Shown here: positions 1 to 64,000 of the stretch, piece by piece | Position numbering within the stretch: the first letter of the stretch is position 1 | Layout: each line of letters opens with the position of its first letter | NCBI GenBank assembly: GCA_015063605.1 | Contig: SVTV01000011.1 | Coordinates: 1 to 64,000 of the forward strand | DNA length: 64,000 bases | Direction of reading: 5' to 3' | DNA from: Oscillospiraceae bacterium | GTDB taxonomy: Bacteria; Bacillota; Clostridia; Oscillospirales; SIG627 | The notes under the pieces: model-generated | What the model was told of the DNA's origin: nothing | What the model saw: only the letters and a program-made list of their open reading frames with translations | Databases searched by the model: none | Program-made: the position numbers and the translations under genes

Positions 1-87
1 GCAGAATATGAAAAGGATTGCATCCATCCTCTGGAAGAGGAGTTTGCTTCTTTTTTCTGCCCTACTTGTTTTTCCTTTTATTTGTTC

Positions 88-113
88 AAAACCCGCCTTT
101 TTGAGGCGGGTTT
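88..113. terminator. GC-rich hairpin AAACCCGCC-N7-GGCGGGTTT flanked by T/A runs; likely bidirectional intrinsic terminator
   Basis: Perfect 9-bp inverted repeat with 7-nt loop, T-rich flank; seen directly in sequence. Confidence 0.55.
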
Positions 114-150
114 GTCAGTAGTCTGAGTATCTCACTATCGTGAGATGCTC

Positions 151-412
151 AAAAAGTTTGCACTTGTCCGTCAAAAAGGACGACGGACAGTTTGCAAAAG
201 CAAACACGTGCAAACTTTGCACAAGTGCGTAAACCACGCCAAAAAGTTTGCACTTGTCCGCCAAAAAGGACGGCAGACAGTTTGCAAAAGCAAACACGCG
301 CAAACTTCGCATAAGTGCGCAAGCCACGCCAAAAAGTTTGCACTTGTCCGCCAAAAAGGACGGCAGACAGTTTGCAAAAGCAAACACGTGCAAACTTCGC
401 ATAAGTGCGGGT
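151..412. repeat. Tandem direct repeat, 90-bp unit x about 2.9 copies, immediately upstream of GH95 start codon
   Basis: Units at 151-240, 241-330, 331-about 412 nearly identical (AAAAAGTTTGCACTTGTCCG...GCAAAAGCAAACACGTGCAAAC...); internal short inverted repeats (TTTGC-N4-GCAAA, GTGCAAACTTTGCAC). Confidence 0.9.
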
Positions 413-446
413 TACGGTAAAAAATACGAAAGGAACGGTTAAAAAT

Positions 447-2795
447 ATGTCGGATAAGCTTTGGTACGATAAGTATTATGAGGATTGGATGAAGGCTCTG
501 CCATTGGGAAACGGACGTGTGGGAGCCATGGTATACGGAAGCCCCCACAGGGAGCGGATAGAGATGAATGAGGAATCTCTTTGGAGCGGAAAGCCTCTGG
601 AGGAGACGAATCATGCATCTCCCGAAGCATTGAAGGAGCTTCGCACTCTTCTTTTTGCGGAAAAGTATGAAGAGGCGGCACAGCTTTGCAAGGATACATT
701 TCTTGCTTCGCCCTCGAGAGTCCGCTTTTATGAAAGCTTCGGAGAGCTTTTCGTGGATATGGAGGATAAGAGCGGATATTCCGCATACAGAAAGGAGCTT
801 GATCTGAGAGACGGTATCGTCCGGGTAAGCTATGAAAAAAGCGGGATCGTATATGAAAGCGAGGCTTTGGTCAGCGACAAATACGATATATTCGCATACA
901 GGATAAAAACAGGCGGCGAGCCTTTTTCATGCTGTGTTTCTTATGTGAGGGGACAGGATGCATCCGTTTCGTCATTGGATGAAAACACACTTCTCTTAAA
1001 CGGCAGAGTCGTTTTCAAGAGCCATCCCGAAAGGGGAGATGGCGGAGAGGGTATGAGCTTCGGCGCTCTTATCAAAATAAAGTCCGACGGCGAGGTCGCC
1101 TCCGATAAGCTTTCCGTTTCCGTGAAGGACGGTACATACGTTGAGATATACACATCCTTTGCCACAAATTACGATGCGGAAAATTATTCCATAGACGAGA
1201 ATAAAAAATACAAGGAAAAGCTTTTTTCGGATATTTCCAAAGCCTTGGAAACGGGATTTGACGGAATAAGAGACGATCACATAACGGAGCACGCAAGGGT
1301 ATATGACAGAACGAGCCTTACGATAGAGGGCACGGACAGGAGCGGTATCCCCACCGATGAAAGACTGCGGCTTGCAAGAGAGGGAGAAACGGATAACGAT
1401 CTTTACACCCTTTATTTCAATTTCTGCCGCTATCTTCTTACGGAAAGCTCGGGCAAAAGAGCAGTCCTTCCCGCAAATCTTCAGGGCATCTGGTGCAGCG
1501 GATTTACGCCTCCCTGGGGAAGCGACTACCACACGAATATAAATCTGCAGATGAATTACTGGCCTGCGGACACGGTGAATATGTCCGAGACCGTCAAGCC
1601 CTTTGTTCACTTTATGAAGATGATAAGCCGTGCCGGGGTAAAGACATCAAGGGAGCTTTTCGGAACGGAGGGTTGGGTAGTGAACCACACCACCGATGTT
1701 TTCGGCAGAACGGGAGTTCATGATTCCGTCCAATGCGGATTTTTCCCCATGGCAGGACCCTGGCTGTGTCTTAACCTTTGGGAACATTACGAATTTACAA
1801 GGGATGAAAAGCTTCTCGAAGAAATATATCCCATTATGAAGGGTGCTTGCGAATTTGTTCTGGGATTTCTTACGGAAAGCGATGACGGATACCTTGTGAC
1901 AAGCCCATCCAATTCCCCGGAAAACAAGTTTTTCTATATAGATGAAAGCGGAAATAAAAAGGCGAGTATGTTTACATACGGAGCTACCGTTGATTTTGAG
2001 ATAATATACGCCCTTTTCACCCGCACCGTTTTTGCCTGCGGTAAGCTCGGCACGGATAAGGAGCTTGCGGAAAGGCTGGAAGAAACGCTGAAAAGACTTC
2101 CTCCGCTACGTATAAGCGAAAGATACGGTACGATCTGCGAATGGATACACGATTACGAGGAGACAGAGCCCTCCCACCGCCACATATCCCATTTGTTTGC
2201 ACTTTTCCCTTCGGATCAGATAAATGAAAACAGCGGTGCTCTTTATGAGGCTGCCAAAAAGACTATCGCAAGGCGTCTCGAACACGGAGGCGGTGCCACG
2301 GGATGGTCGAGAGCCTGGATAATCAATTTCTATGCAAGATTGAAGGACGGCAAAAGAGCTCTTGAGAATCTCGATCTGCTTCTTGCACGATCCACGGCGG
2401 ACAACCTTTTCGACATTCATCCTCCCTTCCAGATAGACGGAAATTTCGGAGGACTGTCGGGAATTGCGGAAATGCTTTTGCAGAGCCATGAGGGAAAGCC
2501 CGGAGAGAGGATAGTGTCTCTCCTTCCCGCACTTCCCGAAAAGTGGAAAAACGGTCATGTCAAGGGCTTGCGTACAAGAGGCGGCTATGAAGCAGATATC
2601 CGATGGGAAAACGGAAGTCCCGTTTATCTTGCGGTGAAGGCTGAAGGGGGAGGCGTATTCAGGCTTAAGCTTACGGATAAGATGAAGAGTATTGAGTGCA
2701 GCCGTGAATATAAGATCGACGGCGGCATATTGGAAATACCTCTCGGCGCAGGAGAGGAATGCGGGCTCCGTTTTGAAAAAACAAAAGAAATATGA
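447..2795 (+). CDS. Glycoside hydrolase family 95 alpha-L-fucosidase (alpha-1,2-fucosidase-like)
   Basis: N-terminal GH95 signature KLWYDKYYEDWMKALPLGNGRVGAMVYG...EESLWSG, length about 780 aa; start moved to ATG 447 (MSDKLWY) behind AAAGGAACGG SD. Confidence 0.85.
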   Translation: MSDKLWYDKYYEDWMKALPLGNGRVGAMVYGSPHRERIEMNEESLWSGKPLEETNHASPEALKELRTLLFAEKYEEAAQLCKDTFLASPSRVRFYESFGELFVDMEDKSGYSAYRKELDLRDGIVRVSYEKSGIVYESEALVSDKYDIFAYRIKTGGEPFSCCVSYVRGQDASVSSLDENTLLLNGRVVFKSHPERGDGGEGMSFGALIKIKSDGEVASDKLSVSVKDGTYVEIYTSFATNYDAENYSIDENKKYKEKLFSDISKALETGFDGIRDDHITEHARVYDRTSLTIEGTDRSGIPTDERLRLAREGETDNDLYTLYFNFCRYLLTESSGKRAVLPANLQGIWCSGFTPPWGSDYHTNINLQMNYWPADTVNMSETVKPFVHFMKMISRAGVKTSRELFGTEGWVVNHTTDVFGRTGVHDSVQCGFFPMAGPWLCLNLWEHYEFTRDEKLLEEIYPIMKGACEFVLGFLTESDDGYLVTSPSNSPENKFFYIDESGNKKASMFTYGATVDFEIIYALFTRTVFACGKLGTDKELAERLEETLKRLPPLRISERYGTICEWIHDYEETEPSHRHISHLFALFPSDQINENSGALYEAAKKTIARRLEHGGGATGWSRAWIINFYARLKDGKRALENLDLLLARSTADNLFDIHPPFQIDGNFGGLSGIAEMLLQSHEGKPGERIVSLLPALPEKWKNGHVKGLRTRGGYEADIRWENGSPVYLAVKAEGGGVFRLKLTDKMKSIECSREYKIDGGILEIPLGAGEECGLRFEKTKEI

Positions 2796-2835
2796 ATATT
2801 TTTTCATAAAAAATTAATTTTTATGCATTTTGCTA

Positions 2836-2864
2836 TTGCAAAAAATCGAAAAATATTGTATACT
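2836..2864 (+). promoter_or_regulatory. Sigma70-like promoter TTGCAA-17-TATACT for TAXI-TRAP operon
   Basis: ttgcaaaaaatcgaaaaatattgtatact, about 45 bp upstream of SBP gene. Confidence 0.45.
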
Positions 2865-2917
2865 ATTATCCACGTATTTAAGTATTTTAAAATACACTGA
2901 AAGGAATGGTTATAACC

Positions 2918-3868
2918 ATGAAGAAAATTTTAATTTCTGTATTGCTCATTGCGGCAATGGTACTTTCCCTTGTTTCCTGCGGCGCAGGTATGACAATGGG
3001 TACAGGCGGAACATCCGGTACATATTACGCTTACGGCGGAATACTCGGCAACCAGATCAAGGCTTCTGCGGGAATCACGGTTAACGTAGTTTCCACAGAC
3101 GGATCCAAGGCTAACATCCTCGGAATCGATGCAGGCAATTATCAGCTCGGTACAGTTCAGTCCGACGTTATGGCTTATGCATGGAACGGCACAAACACAT
3201 TCGCTGAAGACGGCGCAGTTAAGTCCTTCAGAGTAATCGGCGGCCTCTATGCTGAAGCTGTTCAGCTCGTTACAATGGATTCCTCCATCAAGTCCGTTAA
3301 AGACCTTAAGGGCAAGAGCGTTTCCATCGGTGCTGCAGGCTCCGGTGTTTACTTCAACGCTATAGATATTCTCGCTGCTGCAGGTCTTAAGGAAACAGAC
3401 ATCAAGGCTCAGTATCAGTCCTTCGCTGACTCTGCCGATGCTCTCAAGGATGGCAAGATCGACGCTGCTTTCATCGTTGCAGGCGCTCCCACACCCGCTA
3501 TCCAGGAACTCTGCCAGACAACAGACGCTCGCCTCGTTCCCATCGACGGCGATATCGCTGAAGCTCTTATGTCTTCCTCCGAGTACTACACAGTATACGA
3601 GGTTCCCGCTGAAACATACAAGGGTCAGACAGAAGCTGTTAAGACAGTTACAGTTAAGGCTACTCTTATAGTAAGCGCTAACTCCTCCGAAGAAGACGTT
3701 TACAACGTAACAAAGGCTATATTCGATAATGTTGATGCTATCGCAGCTGCTCACGGTAAGGGCGCAGAGCTCTCCCTCGAGAACGCTACAAGCGGTATGA
3801 CAGCTCCTTTCCACAAGGGCGCTGCTAAGTATTTCGCAGAAAAAGGCATCACTGTTACAGCCGAATAA
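2918..3868 (+). CDS. TAXI-family TRAP transporter solute-binding lipoprotein
   Basis: Lipoprotein signal MKKILISVLLIAAMVLSLVSCGAG; TAXI motifs GTGGTSGTYYAYGGILGN; alternative start 2906. Confidence 0.8.
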   Translation: MKKILISVLLIAAMVLSLVSCGAGMTMGTGGTSGTYYAYGGILGNQIKASAGITVNVVSTDGSKANILGIDAGNYQLGTVQSDVMAYAWNGTNTFAEDGAVKSFRVIGGLYAEAVQLVTMDSSIKSVKDLKGKSVSIGAAGSGVYFNAIDILAAAGLKETDIKAQYQSFADSADALKDGKIDAAFIVAGAPTPAIQELCQTTDARLVPIDGDIAEALMSSSEYYTVYEVPAETYKGQTEAVKTVTVKATLIVSANSSEEDVYNVTKAIFDNVDAIAAAHGKGAELSLENATSGMTAPFHKGAAKYFAEKGITVTAE

Positions 3869-3907
3869 TCTTTTATCAGATTTTAAGTTAATAAAAATAA
3901 TCGCTGA

Positions 3908-3944
3908 GATTGGCTGTGGCTTGATCCCCGCAGCCAATCTTCTT
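3908..3944 (+). other. Intercistronic stem-loop between SBP and permease genes
   Basis: gattggctgtgg...ccgcagccaatc inverted repeat (one mismatch), no T-run; typical stability/partial-termination element between SBP and membrane subunit. Confidence 0.4.
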
Positions 3945-3978
3945 GCGCAAATGCGCATAAAGTCCGAAAGGAGGATCT

Positions 3979-5937
3979 ATGGCATTTTTTAAGAAAAAGG
4001 ATACGCCCGAGGTGCAGGAACCCATGGACCTCGATGAGGTCATGAAAAAATTCGACCGTGAGTCGAATGTCCGTATATGGGAAGGCGTTCCCAAGATCGT
4101 TGTAACATGCATTTTGGCTGTATTTTCCGTATTGTGCATATACGTAACGCTGTGGGCGACATGGCTCGATGAGCTCCGACTCACAACATTTATGGCATTT
4201 ATCGTTTTTAACGGTTATATGATATTTCCCGCGAAAAAAGGTGTGCAGAAGGTAAACTACATACCCTGGTATGATATCGTTCTTATGGCGGCGGGAACTT
4301 GTTCTTTCTTGTATTTCGCAATCAACGCATCCACAATAGTGGCGCGATTCAATATAAATACTCTTGAGGTTATTATAGGTATAATAGGTGTTGCATGCCT
4401 TGCGGAGCTTTGCCGCAGAAGCGTCGGTTTTCCCATACTTATAGTGGCGGGTGTCCTTCTTGTCTATGCAATGATATGGGGCTCCACTAATCCCAGTATC
4501 GTTGCACGTATAACGGAAATGGTAAGAGTTCTCTTCTATTCAAAGGAAGGTATCCTTTCCACTCCCGTAAATGTATGCTCAAAGTATATCGTAATGTTCA
4601 TAATATTCGGTGCATTCCTTGAACGTACCGGTATTGCCGACTTCTTCATAGAAATAGCAAATGCTCTCGTAGGACGTTTTTCCGGCGGTCCCGCAAAGGT
4701 TGCCGTTGTTGCGTCCGCTCTTGAGGGAATGGTATCCGGCTCCTCCGTTGCAAATACGGTCGGTTCCGGCGCAGTCACCATACCGCTCATGAAGCGTACG
4801 GGCTATAAGCCCGAATTTGCCGCCGCTGCGGAAGCTTCCGCATCCACGGGCGGTCAGATCATGCCTCCCATTATGGGTGCTGCGGCGTTCCTTATGGCGG
4901 AGACCATAGGTATGCCTTATTCATCTATAGTTGTAAAGGCTATACTTCCCGCCGTTCTTTACTTTGCGGGCGTATTTATCACAGTTCACCTTGAAGCCAA
5001 AAAAGAAGGTCTGAAGGGCATGAGCAAGGATCAGCTTCCCAGATTGAAGTCCCTTATCAAGCAGACATATCTCCTTCTTCCTCTTGTTCTTCTTATTTAC
5101 CTTGTCGGTACAAGCACATACTCCATAGCTTACGCTGCCGCTATCGCAATAGTTATAGCGATCGTTGTAAGTATGTTCAAAAAAGAGACACGCATGACTC
5201 CCGCCAGACTTTTAGATGCTCTTGCGGCAGGTGCACGGGGAATGATATCCGTTGCGGTCGCCTGCGGTATAGCAGGTATCATAGCAGGTATCATCGGTGT
5301 TACGGGTCTTGCTTATATGCTCTTTAACGGTATAGTTACACTTGCGGGTAATCAGACGATAATCGCTCTCTTCCTTACAATGCTTTGCTGTATCGTTCTC
5401 GGAATGGGAGTTCCCACAACGGCAAATTACTGCATCATGGCGGCTACATGTGCTCCCATACTTGTTCAGATGGGCGTTCCGCTGGTTGCGGCTCACTTCT
5501 TCGTATTCTACTTCGGTATAGTTGCCGACCTTACTCCTCCCGTTGCTCTTGCGGCATATGCGGGCGCGGCAATCGCTCAGGCAAACCCCATGAAGACGGC
5601 TCTGACATCAACGAAGCTTGCCATAGGTGCGTTTATCGTGCCTTACGTTTTCGCATTGAATCCCGTTATGCTTCTTGAGGGTGATCCCGGATTTATTGAG
5701 GTAGCTTTGATAATTGTTACTTCTCTTGTCGGTATATTCGGCGTTTCTGCGGCTCTTGAGGGTTATGTATTCGGACGTATGAACTGGATGCAGAGAATAT
5801 TGTCCGGTGCGGGCGGTCTTCTCCTTATCATCCCCGGTCTCGTTACCGACCTTGCGGGAATAGCGCTTGTTGCTGTAGTTATAGTATGGCAGATCATTGC
5901 AAGAAAGGCTTCCGAAGGAGCAGAAGCAAAGGCGTAA
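3979..5937 (+). CDS. TRAP transporter fused permease (DctQ-DctM fusion, TAXI-associated type)
   Basis: 652 aa polytopic membrane protein immediately downstream of TAXI SBP; length and architecture typical of TAXI-TRAP permeases. Confidence 0.8.
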   Translation: MAFFKKKDTPEVQEPMDLDEVMKKFDRESNVRIWEGVPKIVVTCILAVFSVLCIYVTLWATWLDELRLTTFMAFIVFNGYMIFPAKKGVQKVNYIPWYDIVLMAAGTCSFLYFAINASTIVARFNINTLEVIIGIIGVACLAELCRRSVGFPILIVAGVLLVYAMIWGSTNPSIVARITEMVRVLFYSKEGILSTPVNVCSKYIVMFIIFGAFLERTGIADFFIEIANALVGRFSGGPAKVAVVASALEGMVSGSSVANTVGSGAVTIPLMKRTGYKPEFAAAAEASASTGGQIMPPIMGAAAFLMAETIGMPYSSIVVKAILPAVLYFAGVFITVHLEAKKEGLKGMSKDQLPRLKSLIKQTYLLLPLVLLIYLVGTSTYSIAYAAAIAIVIAIVVSMFKKETRMTPARLLDALAAGARGMISVAVACGIAGIIAGIIGVTGLAYMLFNGIVTLAGNQTIIALFLTMLCCIVLGMGVPTTANYCIMAATCAPILVQMGVPLVAAHFFVFYFGIVADLTPPVALAAYAGAAIAQANPMKTALTSTKLAIGAFIVPYVFALNPVMLLEGDPGFIEVALIIVTSLVGIFGVSAALEGYVFGRMNWMQRILSGAGGLLLIIPGLVTDLAGIALVAVVIVWQIIARKASEGAEAKA

Positions 5938-5954
5938 AATACAAATAAATTAAG

Positions 5955-5998
5955 ACTTGTCTTTTTGCTTTGATGCATGAGACAAGTCTTGTTTTTTT
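5955..5998 (+). terminator. Intrinsic terminator after TRAP permease
   Basis: AGACTTGTCT-N17-AGACAAGTCT followed by TGTTTTTTTC. Confidence 0.7.
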
Positions 5999-6035
5999 CT
6001 TTCAAAAAATGAATAAAAAAGTTTTGTTTTTTGTC

Positions 6036-6064
6036 TTGACTGAAACCGCGGGATGTGGTAATAT
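6036..6064 (+). promoter_or_regulatory. Sigma70-like promoter TTGACT-17-TAATAT
   Basis: ttgactgaaaccgcgggatgtggtaatat upstream of 6118 CDS. Confidence 0.45.
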
Positions 6065-6117
6065 ACTCTTTAACAAATGTTTTGTGATCTTTTGATCGTA
6101 CGGAAAGGGAAAAGCAA

Positions 6118-7071
6118 ATGTTAAACAATATATTCGAACAGGTTAAATACGGCTGTCAGCCCATAAAAAAGCGTCTGAAAAAATGCGGAACCGTTAAAAA
6201 AGGCATCGTAGAAGCCACACCCGTGGTATGGAAGGGAAGGCTTCTGCGTTTTGAATGGATGCGCTCCGCCGCATGGGGAATAGGAAACGAAATGAGAAAG
6301 GACGGCTATTATCATTTTGTGGATATGGAAAACGAACAGGAGGCGGGCGTTCCCTTCGCATATGCTCATTCCTTCGGCTGTGCGTATGAGGAAAACGGCA
6401 TCATGTATGTTCACGGTGTCAACGGAAGCAACGGCGGCACGAACATTATCGATGTTTGTATTTCAAGAGACCTTGTGAATTGGGATATAAAGACCGCCAT
6501 AGTCCTTCCCGAAAATTTACAGATATACAACACCTCCGTGTGCCGCGGCGACGGAAGGTATATAATGGCGATCGAAGTTGCGGGCCCCAAGGAAATGATA
6601 GGTGTACCGTTTACTGTCATATTTGCCGAATCGAATGATCTTCTGAGCTGGAAGCTTCTCCCGATGGATGAGCATATTTATCTTAAGGAAAAGTATACGG
6701 CTTGTCCGTCGATACGGTTTTATGACGGATATTATTACATGGTATATCTTGAAGCATTGCCATTTTACAGATACACACCCTATATTGTCAGATCGAAGGA
6801 TCTAAAGGATTTTGAAGCGGCTATCGTGAACCCCTTCATGATGTTTGACGATGAGGACAAGAGGATAGCCCGAGTCAATTCCCTGGATGCTCCCACTGCT
6901 CAGGCGATGATGAGAGCGGTGAACTGCAACGACAGTGACGTGGATTTCTGTGACTTCAACGGCAAGACCGTTATCCTTTACAGTTGGGGAAATCAGCGGG
7001 GAACGGAATTTCTTGCGAGGGCGGAATATGACGGCACGTTGCAGGAGCTCCTCGAATCATATTTTGAATAA
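6118..7071 (+). CDS. Beta-propeller glycoside-hydrolase-like protein (GH43/GH117/GH130-like fold; family not resolved)
   Basis: 317 aa, no signal peptide, repeated W/Y-rich blade-like segments; sits between transporter and dehydratase genes in GH-rich locus. Confidence 0.3.
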   Translation: MLNNIFEQVKYGCQPIKKRLKKCGTVKKGIVEATPVVWKGRLLRFEWMRSAAWGIGNEMRKDGYYHFVDMENEQEAGVPFAYAHSFGCAYEENGIMYVHGVNGSNGGTNIIDVCISRDLVNWDIKTAIVLPENLQIYNTSVCRGDGRYIMAIEVAGPKEMIGVPFTVIFAESNDLLSWKLLPMDEHIYLKEKYTACPSIRFYDGYYYMVYLEALPFYRYTPYIVRSKDLKDFEAAIVNPFMMFDDEDKRIARVNSLDAPTAQAMMRAVNCNDSDVDFCDFNGKTVILYSWGNQRGTEFLARAEYDGTLQELLESYFE

Positions 7072-7085
7072 TAGAGAATAGTAAA

Positions 7086-7883
7086 ATGAAACCAACATTT
7101 TTGAATCAGAACAGTCCCCTTATTACGGGAATGATATTGAAGGATACACCGGATGAAATACGCTTTGCCGTAAAGAATTCAATATATGACGGTGCGGATT
7201 GCCTCGGAATACAGCTTGAATTTCTGAAAAGAGAATACAGGACGGAGGATAATTTCAGAAGGATCTTCGCCGCCTGCTCCGGTCATCCCATATACATCAC
7301 AAATTACAGAGGCAGAGAAAATACGGGGCTTACGGATGAAGAGATATCCGAGGAGCTTCTTACCGCATTGAGGTGCGGTGCTACGCTTGCCGATGTTCCG
7401 GGAAGCTTTTTCGATGATGAAAGCGGAATGGGAATAGGTCTTGAGCTTTCACGGAAAAAAGATGCGGCGGAAAAACAGATAAGGCTTATCGAAAGGATAC
7501 ACGAAATGGGCAAGGAAGCATTGATGTCCTCCCATGTTCTGAAATTCGCATCTGCTGAGACCGTACTCGAGATTGCATTCGAGCAGCAAAGACGGGGTGC
7601 GGATGTGGTGAAGATAGTAACCGCCGCAAATTCAGACGAAGAGCAGATAGAAAATCTCAGAATAACGAATCTTTTGAAAAAGGAATTGAAGGTGCCGTTT
7701 TTGTTCCTGTCGGGAGGTACTCATTCCAAGATACACAGAATGATTGGTCCCCAGCTGGGTTGTGTCACTTATCTTGCGGTAAGAGAGCATGACGAACGTG
7801 CCGTATCCACACAGCCTACTATAAGAGCGGCAAAGGCGGTAAGAGATAATCTCGATTATTTACCCGATATTATATTGGAATAA
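7086..7883 (+). CDS. Type I 3-dehydroquinate dehydratase-like enzyme (AroD family paralog)
   Basis: AroD-like motifs: SSHVL (catalytic His region), VKIVTAANSDEE (Schiff-base Lys region), SGGTHSKIHRMIGPQLGCVTYLA (MG..G..SRi..G.S.T.A pattern). Confidence 0.5.
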   Translation: MKPTFLNQNSPLITGMILKDTPDEIRFAVKNSIYDGADCLGIQLEFLKREYRTEDNFRRIFAACSGHPIYITNYRGRENTGLTDEEISEELLTALRCGATLADVPGSFFDDESGMGIGLELSRKKDAAEKQIRLIERIHEMGKEALMSSHVLKFASAETVLEIAFEQQRRGADVVKIVTAANSDEEQIENLRITNLLKKELKVPFLFLSGGTHSKIHRMIGPQLGCVTYLAVREHDERAVSTQPTIRAAKAVRDNLDYLPDIILE

Positions 7884-7948
7884 AAAATCGATCCGCCGTA
7901 TCACGGCGGTGCCGTATAAAGTAAATTAATAGAGGTGAAGTCGAAAAA

Positions 7949-8947
7949 ATGAAAAAAGTAAAGGTAGCACAAATTGGCACGAGCAGCTACAGTCATGGCT
8001 CAGCTATATGGAAAAGTATAATAAAGCAGAAAGATGTTTTTGAGGTGGCAGGCTATGCTCTCCCCGAAAACGAGCGTGAAAAATTCTCACAGCAGATGGT
8101 CATATTTGAGGGGTATCCCGAGTTGACCGTTGAGGAGATTATAAACGATCCCGAGATTGAGGGCGTTATAGTGGAGACAGAGGAGATATATCTTACAAAG
8201 TATGCACTTATGGTTGCGGAAGCGGGTAAGCATCTTCACATGGAAAAGCCGGGAAGCGATGATATTGAAGGCTTTGAAAGACTTGTGGATATATTGAAGA
8301 GCAAGGGTCTCGTTTTTTCCACGGGATATATGTACAGATTCAATCCCACGGTAATGGAAGCTATGGAAAAGGTGAAGAACGGAGATCTCGGTAAAATATA
8401 CTCTGTGGAGGCTCACATGAGTATCCTTCACGACAATGCGCTCAGAGAATGGCTCAAGGTGTTCAATGGCGGCATGATGTTTTTCCTCGGATGCCATCTG
8501 ATAGACCTTATCTACCGTATCCAGGGCGAGCCCGACGAGGTCATTCCTCTGAATTGCTCAACGGGATGCGGGGATATCCATGTGGAGGATTATGGTATGG
8601 CAGTATACAAATATCCTAACGGTGTTTCCTTTGCGAAGACATGCGATATAGAATACGGTGGATTTTTACGCAGACAGCTCGTCATCTGCGGAGAAAAGGG
8701 CACTATTGAAATAAAGCCCCTTGAAATGGTGGCATCGGGCGGTCAGCTTACCTTCTCCAACGAATGTTACCACAGGAATATACATCAGCCGTGGGAAAGC
8801 AAGCAAAGCGGACTGTATGACCGATACGACGATATGATGAAAAACTTTGCAGAGCTTGTAAGGGGTAAGGAAAATCCTTATTCCTACGATTATGAGCTGG
8901 GACTTTATAAGCTTATCTTACGTTCCTGCGGAAAGGATATAAAATGA
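7949..8947 (+). CDS. Gfo/Idh/MocA family NAD(P)-dependent oxidoreductase
   Basis: N-terminal Rossmann MKKVKVAQIGTSSYSHG; family-typical EKP motif (HLHMEKPGS); 332 aa. Confidence 0.7.
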   Translation: MKKVKVAQIGTSSYSHGSAIWKSIIKQKDVFEVAGYALPENEREKFSQQMVIFEGYPELTVEEIINDPEIEGVIVETEEIYLTKYALMVAEAGKHLHMEKPGSDDIEGFERLVDILKSKGLVFSTGYMYRFNPTVMEAMEKVKNGDLGKIYSVEAHMSILHDNALREWLKVFNGGMMFFLGCHLIDLIYRIQGEPDEVIPLNCSTGCGDIHVEDYGMAVYKYPNGVSFAKTCDIEYGGFLRRQLVICGEKGTIEIKPLEMVASGGQLTFSNECYHRNIHQPWESKQSGLYDRYDDMMKNFAELVRGKENPYSYDYELGLYKLILRSCGKDIK

Positions 8948-9960
8948 AAACAAAGCAGATAGTTTTTACAAAGCCGTACACGGCAGAGCTTCTTGACCGT
9001 GAATGCCTTCCCCCGAAAGCGGATGAGGTAACCGTACAGCTTGAATATTCCGCGATCAGCGCAGGCACGGAGAAAGCAAATTATACGGGAATGAGAAACG
9101 GAGTAGATCAATCGGAGGACGCAGAGCCTGTATTTCCGAGAACCACTGGCTACAGTGCCGCAGGAACGGTCATAGATGTTGGAAGCGGTATTACCGATAT
9201 ATCCGTAGGCGACAGAGTAGCCGTTTATTGGGGAAACCATAAAAAGCATATCACGGTGACACGTAATAAGGTCATAAAGCTTCCCGAGAGAGTATCCTCT
9301 ATGGAAGGTTCCATGGCGCTTATCTCCACGTTCCCTCTCGGTGCCATAAGAAAAGCCCACCTTGAGATGGGCGAATCCGCATTGGTGATGGGACTTGGTA
9401 TTCTCGGGATTTTTGCGGTGCAGGAGCTTCGTGCGGCGGGAGCTTATCCCGTAATTGCCGCAGATCCCATAAAGGAGCGCCGTGAGCTTGCTTTGAAAAT
9501 GGGAGCGGACGCTGTATTCGATCCCACTGAGGGAGACTTTGCAGGAAATGTGAAGAGGCTTACGGACGGCGGTGTGGATGTCTGCATCGAGGTCACGGGA
9601 TTGGGCATCGGTCTTATTCAGGCGCTTGACTGCATGAAGGAAATGGGAAGAATATCTCTTCTCGGATGCACGAGAAGCTCAAAATTCGAAATAGACTACT
9701 ACAGCAAGGTGCATGGAAAGGGTATACAGCTTCTGGGAGCACATACGAGGGCGCGTCCGAAATTCGAATCATCTTACGGCTTATGGACGGATGCAGATGA
9801 TATGAAGACAGTTCTCGGACTTATTGAAGGAAAGAGACTCAATTTCAAGGATATGATCGGTGAGATACATTCTCCCGCAGATGCTTCCGCAGTGTATGAC
9901 AGACTTGTAAACGATAAAAAATTCCCCGTTGGAGTTTTGTTCGATTGGAGCAGAATATAA
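8944..9960 (+). CDS. Zinc-binding medium-chain dehydrogenase/reductase (sorbitol/threonine dehydrogenase-like)
   Basis: 338 aa MDR architecture; ATGA start overlap with upstream gene (translational coupling). Confidence 0.6.
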   Translation: MKTKQIVFTKPYTAELLDRECLPPKADEVTVQLEYSAISAGTEKANYTGMRNGVDQSEDAEPVFPRTTGYSAAGTVIDVGSGITDISVGDRVAVYWGNHKKHITVTRNKVIKLPERVSSMEGSMALISTFPLGAIRKAHLEMGESALVMGLGILGIFAVQELRAAGAYPVIAADPIKERRELALKMGADAVFDPTEGDFAGNVKRLTDGGVDVCIEVTGLGIGLIQALDCMKEMGRISLLGCTRSSKFEIDYYSKVHGKGIQLLGAHTRARPKFESSYGLWTDADDMKTVLGLIEGKRLNFKDMIGEIHSPADASAVYDRLVNDKKFPVGVLFDWSRI

Positions 9961-10877
9961 TGAAAAAAGCTTTACTTATAGCAGGAGGCGGAACTCTCGG
10001 TACTTACACAGCAGAGGAGCTTCTGCGTCTCGGACACAGCGTTGATATCATTTGCCTTGAGGATAAGGTATCCGATAATAAAGATCTGAGATACTATAAG
10101 GCGAATGCCACGCTGGAATTCCTTCGTGAGCTTTTCAAGGAGAACCGCTATGACGGTATAGTCAATTTTATCCATTACAAGAATCATCTCGACTATATTC
10201 CCTATCATGAATTGCTGACGGAAAACACGGATCATCTTATCTTTCTGTCCTCATACCGTGTTTATGCGGATCTTGAACATCCCGTCAGGGAAACATCCCC
10301 GCAGCTTATAGACGTTATAAAGGACGATCCCGAGTTTTTCGAAAAGGAGGATTACGCCCTGTCAAAGTCCAAGGCTGAAAGATTCCTGCGTGACAATCCG
10401 TATCCGAAAAAATGGACTATAGTCCGTCCCGTTATCTCCTTCTCGGACAGAAGACTTGATATAAATATGGTCTCCCGTCATGAAGTGATCGAAGCGGTGA
10501 AGGAGGGAAGAAAGGTCAGACTTCCCATCGAAGCAAAGCATCTTACGGCAGGTCTTGATTGGGCGGGAAACTCGGGTAAGATAATAGCCAACCTTCTCTT
10601 CAAGAAGGAATGTATAGGAGAAGCCTATACGGTATCCTCAGCTCAGAATCTCACAACGGCGGAGATCGCGGATATTTATACCGAGGTGCTGGGTGTGGAA
10701 TTCGAATGGGTTCCCGCAGACTTTAAAAGCGACAATTTCAATTGGCGCTACGACAGAATATATGACAGAACCATAGATAATTCAAAGGTGCTCGCGGCTG
10801 CGGGGCTTGAACCCTCGGATTTCAAGAGCATCAAGGAAGGCTTGATAACGGAGCTTAAAAAGCTCGGTGCTATCTGA
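9960..10877 (+). CDS. NAD(P)-binding Rossmann-fold protein (NmrA/atypical SDR epimerase-like)
   Basis: MKKALLIAGGGTLGTYTAEELLRLGHSV glycine-rich dinucleotide-binding motif; TAATG overlap with upstream gene. Confidence 0.55.
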   Translation: MKKALLIAGGGTLGTYTAEELLRLGHSVDIICLEDKVSDNKDLRYYKANATLEFLRELFKENRYDGIVNFIHYKNHLDYIPYHELLTENTDHLIFLSSYRVYADLEHPVRETSPQLIDVIKDDPEFFEKEDYALSKSKAERFLRDNPYPKKWTIVRPVISFSDRRLDINMVSRHEVIEAVKEGRKVRLPIEAKHLTAGLDWAGNSGKIIANLLFKKECIGEAYTVSSAQNLTTAEIADIYTEVLGVEFEWVPADFKSDNFNWRYDRIYDRTIDNSKVLAAAGLEPSDFKSIKEGLITELKKLGAI

Positions 10878-10897
10878 CAGAAAGGAACGATCGCAAA

Positions 10898-11872
10898 ATG
10901 AAAGCAGTACTTATAAACGATGACAAGTCATTAAGATGGGACAATGTTCCCGATCCCGTGACAGGATCCGAGGACGTACTTATAAAGGTGGAATATGCGG
11001 CTCTTAACCGTGCCGATCTTCTTCAGAGACAGGGAGATTATCCTCCCCCTCCCGGTTGCCCCGAATGGATGGGACTTGAGGTCTCGGGCGAGATAGTCGA
11101 AATGGGAGATAAGGCAAAGGAGGAGTCGGGCTACAAGATAGGTGATAAGGTCTGCGCACTTCTCGGAGGCGGCGGTTATGCGGAATACGTTTGTGTAAAG
11201 CATGATATGTGTATGCCCGTGCCGAAAAACTGCACTATGGCTGAGGCGGCGTGCATCCCCGAGGCTTTTGCCACGGCTTATCTTAAGCTTTTTGTTGAGG
11301 GGAAAGCAAAGGCGGGAGATACTCTTCTCGTTCATGCGGGAGCAAGCGGACTTTCCAGCGTCGTCATTCCCATGGCAAAGCAGTTCGGACTCAGAGTAAT
11401 TACCACAGTAAGAAGAGATCCCGAGGCGGTATCACATCTCGGAGCGGACATAGTTATAGACACAAGAAAGGACAGCCTTGCCGAATTGCTTAAGAAAGAG
11501 GAGGAAGAGGGAAGAGCGGTGGATATCGCCATCGACTGCCTCGGCGGTAAAGCCTTAGGTGAATGTCTTCCCTACGTTAAGTACGGATGCCGCTGGATAG
11601 TTATTGCGGCGCTGGCAGGCTCGGAAACCACGATCGACCTTAAGAATATTTATAAAAAGAATATAAGGATAATAGGAAGCACACTCCGTTCCCGTGCTCC
11701 CGAAATGAAGGCGCAGATATTGAAGAGCATAGTTTCCGAAATATATCCCAAGGTGGAAAGCGGACTTATCAAGCCTACGCTTTATAAGGTGTTTCCCATA
11801 ACGGAAGCGGAAAAGGCTCACGATGTGCTTTTGCACAGCGAGAACAACGGCAAGGTCGTTCTGAAGGTGTGA
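10898..11872 (+). CDS. Quinone oxidoreductase / zinc-free MDR family NADPH oxidoreductase
   Basis: 324 aa, Qor/PIG3-like layout ...VHAGASGLSS... nucleotide-binding region. Confidence 0.6.
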   Translation: MKAVLINDDKSLRWDNVPDPVTGSEDVLIKVEYAALNRADLLQRQGDYPPPPGCPEWMGLEVSGEIVEMGDKAKEESGYKIGDKVCALLGGGGYAEYVCVKHDMCMPVPKNCTMAEAACIPEAFATAYLKLFVEGKAKAGDTLLVHAGASGLSSVVIPMAKQFGLRVITTVRRDPEAVSHLGADIVIDTRKDSLAELLKKEEEEGRAVDIAIDCLGGKALGECLPYVKYGCRWIVIAALAGSETTIDLKNIYKKNIRIIGSTLRSRAPEMKAQILKSIVSEIYPKVESGLIKPTLYKVFPITEAEKAHDVLLHSENNGKVVLKV

Positions 11873-11930
11873 CAGTCTGAAACAGCGTCGATCGTTTGAT
11901 CGTTACGGTGCTTGAAGTATAAAGAAAGGT

Positions 11931-14765
11931 GTGGTTATAATTATGGCTGACAGAAGTGTTTCTTTGAGCGGAGCATGGAAAATAATAAAAGATACCGAAA
12001 ATAACGGAAAAGAAATCGGATGGCAGTACGGTATCCCCGATACGGAGGTCTTTGATGCATTTGTCCCCGCATCTCTTGCTCCGGAACAATGGATAATGAA
12101 TCTTTCCTATTCGAATGTGTTTCCGGGATATCATGGCTTTGTATGGTATTATAAGACTCTTGATACTCTGCCGAGGGTCGGCGAGGGAGAAAGATGTCTT
12201 CTTGAATTCGATCATGCGGGTCATCTTTGCAGGATATATGTGAACGGCATATTTATCGGTGAACACAGAGGTCATGAAAAGAGATTTTATTTCGATATAA
12301 CGGATGCGCTCAAGGGTGATGGAAGCGACCTTCTGGCGGTAAATTGCTTTGAGCCGCGGGCTACGGGCAGACCGATAGAGGGAATAATGCTGTCCGACCT
12401 TCCCAATGCCTGCTGGGCGAATACCCAAGGCTTTATGGCAGGAGCAGAAAACTCCTTCTGTCTTGAATGTGTGGGCGGCATTCTCGGTGAAGTAAGATTG
12501 CGCTCTGCAGGTGATATCACCATTGAGGATGTTTATATACGCCCCGATCACAAAAGCGGAGACGTAAAAGTGAAGCTTGAGGTCATAAACGCTTCCTCAG
12601 ATACAAGGCTTGAAAATGTCGGATTTGTGATATCGGATCAAAAAAGGGGTATCCCCGTAACGGAGCTTTCGAAGGTGGTAAAGATCCCTTCGGGAAGCTC
12701 CGAGGTTACTCTCGAATGTAACGTGCCGTGCCATAAGCTGTGGTCTGTGAGCGATCCATACCTATACGTTGCGAATATATCCCTCGGAAGCGGTGAAAAA
12801 TGCACTCTGCGTTTCGGATTCAAGGATTTCAGGGTGAAAAACGGTTATTTCTTTCTTAATGACAAGCGGATCTTCCTTAAGGGCGCTCACTCTCTCGTTT
12901 CCGCAGAGGCTTGTATTACAATGAAAGCGCTGGGCTTCAATGCCATACGCACCATTTCCCGTTCATTTACCGAGGAAGCTCTGAACGTATGCGACGAGAT
13001 AGGCATGCTCGTTATAGATGCCGCTCTGACGGGATGGGGTATGTTCATGCACGATAATACCCGCTCGCAGATCGAGGAGTATAATGAAAATACGATCCGT
13101 GCCCACCGCAACCATCCATGTATTGCCGCTTACGGTATCTTCAATGAGCTGGGCGGTAAACGTGATGTGTTTGAGTGCGGTGTTGAAGCGTTGCCGAAGC
13201 TTCGTGTACTTGCTCCCGATACGGTCTTTTTCCTTCACAGCGGCAGGTGGGACAGAGATATAACGCTCGGAAGCGTATCGAATCCCGGTTCGGACAGATG
13301 GGATACGTATTTCGGAGCGGAGGGCTGTCCCGATCATCCCGACAGAGAACTTCCGATGCACTTTGACGGATATCAAGATCCCGCAATGGGAGATATCCAT
13401 ATTTATATGCACGTTCCCGTAACGGGCAGAGTCAAAAATTATCTGCGGAATATCGGTCGTGACACTAATCCCGTGTTCGTCAGCGAATCGGGAATAGCAT
13501 CGCAGAACGATCCCATGCGTGATCTTCTCATTCACAGCGGCTTAAAGCTGTCTGAAGCCGTAACGGTGGAGACCGTCCGTTCAACATTGGAGGAAGCGGA
13601 AGCTTTTCTCGACTTTTACGGTCTTCGTTCCGTTTATCCCTTGATACATGATCTGAGCCGTGATACCGATAAGCTGAACGGAGCTCAAAGGTCGATGCTT
13701 TATGATATATACCGTTCAAATCCCAAGATAAACGGCTTCAGCTTTACGAGCTTCGGAATAAGTAATGAGGGCACAAATGAAAATAATTGGCTTGTGAAGG
13801 AATCCCTTGCGTATGCCTTGCAGAACGGTCATGCCCCCTTGCGTTGGGCGCTTTTCTCCGAAGAACGCACGGTATATGCCGATAAGCCCTTTACCGTGGA
13901 GGCGGTCTTGTGCAATGAGGATGTGCTTGATCCGGGTACATATAAAGCATTGGCTTATATAAAGGGAAAGAACGGCGTAGTGTGGGAAAAGAGCTTTGAT
14001 GCCGTATATCCCGAAAAAGGCTTCGGCTCAATGATGCCGCTTGCGGCACGCGTATTGAAGGAAAATGTTTCTCTTCCCGCAGGTGAGTATGTATTTACCG
14101 TAAGACTCCTTGAGGGAGGAATGGCTTGCGGCGGTGAGCTTTCCGTAACGGTGGCAAAGGCGGATGATTTCAAGGGAGACATTTACGTATGGGGAATATC
14201 GGATAAGATGCGCTCGTTTATTGAAGCCAAAGGAATATCGGTTCACGATCTGTCGGAGATCCAAAATGAAGACAGTGTATGTACGGTATTGGTGGGATGT
14301 CCCGAAAACGGAGAATACATTTCACTTCTCCGCACCATTGCGGAAAAAGGTGCATCTGTCATTTTCACCGACTTTCATTATTTACTTAAAGAAAAAGAGC
14401 TTCTTTGTAGTATAGCCGGTGAAGGTACCGCTATTGCGGATGCAATGGGAACTATATATCATTACGATCATATCGCTGCCTGCCCCGATGTGTTTGACGG
14501 AATCCAGAATATAGGCGTATTGGACTTCGACAGATACGGCGAGGTGTATCCGCAGCAGGTGATAAAGCCTTATAAAAAGCCCGATAAGACTCTTTGTGCG
14601 GGAATTCGCATAGAAACGACATTTTGCTATACGGGACTTTCTCTCGGAGAATATTCTGCGGGAAAGGGACGCTTTGTGGTAAACACCTTCAGAATTGAGG
14701 AGACCTTGGGACAGCATCCCTTCGCCGACAAGCTTCTGATGAATCTGATCAAAAAGTATAATTAA
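11931..14765 (+). CDS. Glycoside hydrolase family 2-like protein (beta-galactosidase/mannosidase/glucuronidase superfamily)
   Basis: N-terminal GH2 sugar-binding domain pattern (DHAGHLCRIYVNGIFIGEHRGHEKRFYFDITDAL), central TIM barrel with NE motif (GIFNELGG); 944 aa. Confidence 0.55.
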   Translation: MVIIMADRSVSLSGAWKIIKDTENNGKEIGWQYGIPDTEVFDAFVPASLAPEQWIMNLSYSNVFPGYHGFVWYYKTLDTLPRVGEGERCLLEFDHAGHLCRIYVNGIFIGEHRGHEKRFYFDITDALKGDGSDLLAVNCFEPRATGRPIEGIMLSDLPNACWANTQGFMAGAENSFCLECVGGILGEVRLRSAGDITIEDVYIRPDHKSGDVKVKLEVINASSDTRLENVGFVISDQKRGIPVTELSKVVKIPSGSSEVTLECNVPCHKLWSVSDPYLYVANISLGSGEKCTLRFGFKDFRVKNGYFFLNDKRIFLKGAHSLVSAEACITMKALGFNAIRTISRSFTEEALNVCDEIGMLVIDAALTGWGMFMHDNTRSQIEEYNENTIRAHRNHPCIAAYGIFNELGGKRDVFECGVEALPKLRVLAPDTVFFLHSGRWDRDITLGSVSNPGSDRWDTYFGAEGCPDHPDRELPMHFDGYQDPAMGDIHIYMHVPVTGRVKNYLRNIGRDTNPVFVSESGIASQNDPMRDLLIHSGLKLSEAVTVETVRSTLEEAEAFLDFYGLRSVYPLIHDLSRDTDKLNGAQRSMLYDIYRSNPKINGFSFTSFGISNEGTNENNWLVKESLAYALQNGHAPLRWALFSEERTVYADKPFTVEAVLCNEDVLDPGTYKALAYIKGKNGVVWEKSFDAVYPEKGFGSMMPLAARVLKENVSLPAGEYVFTVRLLEGGMACGGELSVTVAKADDFKGDIYVWGISDKMRSFIEAKGISVHDLSEIQNEDSVCTVLVGCPENGEYISLLRTIAEKGASVIFTDFHYLLKEKELLCSIAGEGTAIADAMGTIYHYDHIAACPDVFDGIQNIGVLDFDRYGEVYPQQVIKPYKKPDKTLCAGIRIETTFCYTGLSLGEYSAGKGRFVVNTFRIEETLGQHPFADKLLMNLIKKYN

Positions 14766-14796
14766 GGATCGGTTTCGGATAATGAATAATGACGGC

Positions 14797-14838
14797 GGTG
14801 CCCGCGTAAGACATGGGTACCGCTTCTTTTTTATCAGG
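14797..14838 (+). terminator. Intrinsic terminator after GH2 gene
   Basis: GCGGTGCCC-N-GGGTACCGC hairpin followed by TTCTTTTTTA. Confidence 0.65.
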
Positions 14839-14997
14839 ATCAAACGTCAATGTGAGCCGAAAACGATTATTCGTTGTAAAAAATGTAATCTGCTTACATT
14901 ATTCATTGCAAAAAGTGTGATTTGATTGCAAAATACGTTGTAATTTTTGTATTTTTATGATATACTATAATTACATAATTATTACGGAGGTGCGTAT

Positions 14998-16296
14998 ATG
15001 TATCGGATCGCCATTGAAAGGCTGTTTAAATGGAAGGAAAGCAAATACCGAAAGCCGATGATCATTGAAGGCGCCCGTCAGGTCGGTAAGACATGGCTGA
15101 TGAAGGAATTCGGCAGACAGGCGTACGAGAAGACCGTATATATCAATTTTGACTCCAATTCAAGGATGGCGGAGCTTTTCTCTTCGGATCTTGATACGGA
15201 GCGTCTGATAATGGGTCTGGAGCTGTATTCGGGACAAAGGATCGATCCGGGTAAGACCTTGCTGATATTCGATGAGGTCCAGGAGGTTCCGAGAGCGCTG
15301 TCTTCCCTTAAATACTTTTATGAAAATGCTCCGCAGTATCATATTGTGTGCGCAGGCTCATTGCTCGGGATAGCCTTGCATCAAGGTACGTCCTTTCCCG
15401 TAGGAAAGGTTGATTTTCTGAAGCTGTATCCGCTCTCCTTCAAGGAATATCTGATGGCAACGGAAAAAGAACGGTTCGCGGAATTGATAGATACGAATGA
15501 TTTCCAAATGATCACAAGCTTCAGGCAAACATATATCGATTCCCTGAAGATGTATTATTTCGTGGGCGGAATGCCCGAAGCGGTACAAAGCTTTGCGGAA
15601 AATAAAGATCTTAATGAGGTACGTGAGATACAAAAGCGGATACTCGCGGCGTATGAGCAGGATTTTTCAAAGCACGCTCCCAATGAGATCGTACCGAGGA
15701 TACGTATGCTGTGGAACAGTATACCGTCCCAGCTTGCCAAAGAAAACAAGAAGTTCATCTACGGTATTGTCCGTGAGGGCGCAAGGGCGAAGGAATACGA
15801 AAGTGCGATAATGTGGCTCAGCGACTGCGGTCTTGTCCACAAGGTCAGCCGTGTCAATGCTCCGGGTATCCCTTTGCGGGCGTATGAGGACTTGAAGGCA
15901 TTTAAGCTGTTTGCGTTGGATATAGGACTTCTCGGATGCATGGCGGGGCTGCGTAGGACGGCATTGCTTGACGGCAACGATCTTTTCGTTGAGTTCAAGG
16001 GTGCTCTTACCGAACAGTATGTATGCCAGCAGCTGAAGACCGTTGAGGGAGTGGATATTTATTACTACACCAATGACAGGGGCTCCTGCGAGGTCGATTT
16101 TGTTGTTGATACGGGCGAGCGGATAGTCCCTGTAGAAGTGAAGGCAGAGGTGAATCTCAAGGCAAAAAGCCTTAAGACATACATGGAGAAATTCTCTCCC
16201 GAAATCTCGGTACGCACATCCATGGCGGATTACAAAGTAAGCGACGGTCTTGTCGACCTTCCGTTGTATGCGGTCTGCCGCATCACCATGATATGA
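14998..16296 (+). CDS. AAA+ ATPase with DUF4143 domain (AAA_14 family ATP-binding protein)
   Basis: Walker A GARQVGKTWL near N-terminus, 432 aa, architecture typical of DUF4143 ATPases. Confidence 0.7.
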   Translation: MYRIAIERLFKWKESKYRKPMIIEGARQVGKTWLMKEFGRQAYEKTVYINFDSNSRMAELFSSDLDTERLIMGLELYSGQRIDPGKTLLIFDEVQEVPRALSSLKYFYENAPQYHIVCAGSLLGIALHQGTSFPVGKVDFLKLYPLSFKEYLMATEKERFAELIDTNDFQMITSFRQTYIDSLKMYYFVGGMPEAVQSFAENKDLNEVREIQKRILAAYEQDFSKHAPNEIVPRIRMLWNSIPSQLAKENKKFIYGIVREGARAKEYESAIMWLSDCGLVHKVSRVNAPGIPLRAYEDLKAFKLFALDIGLLGCMAGLRRTALLDGNDLFVEFKGALTEQYVCQQLKTVEGVDIYYYTNDRGSCEVDFVVDTGERIVPVEVKAEVNLKAKSLKTYMEKFSPEISVRTSMADYKVSDGLVDLPLYAVCRITMI

Positions 16297-16355
16297 AAAA
16301 GCGTGAAATGAGCTTGAAAAAGACAACTTTTTACAAAAAATTATAAAAATACCTC

Positions 16356-16384
16356 TTGACAATCACGTGACAGTGTGTTATAAT
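16356..16384 (+). promoter_or_regulatory. Consensus sigma70 promoter TTGACA-17-TATAAT
   Basis: ttgacaatcacgtgacagtgtgttataat; followed by about 110-nt leader with hairpins (aatgtcagc...gctgac). Confidence 0.6.
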
Positions 16385-16493
16385 CATAATGTCAGCGAAA
16401 GAAAATATGCTGACTGCATAATTGAAGCGAGAGCTTCGTGAATGTTGAAAGGAATGACACTTTTGTAAATATATAAAGTAAGGAAAACGGAGC

Positions 16494-17069
16494 ATGAATA
16501 TAATAAAAGGAGATCCGATGATCCCGGGTACCGTCTTTTCAAAGGAAAAGATGGGAAATGTCACGGGGATGGAGTTTTTGAATAAAATATTCTTTATATC
16601 CGACGGTATAATGTTTAATCAGGTAAAGCAGATAACGGGTCTTGATGTATCCACCATACAGAATTGGGTAAGGCGCGGATGGGTGCCCAACCCTGTGAAC
16701 AAGAGATACAGCAAGGACACCGTGGCACGTATACTTATAATCATTATGCTGAAAAAGACCATGAGTCTTGAAAGAATAGATGCACTTTTAAAATACATCA
16801 ACGGAACTATAGGTGATGTGACCGACGATATAATCCCCGAATCGAAGCTTTATGATTATATATGTCGTATAATCGATAAGCTTACTGCGGAGAGCAGTGA
16901 GTCGGGTATGGACGGTCTTGTGAAGACTATTGAGGAATGTGTTTCGGATTATGAGGAAAAATATGCGGGAGCAAGAAGAAGGCTCGAGAAGGCTCTCGAG
17001 ATAATCGTGGTATCTTATTATGCGGTGCTGCTTGCAGAGTATGCCGAAAGGTGCTTTGATGAAAGATAG
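16494..17069 (+). CDS. MerR-type HTH domain protein (DUF1836-like), function unknown
   Basis: VKQITGLDVSTIQNWVRRGWVPNP fits the MerR-family HTH pattern; first gene of NfeD/flotillin operon. Confidence 0.4.
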   Translation: MNIIKGDPMIPGTVFSKEKMGNVTGMEFLNKIFFISDGIMFNQVKQITGLDVSTIQNWVRRGWVPNPVNKRYSKDTVARILIIIMLKKTMSLERIDALLKYINGTIGDVTDDIIPESKLYDYICRIIDKLTAESSESGMDGLVKTIEECVSDYEEKYAGARRRLEKALEIIVVSYYAVLLAEYAERCFDER

Positions 17070-17106
17070 AGTATCATATATATTTTAAAGAAAGGAAGCT
17101 TGTGTT

Positions 17107-17715
17107 ATGTTTGAATGGTTTGAGGCTTTAAGCAGTATTGCGAAGATATATGCATTCATAGCCATCCCGTCTACGGTCATTCTGGTGATACAGACGGTAC
17201 TGGTGCTTTTCGGAATAGGAGATGCCGAAGCCGATGTGGAGATCGATGCGGACGGCGATCTCGGAGATGTAAGCGCCGACGTTAACGGCGACGGCGGTCT
17301 TACCTTATTCAGCGTCCGCGGGATAATGGCGTTTCTCTGCGTGGGCGGTTGGAGCGGTCTCGTCTTCGAAAAATTGGGACTTCATCTGATAGTTGTTATA
17401 GCCTTGTCCCTTATCTGCGGAAGCGCCGCACTTGTGGGAATAGCTTTTCTTGTGAGAGCTTTATTGAAGCTTCAGGATAACGGCAATACCGATATTTCCA
17501 ACGCCATAGGAAAGATAGGCGAGGTGTACATACCCATTCCCGGAGAAGGAAAGGGAAAAGGAAAAATAACGCTCGTTTTGCAGGAAAAGTTTTCCGAGGT
17601 GTATGCCATAACCCAAGAATCGGAGACTATAAAAACGGGTGAATCGGTCCGTGTGGTGTCCACAAACGGTCTCGATCTTGTTGTAGTGGAAAGGCTCAAG
17701 GGCTTTTCGAAGTAA
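17107..17715 (+). CDS. NfeD-family membrane protein (YuaF-like flotillin partner)
   Basis: N-terminal TM helices plus C-terminal OB-like soluble domain; immediately upstream of flotillin gene, as in the Bacillus yuaF-floT arrangement. Confidence 0.65.
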   Translation: MFEWFEALSSIAKIYAFIAIPSTVILVIQTVLVLFGIGDAEADVEIDADGDLGDVSADVNGDGGLTLFSVRGIMAFLCVGGWSGLVFEKLGLHLIVVIALSLICGSAALVGIAFLVRALLKLQDNGNTDISNAIGKIGEVYIPIPGEGKGKGKITLVLQEKFSEVYAITQESETIKTGESVRVVSTNGLDLVVVERLKGFSK

Positions 17716-17812
17716 TTCAGATTTTTATGCGTTAAGAACGCATTGAAATACCGATATGATCGGATAATATTTTTGTGATTTTAAAAGTAAAATCGGAAAG
17801 GCAAGGTTAAAA

Positions 17813-19210
17813 ATGGAATTGATAATTCTTTTCACCGTGATTGCGGTTCTTCTCTTTACGACGGTAATAGTTTTACTGTCAAGGTACAAAAAGTGTCCTT
17901 CTGACAAGATCATGGTAATTTACGGTAAGGTTGGCACAAACAGCGACGGAACCCAAAGAAGCGCCCGATGCATCCACGGCGGTGCGGCGTTTATATGGCC
18001 CGTGTTCCAGTCGTATCAGTATCTCGATCTTACACCCATATCCATCAGCGTAGATCTTAAGAACGCACTTTCCCGTCAGAATATCCGTATAGATGTTCCT
18101 TCACGTTTTACCGTTGGTATATCCACTGAAAGCGGTATAATGCAGAATGCTGCGGAAAGACTTTTGGGTCTCAAGATGGAAGAGGTACAGAGACTTGCCG
18201 AGGATATTATATTCGGTCAGCTCCGTCTTATCATCGCCACAATGGATATCGAAGAGATAAACACGGACAGAGATAAGTTCCTTGAAGCGGTCTCCGGAAA
18301 TGTTGAAACAGAGCTTAAGAAGATCGGTCTGCGCCTTATCAACGTTAACGTAACGGATATCGATGACGAATCCGGATATATCGTTGCTCTCGGTAAGGAA
18401 GCGGCTTCCAAGGCAATAAATGATGCGAAGGTATCCGTGGCACAGGCTGACAGAGCAGGCTCCATCGGTGCGGCAGAAGCTGAAAGAGACCAGAGAATAA
18501 ACGTATCCCGTTCAAACTCCGAGGCTATCGAGGGTGAAAACCAGGCTAAGGCGAAAATTGCGGAATCCGATGCTATCCGCCGTGAAAAGGAAGCGGAAGC
18601 CTTGAAGAGAGCTACAGCGGCTGAAAATATTCAGGCGGCAAAGGCTCAACAGGAATCCTATGCGGCTCAGCAGGAAGCGGAGCAGGCTCGTGCACTTCTT
18701 GAAAAGGCACGTCTTGAAGCCGATATCATCGTTAAGACGGAAATAGAAAAGAAACGCCTTGAGCTTCAGGCGGAAGCTGAAGCAGAACAGATACGCCGCA
18801 GAGCACGCGGTGAAGCCGATGCTATCAGAATGCGCCGTGAGGCGGAAGCTGTCGGTATGTATGAGATACTTTCAAAGCAGGCGGAAGGTTTTGCCAAGAT
18901 CGTGGATTCCGCAGACGGAAACTCCAATGCGGCTATCAAGCTTATGCTTGCCGATAAGATGGAAAAGCTCATATCCCTCCAGACAGAGGCTATAAAGAAT
19001 ATCAAGATAGACAAGGTCACCGTTTGGGACTCCGGTACGGCAGGAAAGGACGGAAAGAATTCCACAGCGGATTTCATTTCCGGAATAATGAAGTCTCTGC
19101 CTCCCATAAACGATATGCTCGATCTTGCGGGAATGCAGCTTCCCGAATATCTTGCACAGCCTAAAGGCGAAAGTGAAAATGCACCCTCTGAGGAAAACAA
19201 GGCTGAATAA
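17813..19210 (+). CDS. floT: Flotillin-like SPFH/band-7 protein (FloT/YuaG-type)
   Basis: N-terminal TM plus RYKKCPSDKIMVIYGKV SPFH start; long Ala/Glu-rich coiled-coil flotillin domain (AEAERDQRIN...EAEQARALLEKARLEAD). Confidence 0.8.
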   Translation: MELIILFTVIAVLLFTTVIVLLSRYKKCPSDKIMVIYGKVGTNSDGTQRSARCIHGGAAFIWPVFQSYQYLDLTPISISVDLKNALSRQNIRIDVPSRFTVGISTESGIMQNAAERLLGLKMEEVQRLAEDIIFGQLRLIIATMDIEEINTDRDKFLEAVSGNVETELKKIGLRLINVNVTDIDDESGYIVALGKEAASKAINDAKVSVAQADRAGSIGAAEAERDQRINVSRSNSEAIEGENQAKAKIAESDAIRREKEAEALKRATAAENIQAAKAQQESYAAQQEAEQARALLEKARLEADIIVKTEIEKKRLELQAEAEAEQIRRRARGEADAIRMRREAEAVGMYEILSKQAEGFAKIVDSADGNSNAAIKLMLADKMEKLISLQTEAIKNIKIDKVTVWDSGTAGKDGKNSTADFISGIMKSLPPINDMLDLAGMQLPEYLAQPKGESENAPSEENKAE

Positions 19211-19273
19211 TAAGAATTTATAAATCGATCCGTGATCCCCGCACAATATTGACCAATAAAATAAAGGTTTGTA

Positions 19274-19903
19274 TTGTACGGGGATCTTTTAAATGAAAAA
19301 GGTGTTATCATGAAAAATCAGAATTTCAGAATGTGGATAAATAATCTGTTGAAAGCGTTTCTTTCATTATTTATATGCGGTTTTGTGGGACAGCTTGCAT
19401 ATACCGTTTTCTTGAATACGAAGAACACAATGGCACCAAAGGAAGCGGAACCCGCTACGTCGATAGTAAGCTTTATAATATTTTTGATAGCTGTGTTCGT
19501 CATATATAAAATACAGGTTTTCGGAAGCCTTACGAATAAAGGCATTGATGAAAGAGAAATTCTTGAAAAAGCCTTTAGGGAAAATAATTACGAGATAGAC
19601 TATAATGCATATTTCAAAGATCAGGTGAAAAAGCGTCTTTGGAGTTATTACCTTGCGGCGGCGCTGGTTCAGATACCGCTGATTATAAATTATGCTCTTG
19701 TGAATGCTGTGAATATGACTCTTTACGAAGCGCCGATAGCTTTTTATAAGTTCTTCATGCCTTCACTTTTCGCATATCAGATGTGCGGAGACCTTTGGTT
19801 CTTGGGGGCATTAATATTTGTTTTGCTCTTCAGCGTTGTTTTCACAGCTCTTGTATACATAGAGCAAAAAAAGTGGCTTGTAAAACCGAGTTATCTGGAG
19901 TGA
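19274..19903 (+). CDS. Polytopic membrane protein, unknown function
   Basis: About 4 predicted TM helices; first gene of AT-rich island; probable start at 19311 (MKNQNF). Confidence 0.45.
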   Translation: MYGDLLNEKGVIMKNQNFRMWINNLLKAFLSLFICGFVGQLAYTVFLNTKNTMAPKEAEPATSIVSFIIFLIAVFVIYKIQVFGSLTNKGIDEREILEKAFRENNYEIDYNAYFKDQVKKRLWSYYLAAALVQIPLIINYALVNAVNMTLYEAPIAFYKFFMPSLFAYQMCGDLWFLGALIFVLLFSVVFTALVYIEQKKWLVKPSYLE

Positions 19904-20104
19904 ACCGGAAGAGATTCTTATTGTCCATATTGCAAAAAAAATTACGTGGTGTTCTTATAAAGATAATGAGTGAACAGAAAACTGTGGGTTTACATTATTG
20001 TGTTTTCTGTGGAATTTGAATTTTTAGAAAATTTAAAGAAGCGTATTTAAAATTTGTTGAGGAAAATAAAAAGCTGACAAGGGAATATACAGGGTAAGCA
20101 TCAG

Positions 20105-20701
20105 ATGAAAATAGAAGAAGTATTGATATTGCCGTCAATAGTATTGCTTATCATAGCATTGGCGCTTTATTACAGAGCATCATACACGCGCATATTTATA
20201 AAAAGATTAACTATGCGCAAGAAAATTAAAAAGCTCTGTAAAAAGAAAGGGTATAAATTACATCCTGCCCGTACTTTATGGTGGTTGGGAAGAAACAGCG
20301 GTACACGACCCGATTTTTATATAGCAACTAAGGAATATATAGTATCTGTTAAGCTTTTTGCATCGAAAACACGGCACGGTATTTTGATATTTGAACAAAA
20401 CGGAAGTTTTTACTTAAGAAAGTATATCGGTATCAGAATGTTGGGTAATTCATTTATTACACCGTATAAATCTATGCCGGGGAAATTACATAAGATATTT
20501 TTTAATTACGGTTTTAAGGATGAATGGTATACAAAAACTCCTATTAAGATAATGCTTTTGAATCCTACCCCTATGGAAGTAAGGGTTACGGGGGAAAACG
20601 GAAAAGAAAATGTTGTATCATCTTCACAGCAGTTATTCGGTGCATATATTTACTCACTCACGGGATTTTTATCCCGATTGGAAGCTATTGATGAAATCTG
20701 A
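20105..20701 (+). CDS. N-terminally membrane-anchored protein, possible PD-(D/E)xK / NERD-like nuclease fold (weak)
   Basis: Single N-terminal TM (ILPSIVLLIIALALYY) then soluble domain with ...RPDFYIATKEYIVSVKLF... D/E/K arrangement; very AT-rich coding sequence. Confidence 0.3.
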   Translation: MKIEEVLILPSIVLLIIALALYYRASYTRIFIKRLTMRKKIKKLCKKKGYKLHPARTLWWLGRNSGTRPDFYIATKEYIVSVKLFASKTRHGILIFEQNGSFYLRKYIGIRMLGNSFITPYKSMPGKLHKIFFNYGFKDEWYTKTPIKIMLLNPTPMEVRVTGENGKENVVSSSQQLFGAYIYSLTGFLSRLEAIDEI

Positions 20702-20746
20702 AAGCAACTTTTCGGCATGTAATGACCGAAAGAAAAGTACATTGAT

Positions 20747-22195
20747 ATGGAAAATCTCCACTTTTTAAATTACAATGAGACAGGTGCAAACAGTTCGGAA
20801 ATAATAGAGGATTGCTTTGCCGACGGAATGTTCAATGAAAATTTTTATAAAATTCTTTTATCCTCTGCGGGAAAAAGAGAGATCCTTAAACGTCAAAGTG
20901 TTTTCAGAGAAGCGGAAAACGAAGAATGCCTTTTGAAGCTTAGAAATGTTTATGAAGGAAGCATCGGAGTAAAGACAGCGTTAAAATGGGTTGAGCGGGC
21001 AAAAGGGGATTTGGAAAAGCAATGTATGCATCTGAAATTTTTGGATAGCTTTCTCAAGTCCGCTCGGACGCTTGCCGAGTTTTCCCAAAGCTCATGCGAG
21101 CCACTAAGAGAGATAGGCACTTTCTGGGATAATGAACTTAAAAAATATCCGCAGCTTTCAGATGATGTGAAGCGTATATCGGAAGGAATGAAAGAGTTTT
21201 TGACGGTCAATTTGGTGGAAAATGATGAACTTTGGATAACTCCCGATTACGGCAGTGTGTTTTATGTGGATATATTGAAGGATTGTGCCGATGCTCTCGG
21301 AGTTGAATGTCAATTACCTTTCGGAAAAGGAAGCATCAGAAGCCCATATTCTGATTTCCTTTCTCTCTTCGGCGGAAAAAGCGAGGCTGTCAGAGAGACT
21401 TTGGATAAATACACTTTTCTTTTGAAGGACAGCTCCGCAGAGCTTTTGGTGTCTTACGGAAGTGAGATAGATTTTTACCTGACATTTATTGATTTTAAAG
21501 AAAACAAAGGAAGCGCTCTGCCACTTTGCTATCCCGAAATATCTCACGAAAAGAAATTTTATGCAAAGGATGCTGCAGATATATCCCTTGTAGTTCAGAA
21601 CATACCGAAAATTGTGACTAACGATATATATATCGATGAAAGCGAACCGTTTTTCTTCATAGTAGGTGCCAACGGCGGAGGAAAGACATCCTATATTCGT
21701 GCTGTGGGAATAAATCTTCTTTTGTTTTTGGCGGGTTGTCCCATATTCGCAAGAGAAGCGCAAATATATCCGTTTGATAATGTGTTTACGCATTTTCCGA
21801 GAAACGAAAAGGAAGAAACCAAGGGCAGACTCAACGAGGAAACAGTCCGCATACAAAACTTATATGACGGCATGGGAAGAAATTCCGTCATTCTTCTTAA
21901 CGAGACTTTCTCTTCCGTGAGCGAGGAAAACGGTACGGAGCTTTCGTTGGATGCGGCGGAGAAAATACGTAATTCCGGCTGTTTCGGACTTTTTGTAACC
22001 CACTACAGAGATGTATGCTTCTCGGAATATCCCTATTTATCGGCGGAAATACAGAAAGGGAATGATAATAACGGCAGAACATTCAAAATAGTCAGAGAAA
22101 ATCGTGATCCGGAAGCGTATATCAATGATATATTGAGAAGATATCGTCTTGATGAAGAATCCTTGAATGTGAGAATTGCGGCGGAGGTAGAGTAA
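20747..22195 (+). CDS. MutS-core ATPase paralog 1 (MutS domains III-V only; no mismatch-binding, connector or Smr domains)
   Basis: MutS domain V Walker A FFFIVGANGGGKTSYIRAVGINLLLFLAGCPIFA (cf. MutS ITGPNMGGKSTYMRQ...AQIGSFVPA); MutS Walker B/signature region LLNETFSSVSEENGTELSLDAAEKIRNSGCFGLFVTHY. Confidence 0.7.
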   Translation: MENLHFLNYNETGANSSEIIEDCFADGMFNENFYKILLSSAGKREILKRQSVFREAENEECLLKLRNVYEGSIGVKTALKWVERAKGDLEKQCMHLKFLDSFLKSARTLAEFSQSSCEPLREIGTFWDNELKKYPQLSDDVKRISEGMKEFLTVNLVENDELWITPDYGSVFYVDILKDCADALGVECQLPFGKGSIRSPYSDFLSLFGGKSEAVRETLDKYTFLLKDSSAELLVSYGSEIDFYLTFIDFKENKGSALPLCYPEISHEKKFYAKDAADISLVVQNIPKIVTNDIYIDESEPFFFIVGANGGGKTSYIRAVGINLLLFLAGCPIFAREAQIYPFDNVFTHFPRNEKEETKGRLNEETVRIQNLYDGMGRNSVILLNETFSSVSEENGTELSLDAAEKIRNSGCFGLFVTHYRDVCFSEYPYLSAEIQKGNDNNGRTFKIVRENRDPEAYINDILRRYRLDEESLNVRIAAEVE

Positions 22196-23646
22196 TGGAA
22201 TTGAGCTTGATGAATCTTGCGGGAAACGAAGCGCCGAAATCTTGTATGACATTGTGTGATGCAACGAAAAGCGATATTTTGTTTTACAGATTTTTTGAAG
22301 CGCTGTCATGTGTCAACGGCAGAAAAGTAAGCGAACGTGAAGTGTTTTCCGATGCTTTGCGTAAATTGATGACACATCCTCTTTGTACAAAAGAAGAGAT
22401 AGTATACAGACAGGATGTTATTTGCGACTTTATTTCCGACAGAGCACTTTGGGACGGGTTTTATTCCTGCTTTTACCATTTGAATGAATGCAGAGAAGAG
22501 CTCAATGTAAAACTGAAAGAAAATATGGGAGCTTACAGAAACGCTTCAAATGCTATATTCAATGCATGCGGATATCTCAGAAGTGTAAGCTTTATATTGA
22601 AAAGAATACTTCTTATCATGAAAAGGCTTAAAAACGTTCTGGATAGCGGAAATTACAGGAGTGAAGGCTTGAAGCGTTTGCACGAATACGTTATTCCTTT
22701 TGATGACGGGAATGAAAAGCTCAAAGAACTTATTTCTGTTTGCGGAAGATTTGAAATGTTTACTTCCGAAGAAGAACGTGACCTACGCTTGGAGTTTGAC
22801 GATCAGGGATGCATACAAAAATTCGGACTTATAAACGAAAAATACGTAAAATTTACCGATCCCCGTTTGAAAGAGAAGAAGAGCTTTTTCAGGAAAAACA
22901 GCATCGGTGAAGTGTATCCTTCTGTGCGGGTTTCTCTTAACGAAGAAAAAGGCTGTGATGTAAAAGCAGTATCGGATATTTCCGATATGATGCAGGATAT
23001 ATCAAGAAGCATATTTGAATCCGTGGGAACTGTTTGCGACGAGAGAGATGTTTTTAAAGCAGTGCTGTTTTTGTATGATCTTCTTTCGGGTAAAAATATT
23101 CCCCTTTGCTTCCCGGAAGTCAACGAAGGCGAGTGTATATTGTACGAAAATCTTTACGACCCTTTTTTATCTCTTGACGGCGGTATAGAAGTGAAGCCGA
23201 GAACTTTTGCTTTTTCACGCAAAAAGGGGCTTATAGTTTGCGGAGATAACGGAAGCGGAAAGACATTTTTGCTCCGTTCTCTCGGAATGGCTCAGGTCAT
23301 GGCACAAAGCGGATTGTTTGTTACGGCGGAAAATGCCTGTATTAACCTGACAGAATGTGTGAAGACCATCTTTGCCGGCAAAGAAAACGAGAGAGTTAAA
23401 ACGGCAAATAAAGGCAGATTCGAACAGGAAGTCAAGCTCCTTTCCGATGCCGCAAGTGAGGATTCTCCGAGATCGCTTTTGCTTATAAATGAGATATTCC
23501 AATCTACGGATTATAAATTGGCTTCGAAAGCGATGGTTCCTATTTTGGGATTTTTGGCAAAAAAGGGGAACTGCTGTGCTATGGCTACACACCTTGATGA
23601 ACTGAAAATAAATTCCGCTTTTGATAATATAGAATTAAGGAGTTGA
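22195..23646 (+). CDS. MutS-core ATPase paralog 2 (domains III-V only)
   Basis: LIVCGDNGSGKTFLLRSLGMAQVMAQSGLFVTA Walker A; LLINEIFQSTDYKLASKAMVPILGFLAKKGNCCAMATHLDEL; lever-like region EEIVYRQDVICDFISD; TAATG start overlap with paralog 1. Confidence 0.7.
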   Translation: MELSLMNLAGNEAPKSCMTLCDATKSDILFYRFFEALSCVNGRKVSEREVFSDALRKLMTHPLCTKEEIVYRQDVICDFISDRALWDGFYSCFYHLNECREELNVKLKENMGAYRNASNAIFNACGYLRSVSFILKRILLIMKRLKNVLDSGNYRSEGLKRLHEYVIPFDDGNEKLKELISVCGRFEMFTSEEERDLRLEFDDQGCIQKFGLINEKYVKFTDPRLKEKKSFFRKNSIGEVYPSVRVSLNEEKGCDVKAVSDISDMMQDISRSIFESVGTVCDERDVFKAVLFLYDLLSGKNIPLCFPEVNEGECILYENLYDPFLSLDGGIEVKPRTFAFSRKKGLIVCGDNGSGKTFLLRSLGMAQVMAQSGLFVTAENACINLTECVKTIFAGKENERVKTANKGRFEQEVKLLSDAASEDSPRSLLLINEIFQSTDYKLASKAMVPILGFLAKKGNCCAMATHLDELKINSAFDNIELRS

Positions 23647-23652
23647 ATTATT

Positions 23653-24273
23653 ATGTCGAAAATACCAAATGATTTAAAACGTTTTTCTGTCAAGTGTGTA
23701 TTGAAAAGAGTAATTCCGTGCATTCTCGGAGAAATAGTATTGGGGATAATACTTTTTCTTTGGGGCGACAGAATATTTATGACGGATATTACTGAATTTA
23801 AGATAAGCTGTTATATCGTTGTTATGTGCATTCCTTTCGTGCTGACCGGTGTTCCGTTCAAACTTTTTGACCGAACCTTTTTCGGTAAGGTAAATAAAGT
23901 CAAGGTTGAAAGCGAACTGACTTCAACGGGAGTAAGTGCAGTCGAAATGAGAGGCTCGAAGGTTACCTTTTATGCAATACTTCAAATTACAGATGAGAAT
24001 GGAAATATATTCGACCGTAAGGTGAAGCTTGATAATTTGGATTCTGAGAGAAACAAAGATATTTTCGGAAAAAAATTAAGCGGAAATGGTGTAGACGTCA
24101 GCTTCAAAGCCGGGGACAGAGTGTTTCACTTGTTTGGAACAAACAATTTAGTTGTTTTACCCGAAGCGTCGGATACTACTGTTAAATGTGCGGTTTGCGG
24201 TCGTATCAATCCCGTGGAAAATAACGAATGCAGTAAATGCGGGCATACTTTGGTTAAAGAATTGCCGTTGTGA
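23653..24273 (+). CDS. Two-TM membrane protein with C-terminal CxxC-x12-CxxC zinc ribbon
   Basis: TM helices IPCILGEIVLGIILFLWG and YIVVMCIPFVLTGVPF; C-terminal KCAVCGRINPVENNECSKCGHTL; 7 bp downstream of MutS paralog 2. Confidence 0.55.
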   Translation: MSKIPNDLKRFSVKCVLKRVIPCILGEIVLGIILFLWGDRIFMTDITEFKISCYIVVMCIPFVLTGVPFKLFDRTFFGKVNKVKVESELTSTGVSAVEMRGSKVTFYAILQITDENGNIFDRKVKLDNLDSERNKDIFGKKLSGNGVDVSFKAGDRVFHLFGTNNLVVLPEASDTTVKCAVCGRINPVENNECSKCGHTLVKELPL

Positions 24274-24297
24274 CATATAAATCAATACTATCAATGT

Positions 24298-24420
24298 GAT
24301 TTTGTCGAAGGTTTCGATGAAAAAACGTCGAAGGTTTCGATAAAATTGTGTCAAAAACGTCGAAGGGTTCGACAAAATTGCGTCGAAAGCTTCGATAAAA
24401 TTGTGTCGAAGGTTTCGATA
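24298..24420. repeat. Array of five palindromic sites GTCGAAGGTTTCGA(T/C) (TCGAA-N3-TTCGA) with A-rich spacers, period about 23 bp
   Basis: Copies begin at about 24301, 24324, 24356, 24379, 24402; candidate operator array for a dimeric DNA-binding protein. Confidence 0.8.
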
Positions 24421-24489
24421 TTTCCCGGAATGCTTTGAATCGGTTAAATTTATTTACAACCCCGTTACAAAAAGTTTACAATTTTTCTG

Positions 24490-24518
24490 TTGACAAAAAC
24501 AAGTCCGTATGATACTAT
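24490..24518 (+). promoter_or_regulatory. Sigma70-like promoter TTGACA-17-TACTAT
   Basis: ttgacaaaaacaagtccgtatgatactat upstream of structured leader. Confidence 0.55.
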
Positions 24519-24567
24519 ATAGATGTAAGCTCAAATGCACTTTTGAGTTTTGGATCGGCATCATTTA

Positions 24568-24652
24568 CGAGATATTATCGCGCAAAGAGGTCAGGGTATA
24601 AGCAGAGAGAAAGTATCTCGTTTATGCAGTGTCTCTTTGCGCATTTTTGTAT
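24568..24652 (+). promoter_or_regulatory. Structured 5-prime leader with intrinsic-terminator-like hairpin immediately upstream of RBS (candidate riboswitch/attenuator)
   Basis: ATCGCGCAAAGAG (24577-24589) pairs with CTCTTTGCGCAT (24633-24644) followed by TTTTTGTATT; RBS GAAAGGGG lies downstream of the T-run; additional pairing CGAGATA / TATCTCG. Confidence 0.45.
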
Positions 24653-24669
24653 TATGAAAGGGGATTATT

Positions 24670-25401
24670 ATGAAAGATGACCTTAAACAGTTTTTAAAGA
24701 ATTTTTTGAAAAAGCTTCTTATATTCCTTGCCGTTGCAGGCGGCATAGTGCTTTTCTTTGTGATCTTTTATGCCATATTCCCAAGCGACGGAGGAAAAGG
24801 TGGCTGGGGATTTAAAAAGCCATCGGGGGGAGAAGCAATTTTAGCCAAGCCCGTTATATACCTCTATCCCGAAGAAACCACAGACGTAAAGGTTGAGCTT
24901 GATATAAGCGGAGAGCTTTACTGTACATATCCGAAGTATGAAGACGGTTGGGAAGTAACGGCGTACCCCGACGGTACTCTTGAAGATAAGAAGGACGGGA
25001 ATGAGTATTCATATCTCTTCTGGGATGCATACAGCGATATCGACTTCGATCTTTCCCGTGGATTTGTTGTAAAGGGAGAAGATACGGCGGAGTTTTTACG
25101 TGATACTTTAAGTAAAATGGGACTTTTGCCGAAGGAATACAATGAATTTATAGTATATTGGCTTCCCTTAATGGAGAAAAACGATTATAATTTTATTACG
25201 TTCCAGAAAGAAGCGTATACGGATAATGCAAAGCTTGATATAACGCCCGCACCCGACAGTATTCTTCGTGTTTACATGGTTTATACTGCCGTTGATGAAG
25301 ATGACGTTAAGAAATACGAGGGAATTGAAGCTCCCAAAATAAAAGGCTTTGAGCGTAAAGGCTTTACGGTAGTTGAATGGGGCGGTTCCGAAATTAAGTA
25401 A
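24670..25401 (+). CDS. N-terminally membrane-anchored extracytoplasmic protein, unknown function
   Basis: Single TM LLIFLAVAGGIVLFFVIFYAIF then Gly-rich linker and soluble domain. Confidence 0.5.
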   Translation: MKDDLKQFLKNFLKKLLIFLAVAGGIVLFFVIFYAIFPSDGGKGGWGFKKPSGGEAILAKPVIYLYPEETTDVKVELDISGELYCTYPKYEDGWEVTAYPDGTLEDKKDGNEYSYLFWDAYSDIDFDLSRGFVVKGEDTAEFLRDTLSKMGLLPKEYNEFIVYWLPLMEKNDYNFITFQKEAYTDNAKLDITPAPDSILRVYMVYTAVDEDDVKKYEGIEAPKIKGFERKGFTVVEWGGSEIK

Positions 25402-25424
25402 TACTGTTTGCAAGGAAGGATCAT

Positions 25425-26921
25425 ATGTATAAGGTGCGGTCATCGTCGGAAGCCGAAACGCTTTTTGAAAAAAGAAAAAACGATATATTGAATGCGGCGG
25501 ATGAAATAAGCTTTTCGGGGGACTCATATTATGTGTCTGCGGAGGGAAGCGACGACAATGACGGAATGTCGCCCTCGTCACCGTGGAAGACACTTTCCAA
25601 GGTGTCGGAATCAAAGCTTTCAAGGGGTGATGCGGTACGCTTTCGCCGCGGAGATGTGTTCCGCGGATATGTTCGTACTTGCCCCGGTGTCACATATTGT
25701 GCCTACGGAGAGGGCGAAAAGCCGAAGCTTTACGGCTGGGATAAAGATCTGTCGGGTAAGGGAATGTGGACTCTTTACGATAAGGAGAACATGATATGGA
25801 AGCTTAATGACGCTATCCTCGATTGCGGAACTCTCGTGTTCGATCACGGAGCATTGCACAGCAGAAAGCTCATACCGTCATATATAAACGGAAAGTATGT
25901 TTGCAGAGATGATGAAAGCAAGGATTTTCACATGGAAAATGAAATGACGGAGGACCTTGATATTTTCTGCCGTTACACGGAAAGAATGACGGAATCTCCG
26001 TCAAAGGGCGAAAGCTTTCCCGTTCCCGTCATAGATGAAAAAAGCTTCGGTGAGCTTTACCTGAGATGCGATAAAGGCGATCCTTCCGAGGTCTTTTCTT
26101 CCATAGAAGCATTGCCGAAGAGGAACATGATATATGTGGGCGGTAATGAAAACGTGACTGTTGATAATCTTTGTCTGAAGTATATCGGCGCTCATGCCAT
26201 AGGTGCGGGCGGTGTATCTGTTAAGGGGCTTACGGTAAGAAACTGCGAGATAGGCTGGATAGGAGGCTCCGTTCAGCATTATCTCGGAACAGACCCCAAT
26301 TATCCCCAAGGCGGCAGAGGTACTGTGACAAGGTACGGAAACGGCGTTGAGATATACGGCGGGTGCGACGGTTACACGGTGGAGAATTGTTATATATATC
26401 AATGCTATGATGCCGCAATAACTCATCAGGTGACTACCGACAAAACAAGATTTGAAATGAAGAATATACGCTATCGCGGTAATATTGTGGAGAATTGCGT
26501 TTATTCCGTTGAATATTTTCTCGAGAAGCTTAATGGCGAAAGGGATAGCTTTATCGGTGATTGCGTTATTGAGGAAAATATTCTTCGTCTTTGCGGTTAC
26601 GGTTGGGGACAGCAGCGCCACAACAAAGAGACCCCTGCCCATATAAAGGGCTGGGATTACGAGAATACCGCCGAAGGATCTGTTATCCGCAATAATATTT
26701 TTGACCGCTCCGCTTACCGTATGGTGCATATTACCGCAAAAAGCGCGGAAAGTCTTCCCGATATATATGATAACGTATATATTCAGACCGATGGCATGAG
26801 TCTCGGACGTTTCGGTTCTCATGATATCGGTGCTTGGGAGTTTGCTTTCGATCGTGACGGAATAAAACGCTTTTCAAAGCTTACGGGCGAAACGGAAGGA
26901 AATTTTATTATAAGGGTATAG
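25425..26921 (+). CDS. Right-handed parallel beta-helix repeat protein (pectate-lyase-fold; polysaccharide lyase/hydrolase-like)
   Basis: Repeats such as VRNCEIGWIGGS, GNGVEIYGGCDGYTVENCYIYQCYDAAITHQ, NCVYSVEYF typical of PbH1 beta-helix; no obvious signal peptide. Confidence 0.5.
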   Translation: MYKVRSSSEAETLFEKRKNDILNAADEISFSGDSYYVSAEGSDDNDGMSPSSPWKTLSKVSESKLSRGDAVRFRRGDVFRGYVRTCPGVTYCAYGEGEKPKLYGWDKDLSGKGMWTLYDKENMIWKLNDAILDCGTLVFDHGALHSRKLIPSYINGKYVCRDDESKDFHMENEMTEDLDIFCRYTERMTESPSKGESFPVPVIDEKSFGELYLRCDKGDPSEVFSSIEALPKRNMIYVGGNENVTVDNLCLKYIGAHAIGAGGVSVKGLTVRNCEIGWIGGSVQHYLGTDPNYPQGGRGTVTRYGNGVEIYGGCDGYTVENCYIYQCYDAAITHQVTTDKTRFEMKNIRYRGNIVENCVYSVEYFLEKLNGERDSFIGDCVIEENILRLCGYGWGQQRHNKETPAHIKGWDYENTAEGSVIRNNIFDRSAYRMVHITAKSAESLPDIYDNVYIQTDGMSLGRFGSHDIGAWEFAFDRDGIKRFSKLTGETEGNFIIRV

Positions 26922-26929
26922 GATCAATT

Positions 26930-27817
26930 ATGAAACACATAAAAAAAGCTTTTGGAATAATATCTCTTTTGTTGACCGCATTAATGGTATTTTTATCCTG
27001 CGCTCCTGCAGGTGCGCCCCTTTCGGGTACATCCGATATAGGGATAAGCTTAAACAATACGGCAACGGGAGAAAAACCGAGCCAAGCAGAGCCGATAGCT
27101 CCCGGAGAGGGCTGGCAGGTCACAGCCGAGACCTCTTTCAAGGTCAGTCTTATGAATAAAAGCGGAGAGGGAACAGGTATCGCAAGAGTAGCGGCTATAA
27201 CCTCTTCCGAGGGTGAGCATTCTATATATATTGATATTCTCGATGAAGATGGAAAGGTGCTTCACAGCTTAATGCAAAGGGGCAGAGGATTTGTGTTCGC
27301 TTTGGGAGAAGAACCCTCGGCGATCGCCGTTCTTACAACAAATGTTTTGAAGGATAAGAGACTTGCTTCTCAGATCATGTATTATTCTTTCGGAGATTCT
27401 GTGGTAAACAGAATAGCATCCGACGGAAGAATGGGTGTTTCCGATGAAAAAGCCGAGCCTGCGGGGATAGCTGTGCGGAGGATCAAAAACGGAAGCCGTC
27501 AAGGCGGCGGATGGGTATCTCTCGGAAATGCCAACGTTGCCGACAAGGCGGGAGTGGCGTTTTCTCAAAACAATTATGCTCATTATACTTCTCAGCTTCA
27601 GGAGCTGCTTTATAATGAAAGTAAAAACGGCAGTACGTATTTTTATACCTTACTTGATTCCTATACGGAAAAGGATACCGTTAAGGTATACACTCCCCAT
27701 GATAAGGTCATAGCTCTTGAACCCGGAAAGGATCATATTTCCGATCCTATGGAAAAGCACCTTTTTGATGATGAAATAGACGGAATTTACGAAAAATACC
27801 TTAACGGATGGTTCTGA
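26930..27817 (+). CDS. Lipoprotein, unknown function
   Basis: Signal peptide with lipobox LLTALMVFLSCAPAG. Confidence 0.5.
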   Translation: MKHIKKAFGIISLLLTALMVFLSCAPAGAPLSGTSDIGISLNNTATGEKPSQAEPIAPGEGWQVTAETSFKVSLMNKSGEGTGIARVAAITSSEGEHSIYIDILDEDGKVLHSLMQRGRGFVFALGEEPSAIAVLTTNVLKDKRLASQIMYYSFGDSVVNRIASDGRMGVSDEKAEPAGIAVRRIKNGSRQGGGWVSLGNANVADKAGVAFSQNNYAHYTSQLQELLYNESKNGSTYFYTLLDSYTEKDTVKVYTPHDKVIALEPGKDHISDPMEKHLFDDEIDGIYEKYLNGWF

Positions 27818-27873
27818 AAGGCGAATAAATGCGAAAGCGGCTCGGAAAAATCGAGCCGCTTTTTTTGGGTGCG

Positions 27874-29235
27874 TTATATTGATATCGTTCCGTCCGAAAG
27901 GTCTTTTGCCGCAAAGGATACAAAGTAAAACGGTATTGTAAGAAGCTTCTGCTCGTTATCGTAACCGTAATTGTTTTTGGAGATCTTTATGGCAAATTCA
28001 AATTTGTTGTGATTGGAGAACTTTTCAAGAGAATTTAAAGTGCCTCTGCCCTTTTTGACATCTATCGGATAAAGCTTGTTATCCGATTCTATGATAAATT
28101 CAAGCTCTGCCGAGGATTTTCCGCGCCAATAAAACAACTTCAGGTCTTTGGCTACCAGCTCATTGGCAACAAAATTTTCGAAAAAGATGCCTGACAGAGT
28201 GTTTTCTCTGCTGCTTGATATGAAGGATGATGCATTGATACCGCTCTGATATGAGAACATGCCGATGTCTCCGAGAAAAAGACGGAAATTACTTTCATTA
28301 TCAGCCATAAGAGGCATCGAAACATGCTCTTTGAGCTGAAATGACTGATTCACAATGTGCGCTAATGTGAGCCACTGAACAGAGGTGGCAAAATCTCTTG
28401 TCCTGCTGTTTTCCTCGATCAGCCCGGGAGAAAAATTCTTCGATTCTTTGTTGAGCTCTTTGAAAATATTCTCGAATAAGGTGCGAGAGCGCAATACCGA
28501 TTCTCTGCTCGCTTGATACAGCTCCATATCCGAAAGGTAATTATCATATAAAGACTTCAATATCTCTCTTGCTTCGAAAAGATCGCCATCGCTTATATAA
28601 GCGTCTACCGCTTCGGGCATTCCGCCTACAAGCAAGTATCTGTATACTTGCTCCATTGCCAGCTCATGGATATTTGCATCCGGAGGTGTTTTTGTATCGT
28701 ACGCTTTTTTTACGGCGTCATAAAGAGGCGTGTTGGAGTTCAGTAAGAATTCGTCAAAGGTCAACGGATACACGGTTATCTGATTTATTTTTCCTACGGG
28801 AAAAAGAAACTTACCGGTCTCCTCGGAGCCCTTTTTTCGTGTCTCCCTTTGGAGCTTGATCCTTACCATAGAACCTGTTGCGATGACGGGGATATCTCTG
28901 AGATCCTGACAAAAGTATTTCAGAGATGATATTATATTCGGACACTCCTGGATCTCATCGAAGATCAAAAGAACGCTTTCGTCTATTCTTCTTCCTTTTG
29001 AAAGAGAAATATATTCTACGATCTTCTCGGCATTTGCGGTCTCGGAGCAAAATTCCCGTATATCGTCTTCCTTCTTCAGATCGATATAGATATAGCTGTT
29101 CTTGTAATACCTTTCGGCAAATATTTTTTGAACAAGGTAAGTCTTTCCGACCTGTCTTGCTCCCCACACGATCAGAGGCTTTTTTCTTTTATTATTATTC
29201 CAGGCTATTAATGATTGCAAAGCAATTCGTTCCAT
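27874..29235 (-). CDS. AAA+ ATPase with DUF4143 domain (second, diverged copy)
   Basis: Walker A WGARQVGKTYLVQ; 453 aa; same architecture as 14998-16296 but low sequence identity. Confidence 0.7.
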   Translation of the reverse strand: MERIALQSLIAWNNNKRKKPLIVWGARQVGKTYLVQKIFAERYYKNSYIYIDLKKEDDIREFCSETANAEKIVEYISLSKGRRIDESVLLIFDEIQECPNIISSLKYFCQDLRDIPVIATGSMVRIKLQRETRKKGSEETGKFLFPVGKINQITVYPLTFDEFLLNSNTPLYDAVKKAYDTKTPPDANIHELAMEQVYRYLLVGGMPEAVDAYISDGDLFEAREILKSLYDNYLSDMELYQASRESVLRSRTLFENIFKELNKESKNFSPGLIEENSRTRDFATSVQWLTLAHIVNQSFQLKEHVSMPLMADNESNFRLFLGDIGMFSYQSGINASSFISSSRENTLSGIFFENFVANELVAKDLKLFYWRGKSSAELEFIIESDNKLYPIDVKKGRGTLNSLEKFSNHNKFEFAIKISKNNYGYDNEQKLLTIPFYFVSFAAKDLSDGTISI

Positions 29236-29285
29236 ACAATAACCGTTCCTTTCTGTGCGTTTTTTGCCTTTACGATATATTATAA

Positions 29286-29420
29286 CATGACTTTCACATT
29301 TTTACAAGTTTTTTCGAAGCTTGTTTTCACATTTTTCGATGTTTTTTAAGATACGATCTTCACGTTTTTAGACACTTTTGAAGCCATGACTTTCACGTTT
29401 TGCTGTGTAAGGCGAGAAAA
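29286..29420. repeat. Four copies of (T)TTCAC(A/G)TTTTT at exact 33-bp periodicity (starts about 29292, 29325, 29359, 29391) upstream of DUF4143 ATPase gene
   Basis: Direct inspection; outer units also share CATGACTTTCAC. Confidence 0.75.
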
Positions 29421-29431
29421 GGTGTGGAATA

Positions 29432-31114
29432 TCAAGCTTTTTCGGAAAATTGATTCTGCGTGTTCTTCGGGAATCTGACCGTTATTTTTGTGCCCTTGCC
29501 CACGGTGCTGTCAAGGCTTATCTTCGCATCGTGAAGCCGTGCGGCACGCTTGACTATAGACAAGCCGAGACCTGTGCCTCCCACCTGCTTTGAGTGGCTC
29601 TTATCTATTCTGTAAAAGCGTTCGAATATCCTTTCCTTGTATTCCGCAGGGATACCTATGCCCGTATCGGTCACGGTGAGGATCACGGTGTCTCCCGCAT
29701 TTCTCGTTTCGATACGCACACTTCCGTCGGGAACATTATATTTGATCGCATTTTCGCAGAGGTTATATATAATACACTCTATAAGATATGGAATTCCGTT
29801 TATAATGCAGGTTTCGCCTCCGAGAAAGAGAGTGATACCGAAGTGTTCTGCTTGGACCCTGAGGGAAGAGATTACGCCTGCCGAGATCTCGTGAATATCG
29901 GTTTCCGTTCTGTTTTTCTCTGCCGCACCCTCGTCAAGCATTGAAAGCTTGATTATATCGTTGACGAGGCTTATCATCCTCTTTGCCTCGGAATAGATCT
30001 GCCTTGAAAATTCGGGAACGTCTTCAGCTTTGACAAGACCGTTGGAAAGAAGCTCCGCGCATCCCGATATCGAATGGAGAGGCGTTTTTAATTCATGAGA
30101 AACATTGGCTGTGAATTCCCGTCTCATTTTTTCGGAGTTTACCTTTTCGGTTATATCAAAAACGATGATGACCGCACCGATATTTTCTCTGTCGGAAATG
30201 ACGGGACTTGCATTGAATTGGTATATGCGGTCGTTTTTCTCAATGAGTGTTTCCGAGTGAGCACCCGTCTTCGTTTTAGACAAAATATCGGAAAGATCGG
30301 CTTCGGTAACTGCTGCGGTAAGCTCAAGTCCTGTGCAGTATTTGCCCGTATTGAGTATTTCGGCGGCGGCACGGTTTATGCTTACGATACGATCCTTTTC
30401 ATTTGTTATGATAAGCCCCTCGGTCATTTTATCCGTTGCGGCGTTGAATTCATCACGTCTGCGTCTCAATTCCTCCGATTGTCCCGCCAGCTGATTCTGC
30501 TGGCTTTGTATTCTCTGCATCAACGGAAGAAGTTCCTTATATTCCACATTTGCCATGGGACGGTTAAGGTCAATCTCATTAAGAGGCTTGACAAGCTTTT
30601 TTGCAACGCCCGAAGCAAGAACGGCTGACAATATAAGCGCCGCTGCAATAACTACGGTAATGGGCTGAGCCATACTTAATATTATTGTAAGAAGTGTGAG
30701 CTGTGAATCGGCAAGACGGATAACGGAGCCGTCGGGAAGCTTTTTTGCGGAATATATCATATCCTGCATTATTTCTTCGGAAAATCGAGAGGATTCTCCG
30801 TATCCGTTTTCGATCGCTTCGCGTATTTCTTCCGCTTCAAGGGGGTCTGTGTTTTCCGCTGTTTTCCGGGAATCGAACAGTATAGTTCCGTCCCTGCTTA
30901 TCCATGTTATTCTGTTGTCGTTTGTTGAGAGTCCGTCGAAGTATGCCATACCCTCATTAGCTACCGCCTGGCTTGCAAGAAGAGTCTGGGTTTTGAGCTG
31001 ATCCTTCTGCATTTTAAAGAGATAATCGTAAAGTATTCCTATGGTTATGGCGATAGAGGCAAGGAGAACAGTGACGGCGACGAGCAGTATCGATCTGAAG
31101 ATCTTGTTTGTCAT
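29432..31114 (-). CDS. Sensor histidine kinase, PhoR-like (TM - PAS - HisKA - HATPase)
   Basis: H-box VSHELKTPLHSI, N/G boxes (NLCENAIKYN, DTGIGIP, GGTGLGLSIVK); start set to ATG 31114 (MTNKIF) giving 4-bp overlap with upstream RR. Confidence 0.8.
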   Translation of the reverse strand: MTNKIFRSILLVAVTVLLASIAITIGILYDYLFKMQKDQLKTQTLLASQAVANEGMAYFDGLSTNDNRITWISRDGTILFDSRKTAENTDPLEAEEIREAIENGYGESSRFSEEIMQDMIYSAKKLPDGSVIRLADSQLTLLTIILSMAQPITVVIAAALILSAVLASGVAKKLVKPLNEIDLNRPMANVEYKELLPLMQRIQSQQNQLAGQSEELRRRRDEFNAATDKMTEGLIITNEKDRIVSINRAAAEILNTGKYCTGLELTAAVTEADLSDILSKTKTGAHSETLIEKNDRIYQFNASPVISDRENIGAVIIVFDITEKVNSEKMRREFTANVSHELKTPLHSISGCAELLSNGLVKAEDVPEFSRQIYSEAKRMISLVNDIIKLSMLDEGAAEKNRTETDIHEISAGVISSLRVQAEHFGITLFLGGETCIINGIPYLIECIIYNLCENAIKYNVPDGSVRIETRNAGDTVILTVTDTGIGIPAEYKERIFERFYRIDKSHSKQVGGTGLGLSIVKRAARLHDAKISLDSTVGKGTKITVRFPKNTQNQFSEKA

Positions 31115-31118
31115 ATTG

Positions 31119-31808
31119 TTACCCTTTATGTTTTTTATCGGGAGCGACAAGCTTGTATCCCACACCTCGGACAGTTTCGATATGATCCTTGGCGCTTCCC
31201 AGCTTATCACGAAGCGTTCCTATATGTACATCGACAGTTCTCGTTTCCCCCGAGAAATCCGTTCCCCATACGAAGGAAAGAAGCTGATCTCGTGTAAATA
31301 CTCGCTGAGGATTGGAAGCCAGAATACGAAGCAGCTCGAATTCTTTCAAGGTAAGCTGTAACGCTTCGCCGCATACGCTTGCGGTGTGCTTTTCGGTGTC
31401 TATGAATATATTTCCTGCGTTTACCGTATTGTCTTTTTTCTTTGTTCCCGTTCTTCTTAAGACAGCCTTGACACGGGAGACCATTTCCATCATTCCGAAG
31501 GGCTTAGCGAGATAATCGTCTGCACCTGCATCAAGTCCCGTTACCTTGTCGTATTCCGTGGATCTTGCGGTTGCCATTATAATGGGTACATCGGCGGTCT
31601 TGGGATCTGAGCGGAGGCGCTTCAGAATAGATGTTCCGTCTTCGCCGGGAAGCATTATGTCAAGTAGTATAAGCTCGGGTATTTCCGACAAAAGAGCAGC
31701 GGAAAGCTCTTTTCCGTCATTCAGTCCCCTGGCTTCAAATCCCGATGCCTTCAGGGTGTATATCATCATGTTTCGTATTCCGCTGTCGTCTTCAACACAG
31801 TAGATCAT
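31119..31808 (-). CDS. OmpR/PhoB-family response regulator
   Basis: Receiver domain with phospho-acceptor D (ILLDIMLPGEDG) and winged-helix C-terminus (TVDVHIGTLRDKL). Confidence 0.85.
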   Translation of the reverse strand: MIYCVEDDSGIRNMMIYTLKASGFEARGLNDGKELSAALLSEIPELILLDIMLPGEDGTSILKRLRSDPKTADVPIIMATARSTEYDKVTGLDAGADDYLAKPFGMMEMVSRVKAVLRRTGTKKKDNTVNAGNIFIDTEKHTASVCGEALQLTLKEFELLRILASNPQRVFTRDQLLSFVWGTDFSGETRTVDVHIGTLRDKLGSAKDHIETVRGVGYKLVAPDKKHKG

Positions 31809-31974
31809 TTGTTTCTCCTATGTATTGTATTTATTCGTAAACGGTTTTTATGTGCCTATGCCGGCACCGTACCCCAATATTATACACCATATTTTTATTA
31901 ATGTCACCGATTTTTAAGAAAAAGCAGAGAAATTTGTTCTCTGCTTTTAGAATTGTGTTTATAAAGCGATGCGG

Positions 31975-33720
31975 TCAGTTAAGAGAATACTTTCTCGCAT
32001 AGCTTTCGTATTTTGTTTTGAAATCGGAGCTTGTGTTTCTGACCTCACGGAGATACTCGTGAAGGTCGAGCTTTTTGTGCGCCATATCAAGTATGCATCC
32101 CGCTATGTTGGAGCAATGATCTGCCGTGCGCTCGAAGTCCGCAAGAAGATCGGACCATACAAAGCCTGCTTCAATGGTGCAGTAGCCCTTCTGCATACGC
32201 AGAATATGGTTAGCTCTGAGATTTTCCTTGAGACCGTCTATTACCTGCTCAAGAGGCTCTACTAAAGTTGCCGATTCAAGGTCGTCATGAAGAAAGGCGT
32301 TGAGGGAGAGGCTGAGGATCTCATCAACAGCCGCTGAGATAACGGATATCTCTCTGAGTGCCTGCTCTGTAAAGTTCAGCTTCTTTTCCTTCATTTCCTC
32401 TACAGCCTCAAGAATGTTGACTCCGTGGTCTGATATTCTTTCGAAGTCGCCTATCATTCTGAGAAGCATTGCGGCTTCGGAACTGTTTTCTTCGCTCAAT
32501 TGCTGTGTGCTGAGATGAACAAGGTATGTTCCGAGAAGGTCCTCATATTTATCGGATCTTTCTTCGCCATCGCGGATCTTTGCTGCAAGCTCGGGATTGT
32601 AGGAGCCTATTGCTTTGAGGCTTTCCTTCAAGGTTTCAACGGAAAGCTTTGCCATTTCCAATGTGGTGTGGCGGCTCTGCTCAAGAGCGATGGCGGGAGT
32701 CGCGAAAAGTCTTTCGTCAAGCTCAACGACCTTTTCGGGAGCTTTTCCTTCGGGAACAAGAACGAAAGCAAGCTTTTCAAGAAGCGATGTCATGGGGAGA
32801 AGAAGTGCCGTGCAAGCTATATTGAAAAGAGAATGAGCAACGGCGATACCGGCATGATCTGCCGCCTGTGAGAAGAGAAGAGGAGAGAATACCGCATCGA
32901 TGATACAGAATGCGGAAAGCCATACGATAGTACCTATAACGTTAAAGGAAAGATGGACAAGCGCCGCACGCTTTGCGTTTTTGTTAGTTCCGAAGGAGGA
33001 GAGGAGCGCTGTTATACATGTACCGATATTTTGTCCCATTATGATGGGAACAGCGGCGCCGTAGGAGATCTGACCCGTTACGGTGAGAGCCTGAAGAATA
33101 CCGACGGAGGCGGAGCTTGATTGAATGACTGCCGTAAGAACAGCACCTGCAAGCATTCCGAGAATGGGATTTTCAAATGCCACGAAGAGCTCTCTGAATG
33201 CGGGAATGTCCTTGAGCCCCGAAACGGATGCGGACATCGTGTCCATTCCGTACATCAATGTAGCAAAGCCCAGAAGGATCGTTCCGGTGTCTTTCTTTGT
33301 ACTGCTCTTTGTGAACATCAAAAACGCCGTTCCGATGAGAGCCAATACGGGGGTAAAGGATGTGGGCTTAAGAAGGGAAAGGATTATATTGTCGCTTTCG
33401 ATTCCGCCCAAGGAAAGTATCCATGCGGTGACCGTCGTACCGACGTTTGCACCCATGATAACGTTTATCGACTGTCCCAGCGACATGATACCGGAGTTTA
33501 CAAATCCGACTACCATGACGGTGGTGGCAGATGAGCTTTGTATTATTGCCGTAACGCCGAGACCCATAAGGAAGCCCGCCATTTTCTTCGTCGTAAGCTT
33601 ACTTAATATGGTTCGCAGTCCGTTTCCTGCGCGTCTTTCCAACGCCTGACCCATCAGTGTCATTCCGAACAGGAAAAGACAAAGACCGCCTATAAGGTTT
33701 AAAATGTCAAAAATATCCAT
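31975..33720 (-). CDS. Na+/phosphate cotransporter family protein with C-terminal PhoU-like repeats
   Basis: MDIFDILNLIGGLCLFLFGMTLMGQALE is a typical NptA/YjbB N-terminus; C-terminal PhoU-like helical repeats; start chosen at ATG 33720 behind AAGAAAGG SD (ORF track begins at TTG 33765). Confidence 0.75.
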   Translation of the reverse strand: MDIFDILNLIGGLCLFLFGMTLMGQALERRAGNGLRTILSKLTTKKMAGFLMGLGVTAIIQSSSATTVMVVGFVNSGIMSLGQSINVIMGANVGTTVTAWILSLGGIESDNIILSLLKPTSFTPVLALIGTAFLMFTKSSTKKDTGTILLGFATLMYGMDTMSASVSGLKDIPAFRELFVAFENPILGMLAGAVLTAVIQSSSASVGILQALTVTGQISYGAAVPIIMGQNIGTCITALLSSFGTNKNAKRAALVHLSFNVIGTIVWLSAFCIIDAVFSPLLFSQAADHAGIAVAHSLFNIACTALLLPMTSLLEKLAFVLVPEGKAPEKVVELDERLFATPAIALEQSRHTTLEMAKLSVETLKESLKAIGSYNPELAAKIRDGEERSDKYEDLLGTYLVHLSTQQLSEENSSEAAMLLRMIGDFERISDHGVNILEAVEEMKEKKLNFTEQALREISVISAAVDEILSLSLNAFLHDDLESATLVEPLEQVIDGLKENLRANHILRMQKGYCTIEAGFVWSDLLADFERTADHCSNIAGCILDMAHKKLDLHEYLREVRNTSSDFKTKYESYARKYSLN

Positions 33721-33818
33721 AAAATGCCTTTCTTTTTGCGTATATCCCATACGCATTACTTTCAAAATCTTATTCTACAGCTATATGATACAATAAATAC
33801 ATCAAGAAAAATGCGGTG

Positions 33819-33862
33819 GTTTTGTAAAGTTTTTGTAAAGTTTTGAATTTGATTGTAATGGA
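33819..33862 (-). promoter_or_regulatory. Pho-box-like direct repeats (TTTACA-N5-TTTACA plus flanking TTACAA/TTCAAA at about 11-bp spacing) upstream of Na/Pi cotransporter
   Basis: On minus strand: ccaTTACAAtcaaaTTCAAAacTTTACAaaaacTTTACAaaacc; resembles Gram-positive PhoP-box TT(A/T/C)ACA direct repeats with 11-bp periodicity. Confidence 0.45.
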
Positions 33863-33917
33863 TAAATTTATATTTAACGGCAAAAAGTGTTGAAATATGA
33901 GGAGATAAAACAAAAGG

Positions 33918-34110
33918 GGGGCGTCGCATTAAGCGACGCCCCCGCTAAAACAGCGGACGAAAATAGGGGACGGGAAGCCGCTATTTTCGGAAACTTGAAC
34001 GTTTTTGGCGTGCTTTAGTACGAATTTTTACGTAATTTCGGTGCCAAAACGATGAATTTTATTCATCGAGTTCAATTTCAGGGCTTGGCTCACGTTAGTG
34101 AGACAGCCCC
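33918..34110. repeat. 193-bp structured repeat element, copy A (candidate small RNA or MITE)
   Basis: About 97 percent identical to 52171-52363; starts with hairpin GGGGCGTCGC-ATTAA-GCGACGCCCC, contains CGCTAAAACAGCG and GAAAATAG...CTATTTTC hairpins, ends with GGGCTTGGCTCAC-GTT-AGTGAGACAGCCCC followed by TTTGTTTTC. Confidence 0.8.
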
Positions 34111-34117
34111 TTTGTTT

Positions 34118-34432
34118 TCATTGCCTTTTATTTTCTTTTATTTTTAATACAGCGAAAATGCATACGGATACAAATAATACCACGCCGTACAAAACAGATG
34201 CTCCGAGGCTGAAGAATACCTCACCGAAGTAGGTAAGTCCCGGCATAAAGCCGTATCCCGGAAGGCTGTCAAAGTATCTCATCAGCAAAAACGATACGAC
34301 AAGCGGTAGGAGCTCGGATAAAAGCAAGCTTATCCAAAGCTTTGCCGTATTTTTGCGGATGCATGAGATGAGCAGTAATATCTGTAAAACAAATATCGCA
34401 ATGTATGCTATGAGAAGCAATGTCTGCATCAT
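34118..34432 (-). CDS. Small three-TM membrane protein, unknown function
   Basis: 104 aa, hydrophobic segments; no homology recognised. Confidence 0.35.
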   Translation of the reverse strand: MMQTLLLIAYIAIFVLQILLLISCIRKNTAKLWISLLLSELLPLVVSFLLMRYFDSLPGYGFMPGLTYFGEVFFSLGASVLYGVVLFVSVCIFAVLKIKENKRQ

Positions 34433-34441
34433 GGCAAAGGA

Positions 34442-35542
34442 TTATTTCTTCGACAGCTCGAATTCTCTGTCTGCCTGAGCGCAGAGGCGCTTGATAAGCT
34501 CTATCTCCTTGGGATCGTAAGGATGGTGGTTGGGTCTGTAAAGATCGTGGAACCATTTTGTAAAGTCTATATCGTAGTGAGGATCCTTTTCATATGCCTG
34601 CCATGAACCGTTCCAAGGCTCATATGTCTGATAAAGTCCCGCAACGAAGCCCCAGTTGAAGCATCCGATCTTTTCGCAGTAGAAGAGAGGGAATATTTCC
34701 TGGACTGTATTGTGGAGACATCTTCCCAGCCACTCTGTGTTGACTATAGGTCTGCCGTAGGATTTAAGGCGTCTTATGAAAAGAGCCGTTGTCTCAAGGT
34801 TTGAGTATGTGTGGAAGGAAACGATATCGGAATTGTCGATAGCGAACTGCTCGACCTCGGTGTATGCTCTGTTGTTTTCGTTGAGCAAATGCCATACACA
34901 GCAGGTAAGGGGCTGAATGGGATCTATTTCACGGGCGATCTCGAAGAATTTCTTCAGGTGAGGCTTTGTTACCTCTGCACGCTTAGAAGCGCCGACCTCG
35001 TTGTACATATCCCACATGATTATTCTGTCGTCGTTTCTGTACTTCGTCATTATCTCACGTACCATTTCATAATGGCGCTCAGCAACACCGGGCTCGTCCA
35101 TGATATGGTATCCCATGCCTACGAACTGGGAGTGCTGAGACATCTTTCTTCCGCCGTGATATCCCCAATCGTAATGCTGTACGCCAAGCTTGAGAGGTCT
35201 CCACGCTTCGTTCTTGGGAGGCATGCAGTCGTTTCCGAAAACTACCATGGCTCTGATTCCGTGCTTGTACATGGTGTCGAGATATCTGTCGAAGCGCTCC
35301 ATGAAGCCGTCATGCTCCTGATCCCAAACGATAAACTCAAGTATTATTCTCATGGCGTTGAAGCCCGTCTTTGCGGCAAGCTCCAATTCCTCGTCGGCTG
35401 TCTTGAGTCTCTCCTCAAAGCCAAGCTCCTGCCACTGGTCTATTCTGTTGGCGCAGTCGCTTCCCATGAAGTTACAGCCTCTTATCCATGTGTGGTTGTT
35501 ATACCATTCCCACGCTTTTTCTTTACTCCAAACTCCGTTCAT
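34442..35542 (-). CDS. Clan GH-A (beta/alpha)8 glycoside hydrolase (GH5/GH113-like), intracellular
   Basis: GFNAMRI and WDMYNEV (NE acid/base) motifs typical of GH-A TIM-barrel glycosidases; no signal peptide. Confidence 0.45.
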   Translation of the reverse strand: MNGVWSKEKAWEWYNNHTWIRGCNFMGSDCANRIDQWQELGFEERLKTADEELELAAKTGFNAMRIILEFIVWDQEHDGFMERFDRYLDTMYKHGIRAMVVFGNDCMPPKNEAWRPLKLGVQHYDWGYHGGRKMSQHSQFVGMGYHIMDEPGVAERHYEMVREIMTKYRNDDRIIMWDMYNEVGASKRAEVTKPHLKKFFEIAREIDPIQPLTCCVWHLLNENNRAYTEVEQFAIDNSDIVSFHTYSNLETTALFIRRLKSYGRPIVNTEWLGRCLHNTVQEIFPLFYCEKIGCFNWGFVAGLYQTYEPWNGSWQAYEKDPHYDIDFTKWFHDLYRPNHHPYDPKEIELIKRLCAQADREFELSKK

Positions 35543-35643
35543 ACTGATTTTCCTTTCAATAAGTTATATTTTTATTTGTTTTTGAAATTGATCTTACACA
35601 ATTCAAGCCTCTCCCTCCGGGAGGCGGAGAGGGCCAAATTACC

Positions 35644-38600
35644 TTATAATATTTCAAGCATTCCGAAAAATGCAAAGGGTGTTCCGTAGGGGTCGATCTC
35701 TCTGAGAGCCGATGCGGCTTTTTCCGATTCCTCACGGTTTCCGAGACCCTTGTATGCAAGGGCCTTCAAAAGAAGAGCGTCGATAGTGTTTCTCTTTACG
35801 ATATCAAGCTCAAAGGGAAGGGGAGAAGCCATTCCCACGCCGAAATATCCGTGAAGGTCGGCATTTTCAAGTTTTGCTTCGCCTGCTTTAAGCATAGCGT
35901 TGAGCATTTCCTTCGCCTTTTCCTCTTCTCCGAGGCGGATAAGCGCCAATGCGGCAAAGTATGTGATCTCCGTGATATGGGTGGGCTGATTTGCGGCAGC
36001 GTTGAATTTTTCCTTTGCTGTTTTGATGTCGCCCAGGGATTCGTAAAGAAGACCCGCAAAATAATTTATATTGGCTTCTTGTGCGCTGTAATGACGTCCT
36101 TCACCGTAATTAGCAGGGAAGATGAATGCATTATCAAAATAGTATTTTGCTTTTTCGATGTTTCCTTTTTTAATCTCTTCCTCTGCGAGAAGTGTGTAGA
36201 GCCAGCCGTGATGCTTTGTAAGCTTACCTTCGCCGCCTTCATATATATTGAAGCGCTTGCTTAAAAGCAATTCCTTCGCCTTTTCCAACTCTCCCACCTG
36301 AGTGTAGAGGATGCCCAATTCAAGGAAGCAGTCGTCACGTCTCTTGCAAAGCTCGAAATTCTTTTCAAGAAGCGCAATTCTTTCCTCGGGAGAAGCTCCC
36401 GTATTCTTGTAAATCTGCAAAAGCTCGTAAAGTATACGTGCGTTATCGGGTGCGTATACAAGCGCCTTTTCAAGAAGCGCTCTTGCTTCTTCCTTTTTGT
36501 TTGAATGGTTGAAGTATGAGCCCGCAAGGTTTCTCATGGCGAATGCATGGCAGGGATCCTTTGCGAGAGTCTTTTCCCATGATCTTTCCGCATCGTGATA
36601 ATTTCTTCTGTCGTAGTAGAGACAGCCCAAAAGGTACTGAGCGTCGCCGTCATCTATATCGAGAGTCTTTATATCCGTAAGTCTGTTGGGGAAGCAGCGT
36701 ACAAGAGTTGCCTTTTCGTATTCGCCCGTAAGTCTCTTCAGGGTGAAGGCTGTAAGAGCGTTTTTGTTTGTGCACATCGTAAGGCATTTTACCGCTTCGT
36801 CGATGAATCCCGCATTTTCGAAATCGATCGATGCATCGAGACAGTTTTCGGGGCGTTCAAGCGTGTAGCCGTCAATTGGAGTACCGTTAAGGAAATTGAG
36901 AGCGAAGGAAGCGAATGTATCGGTGGGTACTTCCTTGAGCACGCCTTCGATTCCGCTTATGTCCTTTTCAATGTACGCCTTGAGAGTTCTTGCACCGTAG
37001 TGGCGGCCGTTTGTGATAAGACACTCGGTAAGCTCCTCGAGAGCCTTTTCCTTTTCACCGTTCTTCATATCGATGAGAGCCATTTCGTAAAGAGCGGGGG
37101 AGCGGTAAGCGTACTGCCATGAAGCATCGGAGAATAGCTTGTATGCCTTATCCGTTTCGCCCTTGAGCTTCTTCACAAGACCGAGCGTGTAAAGAGCCTC
37201 CGTGTTTTCGGGATTGTCGTTTCTCATCTTTATGCGGTCAACCGCTTTTGTAAGATAAGCTTCCGCTTTGTCGAATTCGCCCTTTTCCATCGAAAAGCGT
37301 CCCATTTCAAGGTTGCATCTGTAATCCTCGGGATCACGTCTGAGAGCTTCTGCAAAGTACGCATCTGCCTCATATGTGTGGTGCTTGTACTGTGTAAGGT
37401 GCTTGCCGTGTATGTAAAGCTCCTCGAGAGAATCTATTTCGGAGGGACGGGGAGGTATGGGTCTTGCCTTGGGAGGCGTTTTTTCGCCCTTCTTTGAAGG
37501 TGTGTAGGAAATGAGCTCCTTGCCGCTTTCGTCGGTGAGGGAAAGGGTGAATTCATATTCCTTTGCACCCTCGATCATATCGGCAGTAAGGGATATTATG
37601 CTTTCGGGCGAAGCAGTACCCTTCTTGCTTTCAATGAGCATGCCGTTTCTGTAAAGAGAAAGAACGGCATTCTCACGAACGGATGTTGCCATTGCGGCGC
37701 AATTTATCTTGCCTTCTGTGATCTCGAAGGACAAAGCACCGTTCCGGGATGCATTTGCAGGTGCTCCGATATCTCTTATGGGGAACCACAGGTGGGTGAA
37801 CTTTCTTGTTTCACCGGGAGCAATATACGTAAAGTCGGGCTGATTGTCGGTATAGCTGCCCGTCATAAGCTCAATGTATCTGTCGCCGTTATCGGTAAGG
37901 TTTGCACACCATGTGTGACCGAATACTCCGTCGCCCCATGTCCACATCTTCTTACCGGGGGACATTCTGTGGTCGCATACCGTTACCGTTCCCGCATTTG
38001 CGCTGAAATCGTATCCGCCGAGAAAATCCATATCGCTCTGTCCCTTGGATACCATTACGGAGGTGGGAAGCTTTACGTTGCTGTACCATGTTACATCTGT
38101 TCCTTCGCCGTAGTCAAAGGGGCGGGCTGTTTTGTATATGCCCTTCATGACGGGGAAGGATATAACGGCACGTCTGTCGTGGTCGTTGCCCCATTCGATA
38201 TCCGGAGGGAAGCAAGCCTTATATTTTCCGTGAACTCTTACCGCAAGGTTGTTCCACCACATAAAGGGAAGAGGCTTGTCTGTTCTGTTGTATACGGTGA
38301 CCTCGCCTTCGAGAACGGAGGAGCCGGGACGGACTGTTATCGCTATCTGTCCTCTGAGTCTGTTGAAAAGATCGGTCTCACTCATTATGCATGTTTTTGA
38401 GCCGTCGCTGTTTTCTCTTACTGTGCAATCCGAGGGCATATATGTTGTGGGACGGTGGTGTTGAGGAAAGTTGAACTCAACTCCGCCGGATACCCAGGGA
38501 CCTGCCAAACCTACCATAGCAGGCTTTATGACCGTGTTGCCGTAAATGAATTCGTATCCGTTGTGAAGGTCGGTGGCTTTATGTATCTTTCCGCCTATTT

Positions 38601-38820
38601 CGGGAAGGAGCACTGCCTCGATATGCTCATTTTTAAGGATAACGGCGTCATATTCTTTATCCTTGGGCTCGTTTGTCAATCTGTCGGTATAAGGTATGGG
38701 ATATACTCTGCCTTCCGCACCCTGGTAGGGACGCTTCTCGAAAAACATGGGAAGCTCCTCCGAGGGGTAAGGCTCATATGTCGGTATATTTAGTTTTATT
38801 CGCTTTATCTCTGCAGACAT
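35644..38820 (-). CDS. Large DUF5107-domain protein with C-terminal TPR repeats
   Basis: 1058 aa; N-terminal about 450 aa matches my recollection of DUF5107 proteins; C-terminal half is serial TPR-like helical repeats (AEALRRDPEDYRCNLEMGRFSMEKGEFDKAEAYLTKA...). Confidence 0.45.
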   Translation of the reverse strand: MSAEIKRIKLNIPTYEPYPSEELPMFFEKRPYQGAEGRVYPIPYTDRLTNEPKDKEYDAVILKNEHIEAVLLPEIGGKIHKATDLHNGYEFIYGNTVIKPAMVGLAGPWVSGGVEFNFPQHHRPTTYMPSDCTVRENSDGSKTCIMSETDLFNRLRGQIAITVRPGSSVLEGEVTVYNRTDKPLPFMWWNNLAVRVHGKYKACFPPDIEWGNDHDRRAVISFPVMKGIYKTARPFDYGEGTDVTWYSNVKLPTSVMVSKGQSDMDFLGGYDFSANAGTVTVCDHRMSPGKKMWTWGDGVFGHTWCANLTDNGDRYIELMTGSYTDNQPDFTYIAPGETRKFTHLWFPIRDIGAPANASRNGALSFEITEGKINCAAMATSVRENAVLSLYRNGMLIESKKGTASPESIISLTADMIEGAKEYEFTLSLTDESGKELISYTPSKKGEKTPPKARPIPPRPSEIDSLEELYIHGKHLTQYKHHTYEADAYFAEALRRDPEDYRCNLEMGRFSMEKGEFDKAEAYLTKAVDRIKMRNDNPENTEALYTLGLVKKLKGETDKAYKLFSDASWQYAYRSPALYEMALIDMKNGEKEKALEELTECLITNGRHYGARTLKAYIEKDISGIEGVLKEVPTDTFASFALNFLNGTPIDGYTLERPENCLDASIDFENAGFIDEAVKCLTMCTNKNALTAFTLKRLTGEYEKATLVRCFPNRLTDIKTLDIDDGDAQYLLGCLYYDRRNYHDAERSWEKTLAKDPCHAFAMRNLAGSYFNHSNKKEEARALLEKALVYAPDNARILYELLQIYKNTGASPEERIALLEKNFELCKRRDDCFLELGILYTQVGELEKAKELLLSKRFNIYEGGEGKLTKHHGWLYTLLAEEEIKKGNIEKAKYYFDNAFIFPANYGEGRHYSAQEANINYFAGLLYESLGDIKTAKEKFNAAANQPTHITEITYFAALALIRLGEEEKAKEMLNAMLKAGEAKLENADLHGYFGVGMASPLPFELDIVKRNTIDALLLKALAYKGLGNREESEKAASALREIDPYGTPFAFFGMLEIL

Positions 38821-38996
38821 TTTTACAGATCCTTTCGATTTTTCTTCTATTGCTTATTGTATTTTACTGTACAATAAGTATACAATACTTATTCTTTTCC
38901 GTCAATACAAAAAGCTCTCGGAAAACAAGACGAAATTTGTGCTTGACTTACAGAGAGCCGTGATGTATAATATATAAGTTAGTGTCGAATATAAAC

Positions 38997-40112
38997 TTAC
39001 TTGTTTGACAGATACTTTCCCACAAGAGCGAGAAGCTCTTTTTTTGTTTGGCATTCCGAAAGCTCAAGCATACGCTTCAGGCGGTATTTCAATGTGTTTT
39101 CCGCTATGTACAATCGGCTTGCCGCATCGGAGTAGGAAATGTCCTCAAGCAATGCACGCAGTATCTCGATATCTATGGGAAGGCAATGGGAAATCACCTT
39201 TTCCGCACGGAATATTTCCCTGATCTGTCCGTCCTCGTAAAAGCCGTTTTTGAAATCCTTGCCCGTCTCCTCTTTTTTCTCCTTTTCGGGAAGAGGGAGA
39301 GGGACTTTTTTGTTTTCGTCGGCAGGAAGGCTTGCCTTGATCTTCAGATGTACGGATGTTATTTCCGGATCCTTCATAAGCATATTGCATATTTTTACCG
39401 AGGAAGTGCCCATGCTGAAGAAATCCAGGGAAGCGGTCGTTATCACATTCCTCATCATATGAGAAATATGTGTCTGACCGACAGCGCATATCTCGATACC
39501 GCCGGGAACGGAAACTCCTCTTTCCGTCAGGTATTCGTAAAGCCTCAGAGCGATTATATCGTTTGCGCAGATAACGCCGTCAAGCTCATCGGAAGCGGTA
39601 AAAAAGTCTTCACATACCTTTTCCGTGTCGCCGTAATTGAAAAACACATTTACGGAATTCTCCTTGCCCGCACAGGAAAGAAATGCACGGAGCTTGTCCT
39701 TATCGTTTACGGAATTGGGATGAGCGCCGAAAAAACCGATCCGTTTCTTACCTCGGGAGTACATATCCGTCATCATATCGGAAAACGCCTTTTCATAATC
39801 CGCGGAAACGGTGCTTACCGAGGCTGACGGAATATCGTCTATGGGTGCTGTCATCATTATGCAGTGGATACCGTATCCGCTGACAGCCTGTACGGCTCTT
39901 GTCATCCAATCTACAAGAGAGCCCACAAGAATGAGAACGGGACGTTCCTCCAGGGAAAGAAGCTTCATATCCTCATGGGAAAAGGGATCGGCGTATTTTA
40001 CCGATTTCTTTGCTTTCGATGCTTCCTTTTGTATTCCGTTAAGACAATCGGTGCACCAATGGGTGCCGACGAAATCAGGCTCTGCGGCAATTGTATAGAA
40101 AAGGTCCTTCAT
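38997..40112 (-). CDS. Transcriptional regulator with sugar-binding (LacI/PBP-like) N-domain and PucR-type C-terminal HTH
   Basis: C-terminal LYIAENTLKYRLKRMLELS matches the PucR C-terminal HTH pattern (L.iHrNTLrYRLkki); start set at MKDLFY (40112). Confidence 0.5.
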   Translation of the reverse strand: MKDLFYTIAAEPDFVGTHWCTDCLNGIQKEASKAKKSVKYADPFSHEDMKLLSLEERPVLILVGSLVDWMTRAVQAVSGYGIHCIMMTAPIDDIPSASVSTVSADYEKAFSDMMTDMYSRGKKRIGFFGAHPNSVNDKDKLRAFLSCAGKENSVNVFFNYGDTEKVCEDFFTASDELDGVICANDIIALRLYEYLTERGVSVPGGIEICAVGQTHISHMMRNVITTASLDFFSMGTSSVKICNMLMKDPEITSVHLKIKASLPADENKKVPLPLPEKEKKEETGKDFKNGFYEDGQIREIFRAEKVISHCLPIDIEILRALLEDISYSDAASRLYIAENTLKYRLKRMLELSECQTKKELLALVGKYLSNK

Positions 40113-40164
40113 GACACTGTTCTTTCGGTTATCTTTTGATCTGCTTCTTACAGTTTGTCGAAAA

Positions 40165-40848
40165 TTACTCCGCAGGTTGGGATGTGTTACCGGATTTGAA
40201 GGATTCGATAACGCTCTTCTTTGCGTTGATAAGATGCTCCTCCGCCGATTTGCGTGCGGCAAAGCCGTCCTTTGCCTTTATCGCTTCATATATCTTTCTG
40301 TGCTCTTCCACAGATGCCAGAAGACGTGCAGGGGAATGGATGGAAAGCTCTCTTGCACGGGAGGCGTAGGTGTGGAAATCCACCAGAAGATGCTGAAGCA
40401 TACGGCTCTTGCATGCGGTGTATATGACATTGTGGAATTTGGCGTCGTATTGCCATACCTGCAGAAAATCGTTCTTCTTGGCGAAAAATTCCTGAAGCTC
40501 CACGATCTCACCGAGCTGATCCAGCTCTTCCTTCGTTATATGCACTATTGCCCATTCGGCGGCAACGCTTTCCGCAAATATGCGGATGGTGTACATGTCA
40601 TCTATATCGGCTTCGGATATACCTATGACTACAGCTCCCTTGTTGGGTACGGAGCGCACGAGTCCGTCGTGCTCCAATTGGCGTATCGCTTCTCTTACGG
40701 GAGTGCGGCTGACACCCAATTCGGTGGATATCTTTACCTCCGTAAGGCTTTCTCCCGGCTTTAAGTGGCCTGCCAGAATATCATCACGTATTTCGTTGTA
40801 TACCAATGTAAAAAGTGAACTTGTGTTGCTGTTTCCTATATATTTCAT
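40165..40848 (-). CDS. GntR-family transcriptional regulator (FadR/FCD subfamily)
   Basis: N-terminal wHTH ESLTEVKISTELGVSRTPVREAIRQLEHDGLV; helical FCD C-domain. Confidence 0.8.
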   Translation of the reverse strand: MKYIGNSNTSSLFTLVYNEIRDDILAGHLKPGESLTEVKISTELGVSRTPVREAIRQLEHDGLVRSVPNKGAVVIGISEADIDDMYTIRIFAESVAAEWAIVHITKEELDQLGEIVELQEFFAKKNDFLQVWQYDAKFHNVIYTACKSRMLQHLLVDFHTYASRARELSIHSPARLLASVEEHRKIYEAIKAKDGFAARKSAEEHLINAKKSVIESFKSGNTSQPAE

Positions 40849-40992
40849 CTTTAAGACCATTCCTTTTCTGTAAGGCGGGATGACTTTTTATATCATTACT
40901 CCGTGCCTCATATAATTATACACAAAATAAACGGGAAAGTCAATCGAGGTTTGTTATAACGTAAAAAAAATTGCAAATTTTTTTGAAAAACA

Positions 40993-41024
40993 TGTCACAA
41001 AATGCCTTCCTGAATTGTATATAT
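40993..41024 (+). promoter_or_regulatory. Candidate ECF-sigma-type promoter, copy 1: TGTCACAAA-N11-AATTGTATATAT
   Basis: tgtcacaaaatgccttcctgaattgtatatat, about 120 bp upstream of the sigma factor gene; same motif with identical 20-bp spacing recurs at 42440. Confidence 0.5.
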
Positions 41025-41144
41025 ATACAGAAGCGGAAAACTATTTTCGATAAATGCAATATTCACAGTATCTACATTGATTTTCTAATGTTATTGCGTT
41101 ATAATTTAACCGAGACCTTTAATACTTGTCAAACCGAGGGAACG

Positions 41145-41720
41145 ATGTTACTGTTTTTATTGCTTTTGGAAGAATCGGAAAGAAAGCCCGTGGAGTTTCT
41201 TTACAACAAATACTGCAGATATATGTATCAGACAGCATACAACATTTTGGGTAATAATATTGCTGCGGAGGATGCGGTGCATAACGCTTTTGTCGCCATA
41301 ATTAATAATTTGGACGGAATAAAATACGGACTTGAAAAGGAGCTTGAAGATCCGGATTCCGACTATCTTTTGGGATACGTTTGCCGTGCCGCTAAAAATT
41401 GCGCTTTGAATATTAAAGCGAAAAAAGACAAGATATCCCGCCGTGAAACATCGTATCCGGAGGATGATACTCTCCTCGGCGATATTGAAATGTGCGATAA
41501 AATAATAGCCGATGAAAGCGTTATGCGTATAAAAAATTGCATAAAAAAGCTTCCCGAAATATACAGGGACATTTTCGTTATGCACTTTATCGGAGAAATG
41601 TCCTATAAAGAAATAGGAAAATTGCTTTCACTTCCCCAAGCAACAATAAGAAAACGCATCGAGCGCGGCAAAGTAAAGCTTGCGGAAGAATTGAAAAAGG
41701 AAGGGTTTGATATAAAATGA
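41145..41720 (+). CDS. ECF-subfamily RNA polymerase sigma-70 factor
   Basis: Region 2 (AEDAVHNAFVAIINN) and region 4 HTH (MSYKEIGKLLSLPQATIRKRIERGKVKL); start at ATG 41145 behind GAGGGA SD. Confidence 0.8.
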   Translation: MLLFLLLLEESERKPVEFLYNKYCRYMYQTAYNILGNNIAAEDAVHNAFVAIINNLDGIKYGLEKELEDPDSDYLLGYVCRAAKNCALNIKAKKDKISRRETSYPEDDTLLGDIEMCDKIIADESVMRIKNCIKKLPEIYRDIFVMHFIGEMSYKEIGKLLSLPQATIRKRIERGKVKLAEELKKEGFDIK

Positions 41721-42403
41721 ACAAAGCTGATGAAAAAATAGCCTTAGCTTTGGCGCAGGTGGATGCGGAAGAGTTTAAAAATATGGATATGACCGCCGCC
41801 GATAATTGGGTACCGTCGGAAAAGTTTGAAAAGAAGATAGGAAAGCTTCTGAAACATCGGAAAGAACCGTTTATTAAAATTGCGGGTAACGCAAGAAAAC
41901 GCTTTGCGGCTGTAGCATGTGCGTTTCTTGTTTTTTTCGGTGCCGCCATGAGCGTGGAGGCGTCGAGGGAGTTTATAGTGGGATTTGTTGTTGATATATA
42001 TGAAAATATATCTAAGTTTGCATTCGAAAATCCGGAAGGAGCAAATGCTCCCAAAGAAATAGAAATAAGATACTATCCGGAATATATTCCGGACGAATAT
42101 GAATTGAGAGAAACGAAAGAGTCAAGATTTCGCAATGAAATTGTATTTTATAACAAGAAAGATCAAGCTTTGATATATACACAATATTTGATTGATTCAA
42201 TTTCGATCTCGCTTGATACAGAGGATGTTAACATAAATGAAATAAAAATCGGTGATTATTCCGGGTATTACTATATAAGTAAAGAATTAATAAATATTAT
42301 ATGGAAAACTGATGAGTATGTTTTCTATATCAGCGGCGATGAAAATATAACTTTAGATGCGCTTATTGAGATGGCTGAAAGCTTAAAGGCGGAAGAAAAA
42401 TAA
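41717..42403 (+). CDS. Membrane-anchored anti-sigma-factor-like protein (DUF4367-type)
   Basis: ATGA overlap with sigma gene; single TM (FAAVACAFLVFFGAAMSV) followed by extracytoplasmic domain; classic Clostridial ECF partner layout. Confidence 0.55.
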   Translation: MNKADEKIALALAQVDAEEFKNMDMTAADNWVPSEKFEKKIGKLLKHRKEPFIKIAGNARKRFAAVACAFLVFFGAAMSVEASREFIVGFVVDIYENISKFAFENPEGANAPKEIEIRYYPEYIPDEYELRETKESRFRNEIVFYNKKDQALIYTQYLIDSISISLDTEDVNINEIKIGDYSGYYYISKELINIIWKTDEYVFYISGDENITLDALIEMAESLKAEEK

Positions 42404-42439
42404 TTTTTTTCAAAAAAATTGAAATTTTTTCTAAAAATA

Positions 42440-42471
42440 TGTCACAAACTGTTTTTCGTAATTGTATATAT
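42440..42471 (+). promoter_or_regulatory. Candidate ECF-sigma-type promoter, copy 2
   Basis: tgtcacaaactgtttttcgtaattgtatatat, about 90 bp upstream of secreted-protein gene 42562. Confidence 0.5.
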
Positions 42472-42561
42472 GGTTAGAGGGACAAAAAATGCTTTTGAAT
42501 TGTTTTTTCAATGAACAAGTATATATGTTTCCTCTAATACATAGCAAAGGAGGAAAACGTT

Positions 42562-43008
42562 ATGCGCACAAGAAAAAGAATTCTGTTTCTGGCTATGGCA
42601 GTTTTTATGATTGCAAACTGCTTTTTGCCGTTTACGGTAAATGCGGCACTTCCGGAAGATAATCTTGTATCGCCTTTGGCAAACAATGTTCGTAATGTCT
42701 CATCATCATTTGATATAATGAACGGAGTTGCTGAAATCGAAGCATCTTACATAGGTTATCAAGGAACAACAACGGGAGCTACTATTACGGTCAAGTTACA
42801 GAAAAAGTTTTTGTTCTGGTGGAATGACGTTGACAACGGTCAACCCGATGACACTTGGACAGCAAACTTAACGGGATGGAAAAATTCTGTCTCATACTCT
42901 CTCGCGTTGAGCAATACGGGAGATTACCGCGCAGTGTTTACGTACACTATCCGCGGTACGGGTGGAGCGGACGATGAAATATCGGATACTCTTGAGTATA
43001 CTTATTAA
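42562..43008 (+). CDS. Small secreted protein, unknown function
   Basis: Signal peptide MRTRKRILFLAMAVFMIANCFLPFTVNA. Confidence 0.5.
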   Translation: MRTRKRILFLAMAVFMIANCFLPFTVNAALPEDNLVSPLANNVRNVSSSFDIMNGVAEIEASYIGYQGTTTGATITVKLQKKFLFWWNDVDNGQPDDTWTANLTGWKNSVSYSLALSNTGDYRAVFTYTIRGTGGADDEISDTLEYTY

Positions 43009-43110
43009 AAGTCCGAAAAATGAATTTTTTGGATGAAGGCTTGAGCATTGCGCTCAAAAACAGCAGTTTTTGCATTTGCAAAAAAAACAAAAAGAAAGGA
43101 CAAACAAAAC

Positions 43111-43575
43111 ATGAAAAAATCAGTAAGATTTATTGCAATCGCACTTGCGTTTTGCACGGTTTTCAGTATAGTGGCATTTGCTATACAGGTAGATGGGGTA
43201 CACAGTTATGGTGTATTTGTGAACAATGGTACTTCGGTAGATTGCCACGGATATTTGTATTCTAACATTATCCATTTCCCCGAAGACGATGAAATGGTTG
43301 AAGTTTGGGCTTCTACAGAGGTTTCCCAAAGAACGGCTAATATGGGGACAATATCGGTGAGCTGCACTTTCCACACGGTTGGTGGTGCTGTTATTGATAC
43401 ACATAATGCCTCAACAACCCAAAACCGTATAGCGAGTACTCTTAATGATCCTGTAGTAGGTCCGCTTCTTGCATTGGCGGAAGCTGTACACAAAGTGGAA
43501 TATATTAATGACGCTGATGTTTCTTTGATTTGGAGCGGGGAAACTTCAAAGCAACTTAGAGATTACTTAGTATAA
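43111..43575 (+). CDS. Small secreted protein, unknown function
   Basis: Signal peptide MKKSVRFIAIALAFCTVFSIVAFA; start moved to ATG 43111. Confidence 0.5.
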   Translation: MKKSVRFIAIALAFCTVFSIVAFAIQVDGVHSYGVFVNNGTSVDCHGYLYSNIIHFPEDDEMVEVWASTEVSQRTANMGTISVSCTFHTVGGAVIDTHNASTTQNRIASTLNDPVVGPLLALAEAVHKVEYINDADVSLIWSGETSKQLRDYLV

Positions 43576-43684
43576 TGTATTGACCTTATTAAGTAACTAA
43601 AGGTATAATACACTTTGGACTTGCCGACAAGTTAGTCGGCAAGTCCTTGGTTGTAACAATTATAGAAAGGGGAGTGAATTACCC

Positions 43685-44962
43685 ATGAAAAGAACATTTT
43701 TGATTTGTATTTCTATGATGTTTATATTCTCATGCTTTTCTTGCACGAGGCAGGAGCTGCCGTATATTTCGGAAGAAGCACCAAAAACACTAGATACCGA
43801 TGTTGTACAAGTATATTCATACGATCCGACAGATGACGGACTTGAAAACGTAAGATTTCCTGAGGTGTATATTACCAATGCAGGATTGTATTACAGTGAC
43901 GGTGAGTTGTATTTCAGATCAAGCGATATGTATTATAAATATAATAAAGAAACAGGAGATTTTTTGCCTTTTTGTAAGGATCCCGTATGCGATCATAGAA
44001 CGCTTGAGTGTCCATTTTATGGTAATACATTTTCGTGCTTTTACATTCATGACGAAAATATTATTTATTTGCAAGACACTCCCGATTTGGAGCACATTTC
44101 CGGATCCAATACGCTTAACATATATGATGTTGAAAAAGACAAAAGAAGAATACTGCATTACTATGACTCTGACTCAAATATGATGAGCTCGAATATGACC
44201 TTCTATAAGGATGAATTGTTATTTACCGATATAGTAAAAGATGAAAAAACAGAAGAATATATATATTCGCTGTGCGCAGTAAACTTAAAAACGGGTAAAA
44301 AACGTATTTTGTTGAGTGAAGCGTGGATGATAGCAGCACTAATGTCAGATGATGGCGGCGTTTACTATACGGACTTAAAGGAACAAAAAAATATATATGC
44401 CAAAAATAATGATCTAAAAGATACGGAAGAACTTCCGTTTTACAATACAAGATTCTTTTTTGTTGGTGATAAAGTTATCTACGTAGATAATAATGGATAC
44501 TTAACTTCTTCTGATAGGTACGGAAATAACAAAAAGAGTTTGGGGATATCCGATATAGACAGTTTCTTTGTAACGGATAAATATATATATTACAGGCACA
44601 ACGGTACCACAAATATAGGAAAAACAATTGAACAGACGGGAAGAGGAGAAAAAATAGAACAAACTATGGAGTTGAATGTCAATTCCATATACAGATGTAA
44701 TCACGACGGAAGCAATATTGAAGAAGTGATAAAGTTCTATGACGGCGAACCTCTTGAAGCGGGGGAAAGTGTGTACTATTCTCAAAGAATGTTTATACTT
44801 TCCGGTTATTATTATACTAAGTATGATCGTCTTATAATGGGTGAAGACGGATATCTTGTGTCTGACACCGGCGATAAAAAGTTCAATAATTATCTCCGTA
44901 TAAACATTGAAACCGGCGAAAAGTATATTATAAAGGTTCCGAATATTTACGTTAACCATTAA
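43685..44962 (+). CDS. Paralogous Cys-motif lipoprotein family member 1 (possibly beta-propeller, DUF5050-like)
   Basis: Lipobox FSCFSC; conserved CKDPVCDHRTLECPF, YSLCAVNLKTGKKR, YRCNHDGSNIEEVIKFYDGEPLEAG, NYLRINIETGEKYIIKVPNIYVNH. Confidence 0.7.
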   Translation: MKRTFLICISMMFIFSCFSCTRQELPYISEEAPKTLDTDVVQVYSYDPTDDGLENVRFPEVYITNAGLYYSDGELYFRSSDMYYKYNKETGDFLPFCKDPVCDHRTLECPFYGNTFSCFYIHDENIIYLQDTPDLEHISGSNTLNIYDVEKDKRRILHYYDSDSNMMSSNMTFYKDELLFTDIVKDEKTEEYIYSLCAVNLKTGKKRILLSEAWMIAALMSDDGGVYYTDLKEQKNIYAKNNDLKDTEELPFYNTRFFFVGDKVIYVDNNGYLTSSDRYGNNKKSLGISDIDSFFVTDKYIYYRHNGTTNIGKTIEQTGRGEKIEQTMELNVNSIYRCNHDGSNIEEVIKFYDGEPLEAGESVYYSQRMFILSGYYYTKYDRLIMGEDGYLVSDTGDKKFNNYLRINIETGEKYIIKVPNIYVNH

Positions 44963-45224
44963 AAGTAAGGCTTGCCGATTTGCGGCAAGCCTTTGAAAAA
45001 ATCGGCTTTGGATTATCAAGAAAAGTGAAACAAAAGTAGTTTTCGATTTGTTATATACATATAAGTGAATTGAATTATAAAATAATCAAAAAACGGCAAG
45101 GTTTACAAATTGTTCATTGACTGTATTTGCGATATATAGTATAATGATACTATGGTATAATAACACATCCGGTATTTGTGCGTCGGTAAAACCATTCAAT
45201 ACTATCGGAGCGAAAGGAGTTACT

Positions 45225-46487
45225 ATGAAAAGAACAATATTAATAGTTATCAGCGCAATATTTGTCTTATCCTGCTTTTCCTGCACTAGGCAGGAATTAC
45301 CGTATCTTTCAGAAGAGATGACGAAAAATGACGGTTTTTCACAAGTATATTCATACACCCCGACCGATGACGGACTTGAAAACGTAATTTTCAGCGGCGT
45401 GTATATGGCATCGAACGATTTATACTACAATGATGGTAATATGTATTTGTGTTCGGCAGATATGTACTACAAAATTGACCTTGAAACGGGAAGACTTACA
45501 ACATTGTGTAAAGACCCGGTGTGCAATCATAAAACATGGGAGTGTCCTTTGCACGGGCAAACCTCGTATTTTTACGTTTTCGGAAAAGATTTTATTTCCA
45601 GACAGTACACATTGATCGGAGGAGAGCGTTTGTTAACGCTTAATCACTTTGATATCGAAAAATCAGTAAGAAAAGTGCTGCATAACTTTAATATGAATTC
45701 AAGTAAACTGATCGAGAACAGGACACTTTACAATGATGAATTATTATTCGTAGATGTTATAAAGGATGAAAAAACAGAAGAGTACATATATTCACTCTGT
45801 GCCGTAAATATAAGAACCGGAAAAAAACGTGTAATGGTACGTGATGCATGGAGAATAACACCTTTAATGGCTGACGAGGGCGGTGTGTACTACTCCGACT
45901 TGAAGGAACAATATTATTTTTATGCAAGAAACAACGATCTTGACGACAGAGAGATACTTCCTTTCTATGCAGTGGCGTTTTATTTAGTGGGGGATAAGAT
46001 AATTTACGAAGACAAAGATGGCTGCCTGATATATTCTGACAGAGACGGAAAAAACAAGATTAATTTGAATATAAAGGGTGTAGACGATTTCTTTGTAACC
46101 GATAACTACGTATATTACCGATATGAGGGAAAAACAAATATTGGAAAAATGCTAACACGAACAGGTCCGGGAAAAACAGAAGAAGTAACGATAGAATTGA
46201 ATATGAATTCCATATACAGATGCAGTCACGACGGAAGCAATGTTGAAGAAGTGATAAGGTTCCATGACGGCGAACCTCTTGAAGCAGGGGAGACCGTGTA
46301 CTATTCTCAAAATATGTTTATACTTTCCGGTTATTACTATACCGGGCTTTTAAGTTATACAATGGGTGAAGACGGATATCTTACAGGAGACCGAGGCGAT
46401 GACAAATGTCGCAATTATCTCCGTATAAACATTGAAACCGGCGAAAAGTATATTATAAAAGTACCGAATATTTACGTTAACCATTAA
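45225..46487 (+). CDS. Paralogous Cys-motif lipoprotein family member 2
   Basis: MKRTILIVISAIFVLSCFSCTRQELPY; CKDPVCNHKTWECPL; same C-terminal motifs; start at ATG 45225 behind AAAGGAG. Confidence 0.7.
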   Translation: MKRTILIVISAIFVLSCFSCTRQELPYLSEEMTKNDGFSQVYSYTPTDDGLENVIFSGVYMASNDLYYNDGNMYLCSADMYYKIDLETGRLTTLCKDPVCNHKTWECPLHGQTSYFYVFGKDFISRQYTLIGGERLLTLNHFDIEKSVRKVLHNFNMNSSKLIENRTLYNDELLFVDVIKDEKTEEYIYSLCAVNIRTGKKRVMVRDAWRITPLMADEGGVYYSDLKEQYYFYARNNDLDDREILPFYAVAFYLVGDKIIYEDKDGCLIYSDRDGKNKINLNIKGVDDFFVTDNYVYYRYEGKTNIGKMLTRTGPGKTEEVTIELNMNSIYRCSHDGSNVEEVIRFHDGEPLEAGETVYYSQNMFILSGYYYTGLLSYTMGEDGYLTGDRGDDKCRNYLRINIETGEKYIIKVPNIYVNH

Positions 46488-46687
46488 AAGTAAGGCTTGC
46501 CGATTTGCGGCAAGCCTTTGAATGAACATTTAAACAATCAAAAAGAACAGAAAAACGGCAAAGTTTACAAATTGTTCATTGATTTTCTTTGCATAATGTT
46601 GTAAAATGATAATGAGATGTTAAAGCACATCCAAATTTTGCACATCGGCAAAAATATCAGAAGCCATTGAAGCGAAAGGAGACCCCC

Positions 46688-47956
46688 ATGAAAAAAATAT
46701 TTTTAATTCTTGTTAGTGTAATACTTGTGTTTTCTTGCGTTTCATGCAAGAGAGAAGAATTGCCGTATTTAACGGAACCTGTAAAAATAGGTGATAATTT
46801 TTCCGAGGTATATACATACGCACCAAATGATGATTCATTAATGAATGTTACATTTCCGGAGTCATTCATACACAATTTAGGATTAGCGTACTACGAAGAT
46901 GAATTGTATCTTGAGTCTCATGACATGGTATACAAAATCAATCTTGAAACCGGAAAACTTACGACCTTGTGTAAAGATCCTATATGCAATCATAGAACAA
47001 AAGAATGTCCTTTTTTTGATTTGTATTCTTATTTTTACATTTTTGATAATAATGTGATTTATTATAGAGATAACACTGTAGTTGAAAAAAATAATATTAC
47101 CAGCAATCTCACAATCGCTTTCTATGATATTAAGAAAAGTAAGTTTTACACACTTTACGAATTTAGCTCCAAACAAAATACTTTCTCGTACAATATGACG
47201 TTATATAATGATGAACTGATGTTTACTGATATAATCCGTGACGAAAAAACAAACGAAAGGACCCATACTTTGTATGCTTTGAACGTAAAAACACGTAAAA
47301 AGAGAGTATTATACAAAGGAGTTCCGCGATACTCCGCTATAACTGCCGATGAAAACGGAGTTTATTATTCTGACAGAGTGAGCGGAAAACATTTGTATGC
47401 CAAAGATAACGATTTGAAAAAAGCTGTAGAGCTTCCTTATAGTTTAGGGTTCACGATAAACGGAAAGATTATTCACAAGACAGACCACACAACTCTTTCT
47501 TCTACACTTGCTTCATATGATTTGAAAACAAATGAATCCAAAGACCTTGGATTAGGTGAAGTAGAGACGTACTTTGTGACAGACAAATACATATATTTCA
47601 GACCGACAGGGGAAATTGATATAGGAAAATTGAAAACCCAGAGCGGGCCGGATCGTGTTTACATAGATCCTTTGATAGATAACTTTAATTCCATTTACAG
47701 ATGTAATCATGATGGAAGTAATGTTGAAGAAGTGATAAAGTTCTATGACGGGGATGTTCAGACGGGAGAGAGTGTGTACTATATTTCGGGAATATTCGTT
47801 TTGGACGGATACTTATATTCGCCTTACTTTAAGTACACCAAACAGGAGGACGGATATTTCACTAATAAGGATGAAGACCCGGATAATGACAAGTACCTCA
47901 GAATAAATATCGAAACAGGAGAAAGATATATAATAAAAACGCCGAGAATGTTTTAA
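46688..47956 (+). CDS. Paralogous Cys-motif lipoprotein family member 3 (most diverged)
   Basis: MKKIFLILVSVILVFSCVSCKREELPY; CKDPICNHRTKECPF; YRCNHDGSNVEEVIKFYDG; ends ...LRINIETGERYIIKTPRMF. Confidence 0.7.
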   Translation: MKKIFLILVSVILVFSCVSCKREELPYLTEPVKIGDNFSEVYTYAPNDDSLMNVTFPESFIHNLGLAYYEDELYLESHDMVYKINLETGKLTTLCKDPICNHRTKECPFFDLYSYFYIFDNNVIYYRDNTVVEKNNITSNLTIAFYDIKKSKFYTLYEFSSKQNTFSYNMTLYNDELMFTDIIRDEKTNERTHTLYALNVKTRKKRVLYKGVPRYSAITADENGVYYSDRVSGKHLYAKDNDLKKAVELPYSLGFTINGKIIHKTDHTTLSSTLASYDLKTNESKDLGLGEVETYFVTDKYIYFRPTGEIDIGKLKTQSGPDRVYIDPLIDNFNSIYRCNHDGSNVEEVIKFYDGDVQTGESVYYISGIFVLDGYLYSPYFKYTKQEDGYFTNKDEDPDNDKYLRINIETGERYIIKTPRMF

Positions 47957-48069
47957 TATGCGATTTTGAAAAAATCGGCTTTGGATTTTCAAGAAAAGTG
48001 AAACATAACACATCCGGTATTTGTGCGTCGGTAAAACTATTCAATACTATCGGAGCGAAAGGAGTTACT

Positions 48070-49341
48070 ATGAAAAGAGCATTATTAATACTCATCAGCG
48101 CAATATTTGTCTTATCCTGCTTTTCTTGCACAAGGCAAGAGCTGCCGTATCTTTCGGAAGAAGCACCAAAAACACTAAATACCGATGTTGTACAAGTATA
48201 TTCATACGATCCGACAGATGACGGACTTGAAAACGTAAGATTTCCTGAGGTGTATATTACCAATGCAGGATTGTATTACAGTGACGGTGAGTTGTATTTC
48301 AAATCAAGCGATATGTATTATAAATATAATATAGAAAGGGGAAATATGTCACCTTTTTGTAAGGATCCTATATGCAATCACAAAACATCGGAGTGTCCTT
48401 TTTACGGTTATATATTTGACGGTTTTTACATTTACGAAGGTAACATTATTTATACACAAAGAGTTCCGATTGGTGAAGATCGTTCCGAAACTCTAAACAT
48501 ATATGATGTAGAGAAAGACGAAAGAAGAATATTGCATCATTTTGATATGAAATCAAGCAGAAGAACTACCAATATGACTTTTTATAACGGAGAATTGTTA
48601 TTTACCGATATAGTAAAAGATGAAAAAACGGAAGAATATATATATTCGCTGTGCGCAGTAAACTTAAAAACGGGTAAAAAACGTATTTTATTAAGTGAGG
48701 GATGGCAGATGTCTGCGCTTATGTCAGATGAAAACGGTGTGTATTACGGAGATGTAAAAAATAAGAAGCTGATATATGCGAGAAATAATGATTTTAATGA
48801 CACAGAAGAGCTTCCGTTTTACAATACACAATTTTATTTTGTCGGGGATAAAGTTATCTACGTAGATAATAATGGATACTTAACTTCTTCTGATAGGTAC
48901 GGAAATAACAAAAAGAATTTGGGGATATCCGATATAGACAGTTTCTTTGTAACGGATAAATATATATATTACAGGCACAACGGTACCACAAATATAGGAA
49001 AAACAATTGAACAGACGGGACGAGGAGAAAAAATAGAACAAACTATGGAGTTGAATGTCAATTCCATATACAGATGCAGCCACGACGGAAGCAATATTGA
49101 AGAAGTGATAAAGTTCTATGACGGTGAACCTCTTGAAGCGGGGGAAAGTGTGTACTATTCTCAAAGTATGTTTATACTTTCCGGATATTATTATACTAAG
49201 TATGATCGTCTTATAATGGGCGAAGACGGATATCTTGTGTCTGACACCGGCGATAAAAAGTTCAATAATTATCTCCGTATAAACATTGAAACCGGCGAAA
49301 AGTATATTATAAAAGTGCCGAATATATACGTAAATCATTGA
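48070..49341 (+). CDS. Paralogous Cys-motif lipoprotein family member 4 (near-identical to member 1 at both ends)
   Basis: MKRALLILISAIFVLSCFSCTRQELPY; about 500 bp at the 3-prime end and about 270 bp at the 5-prime end are about 97 percent identical to member 1 at DNA level. Confidence 0.7.
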   Translation: MKRALLILISAIFVLSCFSCTRQELPYLSEEAPKTLNTDVVQVYSYDPTDDGLENVRFPEVYITNAGLYYSDGELYFKSSDMYYKYNIERGNMSPFCKDPICNHKTSECPFYGYIFDGFYIYEGNIIYTQRVPIGEDRSETLNIYDVEKDERRILHHFDMKSSRRTTNMTFYNGELLFTDIVKDEKTEEYIYSLCAVNLKTGKKRILLSEGWQMSALMSDENGVYYGDVKNKKLIYARNNDFNDTEELPFYNTQFYFVGDKVIYVDNNGYLTSSDRYGNNKKNLGISDIDSFFVTDKYIYYRHNGTTNIGKTIEQTGRGEKIEQTMELNVNSIYRCSHDGSNIEEVIKFYDGEPLEAGESVYYSQSMFILSGYYYTKYDRLIMGEDGYLVSDTGDKKFNNYLRINIETGEKYIIKVPNIYVNH

Positions 49342-49466
49342 TTTTGAATAATGACCGTTGTGACACTATAAAACAAACCGGCAGCACTACCGTTTTTGGT
49401 ATTGCTGCCGATCTGCTTGTTTTCAGGAGTGATTATTTATATTGAGAAATTACCGTGATAAGATCA

Positions 49467-50906
49467 TCAGCCGTTGAGACCGAGAATGTTTTCCGTGTCG
49501 CTTGCCTTTATCATGGCGATAAGCTCATTTGTGCTCATTACCGTCTGGCGGTCGTTTTTGTATTCAGCATCGACGAGAGCCTTGACCTTCAGAACGAGAT
49601 CGGATTTCTTGTCAAGCTCCTTTTCCTCGGGAAGGTTGAAGTGAGCGTTTATCCAATAGGCGATACCGGCAGTACCGGAATTTCCGGAAATGGCGACCTC
49701 GGGACGGCGGTTGAGTATCTTTTTTGTGTCGAAGATATTGTATATCTCCTCGTCCTTGAGAAGTCCGTCCGCATGGATGCCCGCCTTTGTAAGGTTGAAG
49801 TTACTGCCTACAAAGGGAGTCATGGGAGGAATGTCGTAGCCTATTTCGTTTCTGTAATAATCCGCGATCTCCGTAATAACGGAGGTATCCATTCCGTCTG
49901 TGGTTCCGCGGATGGATGCATATTCGAATACCATTGCCTCAAGAGGCACGTTGCCCGTTCTTTCGCCTATTCCGAGAAGGGAGCAGTTTACGGCGCCCGC
50001 ACCGTAAAGCCATGCGTATGTGGCGTTTGTAACGCCCTTGTAGAAATCGTTGTGACCGTGCCACTCTATCATTTCGGAGGGAACGGAGGAATAATGCTTC
50101 AAGCCGTAGATTATGCCGGGAACGCTTCGGGGAAGGGAAGCACCGGGATAGGGTACGCCGTAGCCCATGGTATCGCAGGCACGGATCTTTATGGGAATAC
50201 CCGATTCACGTGAAAGATCCATGAGGGCGTTTGCAAAGGGAACAACGAAGCCGTAGTAATCGGCACGTGTTATATCTTCAAAGTGGCATCTGGGACGCAG
50301 TCCCGCTTCCAATGCATCGTGAACAACGAAGAGATAATGAGTCAGCGCCTGCTGACGTGTCATTCCCAGCTTTTTGAATATATGATAGTCGGAGCAGCTT
50401 ACGAGAATACCCGTTTCCTTTATTCCGATGTCTCTTACCAATTTAAAATCGTTTTTGTTTGCTCTTATCCATGTGGTTATCTCGGGAAATTCGTAACCCA
50501 ATTCCATGCACTTTTCGAGAGCCGCCCTGTCCTTTTCGCTGTAAACGAAAAATTCCGTCTGTCTTATTATACCGTTAGGACCACTGAGGCGGTGGAGCAT
50601 CTTGTATATATCCACTATTTGCTCGGGAGAATAGGGCTTCAATGACTGCTGACCGTCACGGAACGTGGTATCCGTAATAAATATGTTGTCGGGAGTTTCC
50701 ATCGGAACATGTCTGAAATTGAAGGGAACCTTCGGAACCTCGCTGTAAGGATATACATCTCTGTACAATTCCGGTATCTGTACATCCTGTAATCTGTATT
50801 TATAAGTATCCTGTTCAAGTACGTTCGACTTCTTTGATAATTCTATCATGGGGCATGTCCTTTCTTTAAAAAAATGATACATGCGTTCATGTATCATTGT
50901 ATACAA
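49467..50906 (-). CDS. DRE-TIM metallolyase family synthase (2-isopropylmalate / homocitrate / Re-citrate synthase-like)
   Basis: FITDTTFRDGQQS (cf. LeuA DTTLRDGEQ) and HGHND metal-binding motif (EWHGHNDF). Confidence 0.6.
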   Translation of the reverse strand: MYTMIHERMYHFFKERTCPMIELSKKSNVLEQDTYKYRLQDVQIPELYRDVYPYSEVPKVPFNFRHVPMETPDNIFITDTTFRDGQQSLKPYSPEQIVDIYKMLHRLSGPNGIIRQTEFFVYSEKDRAALEKCMELGYEFPEITTWIRANKNDFKLVRDIGIKETGILVSCSDYHIFKKLGMTRQQALTHYLFVVHDALEAGLRPRCHFEDITRADYYGFVVPFANALMDLSRESGIPIKIRACDTMGYGVPYPGASLPRSVPGIIYGLKHYSSVPSEMIEWHGHNDFYKGVTNATYAWLYGAGAVNCSLLGIGERTGNVPLEAMVFEYASIRGTTDGMDTSVITEIADYYRNEIGYDIPPMTPFVGSNFNLTKAGIHADGLLKDEEIYNIFDTKKILNRRPEVAISGNSGTAGIAYWINAHFNLPEEKELDKKSDLVLKVKALVDAEYKNDRQTVMSTNELIAMIKASDTENILGLNG

Positions 50907-51145
50907 TTCGATGCTCTATATTATACACGAAAAAAAATATTTTTCAATAGTATAAACATAAAAAATTGTGTGAATTTTAAAAGTTTTACAAAAATATTTT
51001 GTGCGCTTTGCTTATGTGGAGAAAAGAGAGTGAAAAAACCATTGACAAATCCTTCCCGTTGTGATATCATGTATCTGTTATCACTGACGTGAAGTATATG
51101 AAAGGGCTCCGCATACAAAAATGTGCGGAGAAAAGGATAAATTAT

Positions 51146-52138
51146 ATGATAAATATAGCTTTTGTGGGATTCCGTCACGGACATATCAACGCTTTCTATA
51201 AGATGGCGCAGGAAAACCCCGATGTTAATATCGTTGCCGCTTGTGAAGAGAATGCTGAAGCCCGTGCAGCTGCTGAAGCCGCTCTCGGTGTAAAGTTTAC
51301 ACATGACACATATGAAGCAATGCTTGCCGAAAAGGATATCGACGTTGTTGCTATCGGTGATTACTTCGGTATAAGAGGCTCCAGAGCCATTGAAGCATTG
51401 AAGGCAGGCAAGAACGTATATTCCGATAAGCCTCTCTGCACATCTCTCGATGAATTGGCTGCTATCGAAAAGCTTTCCACAGAAAAGGGACTCAAGGTCG
51501 GCTGTATGCTGGACGTAAGATATGCTCCCTGGGTTGCTACAGCGAAGGCATTCCTCGATTCCGGTAAGCTCGGTAAGATAAATAATGTAAGCTTCGGCGG
51601 ACAGCATCCTCTTCTTTGGGGAAGCCGAGCAGGCTGGTATTTTGAAGAAGGCAAGCATGGCGGAACGATAAACGACATAGCTATCCACGGTATCGATATT
51701 ATAGAATACCTTACAGGCCTCACAATGAAGCGCGTTGTATCCGCTCGCTGCTGGAATGCATACGCTAAGGAGGTTCCCTTCTTCGAGGATTGCGGACAGT
51801 TTATGATCGAAATGTCAAACGGATGCGGACTTATGGCTGACGTTTCCTACGCCGCTCCCGACAGCTGCGGATACGGTCTCCACCTCTACTGGAGATTCAA
51901 CATCTGGGGTGAAAACGGTGTTATGGAAATTACACATACAGACAATGCCGTTAAGGTTGCTATGAACGGTTCTGCGGGATTCGAGCTTCTCGAGCAGGCT
52001 CCCGTTACAACAGACGATTGCCTTAAGGTATTCCTCAGAGAGCTTGCAGGCGAAAAGACACCTATCGATACAGCTTCTACAATAGCTGTTTCCAGAGAAA
52101 ATCTTCTCATTCAGGCTGCTGCCGATGCCGCTAAATAA
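51146..52138 (+). CDS. Gfo/Idh/MocA-family oxidoreductase
   Basis: MINIAFVGFRHGHINAF...; LKAGKNVYSDKPLCTS (EKP-type motif region); start moved to ATG 51146. Confidence 0.65.
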   Translation: MINIAFVGFRHGHINAFYKMAQENPDVNIVAACEENAEARAAAEAALGVKFTHDTYEAMLAEKDIDVVAIGDYFGIRGSRAIEALKAGKNVYSDKPLCTSLDELAAIEKLSTEKGLKVGCMLDVRYAPWVATAKAFLDSGKLGKINNVSFGGQHPLLWGSRAGWYFEEGKHGGTINDIAIHGIDIIEYLTGLTMKRVVSARCWNAYAKEVPFFEDCGQFMIEMSNGCGLMADVSYAAPDSCGYGLHLYWRFNIWGENGVMEITHTDNAVKVAMNGSAGFELLEQAPVTTDDCLKVFLRELAGEKTPIDTASTIAVSRENLLIQAAADAAK

Positions 52139-52170
52139 TTAAACGGAATAATTTGATATTTTTCGGGGTG

Positions 52171-52363
52171 GGGGCGTCGCAATAAGCGACGCCCCCGCTA
52201 AAACAGCGGACGAAAATAGGGGACGGGAACCCGCTATTTTCGGAAACTTGAACGTTTTTGGCGTGTTTTAGTACGAATTTTTACGTAGTTTCGGTGCCAA
52301 AACGATGAATTTTATTCATCGAGTTCAATTTCAGGGCTTGGCTCACGTTAGTGAGACAGCCCC
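52171..52363. repeat. 193-bp structured repeat element, copy B
   Basis: Near-identical to 33918-34110 (about 6 substitutions). Confidence 0.8.
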
Positions 52364-52532
52364 ATCTCTTGTTTTGTTTGTCTTGTTAAAAGGATTGAAC
52401 CTTCTTTTTGAAAAATTCGGCGTTTTTAAGCTTTTGTGTTGCAAAATAAGGCAAATCATGATGTTGAGTTACGGACTTTGTATTTTTTTAAAATAAATTG
52501 TAAATAAATTAAGAAAAATTATTAAAAAAGTA

Positions 52533-52561
52533 TTGACACAAGAGAAAACATATTGTATAAT
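52533..52561 (+). promoter_or_regulatory. Consensus sigma70 promoter TTGACA-17-TATAAT
   Basis: ttgacacaagagaaaacatattgtataat upstream of zinc-ribbon gene. Confidence 0.6.
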
Positions 52562-52612
52562 GTTTTTGACACAAAGTAAGAAATTTTTGTGCAAATCAGA
52601 AAGAGGTATCTA

Positions 52613-52909
52613 ATGTATACAGACAAGACCATCGTCTGCAAGGATTGCGGACAAGAATTCACCTTCACTGCGGGAGAGCAGGAATTTTATGCCGAGAGAG
52701 GCTACAACGAACCGCAGAGATGTAAGTCCTGCAGAATGGCAAAGAAAAACAATATGCAGCAGAACAATGAAGAGGGCGCAGAAAAGACACGCCATCCCGC
52801 TGTTTGCGCAGAGTGTGGAAAGGATTGCGAGGTTCCCTTTATACCCCGTGGCGATAAGCCCGTTTATTGCTCCGATTGCTTCAGAAAGATCAAAGAGAAC
52901 AAAGAATAA
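52613..52909 (+). CDS. Double zinc-ribbon protein (two CxxC-x17/18-CxxC units; zf-trcl-like)
   Basis: CKDCGQEF...RCKSCR and CAECGKDCE...YCSDCF; start at ATG 52613 behind AGAAAGAGG SD. Confidence 0.6.
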   Translation: MYTDKTIVCKDCGQEFTFTAGEQEFYAERGYNEPQRCKSCRMAKKNNMQQNNEEGAEKTRHPAVCAECGKDCEVPFIPRGDKPVYCSDCFRKIKENKE

Positions 52910-53062
52910 TAAACAAGTTTATAATTGCCGTTATGCAAGGCTGTCTTTTGATTAAGGCAGTCTTGTTCGTTTTTTTGCGTTATTATTGCAATCAAAGAAA
53001 AAATGGTGTATAATAATGTAAAAATTACGGCTCGGTGTTTGTGAAAATAAAGGCAGGTCAAT

Positions 53063-54049
53063 ATGGAATCGTTTGTTTTTGCTTTGAATGCAGTTCTTCC
53101 CATAATTCTGATGATAGTTATGGGATATATTTTGAAGAAGAAGGGGTATATGAACCTGACGTTTGCCAAGGCGGCAAACAAGCTGGTGTTTCACTTCTTT
53201 CTTCCCACCATGCTCTTTCTCAATGTTTACAATATAGATAATGTGGGCGGAATAGACTTGGGGTACGTTGTATATGTAACGGTTGCTCTCCTTATAATAT
53301 TCGTGCTGTCCATTCCCGTTGTCAGGATGCTGACGAAGAAAAGCGAGCGCAGAGGCGCTCTTCTTCAGGCGGGCTTCAGATCGAATTACGCTCTAATCGG
53401 AATTCCGTTGGCAAAATCGCTTTTCGGTGACGAGGGTGTTGCAGTGGCTACACTTCTCTCCATCGTGGTGATCCCTCTTCTCAATGCCCTTGCGGTGGTA
53501 AGCCTTTCCATGTTCAGCGACGGAGGAGAAAAGGTAAGCGTAAAAAAAATATTGACAGGCGTCGTAAAAAATCCCCTTATACAAAGCGTTACGCTGGGAC
53601 TTGTCGTTCTCGGCATACGTGCACTGTTCGTCAATTTCGGTATAGAGTTCAGACTATCGGATATAACGCCTCTTTTTAAGGTGCTTACATACCTTTCCAA
53701 TCTTGCAACACCTCTTGCACTTCTCGTTCTCGGTGCGCAGTTTGAGTTTTCCGCAGTTGCCGAGCTTAAAAGGGAGATACTTTTCGGTACCCTGATGCGT
53801 ACCGTGATAGTACCCGTTCTCGGTATCGGTACGGCGTACGTTTTCTTCGGTGACATTTTCGGCGGTGCTCATTTTGCATCCTTCGTTGCGGTATTTGCAA
53901 CACCCGTATCTGTTTCAAGTGTTCCCATGGCTCAGGAAATGGGTGCTGATTCCACCTTGGCAGGTCAGCTCGTCATATGGACTACCATGTGTGCGGCTTT
54001 GTCCGTATTCATTACTTCATTCTTACTTAAAGCGGGAGGTATATTCTGA
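53063..54049 (+). CDS. AEC-family transporter (auxin efflux carrier / malate permease-like)
   Basis: MESFVFALNAVLPIILMIVMGYILKKKGYM is a typical AEC N-terminus; about 10 TM. Confidence 0.7.
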   Translation: MESFVFALNAVLPIILMIVMGYILKKKGYMNLTFAKAANKLVFHFFLPTMLFLNVYNIDNVGGIDLGYVVYVTVALLIIFVLSIPVVRMLTKKSERRGALLQAGFRSNYALIGIPLAKSLFGDEGVAVATLLSIVVIPLLNALAVVSLSMFSDGGEKVSVKKILTGVVKNPLIQSVTLGLVVLGIRALFVNFGIEFRLSDITPLFKVLTYLSNLATPLALLVLGAQFEFSAVAELKREILFGTLMRTVIVPVLGIGTAYVFFGDIFGGAHFASFVAVFATPVSVSSVPMAQEMGADSTLAGQLVIWTTMCAALSVFITSFLLKAGGIF

Positions 54050-54885
54050 TGACATCCGACAAGCTTTGCTCACCCTTCAAAGGGCTTTATGAAACGCTTT
54101 CCGAGGATAAAACGCTTCTTTATCTTGAACGCATAGGCGTGAAGGATGCGGATGTGTCGGAAAAGAGCTTAGGGCTTTTAATGAAATGCCATCTTGAAAG
54201 CGTTCCCTTTGAGAATTTCGATGTGTTCCATGCTCATTCGGAGCCTTCACTTGATATTAACGATCTTTTTGAGAAGATAGTAATAAAGCGCCGCGGCGGT
54301 TATTGCTTTGAATTGAACGGTCTTTTCTGCGCTCTGCTTGATTCCTTGGGATTTAAAGCGGAGAGCCGTACCGCAAGGATACCATACGGAAAGAATTTTC
54401 CTGCTCCGAAGGCACACCGCATAATAATTGCCGATACGGGAGAAAGAAAATATTTCTGCGATATCGGCTTCGGCGGTCCCGTTCCCTATTCTCCCATTCC
54501 CTTGGAATTCGGTAAGACATTTGTCTGCGATGCAGGCAGAAGCTACCGCTTCGAGGAAAGAGAGGACGGTATCCTTCTTGAAACGGAAAAGGACGGAGAA
54601 TATGTTCCTCTTCTTTTCTTTTCATCAAAGGCGTCCGATCCCGTTGATTTTTTACCGCTGAACGCATTTTGCTCAAGGTCTTGCCATGAGCCTTTTCTGA
54701 AAAAGCAGATGATGTGGCGGCTTACAAGGGAAGGAATAAAGTATTCTCTTAACGGCGGTCTTTTGAAGATCACGGGCGGTGAAAGGGATGAGGAATACAT
54801 CCTTGACACCGAGGATGCTCTCAGAGAAGCCTTGGATAAGTATTTCGGCGTAAAATATGACGGAAGCCTTCGGGCTTGGTTATAA
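54049..54885 (+). CDS. Arylamine N-acetyltransferase (NAT family)
   Basis: Conserved active-site motif RGGYCFELN (catalytic Cys) plus downstream His/Asp region; start ATG overlaps stop of AEC gene (TGATG). Confidence 0.8.
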   Translation: MTSDKLCSPFKGLYETLSEDKTLLYLERIGVKDADVSEKSLGLLMKCHLESVPFENFDVFHAHSEPSLDINDLFEKIVIKRRGGYCFELNGLFCALLDSLGFKAESRTARIPYGKNFPAPKAHRIIIADTGERKYFCDIGFGGPVPYSPIPLEFGKTFVCDAGRSYRFEEREDGILLETEKDGEYVPLLFFSSKASDPVDFLPLNAFCSRSCHEPFLKKQMMWRLTREGIKYSLNGGLLKITGGERDEEYILDTEDALREALDKYFGVKYDGSLRAWL

Positions 54886-54927
54886 ATAATTCGGTAAATT
54901 GTATTTTCCCAATAAAGGAGATTTGTT

Positions 54928-56748
54928 ATGAAAATGAGAATGTTATCCGCAAGAAAACGCTTTATTAAAGTGCTATCGGCAATCACAGCACTTTTGTTCA
55001 TCCTTTGCGGATGTGCATCAGCTCCCGTTGTCACAACATCGGAGGTGACTGCGGAGAATTTCTCGGCAACCGCCGAGACGGCAGAGGAGAACGACGGTAT
55101 CATACGTTTTATCAAGGATGGTGCTCCCGCCGTAAGGCTCGTCGCTTCGGGTACGGGCGGAGGCATCAACGATACCTCAAGAGAGCTTGTTGTAAGATTG
55201 GGTAAATATCTCAATGAGAAAACAGGCCTTGATTTCGATAAATACCGCGATACAAGAAAGCTTACGGAAGAAGAGGAGAAAATGGCGGAGATAGTTATCG
55301 GTATCACGAACCGCGAGGAGAGCATTGAGGCTTACGAAGCTATCGGATACGATGATTGCTCCATTACCGTTTCGGGAAACAAGATCCTTTTGTCAGCCTA
55401 TACGGACGATAATCTCTTAAAGGTATACAACGCTTTTATAACCCGCATATCGAAAGCGGAAAAAGAGCACGGAGAGTATTGCTTCAGTGAGGAGCAGACT
55501 GTTGTAAGCACTCCGAAGAATGCATCGGGAGAGCTTCCCAAATATACAAGCGGTAAGTATGCGGGCATTTACGATGCGGGTGGAAAAACGGAGCTTCTGC
55601 TTGTGAAAGCCACGGATAAGGATGAGTTTATGGAATATCTTGAGCTTCTTGAAAAAAGCGGCTTCGAAAAATATTCCGTGCGTGAGGTCAACGGAAATGT
55701 TTTTTCCATATACAACAGTGAAAAATATACGGTCAATGCGGGCTTTTACGATTATGAGGATTCCGCAAGGATACTTATAGAGCCTCTTGCACCGCTTACC
55801 GGTCTTGAAGAAGATGATAAGGATCATAAAAAGATCTGCGAGCCCATGATAACCATGCTTGGCCTTGATACCGAGGACGGCAGTAATGCCAACGGACTTT
55901 CCGTTCTGATACGTCTTGAAGACGGAAGATTCATAATTTTCGACGGCGGTCATAACAGCTCCACCAATTCTATAAATCTCCTTGAGGAAATGAAGAGGCA
56001 GTCGGCTGATTATGTTTCCTCCGAAGACAAGATAACGGTTGCCGCATGGGTGGTCACCCATGTTCACGGAGACCATTCGGGAATGATGACACATAATATG
56101 GGAAGATTTTCAGGCATCAATATAGAAAAGGTGCTTATGAATACCATATCCCGTGAGGCTCTCGATGCGGCTAAGGCATCAAATGAATATAAAGACAATT
56201 TTGATGCGGGCGAAGGAACGGGCGATACATCCCTTATGAATACCCTTGATAAAGCGGGTATAGAGTACCGCAGAGTACATACGGGGCAAGTGTTCTTTAT
56301 GGGCGGTGCGAAGATGGAGATACTGTATACTCTCGACAGCTTCACCCCGAAACTTCTCAATGCCTTCAATACTACATCTCTTGTAGTGGGGCTTGAAATT
56401 GCGGGACAGAAGATAATCATAACGGGAGACGCTACAGGCGATGCCATGCAGATATGCGCCAATATGTACGGCGACTATCTCAAGTGCGATATAGCATCGG
56501 TAGCACATCACGGCTATACCACCTGGGGCAACAATCAGGGAATGATAAATGCATATAATCTTATGCGCCCTGCGGTAGTTCTCTGGTGTCAGGGAAGCAA
56601 GGCGTATCCCTCCTATAAGGATAAGGTGTATAATAAGCCCCTTTTCGAATCGGAGGAATACCGCGAGGTATTCGTAGCGGGCTTCAGAGGTGAATTCCAC
56701 CGTCTTAGCCTGCCTTATACCCCGAATGAGCAGAAAGCGGCGGCGTAA
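54928..56748 (+). CDS. Lipoprotein with C-terminal MBL-fold metallo-hydrolase domain
   Basis: Lipobox LFILCGCASA; HxHxDH motif VVTHVHGDHSG; additional His further C-terminal (VAHHGY). Confidence 0.6.
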   Translation: MKMRMLSARKRFIKVLSAITALLFILCGCASAPVVTTSEVTAENFSATAETAEENDGIIRFIKDGAPAVRLVASGTGGGINDTSRELVVRLGKYLNEKTGLDFDKYRDTRKLTEEEEKMAEIVIGITNREESIEAYEAIGYDDCSITVSGNKILLSAYTDDNLLKVYNAFITRISKAEKEHGEYCFSEEQTVVSTPKNASGELPKYTSGKYAGIYDAGGKTELLLVKATDKDEFMEYLELLEKSGFEKYSVREVNGNVFSIYNSEKYTVNAGFYDYEDSARILIEPLAPLTGLEEDDKDHKKICEPMITMLGLDTEDGSNANGLSVLIRLEDGRFIIFDGGHNSSTNSINLLEEMKRQSADYVSSEDKITVAAWVVTHVHGDHSGMMTHNMGRFSGINIEKVLMNTISREALDAAKASNEYKDNFDAGEGTGDTSLMNTLDKAGIEYRRVHTGQVFFMGGAKMEILYTLDSFTPKLLNAFNTTSLVVGLEIAGQKIIITGDATGDAMQICANMYGDYLKCDIASVAHHGYTTWGNNQGMINAYNLMRPAVVLWCQGSKAYPSYKDKVYNKPLFESEEYREVFVAGFRGEFHRLSLPYTPNEQKAAA

Positions 56749-56894
56749 TATAAATTTCGATGAAATCATCTGCAAGGCGGTAAGACTGCGTATCCTCGAT
56801 CTGCCCCGCGGCATAACTCCCGGCGTTATCGACTTTACCGTATTCGGCAGAAGATATACAGAGGGAAAATAAAAGCAGGAAAGGAACAAATGAT

Positions 56895-57560
56895 ATGAAG
56901 ATAGTATTTTTCGGAGACAGTGTAACGGAGGGCTGCTTTGAATTGAGCTTCAGTGATACACAAGGCGGTATAGATATAATCAGGGATAAAAGATCGGTAT
57001 ATCATAATCTCCTGAAGGAAAGGATAGAAAAAGAGCATCCCGAATTGAATGTTGAGTTTATAAATGCGGGCATCAGCGGAAATTCCTCCGCAGACGGTGT
57101 TGCCCGTCTGGAGAAGGATGTAATATCCCATGGACCCGATATAGTCGTCGTATGCTTCGGATTGAACGATATTGCGGGAAGGTCTCTGCATGAATACGTA
57201 TCGAATATGGAGCAGATATTCCGCACTCTCAGAGACAAGGGAATACAGGTGATCCTTCTGACGCCAAACATGTTCAATACCTATGTGCACGGAGACGTGC
57301 TTCCGGGCTTTGAGGAATTGGCTTCCCGCCTTGCAAGAATTCAGAATGAGAACCGCCCCGATACCTACTATGAGGAAGCAAAGAAGAAAGCGTTGGAATT
57401 CGGCTGCATCATAGCGGATTGCTACAGCGCATGGAAGAAGCTTTATGAATACGGGATCGATGTTACGGAGCTTCTCAGCAACAGGCTTAATCATCCCACA
57501 AGAGCCATGCATAAGCTTTTTGCGGATATGCTCTATGACAAGATCGTTGACCTGTTATGA
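56895..57560 (+). CDS. SGNH/GDSL-family hydrolase (lipase/esterase/acylhydrolase)
   Basis: Block I FFGDSVTEG, block III GLNDIAG, block V near C-terminus; no signal peptide. Confidence 0.7.
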   Translation: MKIVFFGDSVTEGCFELSFSDTQGGIDIIRDKRSVYHNLLKERIEKEHPELNVEFINAGISGNSSADGVARLEKDVISHGPDIVVVCFGLNDIAGRSLHEYVSNMEQIFRTLRDKGIQVILLTPNMFNTYVHGDVLPGFEELASRLARIQNENRPDTYYEEAKKKALEFGCIIADCYSAWKKLYEYGIDVTELLSNRLNHPTRAMHKLFADMLYDKIVDLL

Positions 57561-57633
57561 ATACTTGTTCGGCGAAGCCGTGGTAAGGGAATTGACCGAT
57601 ATGCGCTGAGAAAACGCATACATATAAAGATAA

Positions 57634-57682
57634 TAAGGGCTTGCTTAAAATGCTTTTTACGGCATTCAAGGCAAGCCCTTGT
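57634..57682. terminator. Bidirectional intrinsic terminator between convergent SGNH and PBP-like genes
   Basis: GGGCTTGCTTAAAATGC-N8-GCATTCAAGGCAAGCCC followed by TTGTCGTTTATTTTTTC. Confidence 0.65.
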
Positions 57683-57685
57683 CGT

Positions 57686-59344
57686 TTATTTTTTCTTTTT
57701 TGATGTGCTTGATGAAGTCTTTCGTGACGAAGCTCCCGAGGATGGGCCCGCGTGCCTCTTAACTGAGGATGCAGACTTAACGGAAGAGGAGCTTGAGGAT
57801 GAAGAGGGACGTTTTTTCGGCTGTCTTCTTTTCTGAGCCTCAATTACACGCTGTGCCCGTTCATTTTGAGTCTCTCTGTAGGCGGTGCGTACTCTGCGTG
57901 CTGTTGCCTGAAATTTTTGGCTTCTTTCATGGCGCTTTGCTTTTCTCTCACGCTTTTCCTCTGCAGTCCTTTCGTCAAGGGAGCGGTAGTAATCCTTTAT
58001 CTCATCCTTCATGGAACGAACCTCGATGATAGTTCGTACCACCGATCTTATGACGATGAATAAAATGAAAACGGCGATCAGAGTAAGCAGTATTCCCACG
58101 GTAACGTAGATTACCGTCTGTACTTCCTTTTTATGAAGGAATTCATTGAGATCCTTCAATACATGAAGAAAAATGCTCTTTGATATATCGCTGTCGGCAA
58201 TAACATCAACGGAGGCGGTCAGAACGTCGTTGTAATAAATATCGAGAGTGCCGCATACCTGTCCCTTTCTTACGGGAGCGGTAAGATAGTCGGAGGTGAG
58301 CCTGAGATCCGTGGTTATTGCCGATGAATCGAAATCTGCGGAAACAAGTATCTCCGCAGAATCGGATGTCACTATGACAACGTGGTCGGAGTCGGCGCCC
58401 AATTCCACGGGAAGCTCGCACATTACGCTGTTATCATATATGACGGTCTCCTCATGAAAGTTGCTTTTGCCGTAGTTCAGAAGCTTTTTTACATCACGGA
58501 AATGCTCGTATGTGTTGCCCGTTACCGTTGCACCGGAAAGGATGACGATATTGGTAAGACCCATATATTCCATTGCGGAGGCAGCGCAGTAGCCCGATTG
58601 GGCGGTAAATCCCGCCGCCATGCCCTGGGCTCCGTCAACGTAATATCCCAATGCGGGGTTGGGATTTATTACGTAATTTCTGTTTGTAAGGGTGCGCTTC
58701 GCTTTTTTGTTTGTTGCGGGAATGGAATGGCTTATCTTCGATGACATACGCATGAAATCATCGTGCTTGTAAAGCTCACGGCAAATCTTAAGAAGATCCT
58801 CCATGGTGGTGTACATGAGAGAGGAATGGATGCCCGTTGTGTTATCAAAGTATGTGTTGGTGCATCCCAGCTCCGCCGCACGTGATGTCATTCTCTCGAT
58901 GAAAATGTCGATACTTCCGCACACCGTCTCCGCAAGGGCGTTTGCCGCATCGTTGGCACCGTGTATGACCATGGCATAAAGAAGAGATTCGTATGATATG
59001 ACTTCCCCCTCCGTGAGACCGATATTCGTTCCTCCCGAACGGGAAAGAACCATGTCGGAGATGACAACATCGGGAACGAGATGCTCTTTTTCATCCCAAT
59101 ATTCAAATGCAAGGAGAGCCGTCATAAGCTTTGTCAATGCGGCGGGATATATTTTTTCCGTGGAGTTTCTTTCGAAAAGAACCCTGTCGTGCTCCAAGTT
59201 GTAAAGTATTACAGATGTGGCATTGACCTGCGGCTCGGTATTTTCCGCCGATACCAAAGGAGAAAAACATATGCCGAAAATCAAGACGAGCGCCGTTAAG
59301 GAAACTGTAAAACGGTGCAGGCTGTCAAAGCGAGGAGTTTTCAA
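57686..59344 (-). CDS. D-Ala-D-Ala carboxypeptidase (S11/DacB-type PBP) homolog with substituted catalytic motifs, C-terminal TM and basic Ser/Lys-rich tail
   Basis: Signal peptide; PBP fold motifs present but read PAALTK (expected SxxK), GANDAA (expected S[GA]NDA), AAGFT (expected KTGFT); TM VIYVTVGILLTLIAVFILFIVI then RK-rich tail ending SSSSSSSSVKSASS...KKKK. Confidence 0.6.
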   Translation of the reverse strand: MKTPRFDSLHRFTVSLTALVLIFGICFSPLVSAENTEPQVNATSVILYNLEHDRVLFERNSTEKIYPAALTKLMTALLAFEYWDEKEHLVPDVVISDMVLSRSGGTNIGLTEGEVISYESLLYAMVIHGANDAANALAETVCGSIDIFIERMTSRAAELGCTNTYFDNTTGIHSSLMYTTMEDLLKICRELYKHDDFMRMSSKISHSIPATNKKAKRTLTNRNYVINPNPALGYYVDGAQGMAAGFTAQSGYCAASAMEYMGLTNIVILSGATVTGNTYEHFRDVKKLLNYGKSNFHEETVIYDNSVMCELPVELGADSDHVVIVTSDSAEILVSADFDSSAITTDLRLTSDYLTAPVRKGQVCGTLDIYYNDVLTASVDVIADSDISKSIFLHVLKDLNEFLHKKEVQTVIYVTVGILLTLIAVFILFIVIRSVVRTIIEVRSMKDEIKDYYRSLDERTAEEKRERKAKRHERSQKFQATARRVRTAYRETQNERAQRVIEAQKRRQPKKRPSSSSSSSSVKSASSVKRHAGPSSGASSRKTSSSTSKKKK

Positions 59345-60254
59345 AATAAGCTCTCGCCTCCTTTATATCCGATTCGATCTTGTCACGAAGCTCATCCACA
59401 GAGGAAAACTTCTGCTCGTCTCTGAGGCGCTTCACAAAAAGCACTCGTATCTCTTTTCCAACCAATTCACCGCTGAAATCGAGGATATGCGTTTCACAGT
59501 TGACGAGATCCTCCGATGAGACCGTGGGACGTGTTCCCACATTGGAAACACCGTTGTATACCTTTCCGTCAAAGGCTACCTTCACGGCATACACGCCCTT
59601 CTTTGGGATTATATGCTCGGGAGGGAAGTTCTGATTTATGGTGGGTGCACCTATGCACCGTCCCAATCTGTTTCCCGTTACAACGGGGAAGGTGATGAAA
59701 AAGTGTCTTCCCAAGAATGCTCTTGTCTGCTCCATGTCTCCCGATTCGATAAGATATCTTATGAATGTACTGCTTACGACCACTTCTCCGCAGATTATGG
59801 GAGGAATGACGGAGGTTGATATACCCTTTTCTTCAAGAAGCCTTGTGAGTATATCGGCATTTCCCAATCCTCCTGCGGCAAAGGTGAAATTGAATCCGCA
59901 TACAACGTGCTTTGCATTGAATTTCTTGATTAGTATCTCTTCAACGAAGCTTTCGGGGGAAAGATGACGTACCTTGTTGAAATCGGCATAGTATGCGCAG
60001 TCGATACCCATGGATTCAAGTATCTCGGTTTTTTCTTCAAGCGTTGTGATACTCTTTACCTTGACGGTGTCGTTCAATATATTTTCGGGATGTGTTTCGA
60101 AGCTCCATACGAGGCAGCGGCATCCCATTTGTTTTGAGTAAGCTTTTATAGAGTCAAATAATTTTGTATGACCGATGTGCGCTCCGTCAAAATTTCCGAT
60201 GGCTATTACCGTAGGATAATCGAGAGGGAGCATATTGTCTTTGATAAGGAGCAT
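59325..60254 (-). CDS. ribF: Bifunctional riboflavin kinase / FMN adenylyltransferase
   Basis: IAIGNFDGAHIGHTKLF nucleotidyltransferase motif; C-terminal riboflavin kinase domain (PTINQNFP...GVSNVGTRPT). Confidence 0.85.
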   Translation of the reverse strand: MLLIKDNMLPLDYPTVIAIGNFDGAHIGHTKLFDSIKAYSKQMGCRCLVWSFETHPENILNDTVKVKSITTLEEKTEILESMGIDCAYYADFNKVRHLSPESFVEEILIKKFNAKHVVCGFNFTFAAGGLGNADILTRLLEEKGISTSVIPPIICGEVVVSSTFIRYLIESGDMEQTRAFLGRHFFITFPVVTGNRLGRCIGAPTINQNFPPEHIIPKKGVYAVKVAFDGKVYNGVSNVGTRPTVSSEDLVNCETHILDFSGELVGKEIRVLFVKRLRDEQKFSSVDELRDKIESDIKEARAYFENSSL

Positions 60255-60315
60255 TTTTGTCTTCTTTCTTTATACTGTCAAGAGGGGTTTGAATGATTGA
60301 AATGATCTTAAGACG

Positions 60316-61293
60316 TTATTCGTCCTTGTCTTTCGCTTCGTCTTCGGCTTCGGAAGCTTCGCTTTCCTCTATTATGATATCGGAGGGAGCACTTTCATTA
60401 TCGGAATCATCGTTACCGCTTTCCGATATATCCGAGGGCATTTTCGGCTGTGAGAATATTTCCGCATAGCTTTCGGCGGAGGCTGTTTCCTGAGCCTTTG
60501 CTCTGAGGACGAAGAAGAGAATGACGGAGGCGATCACGGATATAACGCCCACAAGAGCGGATACACGTACATCGTTTCCGAAAAGCTCGATATAGAGGCT
60601 GTCCGTACGGAGCTGCTCGATAAGAGATCTGCCGAAGCCGTACCAGCCGAGATAGAAGCAGAATACCGTACCGTTGAATTTCTTTATCTTGGAAATTATA
60701 AAGTGGATAAGAAGGAATCCGAGGAGATTCCAAAGGGATTCGTAAAGAAACGTGGGGTGGACGTATATGGATTCTCCGCCTTCGGTGTATGCGATGCCCA
60801 TTCTCCAGGGAAGGTCGGTAAGACCGCCGTGGGCTTCCGCATTGGTGAAGTTGCCCCATCTGCCTATCATCTGACCGATCATAACACCGGGGGCGGCGCA
60901 ATCGAGGATGGTGAGAAGATCGAGCTTTTTGATCTTTACGAAGATGATGACCGTAATAAGTCCCGCTATGATACCGCCGTATATGGCAAGTCCGCCGTTC
61001 CATATGGCGATCATGTCCATAAAGGAATCAAAGGTATCCCATTCCATTATTACAAAATAAGCTCTTGCACCCACTATTCCTATGGGAATGGCAAAAAGCA
61101 TCATATCAAGGAAGGTGTCGGGGTTTATTCCGCTGTCCTTCGCTTTTTTTGTGGCGTAGGTAACACCGAGTATCATGCCCGTGCAGATTATAAGGGCGTA
61201 CCATACGATGTCTTTGCCGAATACCGTAAATGCTACTCTGTTAAGCTCAAAGGGCTCAATGCCGAGCCCGGGGAAAGATATCCAATGTGACAT
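60316..61293 (-). CDS. lgt: Prolipoprotein diacylglyceryl transferase with acidic C-terminal extension
   Basis: Lgt signature GQMIGRWGNFTNAEAHGG; polytopic; tail SDNESAPSDIIIEESEASEAEDEAKDKDE. Confidence 0.85.
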   Translation of the reverse strand: MSHWISFPGLGIEPFELNRVAFTVFGKDIVWYALIICTGMILGVTYATKKAKDSGINPDTFLDMMLFAIPIGIVGARAYFVIMEWDTFDSFMDMIAIWNGGLAIYGGIIAGLITVIIFVKIKKLDLLTILDCAAPGVMIGQMIGRWGNFTNAEAHGGLTDLPWRMGIAYTEGGESIYVHPTFLYESLWNLLGFLLIHFIISKIKKFNGTVFCFYLGWYGFGRSLIEQLRTDSLYIELFGNDVRVSALVGVISVIASVILFFVLRAKAQETASAESYAEIFSQPKMPSDISESGNDDSDNESAPSDIIIEESEASEAEDEAKDKDE

Positions 61294-61330
61294 TTTTCAG
61301 ATTTCCTTTAAGTTTATTTTTACCAAAAAT

Positions 61331-62242
61331 TCAGATGAGCACGGCTTTTGCAAAATATCCCTGCTCCTTCATGCATTTTTCTGCATTGCTTGCATCCGCT
61401 TCATTTTTGAAGATCCCGAATACCGCAGATCCCGAGCCTGTCATAACCGCATTGAGAGCGCCGAGAGACTTCAATTCCGATATTCCCCTTGATACCGAGG
61501 GGACGAGAGATTCCGTAACCTCGGACAGATCGTTTCGCAGGATATCCGCAATACGTAATACCGATCCCGATGAAAATATATCGGGGGAATTTTCTATGAT
61601 ATCAAGCTTTAAGCTTTTTGACGGATCATGCGATTTTTCGTACAGATCATCGAAAAGGGTGAAGATCTCCTTTGTGGATGCACTTCCGTTTCCTTTGGCT
61701 ATACACGCATTTACGAGAGGACGGTGGATCGGTATATCCGTCATTATATCTCCGATACCCTCACAGAGACAGCAATCGGAGGTGTGATTCACGAAAACGG
61801 GAACATCCGCACCCAAAGAGGCGGATTCCTTTATAAGTATATCCGTATTTTTGCCGTTATTGAAAAGCATATCGAGGGCAAGAAGTACGGCGGCGCAGTC
61901 GGAGCTTCCTCCGCCCATTCCCGCACCGTGGGGGATCCCCTTATGAAGCTCAATGCTTATGCCGTCAAAGCTTCCGGGAAAAAGGGAAAGATATTTCATT
62001 GCCGCCTTGTAGGCGAGATTCTTTTCATTGCAGGGAATGGAAGGAACATTGCAGGAGAGAAAAATGCCTTTTTCTTCCGTTTTATATACGTTTACCCTGT
62101 CGTATACGGGGACTTTTCTCATTATTGTTCTGAGAAGATGATATCCGTCGTTTCTTTTTCCCGTAACGTAAAGATCAATATTGATCTTTGCGGGTGTGTA
62201 TACGGACACTCCGTTATCTGTGATTTCTATTGTTGTTAGCAT
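61331..62242 (-). CDS. ispE: 4-diphosphocytidyl-2-C-methyl-D-erythritol kinase
   Basis: PAKINIDLYVTGKRNDGYHLL N-terminus and GHMP kinase motif PHGAGMGGGSSDCAA. Confidence 0.8.
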   Translation of the reverse strand: MLTTIEITDNGVSVYTPAKINIDLYVTGKRNDGYHLLRTIMRKVPVYDRVNVYKTEEKGIFLSCNVPSIPCNEKNLAYKAAMKYLSLFPGSFDGISIELHKGIPHGAGMGGGSSDCAAVLLALDMLFNNGKNTDILIKESASLGADVPVFVNHTSDCCLCEGIGDIMTDIPIHRPLVNACIAKGNGSASTKEIFTLFDDLYEKSHDPSKSLKLDIIENSPDIFSSGSVLRIADILRNDLSEVTESLVPSVSRGISELKSLGALNAVMTGSGSAVFGIFKNEADASNAEKCMKEQGYFAKAVLI

Positions 62243-62246
62243 ATTA

Positions 62247-62891
62247 TTACATGATGCGGAAATAGCTGAGCTTCTTTTCTATGTATCCGAAGAGAAGAGT
62301 GAGAAGTCCGCAGAATACAAGGTAGAATACGCCCGAATAGAAAAGGGGCCATATAAGACCTACGGAAACGAAGTTCTGTGCTTCTCTGATAAGCTCCGTT
62401 ACCGCTATAGTACGTGCAAGGGAGGTATCCTTGACGAGTGTGATTATTTCATTGCTCATTGGAGCAAGGATGCGCTTGATGATCTGAAGAAGGACGACGT
62501 TAAAGAAAATCTGAGTCTTGGTCATTCCAAGGACCTGACCCGCTTCATACTGTCCCTTTGATATGCTTTCTATACCGCCGCGGAAGATCTCCGAAAAATA
62601 AGCGGAATAATTTATTACAAAGGCAATAAGAACTGCCGTTATTCTCGATTGCATGGGATGGTTGAATACAAGACCGGGAACGTAGAATACAACTATGAGC
62701 TGAAGCATGAGAGGTGTTCCGCGGATGACCCATACGAAAGCTCTCGTGAGAAGCTTTATGGGCTTGAATTTTGTCATTGAGCCGAAGGATACGATAAGTC
62801 CCAAGGGGAGAGACATTACAAGGGTTAGAAGGAAGAGGAGACATGTTACTCCGAATCCCGAAAAAAGTTTTAATGTTACTTCTGCGAACAT
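62247..62891 (-). CDS. Polar amino acid ABC transporter permease (HisM/GlnP type)
   Basis: 214 aa, 5 TM, EAA-like loop region (EAGQVLGMTKTQIFFNVVLLQ). Confidence 0.75.
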   Translation of the reverse strand: MFAEVTLKLFSGFGVTCLLFLLTLVMSLPLGLIVSFGSMTKFKPIKLLTRAFVWVIRGTPLMLQLIVVFYVPGLVFNHPMQSRITAVLIAFVINYSAYFSEIFRGGIESISKGQYEAGQVLGMTKTQIFFNVVLLQIIKRILAPMSNEIITLVKDTSLARTIAVTELIREAQNFVSVGLIWPLFYSGVFYLVFCGLLTLLFGYIEKKLSYFRIM

Positions 62892-63139
62892 GAAAAAAGC
62901 TCCGTTTTATATGTACTGTGGTTGATATTGTTGGATGCGTTCACACGGATAAGACGATGTGTCCCCCGCGCCGCTCAAAATGGAAGCATTCCGGGCATAC
63001 GCGGGGGGAACTCTGCGATTTCTTTCGGTAAAAGATCGGGAGAACCCTTATATCATTTTACCATATTTTTATGAAAAAGTAAATACCCGTTGTGAAGGTA
63101 TATCGACTTTATCAAGGTGAAAAGACAAAGTCGGTGCGA

Positions 63140-63949
63140 TTATTTCTTAACGCCGGGAGCGAGCTGATCTGTAAGACCGTACTTTTCAGCGATCTCAGCC
63201 ATCTTGCCATTTTCTACTATTGCCTTAATAGCTTCGTTTACCTTGGCAACCGTGTCGGGGCAGTTCTTTCTGAAGCCGATAGCGTATTCTTCGGGAGGAA
63301 GCTCGATAGACTCGATCATTACGAGGCTTTCGTAGTCTGTGCCCGCACCGATCATAGCGCGAACCATTATGTAGTCGAGAACGCCGAATTCGACAGTTCC
63401 GGAGAGGATCTCTGTGAGAACGTCTGTCTGCTTGTCGCAGGGGATATATTCGTTGCTCTTTATAGCATCTGTTGTGAGGATAGCGGTTTCGCCTGCGGAC
63501 TTCTTCTCGGCGGCACACTTAGCACCTGCGAGGGAAGCGAGGTCTGTATACTTGGAAGCGTTGTCCTTCTTAACAACTACTACCTGCTTGTTTGCAACGT
63601 AGGAGGTGGAGAAAGCGAACTGTTCTTTTCTTTCGGCATCAACTGTAAAGCCGTTCCATACAGCGTCGATGTTCTTTGCGTTGAGTTCTGTTTCCTTGGT
63701 TTCCCAGTTGATCTCAACGAATTCGGGTGTGAGGCCGAGCTGTGCACATACAGCTTCTGCGAATTCTGTGTCAAATCCGACGAGCTTGCCGTCAGCATCC
63801 TTATAGTTCATGGGCTCGTAAAGTGTGTAGCCGATGATCATCTTGCCTTTTTCTGTGAGGTAATCCCAATCTCCGGGGTCGGAGCTGCAGGAGCAGAGGA
63901 GGGAAACGCACATAATAAGAGCCATAGCCAATGTTAAAATCTTCTTCAT
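63140..63949 (-). CDS. Amino acid ABC transporter substrate-binding lipoprotein (SBP family 3)
   Basis: Lipobox LLCSCSS; 269 aa PBP type II fold pattern. Confidence 0.7.
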   Translation of the reverse strand: MKKILTLAMALIMCVSLLCSCSSDPGDWDYLTEKGKMIIGYTLYEPMNYKDADGKLVGFDTEFAEAVCAQLGLTPEFVEINWETKETELNAKNIDAVWNGFTVDAERKEQFAFSTSYVANKQVVVVKKDNASKYTDLASLAGAKCAAEKKSAGETAILTTDAIKSNEYIPCDKQTDVLTEILSGTVEFGVLDYIMVRAMIGAGTDYESLVMIESIELPPEEYAIGFRKNCPDTVAKVNEAIKAIVENGKMAEIAEKYGLTDQLAPGVKK

Positions 63950-64000
63950 GATGTGTTCCTTTCGGTTTTATGCCTTTGCGGCTTTTTAGCGTAAGTATTT

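Follow-up and report, generated by a model that had tools for sequence, protein, structure and literature searches.

A gut Clostridial operon with a dehydroquinase-fold enzyme distinct from AroD and a possible oxidise-dehydrate-reduce route for sugar-like or cyclitol-like compounds

The window, a 64,000-nucleotide stretch of contig SVTV01000011.1 from an Oscillospiraceae bacterium (GCA_015063605.1), carries a single transcription unit (approximately 6036-14833) that extends from a promoter-like site to an intrinsic terminator (Table 1). The unit encodes, in this order, a five-bladed beta-propeller, a protein resembling type I dehydroquinases (DHQase-like), a Gfo/Idh/MocA dehydrogenase, a zinc-less MDR, an extended SDR, a PIG3-family quinone oxidoreductase (QOR) and a GH2-like protein. 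Every open reading frame listed in the initial annotation was recovered on the + strand, and the family assignments held in Pfam, NCBIfam and structural comparisons. The hairpin following the TRAP permease gene (-21.5 kcal/mol, z = -4.65; none of 200 shuffles folded equally well), together with the promoter-like site, predicted by consensus match only, sets the TRAP genes apart from the cluster and marks the upstream edge of the operon. Five genes had been described as translationally coupled; the ATGA (8944-8947, Gfo stop and MDR start) and TAATG (9958-9962, MDR stop and extended-SDR start) overlaps are real, but only these two junctions overlap, the remaining gaps being 14, 65, 20 and 58 nt. 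The hairpin within the 65-nt gap lacks a U-run on the + strand and is not significant by folding (z = -1.8); it is possibly an RNA stability or processing element. The GH2-like gene was assigned to the operon because folding revealed no significant structure in the 58-nt gap preceding it and the terminator occurs only after it.

Table 1. Coordinates of the genes and regulatory features at the locus.
Feature	Position	Strand	Details
GH95	405-2795	+	PF22124, 504 bits; likely start ATG 447
TAXI solute-binding protein	2906-3868	+	TIGR02122, 317 bits
Fused TRAP permease	3979-5937	+	TIGR02123, 649 bits
Intrinsic terminator after TRAP permease gene	5951-5999	+	13-bp stem then U7
Promoter-like site ahead of first gene	6036-6064	+	TTGACT, 17 nt, TAATAT with upstream TG
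Cytoplasmic five-bladed beta-propeller, 317 aa, family-less	6118-7071	+	AlphaFold2 model
Type-I-dehydroquinase-like TIM barrel	7086-7883	+	PF01487, 59 bits
GC-rich 7-bp hairpin in 65-nt gap 3' of DHQase-like gene	7893-7909	+	
Gfo/Idh/MocA NAD(P) dehydrogenase	7949-8947	+	PF01408, PF22725, PF02894
Zinc-less MDR (BchC-like or IolM-like)	8944-9960	+	PF00107, PF08240
Atypical extended-SDR-like protein	9960-10877	+	True start ATG 9960; weak PF01370, E = 4.9e-5
PIG3-family NAD(P)H quinone oxidoreductase, zinc-less MDR	10898-11872	+	TIGR02824
Divergent GH2-like protein, last gene of operon	11943-14765	+	Weak PF00703, PF02837, PF02836
Intrinsic terminator closing operon	14794-14833	+	11-bp GC-rich stem then UUCUUUUUU

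The DHQase-like protein is the signature enzyme of the operon and belongs to an unstudied family, whose members public pipelines label 'type I 3-dehydroquinate dehydratase'. The top 50 PDB matches to its AlphaFold2 model (pLDDT 81.5) in Foldseek are all type I dehydroquinases (best TM 0.75). As the initial annotation had noted, the His and the Schiff-base Lys are retained: His150 and Lys176 align with AroD His143 and Lys170, and Arg218, Arg75 and Gln243 are the counterparts of Arg213, Arg82 and Gln236, although the model is poor (pLDDT < 50) at residues 212-235, Arg218 included. All of 25 diverse members have K176, H150 and R218, nearly all have R75 and Q243, and the catalytic Lys and His and the three other AroD-equivalent residues are kept across members sharing 32-56% identity. 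In contrast, AroD Glu86 is replaced by Asn79, Arg48 is lost, and Glu46 is likewise lost, in an alignment-dependent manner; we take Glu46 and Arg48 to contact the C4 and C5 hydroxyls of the AroD substrate. Judging from these alignments, the active site is remodelled relative to that of AroD. The protein also has an insertion of about 15-20 residues near residues 106-125, a conserved MKPTFLNQ N-terminus and a weak DeoC/LacD match (PF01791).

The initial annotation had allowed for an aroD gene co-regulated with shikimate-pathway genes. Across about 70 loci, neither the annotated neighbours nor the recurrent neighbour clusters included a shikimate-pathway gene. The absence of aro genes nearby, the TIGR01093 score of 40.6 bits against a cut-off of 139.3, the Glu86-to-Asn replacement and the loss of Arg48 make it very unlikely that this protein serves as the housekeeping AroD. 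We propose instead that it may act as a dehydratase or lyase through a Schiff base, with Lys176 and His150; on a class-I-aldolase-type barrel, retro-aldol cleavage or hydrolysis is equally possible.

The Gfo/Idh/MocA protein, whose best solved relatives are all distant (DgpA, YhhX, 1,5-anhydrofructose reductase and YjhC; E ~1e-14 to 1e-9), is a candidate for the oxidation of a secondary alcohol to a ketone. The MDR, which matches TIGR01202 over its full length and IolM in part, had been described as zinc-dependent; compared with E. coli Tdh, however, it lacks Cys38 and His63, the catalytic-zinc ligands that can be aligned, has Ser in place of the adjacent Glu64, and is missing the structural-zinc lobe in its entirety. 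Direct reading of the extended SDR revealed a GGGTLG Rossmann motif and YALSK; it has no PDB sequence match at E <= 0.1 and occurs only within the DHQase-like module, at 5 loci. The QOR scores 335.5 bits against the TIGR02824 cut-off of 296.8, and its solved relatives are 4dup and human PIG3 (2j8z), with E ~1e-55. Type I DHQases generate a conjugated enone, and quinones and activated C=C bonds are substrates of QOR-type zinc-less MDRs; we propose that the QOR reduces an enone or a dione.

The propeller has no match in Pfam, NCBIfam or PDB sequences and, by direct reading, no N-terminal signal peptide. Its AlphaFold2 model (pLDDT 93.9) is nearest in Foldseek to GH137 BT_0996, GH130 and GH43 (TM 0.5-0.6, ~12% identity), suggesting a glycosidase or phosphorylase-like fold. 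Its homologues (n = 583), named 'hypothetical' wherever the source gives a name, are stand-alone genes in unrelated contexts elsewhere. The GH2-like reading frame opens at GTG 11931, ATG 11943 being the likely start, and its closest solved proteins are gut beta-glucuronidases (E ~1e-17); a C-terminal region of about 530 aa has no domain match. The GH95 and TRAP genes are separate transcription units outside the conserved module, and none of the roughly 40 related loci has the genes of the 405-5937 region next to it; the propeller and this GH2 gene are likewise peculiar to the window. Among the solved proteins closest to the TAXI binding protein is the Thermus GluR0-type (glutamate-receptor-like) binding core 1us4, which, like VC0430 (8s4j), presumably binds glutamate. 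The initial annotation had placed the cluster between GH95 and GH2, together with TAXI-TRAP, and linked it to glycan degradation. A specific link to the breakdown of fucosylated glycans is weak, since this bracket is not conserved in any other locus, GH95 and TRAP are separate units, the TAXI relatives include presumed glutamate binders and the propeller homologues stand alone.

The proposed comparison of gene neighbourhoods in gut Firmicutes was carried out on approximately 40 loci (about 41 counted) from many different genomes of animal-gut Clostridia, overwhelmingly from the rumen and hindgut of plant eaters. About 35 of these have the DHQase-like and QOR genes side by side or close together, in most loci with the QOR just downstream and at most optional insert genes in between. 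This pairing is far above chance, and the identities of the two proteins drop in step across loci (84 to 44% versus 80 to 56%). The common layout comprises an AraC gene, one or more classical SDR genes, and the DHQase-like, QOR and lactonase-like MBL genes, with AraC-controlled divergent promoters; AraC was found in 23 loci, classical SDRs in 30 and the MBL in 15, while Gfo, MDR and extended SDR form an optional insert. No AraC regulator, classical SDR or MBL lies anywhere in the 64 kb of the window, so the function of its variant may differ from that of the common form. Frequent glycosidase neighbours are GH29, GH3, GH43, GH78, GH2, GH4 and GH38, and one locus has an FGGY sugar kinase gene in the same transcription unit as AraC. 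Furthermore, one metagenome-assembled genome holds two paralogous loci (L005 and L009), another locus (L021) contains a tandem duplicate, and copies occur on plasmids or beside integrases, TraG or insertion sequences. The best explanation is a horizontally spread catabolic module, of which the operon in the window is a variant.

More distant members, from Mesorhizobium, haloarchaea and other metagenomes, lie beside SDRs, CUT1 and CUT2 sugar ABC transporters, Gfo proteins, zinc-less MDRs, and D-lactate or 2-hydroxyacid dehydrogenases. Neighbouring FAH proteins match 2,4-didehydro-3-deoxy-L-rhamnonate hydrolase best (372 and 208 bits; equivalog cut-off 500). Glucose-1-dehydrogenase-like SDRs and a lactonase-like MBL both occur among relatives. 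A Mesorhizobium plasmid carries an SDR, DHQase-like and PIG3-like QOR trio (38%, 35% and 36% identity), and an LRA6-like hydrolase and a D-lactate dehydrogenase adjoin the DHQase-like gene in Mesorhizobium. Gene order with QOR and SDR is kept across phyla. The QOR is, however, a steady partner only in the Clostridial subfamily, on the Mesorhizobium plasmid and in a few others; since SDR and AraC alone recur across the wider family, the link from enone to QOR may be lineage-specific.

From the gene content, the operon boundaries, the fold, the kept catalytic residues and the conserved partners, we infer the type of substrate and each chemical step. The pairings recurring across phyla probably mark an undescribed route that oxidises, dehydrates and reduces a sugar-like or cyclitol-like compound; for this operon, with its DHQase-fold, non-AroD signature enzyme, we consider the chances of such a reading about even. 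The substrate would be a six-carbon-type polyol, whether a sugar, a sugar acid, an ulosonic acid or a cyclitol carboxylate. In the first step, an NAD(P) dehydrogenase would turn one of its secondary alcohols into a ketone, a role for the Gfo/Idh/MocA protein, the zinc-less MDR or the extended SDR in the window and for one or two classical SDRs in most other loci. Lys176 would then form a Schiff base with the ketone and, with His150 as acid/base and the substrate held by Arg218, Arg75 and Gln243, the alpha proton would be removed and the beta-carbon oxygen expelled. The QOR would then reduce the resulting enone or dione; overall, the compound would undergo redox-assisted deoxygenation or ring-opening and enter central metabolism. 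In the window, the propeller and the GH2-like protein would free the substrate from an imported glycoside; in relatives, the later steps may involve a 2,4-diketo-3-deoxy-acid hydrolase together with a lactate or 2-hydroxyacid dehydrogenase. The evidence does not separate the three substrate classes of the initial annotation (quinate-like, inositol-like and a deoxy-sugar route) and tilts towards the sugar or sugar-acid type. In relatives resembling non-phosphorylative sugar pathways, the step with no assigned enzyme is aldonate dehydration, which speaks against the proposal: an aldonate has no carbonyl, so a Schiff-base enzyme cannot dehydrate it directly. The initial annotation suggested that a cyclitol or sugar acid is oxidised and dehydrated, which fits the constant company of dehydrogenases and AraC and, in distant relatives, the sugar ABC transporters, a rhamnonate-type diketo-hydrolase and lactate or 2-hydroxyacid dehydrogenases; its view that the genes do not make up a standard route for fucose or galactose is supported.

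An alternative that we regard as unlikely is that anaerobes of the herbivore gut dispose of electrons by reducing a hydroaromatic acid (quinate, shikimate or something closely similar): a dehydrogenase would give 3-dehydroquinate, the DHQase-like enzyme 3-dehydroshikimate, and reduction of the C=C bond of the latter by the QOR would lead to dihydroshikimate and products of the cyclohexanecarboxylate type. AroD is the closest fold and the only family match, the equivalents of its carboxylate-binding Arg213 and of Arg82, Gln236, His143 and Lys170 are kept, an enone reductase is encoded downstream of the dehydratase as this route requires, and the host genomes come overwhelmingly from plant eaters. 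TRAP transporters of the TAXI class, moreover, usually carry carboxylates; here, however, they form a separate unit with a binding protein resembling putative glutamate binders. Lactic acid bacteria are reported to reduce quinate via shikimate to dihydroshikimate, using it as a hydrogen acceptor (PMC13204703; PMC7427622), and a literature search found no genes assigned to this conversion. Against this reading, the presumed C4/C5-hydroxyl contacts are not conserved, and the annotated neighbours include no AroE/YdiB-type quinate/shikimate dehydrogenase and no recognisable chlorogenate esterase. Distant members instead keep company with monosaccharide-type ABC transporters, rhamnonate-type diketo-hydrolases, a galactonate-dehydratase homologue and a sugar kinase.

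It is rather improbable that the enzyme is a class I (Schiff-base) aldolase or C-C hydrolase cleaving a 2-keto-3-deoxy or 2,4-diketo-3-deoxy sugar acid in a non-phosphorylative L-fucose/L-rhamnose/L-galactose-type route, with the QOR and the other MDR taking the aldehyde product. The fold does fall within the class I aldolase superfamily, in line with the DeoC/LacD match, and enzymes releasing 6-deoxy-L-hexoses are recurrent neighbours (GH95 in the window, GH29 and GH78). Relatives also have the lactonase-like, glucose-1-dehydrogenase-like and LRA6-like proteins and the lactate dehydrogenase described above. The nearest structures, however, are all dehydratases and none aldolases, Lys, His and Arg are placed relative to one another as in AroD, and zinc-less QORs reduce aldehydes poorly. 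Moreover, no enolase- or IlvD-type aldonate dehydratase that would make the keto-deoxy acid was found in the Clostridial, Mesorhizobium or L055 clusters, a dgoD homologue being present in Halobellus only. Finally, an ordinary AroD lying by coincidence beside unrelated oxidoreductases and glycosidases would explain the pipelines' name and the intact catalytic Lys and His, but is highly improbable given the low equivalog score, an hhalign probability of only 62% to E. coli AroD, the substituted residues, the lack of shikimate-pathway neighbours, the AraC-controlled promoters, the paralogous, duplicated and mobile copies, and the gene order conserved across phyla.

Compared with known systems, the DHQase-like protein shares with AroD (EC 4.2.1.10) its TIM-barrel fold and five active-site equivalents, but its gene resides in AraC-controlled oxidoreductase and sugar-transport clusters rather than with aro genes. 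The L-rhamnose/L-fucose diketo-hydrolase pathway (LRA1, 2, 3, 5 and 6) recalls the SDRs, lactonase-like, FAH and lactate/2-hydroxyacid dehydrogenase genes of relatives and the fucosidase and rhamnosidase genes near the module; however, the window lacks FAH, lactonase and classical SDR, the Clostridial, Mesorhizobium and L055 clusters lack an enolase/IlvD-type aldonate dehydratase, and that pathway itself includes no DHQase-like or PIG3-type enzyme. In inositol catabolism (IolG, then IolE; IolG/IolM/IolN in Thermotoga), a Gfo/Idh/MocA enzyme likewise makes a ring ketone ahead of dehydration by beta-elimination, the window Gfo and zinc-less MDR partially match IolG and the scyllo-inosose 3-dehydrogenase IolM, and one relative has CUT2-type ABC transporters. 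These matches nevertheless fall far under the cut-offs (60 versus 355 bits; 78 versus 450 bits), no IolE, IolD, IolB, IolC or IolJ homologue is present, and the dehydratase is an AroD barrel rather than a xylose-isomerase-like one.

In oxidation-elimination glycoside cleavage (DgpA-type 3-oxidases; NanOx/YjhC, with 4-keto intermediates), a ketone made by a Gfo/Idh/MocA enzyme also activates beta-elimination at an oxygen-bearing carbon; the solved proteins closest to the window Gfo include DgpA and YjhC, and the operon contains glycosidase-like genes. The similarity is generic, however, and the lyase role there falls to a xylose-isomerase-like barrel or to the oxidoreductase itself rather than to a Schiff-base enzyme of the AroD kind. 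The conversion of quinate to dihydroshikimate in lactobacilli differs in the AroD hydroxyl contacts, not conserved here, and in the sugar-type contexts of distant relatives; the possible likeness lies in its need for a dehydrogenase acting on hydroaromatic compounds, a dehydroquinase and a C=C reductase, the kind of enzyme set found in this operon, and in its use as an electron sink in plant-fed anaerobes.

Pfam and NCBIfam annotation placed about nine co-directional genes across positions 405-14765 (table below) and bore out the gene list of the initial annotation. That annotation had also described the genes as translationally coupled, which is correct for two true overlaps (ATGA and TAATG), the remaining gaps measuring 14, 65, 20 and 58 nt. 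ATG 447 is the likely start of the GH95 gene because solved homologues align from residue 13-18. A 90-bp tandem repeat lies directly upstream of this gene, overlapping the GTG at 405 that opens the reading frame, and every unit carries inverted GTTTGCA/TGCAAAC motifs. Both a TAXI binding protein and a fused DctQM-type permease are encoded, which identifies a TAXI-type TRAP transporter. In the spacer between these two genes, a GC-rich hairpin (GATTGGCTG...CAGCCAATC) precedes TTCTT; it is a possible attenuator that may determine how much binding protein is made relative to permease.

Genes and other sequence features of the window, with their positions and the evidence for each assignment
Feature	Position	Assignment or detail
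90-bp tandem repeat	150-409	2.9 copies, 94% matches
GH95	405-2795	likely start ATG 447
TAXI solute-binding protein	2906-3868	TIGR02122, 316.6 bits (cut-off 84)
Spacer with GC-rich hairpin	3869-3978	
Fused TRAP permease (DctQM-type)	3979-5937	TIGR02123, 649 bits (cut-off 321)
13-bp hairpin followed by U7	5951-5999	-21.5 kcal/mol, z = -4.65
Candidate promoter-like site	6036-6064	TTGACT/TAATAT
Family-less protein (beta-propeller)	6118-7071	317 aa
DHQase-like protein	7086-7883	Pfam type I dehydroquinase model, 59 bits
Gfo/Idh/MocA oxidoreductase	7949-8947	
Medium-chain dehydrogenase/reductase (MDR)	8944-9960	zinc-less
Extended short-chain dehydrogenase/reductase (SDR)	9960-10877	weak 'epimerase'-type match
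PIG3-family quinone oxidoreductase (QOR)	10898-11872	TIGR02824, 335.5 bits (cut-off 296.8)
GH2-like protein	11943-14765	divergent
C-terminal half of GH2-like protein	13170-14765	about 530 residues beyond the GH2 core
GC-rich hairpin followed by U-run	about 14794-14833	
Imperfect 32-bp tandem repeat	14866-14943	2.4 copies, 73% matches
AAA-ATPase gene	14998-16296	

A strong hairpin with a U-tract directly follows the TRAP permease gene, a candidate promoter-like site lies downstream of it, and a second hairpin with a U-run follows the GH2-like gene. A folding test revealed no significant RNA structure in the QOR-GH2 spacer. Because the hairpins and the promoter-like site bound this stretch and the spacer is unstructured, the functional unit is predicted to comprise the beta-propeller, DHQase-like, Gfo, MDR, extended SDR, QOR and GH2-like genes. 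GH95 and the TAXI-TRAP transporter are thus predicted to be neighbours outside the functional unit, the transporter forming its own transcription unit. Furthermore, the Thermus GluR0-type binding core 1us4 and the TAXI protein 8s4j (E about 1e-49) are among the closest solved relatives of the window's TAXI protein; both bind glutamate, which further weakens the link between the transporter and the operon. No Rfam riboswitch or other known RNA element was found in the leader regions at E <= 0.1. The imperfect 32-bp tandem repeat lies between the terminator of the GH2-like gene and the AAA-ATPase gene.

The AF2 model of the DHQase-like protein (pLDDT 81.5) exhibits an AroD-type (beta/alpha)8 barrel, and all of the top 50 Foldseek matches in the PDB are type I DHQases (best TM 0.75). 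Its residues were mapped onto E. coli AroD with MAFFT and, independently, by comparing profiles, and their conservation was followed through 25 members of 32-56% identity. Lys176 corresponds to the Schiff-base Lys170 of AroD, His150 to His143 and Arg218 to Arg213, and all three are invariant in the 25 members, among which Arg75 (AroD Arg82) and Gln243 (AroD Gln236) are almost invariant. As judged from sequence, the Schiff-base beta-elimination machinery is intact. The partner of His143 in AroD, Glu86, is replaced by Asn79; most close members share this Asn, and distant ones vary at the site. Residues at the Glu46 position also vary, neither alignment places an Arg at Arg48, and an additional segment is inserted around residues 106-125 relative to AroD. 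In AroD, Glu46, Arg48, Arg82, Arg213 and Gln236 form the dehydroquinate-binding set, with Arg213 binding the substrate carboxylate. The pocket region in which AroD holds the C4 and C5 hydroxyls of its substrate is predicted to differ in the DHQase-like protein. Neither AroD equivalog was reached: TIGR01093 gave 40.6 bits (cut-off 139.3) and NF002683 gave 25.9 (cut-off 329).

Scanning of genomes for the DHQase-like gene yielded 35 loci, almost all in genomes of animal-gut Clostridia, whose sources were the rumen, goats, sheep, deer, buffalo, rabbits, chickens and Hadza humans. Further loci were added by look-ups of individual proteins, and neighbours were compared by tblastn and all-against-all clustering. 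In the common layout, a divergent AraC regulator gene is followed by one or two genes for classical SDRs, then by the DHQase-like gene and QOR, and last by the gene for a lactonase-like protein of MBL fold (217 aa; AiiA-type match). Counted over about 41 loci, some incomplete and a few redundant, the DHQase-like gene occurs in 39, QOR in 35, classical SDR in 30, AraC in 23 and MBL in 15. Gfo (12 loci), zinc-less MDR (nine), GDSL (five) and extended SDR (five) make up an insert that some loci carry between the DHQase-like gene and QOR. Sequence identity of the DHQase-like protein declines in step with that of QOR from locus to locus. GH95, TRAP, the propeller and the GH2 of the window do not recur among the about 41 loci, and no homologues of AraC, classical SDR or MBL were found within the 64 kb of the window. 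Glycosidase genes (GH29, GH3, GH43, GH78, GH2, GH4, GH38) are frequent beside the Clostridial loci.

One metagenome-assembled genome (JAZUPZ01) carries two separate loci with both DHQase-like and QOR genes (L005 and L009), and another locus, L021, contains a tandem pair of DHQase-like genes (4-1300) whose products are 82% and 76% identical to the window protein. Some loci are accompanied by a Tn916-type integrase with Xis, by TraG and NlpC/P60 conjugation genes, or by interrupting insertion-sequence transposases (L037, 3327-4859; L013, 15579-18801; L045, 809-1408 and 8911-9933). These mobile-element neighbours, together with DHQase-like proteins about 80% identical between different Clostridia families, suggest horizontal spread of the module. 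The DHQase-like/QOR module thus appears to be accessory and mobile, rather than housekeeping in nature.

Regarding the other oxidoreductases of the operon, the Gfo protein matched PF01408, PF22725 and PF02894 above their gathering thresholds (N-terminal Rossmann and C-terminal alpha/beta domains), which places it in the Gfo/Idh/MocA family; it reached no NCBIfam equivalog. The MDR had been described as a zinc enzyme, a description that comparison with E. coli Tdh does not uphold: the alignable catalytic-zinc ligands and the entire structural-zinc lobe are lost. Catalytic Cys38 and His63 of Tdh and the adjacent Glu64 align with Ala (next to a Ser), Tyr and Ser, respectively. The four-Cys structural-zinc lobe is deleted (29 residues), so the protein is considered zinc-less. 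The QOR likewise lacks, relative to Tdh, the catalytic Cys/His and the structural-zinc lobe; TIGR02824 covers its residues 1-324, and its best solved relatives are human PIG3 and 4dup. The extended-SDR-like protein, whose Pfam match is marginal, had no sequence relative in the PDB at E <= 0.1 and is confined to the module in our sample (five loci); it appears to represent a second uncharacterised family.

In the GH2-like protein, sugar-binding, immunoglobulin-like and TIM-barrel domains gave weak matches with E values of 1e-5 to 1e-8, of which that to the barrel is limited to residues 328-408, and the best solved relatives are beta-glucuronidases (E = 1e-17). Its C-terminal half gave no Pfam or NCBIfam match. 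The propeller protein reached no sequence family in Pfam, NCBIfam or the PDB; its five-bladed fold matched GH137, GH130 and GH43 structures in Foldseek (TM 0.5-0.6, probability 1.0), and PF04616 was matched in 2 of the 120 propeller homologues listed. The propeller was rejected as a conserved partner, its homologues being stand-alone genes in unrelated contexts. Judging only from operon membership, the cytoplasmic propeller and the GH2-like protein would plausibly deliver the substrate of the window's module from an imported glycoside.

A tblastn search against plasmids recovered two DHQase-like copies in Halobellus limi and further members in Mesorhizobium sp. B2-1-8, Natrinema and Halomarina. 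The Mesorhizobium genes are ordered FAH-family hydrolase, DHQase-like, D-lactate dehydrogenase, three SDRs, DUF4286, NAD(P)H-quinone oxidoreductase and SDR, and identity to the Clostridial counterparts is 35% for the DHQase-like protein, 36% for QOR and 38% for the first SDR. Along its entire length the FAH protein matched 2,4-didehydro-3-deoxy-L-rhamnonate hydrolase, with a score (372 bits) below the cut-off of 500. The DUF4286 gene (locus L052, 14304-14993), between the SDRs and QOR, had no counterpart in the Clostridial loci. In Halobellus, the surrounding genes encode a homologue of galactonate dehydratase, a Zn-dehydrogenase, an SDR and several 2-hydroxyacid dehydrogenases, with sugar ABC permeases nearby. 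On the H. limi megaplasmid (locus L053, 7249-9879), an SDR gene lies between two divergent DHQase-like genes, beside the galactonate-dehydratase homologue; in one H. limi copy, the otherwise near-invariant Gln is replaced by Trp.

Similar surroundings were observed in metagenomic contigs. One of 2.3 Mb encodes a 2-hydroxyacid dehydrogenase, FAH and SDR, then AraC, followed by the DHQase-like protein, a zinc-less MDR and a sugar ABC transporter of CUT2 type. For the CUT2 binding protein of locus L055, the PDB held no match at a strict E <= 1e-10. A CUT1 ABC transporter and Gfo accompany the DHQase-like gene on one contig, and on another an FGGY sugar kinase gene is co-transcribed with AraC, opposite SDR, DHQase-like and SDR genes. 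A metagenome scan with a subgroup alignment, which returned mostly short contigs, added 27 loci in which SDR, AraC, Gfo and CUT1 permeases are recurrent and QOR occurs once; Pfam scans of the neighbours in these loci detected no recurrent new partner.

The constant association is that of a dehydrogenase of ketone-making type with the DHQase-like protein, controlled by an AraC regulator and often accompanied by genes for sugar uptake; in gut Clostridia and Mesorhizobium the PIG3-type reductase joins them. Type I dehydroquinases generate a conjugated enone from a beta-hydroxy ketone, and zinc-less MDRs of QOR type reduce quinones and activated double bonds. The simplest mechanism would be oxidation, elimination and then reduction. 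Since Arg218, Arg75 and Gln243 are retained, we suggest that the carbon bearing the leaving oxygen also bears a carboxylate. Several candidate substrates would fit this constraint, namely 3-dehydroquinate, 4-keto 3-deoxy-ulosonic acids, 3-keto-uronates and 4-keto-aldonates.

The sugar-type surroundings of the distant members tilt the balance towards a route for a sugar or sugar acid rather than quinate. The sugar-acid reading has a genuine weak point: aldonate dehydration is the step without an assigned enzyme in these clusters, and a Schiff-base enzyme could catalyse it only after a prior oxidation. Action on quinate still fits the AroD fold and a habitat in herbivore guts, as well as the conversion of quinate to dihydroshikimate by reduction that is reported for lactic acid bacteria (PMC13204703; PMC7427622). 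A literature search on genes for the conversion of quinate to dihydroshikimate or cyclohexanecarboxylate, or on 'dehydroquinase-like' enzymes, returned physiological statements and no genes. A housekeeping AroD is very unlikely in view of score, residues, gene context, paralogy and mobility, and the initial annotation was right in kind in proposing an unusual catabolic set without aroD. Its tie to GH95, TRAP and fucose was over-extended: a single fucose-linked unit is rejected in view of the intervening strong terminator and promoter-like site, the lack of conservation of GH95 and TRAP across loci, and the resemblance of the TAXI protein to glutamate-binding proteins.

Our tentative proposal, to which we give somewhat less than even odds, is that the DHQase-like protein represents a new class of Schiff-base beta-eliminase on the AroD scaffold, acting on keto-sugars, keto-sugar-acids or keto-cyclitols. 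With the SDR and the PIG3-type reductase, it would form an undescribed 'oxidise, eliminate, reduce' pathway, supplying either the missing dehydratase of a non-phosphorylative sugar route or the long-sought reductive quinate/shikimate genes of herbivore guts. Under both readings, horizontal transfer would have distributed the module to gut Clostridia, to plasmids of rhizobia and to megaplasmids of haloarchaea. If true, this chemistry would constitute a new reaction type for a textbook fold and would supply a missing step in the processing of plant-derived polyols or acids by anaerobes of plant-eating animals. The cultured carriers Mesorhizobium sp. B2-1-8 and Halobellus limi make the question directly testable.

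The DHQase-like family is large and discrete, with 1733 related proteins in a 90%-clustered database and, in a 50%-clustered library, 691 clusters at E <= 1e-3 and 173 at 1e-30. Among the protein-database matches listed, the named members all come from uncultured genomes and are all labelled 'type I 3-dehydroquinate dehydratase', a label that is probably wrong family-wide because members fall short of what defines AroD and are encoded in catabolic gene clusters of inducible type. In summary, the components of the module all belong to known superfamilies, and what is new here is a sizeable, probably misannotated branch of the AroD fold, without known function and with conserved redox partners.

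Follow-up and report, generated by a model that had tools for sequence, protein, structure and literature searches.

Pairs of MutS-related ATPases without mismatch-binding domains have been described previously. MutS4A and MutS4B, catalogued in 2007 by Lin, Nei and Ma (PMC2190696), are encoded by overlapping adjacent genes with MutS domain V only, in a set comprising Thermoanaerobacter tengcongensis, a Chloroflexus-type group and Thermoplasma/Ferroplasma. In 2010 Weinberg et al. (PMC2864571) noted 'mutS' genes downstream of the crcB motif. MutS2 (RqcU) has a core of domains III, IV and V without domains I and II. KamC, the ATPase that reactivates lysine 5,6-aminomutase (NF052383), is a protein of about 500 aa with MutS domain V and no mismatch domains, and this example demonstrates that MutS-domain-V ATPases can serve non-DNA clients. 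In E. coli MutS the D693N mutation leaves the Mg2+ site empty; ATP is bound about 15-fold more weakly, and hydrolysis comes to depend strongly on the concentration of Mg2+ (Lebbink et al. 2010, PMC2857095).

The locus analysed here lies in a 64-kb stretch of DNA (the window), where five open reading frames (g1, g2, A, B and g5) are found on the same strand, as stated in the first-pass annotation. The pair A–B is similar to MutS4A/B in several respects: it retains the MutS ATPase (MutSac) region and has no mismatch-binding domains, the paralogs are adjacent with the stop codon of A overlapping the start codon of B, the two subunits belong to separate clades, and the occurrence is patchy. Judged by this matching layout, A and B probably represent a distinct MutS-family branch of the MutS4A/B type. 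The Clostridial clade differs from MutS4A/B in that its B subunit is C-terminally truncated and one subclade carries g2, which is not mentioned in PMC2190696. Considering the reports of 2007 and 2010, the paired ATPases can no longer be called undescribed, as had been supposed. Against the KamC model the pair scores 50–55 bits, where the cutoff is 300 (NCBIfam), and aminomutase genes were noted neither among the scanned window proteins nor in the neighbour census.

Subunit A (482 aa, positions 20747–22195, plus strand) and subunit B (483 aa, 22195–23646, plus strand), a full-length paralog of A, match Pfam MutS_V with 55 bits (1.4e-14) and 41 bits (2e-10), respectively, both above the gathering threshold of 30.2. 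There are no Pfam matches to MutS_I, MutS_II or Smr in either protein, which agrees with the original reading of a domain V without domains I/II and Smr. The lever-like region and the MutS-family identity claimed for both ATPases were recovered as well. More specifically, A consists of a helical core/lever, a small clamp-like insertion, an ABC-type ATPase and a tail of ~60 residues past the H-loop. B has a longer N-terminal region than A and stops 14 residues past the H-loop, and so lacks the C-terminal helices of A. The AlphaFold model of A (pLDDT 85.5) has MSH2, MSH3 and MutS as top Foldseek matches (E about 1e-18, >500 aligned columns), and E. coli MutS D693N (3k0s) is among the structural matches. 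The identity between A and B is only 23%, so they are not the product of a recent split. Their profiles align with 100% probability over 445 columns (hhalign). The B profile aligns with residues 333–793 of MSH2 and finds its best solved-structure match in the MutS2 core (7vuf, 4.9e-23). Both subunits are thus full-length paralogs with the MutS core/lever/clamp and ATPase architecture.

Walker A reads GANGGGKT in A and GDNGSGKT in B, and Walker B reads LLNE and LINE. N385 and E386 of A are invariant in 22 homologs. The pair has an invariant Asn-Glu in Walker B, and G-[RK]-[LF]-x-x-E stands in place of STF. MutS2, by contrast, forms a homodimer, carries KOW/Smr nuclease domains at its C-terminus and has a D-E Walker B together with the STF signature, and neither motif of the pair is present in it; A and B are indeed not canonical MutS1 or MutS2. 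It is important to note that A and B are acidic (family mean pI about 5.6–5.8) and have no strongly basic clamp, which weakens a simple DNA-clamp picture. The two genes overlap by one base in TAATG at 22193–22197, precisely as the translational coupling had been described, and A and B very probably work as a heterodimer, as had been suggested for them, the geometry of which is inferred.

We compared the locus with 79 related genomic loci. The A–B pair is present in about 76 of them, mostly with overlapping genes (the modal gap at the junction is −4, in 19 of 58 pairs), and a natural A–B fusion exists (P0197). The A family has 1,827 representatives (50% identity, E ≤ 1e-30), and the catalytic motifs are kept across hundreds of species together with family-specific invariants. 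This is a real, conserved pair of MutS-like ATPases, in about 25 of the 79 loci with a small membrane-anchored partner (g2). In relatives the pair occupies a conserved site 3' of MerR-NfeD-SPFH and adjoining spo0A; sigma-A-like promoters precede it in four loci (L011, L013, L028 and L063). The window pair is only 29% (A) and 34% (B) identical to its syntenic relatives, whereas the neighbouring SPFH protein is 71% identical. Moreover, the window pair is of the g2 type, and the syntenic relatives have no g2 upstream of A. This divergence, the g2 type and the AT-richness make it possible that the pair was replaced in situ by horizontal transfer or has evolved fast in a conflict-type manner.

Only g2 (198 aa, 20105–20701, plus strand) is conserved as a partner of the pair. 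Hydropathy supports the proposed membrane anchor, a single N-terminal TM helix; a KR-rich stretch comes after it, and the soluble domain is very basic, with a pI of 10 and a net charge of +20. In the loci that have it, g2 mostly lies directly 5' of A with a −4 gap, and in L066, L067 and L047 it is still near the pair despite spo0A inserted between them. Residues R29, R34, W59, D70, K83 and P154 are conserved. Of the D/E/K arrangement for which a NERD or PD-(D/E)xK nuclease had tentatively been proposed, D70 and K83 are kept; the putative middle acidic residue is not conserved and is Ala in the window, and neither profiles nor structure lent the proposal support. D70 and K83 are on predicted consecutive strands; the AlphaFold model (pLDDT 47) is unusable. 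No match to g2 was found in Pfam, PHROG, PADLOC or PDB profiles.

The other two genes are not part of the conserved module but accessories, and only the strain of the window has them. Membrane protein g1 (plus strand) has four TM segments by hydropathy, as annotated; the ORF list starts it with TTG at 19274, and the ATG at 19310, with the ribosome-binding site AAAGGTG, is a better start, giving 197 aa at 19310–19903. It has no family match in Pfam, PADLOC, NCBIfam or PHROG. The g5 protein (206 aa, 23653–24273, plus strand) has two TM helices by hydropathy and a C-terminal zinc ribbon, as was claimed, with the cysteines spaced CxxC-x10-CxxC rather than x12; its Pfam Zn_Ribbon_1 match is weak (0.0021, below gathering). 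Its first base is the seventh nucleotide past the end of B (a 6-nt gap), in accordance with the original description. Same-species contigs carry g1 (L083/L084) and g5 (L083–L086), and homologs of both are absent from the 79 related loci.

Dense packing of the five genes holds from g2 to g5 (gaps of 45, −1 and 6 nt), while g1 and g2 are separated by 201 nt. The AT-richness, judged previously by eye, was confirmed by computing: GC is 0.383 in the island, 0.48 in the upstream genes and 0.46 in the downstream genes, so the island does differ from its flanks. GC3 is 0.33–0.41 against about 0.49–0.52. The island is compositionally distinct. Low GC extends beyond it into the gene at 24670–25401 (0.41), and elsewhere in the window only a second island at 41–49 kb is similarly low, from which apparently come the 13% of size-matched windows with GC at or below that of the island. 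A strong hairpin with UUUU at 19234–19290 (plus strand), 3' of the SPFH gene, has an MFE of −27 kcal/mol (z = −6.2; 0/200 shuffles fold equally well) and is a probable terminator that parts the SPFH operon from the island. In the window the pair is surrounded by membrane proteins and the SPFH/NfeD operon.

Five palindromic sites were indeed found at 24304–24419 (no strand assigned), 14–15 bp long, with the pattern GTCGAAnnnTTCGA[T/C] and spacing of 23/32/23/23 nt. The pattern GTCGAAnnnTTCGA has 10 strand matches where 2.1 are expected, 0/100 shuffles reach 10, and there are none elsewhere in the 64 kb. The array is present in same-species contigs L083–L086 and absent from all 79 related loci. 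A sigma-70-type promoter, TTGACA-17-TACTAT with a TG extension (24490–24518, plus strand), serves the gene at 24670–25401 across a leader of about 150 nt in which no Rfam families were found. Since the array precedes this promoter by about 70 bp, the palindromes are probably operator or activator sites of that gene and not, as had been thought, the end of the island. Their half-sites resemble the Spo0A 0A box (consensus TGTCGAA).

How should the pair be understood? The only functional clue in the superfamily is regulatory. Homologous pairs are immediately preceded by a fluoride riboswitch in Alicyclobacillus (L081), where the riboswitch-controlled pair is also on a plasmid, and in two loci of Actinomycetes (L073, L074). 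On plasmids of Klebsiella and Enterobacter the riboswitch lies 5' of an antiporter-USP-pair operon, beside crcB, eno and gpmA. These distant relatives, including those of PMC2864571, are like the window pair in having overlapping A–B genes of about 500 aa each, the N-E Walker B and G[RK][LF]xxE, and a rough NJ tree places all paired proteins in one group, separate from MutS2. In L049 and L068 the pair is immediately preceded by a HAD-type P-type ATPase, which is also its neighbour on the plasmids. Taken with the shared Asn-Glu, which affects Mg2+ coordination (PMC2857095), and with the membrane proteins and SPFH/NfeD operon nearby, this could suggest a riboswitch-free stress module, membrane-coupled via g2, that guards or repairs a fluoride- or Mg2+-sensitive process. 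We regard this as rather unlikely, because neither a custom model (window and L001–L070) nor a permissive Rfam scan of the island detected a fluoride riboswitch, and homologs of crcB, antiporter, enolase, USP and DUF190 are missing near the Clostridial pairs and in the 64-kb window. The window and 70 Clostridial loci are thus unlike the fluoride-type pairs with their riboswitch and their crcB, eno, antiporter, USP and P-type ATPase neighbours. In addition, Clostridial B subunits branch off as a divergent clade of their own in the rough tree, and the fluoride-type A subunit has Phe for the H-loop His, while the window and Clostridial loci keep His in both subunits. Somewhat less probable still is a surveillance role like that of MutS2, where the heterodimer would clamp branched DNA or collided ribosomes and recruit an effector, possibly g2 as a nuclease. 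The III–V architecture of the pair equals the MutS2 core minus Smr, the B profile matches 7vuf and also ribosome-bound MutS2 (7qv3/8qpp, 9e-21), and g2 is very basic with its D70 and K83. However, Smr and KOW are absent, other residues stand in place of D-E and STF, neither clamp region is basic, most loci have no g2, and g2 itself has neither a nuclease-family match nor the middle acidic residue.

The first-pass annotation favoured a horizontally acquired five-gene system for anti-phage defence or DNA surveillance, composed of membrane, nuclease-like, paired ATPase and zinc-ribbon proteins. The GC dip is real, the pair is evolving much faster than its neighbours and plasmids carry related pairs, but conserved co-occurrence stops at A–B and, in part, g2: g1, g5 and the palindromes recur in 0/79 loci. 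The window proteins have no significant PADLOC match, only weak sub-threshold similarities of P-loop regions to PtuA, AriA and mad8 (E ≥ 0.001). Defence genes are not enriched among the neighbours (at most 3/56 and 1/51, apparently generic domains), and the 2.9 million viral contigs of IMG/VR contain no copies of the pair. Pairs in other genomes are not AT-rich relative to their flanks (mean +0.028), and their chromosomal place by spo0A and the SPFH operon is conserved. Such a system is therefore very unlikely. Even further from credible is a split, decaying or fragmentary mutS2 or mutS without its own function: NCBIfam does give weak sub-threshold matches to MutS2 and MutS, yet each subunit is a complete core and ATPase unit and the conservation of motifs described above rejects MutS2 fragments or pseudogenes.

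The explanation that we find reasonably probable is a functional unit g2-A-B, an asymmetric, Mg-sensitive, ATP-gated heterodimer of MutS type tethered to the membrane through g2. A and B would be two anciently diverged paralogs that keep only core/lever/clamp and ATPase domains, co-translated from overlapping genes; the asymmetric heterodimer that they form would have two composite ATP sites, both with a natural Walker-B Asn for Asp. The same Asp-to-Asn state, natural and invariant in this family, is that of MutS D693N (PDB 3k0s), where it was engineered as a point mutation into a homodimer that binds mismatches; the biochemistry of this mutant serves as an analogy only. By this analogy the complex is expected to work slowly, as a nucleotide-gated and Mg2+-sensitive clamp or switch rather than as a motor. 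Note that Mg2+ coordination in a naturally evolved Asn protein may differ from that in the engineered mutant. The small and very basic single-pass protein g2 may, in this clade, tether the clamp to the membrane on its cytoplasmic side or act there as its partner; since about two thirds of the loci have no g2, such tethering cannot be a general feature. The module is chromosomal, sometimes behind ordinary sigma-A-type promoters, and conserved in position in related genomes, which points to a biological role in maintenance or stress rather than in phage defence.

The two central genes of the island, A (20747-22195, 482 aa) and B (22195-23646, 483 aa), both encode MutS-related ATPases. Both products match MutS_V above the Pfam gathering cutoff of 30.2 bits (A 55.0 bits, B 41.4 bits), and neither has a Pfam match to MutS_I, MutS_II or Smr. 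In a fold search the AlphaFold model of A (pLDDT 85.5) aligns with MSH2, MSH3 and MutS over more than 500 columns (E ~1e-18, TMq 0.5-0.6). The family profiles of A and B align with each other over their whole length (probability 100%, 445 columns), the B profile matches MSH2 residues 333-793 with the MutS2 core as its best match, and in the profile alignment both proteins start at the equivalent of domain III. The MutS_V matches, the fold alignment of A and the profile alignments together show that A and B are each a complete core/lever/clamp (domains III-IV) plus ATPase unit. They are only 23% identical to one another and are therefore not fragments of one split gene.

The active-site motifs of the pair are distinctive. 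Walker B is an Asn-Glu that is invariant in the family (N385/E386 in A, N432/E433 in B) in place of the Asp-Glu of MutS1 and MutS2. The S-T-F signature is replaced by G-R-[LF]-x-x-E in A, in B and in all paired relatives, while MutS2 keeps both D-E and STF in our motif table. Past the H-loop there are ~60 residues in A, 14 in B and ~330 in the MutS2 sequences P0054, P0056 and P0057. The first-pass annotation had described the two proteins as not canonical MutS1 or MutS2, and the missing domains I/II and Smr together with the replaced motifs bear this out. More specifically, MutS1 identity is rejected because domains I and II are absent and NCBIfam MutS models score 29-52 against cutoffs of 480-642; MutS2 identity is rejected because the C-terminal Smr (and KOW) domain, D-E and STF are absent and TIGR01069 scores 40-61 against a cutoff of 400. 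The KamC reactivase (NF052383) was likewise ruled out, the two proteins scoring 50.0 and 54.9 bits where its cutoff is 300.

Paired proteins of this kind have been described before. In MutS4A and MutS4B, two neighbouring genes each encode a protein made up of the MutSac region alone, and the stop codon of A overlaps the start codon of B; such pairs are patchily distributed and had not been studied for function (Lin, Nei and Ma 2007, PMC2190696). Compared by this published description, the window pair is alike in consisting of the ATPase region without domains I/II or Smr and in being encoded by adjacent paralogs with overlapping stop and start. 'mutS' genes had also been observed 3' of the crcB motif (Weinberg et al. 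2010, PMC2864571). The earlier view of the system as undescribed is thus not supported, the class having been catalogued in 2007 and its crcB-linked members noted in 2010. The window module is best read as a divergent, g2-associated variant of this catalogued class of paired MutS-related ATPases.

The genome scan confirmed at least 228 relatives among at least 600 pattern-matching stretches, and the best 79 loci of these were analysed; nearly all come from uncultured gut and rumen Clostridia. Clustered at 50% identity, the A-type family comprises 1,827 representatives (E <= 1e-30). Among the best 79 of at least 228 loci, BLAST finds B-matching ORFs in 76, and A precedes B on the same strand in nearly all maps. 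The junction is usually overlapping, with a modal gap of -4 across 58 related pairs; in the window it is a one-base TAATG overlap at 22193-22197, as originally read. A natural single-chain fusion in A-B order, the metagenomic protein P0197 (1,106 aa, two MutS_V domains), supports a physical complex that A and B would form. Homologs of g2, the 198-aa protein encoded upstream of A, occur in ~25 of the best 79 of at least 228 loci, as a rule immediately 5' of A and separated from it by a gap of -4. No counterpart of g1, g5, the downstream genes or the palindrome array was found in any of these 79 loci; g1, g5, the flanks and the array recur in near-identical strains only. Co-operonic neighbours elsewhere have no functional theme in a Pfam census: CpsB, radical SAM, sigma factors, SLH proteins and GDSL lipases each appear in a few loci. 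A GA-cis RNA (RF02987, 57.6 bits) lies ~4 kb upstream of a MutS-related pair in a Eubacterium MAG (L079, 2329-2417) and is probably unrelated.

Regarding the island itself, the ORF list confirms five genes on one strand: g1 (19274/19310-19903), g2 (20105-20701), A, B and g5 (23653-24273). They had been called tightly packed, which holds only from g2 onward, since g1 and g2 are 201 nt apart. Hydropathy gives the four, one and two transmembrane helices expected for g1, g2 and g5, respectively, and g5 does carry a zinc ribbon, of the form CxxC-x10-CxxC rather than the x12 spacing first reported. The AT-richness judged by eye is real: island GC is 0.383 compared to 0.46-0.48 in adjacent genes, and GC3 is 0.33-0.41 compared to ~0.5. 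In other genomes the pair shows no AT enrichment over its flanks (mean +0.028). Within the window GC is equally low only at 41-49 kb, where a second, stronger AT-rich island (40971-49341, GC 0.34-0.37) encodes an ECF-type sigma factor, a DUF4367 protein and four similarly sized proteins (425-456 aa) including three DUF5050 paralogs. A strong hairpin followed by UUUU (19234-19290, -27 kcal/mol, z = -6.2) lies 3' of the upstream SPFH gene, so the island is probably a transcription unit of its own. Two inverted AAA_14/DUF4143 ATPase genes, at 14998-16296 (+) and 27874-29235 (-), bracket the MerR-SPFH-island-beta-helix region. Their mutual identity of only 29% marks them as old paralogs, not recent repeats, and rules them out as the ends of a mobile element.

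The chromosomal position of the pair can be compared with that in several relatives. The window shares a MerR/DUF1836-NfeD-SPFH operon with loci L046 and L057, and SPFH with L047 and L060; in all four relatives SPFH is followed a few kb further on by the pair, and SPFH identity to the window is 67-73% overall. In the window a perfect extended sigma-70 promoter (TTGACA-17-TATAAT with TG, 16356-16384) stands upstream of this operon. The gene spo0A is found near the pair in seven loci of a Ruminococcus-like lineage (L046, L047, L057, L060, L065, L066 and L067). It is 120-275 bp upstream of the pair on the opposite strand in L046, L060 and L066; the L046 copy occupies 6762-7559 opposite to the pair (Spo0A_C E = 5e-47). 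There is no spo0A gene anywhere in the 64-kb window. This shared SPFH/spo0A placement in relatives indicates that the position of the pair is conserved. The window proteins are only 29% (A) and 34% (B) identical to those of L046, and g1 and g2 occupy the place taken in L046 by other genes and then spo0A. Together with the GC dip, the low identity and the differing upstream genes fit either rapid divergence of the pair or its replacement in situ by a g2-type module. In L066, L067 and L047 a g2-like gene is still nearby, with spo0A between it and A.

The five palindromes said to end the island are GTCGAAnnnTTCGA sites at 24304-24419, the only ones in the 64 kb. The array starts 30 bp past the g5 stop codon. 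A good sigma-70-type promoter (TTGACA-17-TACTAT) follows ~70 bp downstream of it and, with a 150-nt hairpin-containing leader that matches no Rfam family (promoter and leader, 24490-24669), precedes a gene for a 243-aa single-TM protein (24670-25401). Because of this spacing, the array is most simply read as a putative regulatory region of that gene. The Spo0A 0A box is TGTCGAA, which the array half-sites (TGTCGAA, CGTCGAA) resemble. Relatives of the window organism encode Spo0A, and candidate 0A boxes in the array are a lead suggested by the site sequence.

The five genes had been proposed as a possible defence system, and our results do not support this. PADLOC gives only P-loop-limited matches for A and B (E >= 0.0012) and none for g1, g2 or g5, so that no match is significant; g1 and g5 are not part of the conserved unit. 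Any one defence model is matched by no more than 3 of 56 co-operonic neighbours upstream and 1 of 51 downstream, apparently through generic domains, which is no enrichment. Phage origin was also rejected: g1, g2 and g5 have no PHROG match, phage records give weak partial tblastn matches only, and no relatives occur in the 2.9 million viral contigs of IMG/VR.

Some relatives of the Clostridial pairs are linked to fluoride. By tblastn, homologous overlapping pairs are present on plasmids of Klebsiella, Enterobacter, Citrobacter and E. coli, while those of Alicyclobacillus and Mycobacterium carry full-length pairs. In the enterobacterial cases the pair is 3' of genes for a cation:proton antiporter and a USP, adjoins crcB, eno, gpmA and a P-type ATPase, and belongs to an operon headed by a fluoride riboswitch (57-59 bits, gathering 34). 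The riboswitch (RF01734) is present in the Klebsiella and Enterobacter plasmids L080 and L082, ~115 nt upstream of the pair on the Alicyclobacillus plasmid L081, and upstream of the pair in two Actinomycete loci (L073, L074). L080 and L082 are clinical IncF plasmids, and L081 has three separate fluoride riboswitches, which precede the pair, an MFS transporter and a sigma-70 family gene. In the literature searched we found no functional work on paired MutS-related ATPases, the fluoride-linked ones included. The fluoride-linked pairs have the N-E and G[RK][LF]xxE signatures in common with the Clostridial pairs; in a rough NJ tree the two group together, apart from MutS2, with Clostridial A sister to fluoride-type A. 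No fluoride riboswitch was detected in the window (Rfam) or in the Clostridial loci L001-L070 (custom covariance model), and neither contains homologs of the fluoride-response genes crcB, eno, antiporter and USP. A fluoride function is therefore not simply transferable to the Clostridial clade. The sole overlap with the fluoride-island genes is a P-type ATPase in two Clostridial loci, L049 and L068, and a recurring ion-transport link through this enzyme is possible. The gene is of HAD type and directly upstream of the pair in both (4611-7145 and 4663-7137); the one adjoining the fluoride-type pair on L080/L082 (about 9400-11737) is also of HAD type.

There is no match for g2 in Pfam, PHROG or PDB profiles, and its family profile finds nothing below E = 0.9 among PDB sequences. 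In this protein the N-terminal TM helix leads into a KR-rich stretch, and the soluble domain is very basic (pI 10), from which it would face the cytoplasm. In that orientation g2 could act as a tether or partner of A-B, which is acidic. The first-pass annotation had weakly suggested a PD-(D/E)xK / NERD-like nuclease. Of such a putative catalytic triad D70 and K83 are nearly invariant in the g2 family, but conservation fails at the middle acidic position, with Ala/Ser two residues ahead of K83 and a variable E74. The AlphaFold model of g2 from a two-sequence input was unusable (pLDDT 47). For A and B, charge analysis of the clamp regions as a gauge of DNA binding was uninformative. No upstream leader or promoter motif is conserved across the g2-type loci, some of which have ordinary sigma-A-like promoters. 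For the ATP sites, E. coli MutS D693N reproduces the same Walker-B Asp-to-Asn state: its Mg2+ site is empty, it binds ATP ~15-fold more weakly, DNA ligand stimulation is lost and ATP hydrolysis is strongly Mg2+-dependent (PMC2857095). The D693N structure 3k0s is among the fold matches of the A model. By this analogy, the natural Asn in both subunits is predicted to make the pair a slow, Mg2+-sensitive, nucleotide-gated switch rather than a motor. It is conceivable, though less likely than not, that in gut Clostridia g2-A-B acts as a MutS-type clamp tethered to the membrane, and that its naturally Mg2+-impaired ATP sites would make it a sensor or switch for ion-, nucleotide- or envelope-linked stress.

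Based on the results obtained, a false lead is removed, as the region is not a five-gene defence island, and sequence signatures are defined by which the group can be told from MutS1 and MutS2: Walker B Asn-Glu, and G-[RK]-[LF]-x-x-E for STF. The large Clostridial clade (1,827 clusters) has no fluoride wiring and, in one subclade, a membrane-anchored partner. Its invariant Asn is tied to published biochemistry that predicts Mg2+-sensitive switching. If the stress-sensor reading is true, the MutS fold would have a role outside both DNA repair and ribosome rescue, and the reading could explain the fluoride-riboswitch wiring of the sister clade. An anonymous 'MutS domain V protein' annotation thereby becomes a testable hypothesis.

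Follow-up and report, generated by a model that had tools for sequence, protein, structure and literature searches.

Between two operons of the window, by which we mean the whole 64,000-nucleotide stretch of DNA analysed here, lies a short run of closely similar palindromes. The question raised by this locus is what kind of element these sites form, and how they came to stand where they do. The preliminary description had proposed binding sites for a dimeric DNA-binding protein, and had also named iterons and a partition centromere as possibilities.

Five abutting 23-bp palindromes form the array

We found five exact matches to TCGAANNNTTCGA in the window, all on the + strand, starting at 24305, 24328, 24360, 24383 and 24406. 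Matches to the pattern TCGAA-N3-TTCGA all fall inside 24305–24418, with zero elsewhere in the 64 kb, and none of 100 dinucleotide-preserving shuffles reached five matches (mean 0.22, maximum 2). The earlier claim of five phased palindromic sites was borne out, and their number is far beyond chance (5 matches vs 0.22 expected). The objection that the motif could be common simply through AT-rich composition did not hold, as the window contains no further match.

Three of the five copies have the exact sequence GTCGAAGGTTTCGAT; the other two carry the central triplets GGG and AGC, one of them with a terminal C. The start-to-start distances between the sites are 23, 32, 23 and 23 bp. The coordinates of the preliminary description were right, and so was its account of A-rich 8-nt spacers together with one longer spacer. 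We observed that TCGAA-N3-TTCGA is the core of a 23-bp palindrome, TTTYRTCGAA-RSY-TTCGAYRAAA, the neighbouring units of which abut, so that the A-rich 'spacers' are the outer arms of the palindromes. That the array is not a CRISPR, as had been stated, is confirmed by the abutting units and the lack of unique spacers. A CRISPR-repeat match in Rfam was rejected as noise (E = 4.8).

Unit 1 (TTTTGTCGAAGGTTTCGATGAAA; 24300–24322, core 24305–24317) was placed by its exact core match and the unit register, and its left half, TTTTGTCGAA, holds a perfect TGTCGAA. Unit 2 (AAACGTCGAAGGTTTCGATAAAA; 24323–24345, core 24328–24340) is followed by a nine-base remnant, TTGTGTCAA (24346–24354), in which the unit start TTGTGTC is fused to the A-run preceding unit 3. 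Because in the long spacer, TTGTGTC followed by AAAAACG, the beginning of a unit runs straight into the end of a different one, and 46 − 14 = 32, a sixth unit was probably once present here and has since lost 14 bp by an internal deletion. Unit 3 (AAACGTCGAAGGGTTCGACAAAA; 24355–24377, core 24360–24372) has a perfect TGTCGAA on the minus strand at 24368, and is followed by unit 4 (TTGCGTCGAAAGCTTCGATAAAA; 24378–24400, core 24383–24395). The right arm of unit 5 (TTGTGTCGAAGGTTTCGATATTT; 24401–24423, core 24406–24418) deviates from the YRAAA consensus, and the array therefore ends abruptly at this unit, an end that looks like a breakpoint. All five units fit the 23-bp palindrome in the core, and mostly in the arms.

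Across the five units, differences were found at 0 of 50 positions in the ten-position cores vs 17 of 65 elsewhere (Fisher p = 2.5e-5), a contrast that is partly circular, since an intact core is what identified a site in the first place. It may also be that selection in the donor context, ahead of the transfer, kept the cores intact.

The array is the right edge of an inserted four-gene segment

The array is intergenic and begins 31 bp past the stop codon of the ORF at 23653–24273. The sole ORF overlapping it is an implausible 72-aa ORF with a TTG start on the minus strand. The array is not coding in related loci either, contrary to the suspicion that the motif might lie inside a coding sequence in relatives.

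We compared the locus with L136, the closest syntenic relative that is readable across the insertion junction, to which the left flank is orthologous at 57% identity. L136 runs directly from the ortholog of 19274–19903 to that of 24670–25401. It has neither the array nor the four-gene segment at 19904–24299 (+ strand), of which the array is the right edge. This segment comprises a 198-aa ORF, two MutS_V-like ATPase genes (20747–22195 and 22195–23646) and a zinc-ribbon protein gene (23653–24273), all on the + strand, and its GC content is 0.38–0.39 vs about 0.46 in the flanks. The placement of the array after an inserted gene block and ahead of the next operon, made originally from the window only, is therefore upheld by the comparison with syntenic DNA. 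As the array stands at the right end of this 4.4-kb insertion, it most likely arrived with that DNA. We rejected the idea of a tRNA/att site, since there are zero tRNA genes in the window and in 10 related loci.

The nearest good promoter, that of the downstream operon, is of the sigma-70 type, TTGACA-17-(TG)TACTAT at 24490–24518 (+ strand), and is conserved in L136. Its −35 element at 24490 lies 70 bp past the last core, and no site in the window overlaps a promoter. Next to it is a conserved structured leader (24525–24669, + strand), which we regard as context rather than as part of the array. It has nested hairpins (24562–24579/24609–24626, and GCGCAAAGAG/CTCTTTGCGC at 24580–24589/24633–24642), then a U-run; its fold has a z-score of −4.65, and it is conserved in a comparison with a locus encoding a 63% identical protein. 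The leader had no Rfam match; in the whole window Rfam gave nothing at gathering thresholds, and a permissive search of 24200–24750 returned noise only. The downstream operon (24670–27817, + strand) encodes a 243-aa membrane-anchored protein whose family is very large in Clostridia, together with a 498-aa beta-helix protein and a 295-aa protein.

PADLOC defence-system models matched neither the island genes nor the downstream genes. The only PADLOC match, to PDC-S01, was for an AAA_14/DUF4143 gene at 27874–29235. The preliminary description had also looked to nearby regulators for control of the array. This was not supported, as arrays are absent from all sampled loci that carry homologs of the 243-aa gene, the zinc-ribbon gene or the second MutS-like gene.

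The island has no terminator of its own, and no canonical terminator follows the zinc-ribbon gene. This would suit an RNA-level element, with the array forming 3′ UTR hairpins of the island operon that serve as terminator, processing site or stabiliser. The predicted fold of the + strand array RNA is also strong (−49.9 kcal/mol, z = −5.8). Good folding, however, is automatic for tandem palindromes. The + strand hairpins precede A-runs and not U-runs, no intrinsic terminator was called within the array on the + strand, and the single weak terminator-like call was for the minus strand. In the related loci described below, unit orientation varies from locus to locus, and the arrays are upstream of promoters and hence outside the transcript of the gene they precede. 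We consider an RNA-level role to be very improbable.

The palindrome recurs at eleven independent loci

Scans of genome and metagenome collections revealed 11 independent loci at which this 23-bp palindrome recurs at a period of 23–24 bp with AAATTT junctions, the similarity between loci being restricted to the arrays themselves. The consensus was derived from 30 non-redundant units (32 listed) at 14 loci, as counted before same-lineage loci were merged. L070 and L147 each also have one 19-nt spacer. The hosts are Lachnospiraceae, Ruminococcus, Oscillospiraceae, Clostridia and Erysipelotrichaceae contigs. The exceptions are L090, a low-GC contig in a Senegalimassilia bin, and the Coriobacteriia-like L045/L125, for which related loci at 64% GC suggest a Coriobacteriia host.

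Among the 185,579 species genomes scanned, those carrying the family each showed a single locus, and most of the 112 genome hits were chance site pairs within GC-rich coding sequence. Dispersed palindromes of the REP/BIME type were rejected on this ground, there being also only one array and no isolated sites in the 64 kb. The two-site pattern gave 7 matches in viral contigs, none of which is a family member. Three metagenome matches (L124, L126 and L129) were set aside as unrelated low-GC tandem repeats; they may be eukaryotic, as L124 carries an F-box-like ORF. Full-text literature searches for the motif and its variants returned nothing relevant.

Five direct repeats that recur about every 23 bp and have internal dyad symmetry resemble in form iterons or sopC-type centromeres. 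Plasmid iterons (Rep_3, RepA and pi-type replicons) are direct repeats of about 22–23-bp period in about five copies, and ParB/SopB-type centromeres such as F sopC are tandem arrays with a dimer-binding inverted repeat per unit. It is nevertheless extremely improbable that the array serves an integrated plasmid-like replicon as iterons or as a partition centromere, and this part of the preliminary description is not sustained. The context of the array is chromosomal and syntenic with L136, and the array had no match in 72,556 plasmid records. The 18 annotated proteins of the interval from 11.9 to 38.8 kb include no rep, parA, parB or parR domain, so that the genes annotated within about 10 kb of the array contain no rep/par gene, and we found no origin features near it. 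Unlike iterons, each array unit is palindromic; unlike sopC, the period is 23 bp and not 43 bp, and the arrays of related loci overlap the promoter of a non-partition gene. One Rep_3 element, L164, does carry the motif, but its TCGAA sites occur only in the 76-bp gap before a Schlafen-like gene, and its own unrelated tandem arrays elsewhere (23-bp × 5 and 22-bp × 6.8) fit iterons better.

At several loci the array precedes an SLFN_AlbA_2 + HATPase_c_4 gene and overlaps a promoter

At 7 of the 11 loci an SLFN_AlbA_2 + HATPase_c_4 (COG2865-type) gene is present within about 400 bp of the array, a link that came from an array-first search. In five lineages (L112/L149, L070/L147, L058, L130/L164 and the degraded L008) the array is immediately 5′ of the gene, at most about 150 bp from the start codon. 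In L090 the full array is 3′ of the gene, and one lone site stands 70 bp upstream. The intact array-linked proteins are 50–70% identical to each other.

The neighbours of this module differ among the loci. It is beside FTCD_C and hrcA-dnaK genes in L147, beside a plsY-like gene in L008 (a call made by reading its C-terminal sequence), between sugar-utilisation genes in L058/L093, beside a rolling-circle Rep gene in L149 and on the plasmid-like Rep_3 element in L164. Judged from these sequences, the array region travels with the gene between genomic contexts.

We observed that the array overlaps a sigma-70-type promoter in all three loci scanned. The last site of L149, TCGAAAGTGTTGACA, overlaps the −35 element of a 12/12 TTGACA-17-TATAAT promoter, and TCGAAGCCATTGACA of L147 overlaps an 11/12 promoter. 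In L164 the promoter hexamers flank site 1, and the −10 element is followed by sites 2 and 3.

Four loci have arrays without such a gene nearby: the window, L039/L011, L045/L125 and L131. A tblastn search of the window with five COG2865-type proteins detected no such gene (best E = 0.3). Upstream of five COG2865-type homologs at 41–43% identity there are no such arrays; three of these homologs come from plasmids of Bacteroidota, Chlorobiota and Planctomycetota, and the remaining two from fecal contigs. Having an array is thus not a property of this protein family at large. The plasmid and phage homologs are at most 43% identical, and none has arrays. The C-terminal winged helix of the COG2865-type protein is detected only below Pfam thresholds, and the sole PDB match is an uncharacterised protein. 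DNA binding is known for no member of the family, and literature searches for COG2865/AlbA_2 found no functional study of the bacterial proteins.

An orphan operator-type array as the tentative best explanation

The most favoured explanation, to which we give a probability of about 0.45, is that the array is an orphan of operator type which serves a dimeric DNA-binding protein; the COG2865-type protein may itself be that binder. The original suggestion of an operator for a dimeric protein is thereby the best-supported reading, as the repeat overlaps a strong sigma-70-type promoter in related loci; that a protein binds, which protein it is and whether it acts at the window locus today are matters that we infer.

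A sequence-specific DNA-binding protein would sit as a dimer on each of the five abutting palindromes, of which there were probably six once. In gut Clostridia and Erysipelotrichia the repeat would be the promoter-operator of a single SLFN_AlbA_2 + HATPase_c_4 gene clade, the COG2865-type products of which have a probable C-terminal winged helix. The window copy would be an orphan, severed from its original promoter and gene. The cognate protein would be made elsewhere in the genome, and up to five dimers would coat about 116 bp; this binder is assumed rather than seen, because the 64-kb window holds no COG2865-type gene. An SLFN/GHKL/wHTH protein acting as an autoregulator would be the most likely candidate, and TTTTGTCGAAGGTTTCGACAAAA is possibly the target of such a protein, for example that of L112 (GenBank MBQ8876806.1). 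The complex would stand between the last island gene and the −35 element of the resident operon, 31 and 70 bp away, respectively, where it could block read-through from the island or modulate the resident promoter.

Such an array would resemble lambda OR/OL and the C-box pairs of restriction-modification systems. Several phased, adjacent, dyad-symmetric sites serve a dimeric helix-turn-helix protein in those systems; the sites overlap a promoter, as they do in the related loci, and they travel with the gene that they precede. The array differs in that its 23-bp palindromes abut without spacers in up to five or six copies and its binder is putative, and in that the window copy is detached from such a gene and from any promoter.

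The window copy may lack function, because no site overlaps a promoter there. Taken further, the array would be a functionless hitch-hiker, either a foreign promoter-operator fragment that came with the 4.4-kb insertion or a neutral tandem duplication, with no binder and no effect. L136 has neither insertion nor array, and the window has no COG2865-type gene. The promoter-proximal part seen in L149 and L147, with a site on the −35 element, is missing from the window, where unit 5 ends abruptly, and one unit has already suffered its 14-bp deletion. Three same-species metagenome contigs, being 100% identical throughout the region, carry no information on constraint. The state of the sites argues the other way: 50 of 50 core positions are intact vs 26% of the other positions differing between units, and the five cores are still in register. 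Both observations are still compatible with a recent arrival. We regard the functionless reading as unlikely.

Spo0A is a live rival for the binder because the half-site resembles its TGTCGAA box. If each half-site TTTYRTCGAA were a 0A box, phosphorylated Spo0A would repress or activate adjacent promoters at stationary phase or sporulation. Characterised high-affinity 0A pairs, and the crystal structure of the Spo0A DNA-binding domain, are tandem, whereas the two boxes within each array unit are inverted. The 0A-box core is TGTCGAA with A/T flanks and base contacts at G2, C4 and G5 (PMC3485338). Many Spo0A sites are pairs of boxes with 3 bp between them, and mobile DNA (phi29, Nf) carries 0A boxes to sense sporulation (PMC2731898), which provides a precedent. 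Each unit likewise has two boxes 3 bp apart, with centres 10 bp apart, and the array holds three perfect TGTCGAA in 116 bp, of 13 in the whole 64 kb. The other seven of its ten half-sites read CGTCGAA, TATCGAA or CATCGAA, differing only at T1 or G2. Consistent with a Firmicutes-restricted host factor, the family is nearly confined to Firmicutes-like contigs, and the homologs from Bacteroidota, Chlorobiota and Planctomycetota have no arrays.

Three further observations do not fit Spo0A well. The first two positions of the box are degenerate, Y and R, with T at the first in about 62% of half-sites and G at the second in about 63%, and a G2-to-A change cuts Spo0A affinity about tenfold (PMC3485338). 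The whole 23-bp palindrome, including the AAATTT junctions, is conserved, which exceeds the requirement for a 7-bp box. L045/L125 belong to a Coriobacteriia-like genome of about 64% GC, in which Spo0A is not expected, though the array there is in inserted, lower-GC DNA. Recognition by Spo0A is, in our estimate, distinctly unlikely.

Arrays at the junctions of variable DNA

The arrays are found at junctions of variable DNA in several loci, including the window as compared with L136. In L147, a 1866-bp two-gene AAA_21 cassette replaces 12 bp of the otherwise collinear L070 exactly at the distal edge of the array, so that the arrangement of the window, inserted cassette followed by array, recurs there. 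L125 and L045 differ in the genes on one side of the array. In L039 the array is 160 bp past an excisionase-integrase pair, in L149 it adjoins the rolling-circle Rep gene, and the contigs of L135, L112, L150, L008 and L130 break at or near their arrays. These observations would be expected of a recombination or landing-pad site, either a recombinase target or palindromes that favour insertion and so gather gene cassettes.

The details of the junctions are less favourable. In the window, L147, L058 and L164 the array has no recombinase gene beside it. The junction in L147 is about 5 bp outside the outermost site and not within a palindrome, the L125/L045 breakpoint is about 80–95 bp from the array, and L011 differs from L039 by deletion of xis-int, not by an insertion at the array. 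The 3-bp central spacer is unlike the usual recombinase cores, which are 6–8 bp for tyrosine and 2 bp for serine recombinases. Variable neighbours are in any case expected around defence-like singleton genes. We therefore hold a landing-pad role to be quite improbable.

A wider scheme would combine both properties. The arrays and the SLFN_AlbA_2/GHKL/wHTH gene would form a mobile, self-regulated module of gut Firmicutes chromosomes and plasmids, the array serving also as a landing pad or boundary for defence-type cassettes (the paired MutS_V-like ATPases in the window, the AAA_21 pair in L147), and the window cassette would have moved together with its landing pad. We offer this as a speculation that is improbable as a whole.

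Implications for the Schlafen-like family

For the window itself the consequence is modest. Under the orphan-operator reading, its array is probably a displaced regulatory fragment, and it may insulate the conserved operon from the inserted one. More broadly, the present analysis delineates a family of TCGAA-N3-TTCGA arrays linked to SLFN_AlbA_2/HATPase_c_4 genes, and documents that, in gut Clostridia, such arrays stand where variable gene cassettes of a defence-like kind are joined on.

Relatives of these Schlafen-like proteins are being implicated in antiphage defence; one example is a 2026 bioRxiv preprint dealing with Schlafen-Argonaute fusions. If the orphan-operator reading is true, it would provide a concrete 23-bp operator, TTTTGTCGAA-GGT-TTCGACAAAA, and a testable autoregulator hypothesis for a large, uncharacterised bacterial family of Schlafen-like proteins (SLFN_AlbA_2 + GHKL ATPase + probable winged helix; COG2865). 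A defined DNA target of this kind would open the Schlafen-like family to experiment.

Sequence and unit structure of the array

The preliminary description placed five palindromic TCGAA-N3-TTCGA sites at 24298-24420, and this agrees with the sequence as read. A pattern search of the whole 64 kb gave five plus-strand matches to TCGAANNNTTCGA (24305, 24328, 24360, 24383 and 24406) and none outside the array. With five exact cores against 0.22 matches expected in shuffled sequence (maximum 2), the palindromic, phased sites are beyond chance. The concern that the motif might occur at similar density everywhere was not borne out in this window. The array was also reported by Tandem Repeats Finder and a repeat finder.

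The cores are spaced by 23, 32, 23 and 23 bp. Extending them by 5 bp on each side revealed that the true unit is a 23-bp palindrome, TTTYRTCGAA-RSY-TTCGAYRAAA. As the units abut, the stretches initially described as A-rich spacers are indeed A-rich, but are the outer arms of neighbouring palindromes. The one long spacer consists of TTGTGTC followed directly by AAAAACG, a unit start fused to the tail of the spacer preceding another unit, and is probably what remains of a sixth unit after the loss of 14 bp (46 - 14 = 32). Among the five units, the ten core positions show no differences (0/50) and the 13 other positions show 17/65 (Fisher p = 2.5e-5), a contrast that is partly circular because the sites were picked by intact cores.

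The array lies at the end of an insertion

We compared the window with L136, a syntenic locus without the insertion. The gene order of window 16494-19903 is the same in L136 (DUF1836, a 226-aa gene, Band_7 and a 180-aa gene), with 57% identity between the last genes of the series. In L136 these are followed by a 63%-identical ortholog of the 243-aa protein, the first product (24670-25401) of the resident operon; only about 60 bp separate the upstream stop codon from the conserved -35, and no array is present at that junction. The promoter and leader of the 243-aa gene are kept in both. Since the flanks are collinear and 19904-24423 is interposed in the window, the four genes and the array constitute an insertion relative to L136, of which the array is the right-hand end. 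This supports its earlier placement between an inserted gene block and the next operon. The GC content of the inserted segment (0.38-0.39, versus about 0.46 in the flanks) agrees with insertion. In L135, a 93%-identical relative, the contig begins 12 bp past the array position, as if the assembly had broken there.

The array is intergenic. Upstream, on the plus strand, the island encodes a 198-aa ORF (20105-20701), a pair of ATPases of the MutS domain V type (20747-22195 and 22195-23646) and a zinc-ribbon protein. The zinc-ribbon gene (23653-24273) ends with a stop codon 31 bp ahead of the first unit. Downstream, on the same strand, are a near-consensus sigma-70-type promoter (TTGACA at 24490, 17-nt spacer, TG-n-TACTAT), a structured 145-nt leader (24525-24669; z = -4.65) and the three-gene resident operon (24670-27817). 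PADLOC recognized none of the island genes, and neither tRNA genes nor Rfam families were found in the window.

Adjacent genes for MutS domain V-only ATPases, each of ~480-500 aa, occur at window 20747-23646 and also at loci L145 (4499-7503) and L146 (4502-7641). The pair recurs in distant genomes at 24-27% identity and is thus conserved and uncharacterised; the window copies are nearly orphan in a 5.8-billion-protein database. In L139 (7001-12030), from another Ruminococcaceae lineage, a zinc-ribbon homolog lies directly upstream of a DUF1836 / 209-aa / Band_7 cluster, the same cluster as is found ahead of the island in the window. Rather than being foreign, the zinc-ribbon gene may on this evidence have a functional link with that cluster. 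The 198-aa genes of L139 and the window share no homology. Genes for AAA_14 + DUF4143 ATPases bracket the region (14998-16296, plus; 27874-29235, minus), and the latter matches the PADLOC candidate defence family PDC-S01 (E = 5e-124); such genes are also close to arrays in L039 and L125.

No TCGAA-N3-TTCGA sites were found at the zinc-ribbon homolog loci L139-L144, the paired MutS_V-like loci L145 and L146, or the 243-aa gene loci L136 and L137; L135, whose contig starts just past the position of the array, was left out of this comparison as uninformative. Across these loci, homologs of the window neighbours come without the array, which is not tied to them.

Leader RNA and other repeats in the window

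With >7,700 matches, the Clostridia family of the 243-aa protein is very large. The leader of the 243-aa gene is conserved in L136 (5850-6000), where the protein is just 63% identical, over the stretch TTTACGAGATATTwTCGCGCAAAGAGG...GTATCTCGTTTATGCAGwGTCTCTTTGCG, followed by a U-run; alternative pairings are possible (ACGAGATA with TATCTCGT). It had no Rfam match even at E < 5, and is a candidate unannotated attenuator or riboswitch-like element ahead of this gene family. An 8-codon upstream ORF (ATG at 24654) overlaps the start codon of the main ORF.

Elsewhere in the window are two same-strand copies of a 194-bp intergenic sequence (33917-34110 and 52170-52363; 97.9% identity), with a hairpin at its start (GGGGCGTCGC...GCGACGCCCC) and another at its end. 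It matched nothing in Rfam; it is perhaps a short repetitive element, or else a duplicated module of sRNA or terminator type. A 90-bp tandem repeat (150-409; 2.9 copies, 94% identity) lies directly upstream of a 796-aa ORF (405-2795) and overlaps its start; each unit holds GCAAAC/GTTTGC inverted motifs. At 42000-48000 the GC content is only 0.35-0.36, versus about 0.46 elsewhere, which points to a second block of horizontally acquired DNA.

A repeat family associated with a Schlafen-like gene

We searched for pairs of sites separated by 8-12 bp in 185,579 species, each represented by a single genome. Most of the 112 stretches obtained were chance pairs within GC-rich coding sequence; a distinct subset has the full 23-bp palindrome and AAATTT junctions. 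L125, L130 and L131 came from metagenome contigs, which we scanned with a more specific pattern. With the same place in related genomes merged, the family comprises 11 independent loci, the window included. The hosts are Lachnospiraceae, Ruminococcus, Oscillospiraceae, Clostridia and Erysipelotrichaceae contigs, except for a Coriobacteriia-like pair (L045/L125) and a low-GC contig in a Senegalimassilia bin (L090). Similarity between loci is confined to the arrays themselves. We found no publication containing the motif. The array is real and belongs to a repeat family for which no description was found.

At 7/11 loci the array is within about 400 bp of a ~490-aa SLFN_AlbA_2 + HATPase_c_4 gene, COG2865-type and annotated by NCBI as 'putative DNA binding domain-containing protein'. 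It is directly 5' of the start codon in five gene lineages (L112/L149, L070/L147, L058, L130/L164 and the degraded L008), whose intact proteins are 50-70% identical to each other. In L090 one site is 70 bp upstream of the gene and the full array is 3' of it; the array is also 3' of the distant paralog in L048. The gene contexts are mutually unrelated: FTCD_C and hrcA-grpE-dnaK genes (L147), a plsY-like gene assigned by reading its sequence (L008), sugar-utilisation genes on either side (L058/L093), a rolling-circle Rep gene (L149), and a plasmid-like element with Rep_3, TnpB, HNH, RadC and a T2SSE ATPase (L164). The 64-kb window has no COG2865-type gene. Neither these arrays nor other obvious repeat arrays were seen upstream of 41-43%-identical homologs (three plasmid copies, from Parabacteroides, Prosthecochloris and Planctomyces, and two fecal 'phage' contigs). 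A C-terminal winged helix was weakly detected in the protein. Its only PDB match is an unannotated structural-genomics entry, with no characterised family member, and we found no literature on the family's function.

Several arrays overlap promoters. In L149, TCGAAAGTGTTGACA comes after two full sites, and its second half forms the -35 of a perfect TTGACA-17-TATAAT promoter; L147 is arranged likewise, with TCGAAGCCATTGACA and an 11/12 promoter. L164 has a 10/12 promoter with site 1 between its hexamers and sites 2 and 3 downstream of its -10. These three loci support the original proposal of an operator array for a dimeric protein. The same proposal had listed a partition centromere or iterons, which L164 strongly disfavours: its TCGAA sites occur only in the 76-bp gap ahead of the Schlafen-like gene, and two unrelated tandem arrays (23 bp x5 and 22 bp x6.8; 2675-2805 and 10567-10716) lie elsewhere, which favours a promoter-operator role. 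These two arrays are possibly iterons or a centromere of the Rep_3 element. Other repeats accompany the arrays in L149, where CTTATTTCGCC occurs 3-4 times between its two arrays (3466-3624), and in L045 (GCATTTGCAAmCGCAACC-like, about 1010-1190).

Arrays and variable DNA

Array neighbourhoods vary. The L147 and L070 loci are collinear (95-97% identity) except for a two-gene cassette in L147 (5949-7814; 1866 bp, lower GC), which encodes an AAA_21 ATPase of 387 aa and a protein of 173 aa. The cassette, absent from L070, lies exactly between the FTCD_C terminator and the outer array edge, where it takes the place of 12 bp. The order of resident gene, cassette and array is the same as in the window. 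Identity between L125 and L045 is 96% as far as a breakpoint about 80-95 bp past the array, after which the two differ; related Coriobacteriia-like genomes (64% GC) wholly lack the array-bearing segment. L039 carries an excisionase-integrase pair, with the array 160 bp further on; L011 derives from this locus by deletion. This evidence points to arrays sitting in hot spots of gene flux. The array might itself be a recombination site; however, the junctions are next to the palindromes and not within them, and usually no recombinase is close by, so we rank this function low.

The proposed binding protein

In form and position, the repeat family behaves like an operator array. The main rival reading of who binds it is Spo0A. 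The half-site TTTYRTCGAA contains the Spo0A box TGTCGAA, giving two boxes per unit 3 bp apart, with perfect boxes in 3/10 half-sites of the window array, and the family is almost restricted to Firmicutes. However, the boxes are inverted, whereas the characterised high-affinity pairs are, to our knowledge, tandem, and conservation spans the full 23 bp. Moreover, box positions 1 and 2 are only Y and R in the family, and a G2-to-A change lowers Spo0A affinity about tenfold (PMC3485338). We keep Spo0A as the main alternative, at a low probability.

Most likely, a dedicated DNA-binding protein would occupy the array cooperatively as dimers; the Schlafen-like ATPase itself may be this protein. The window array is detached from the gene and promoter that normally accompany the family, and marks the right border of the inserted gene block. 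Both the identity of the binder and any effect of this orphan copy we infer: the complex would stand between the island operon and the conserved promoter, which is 70 bp downstream, and would at most be a roadblock or modulate from upstream.
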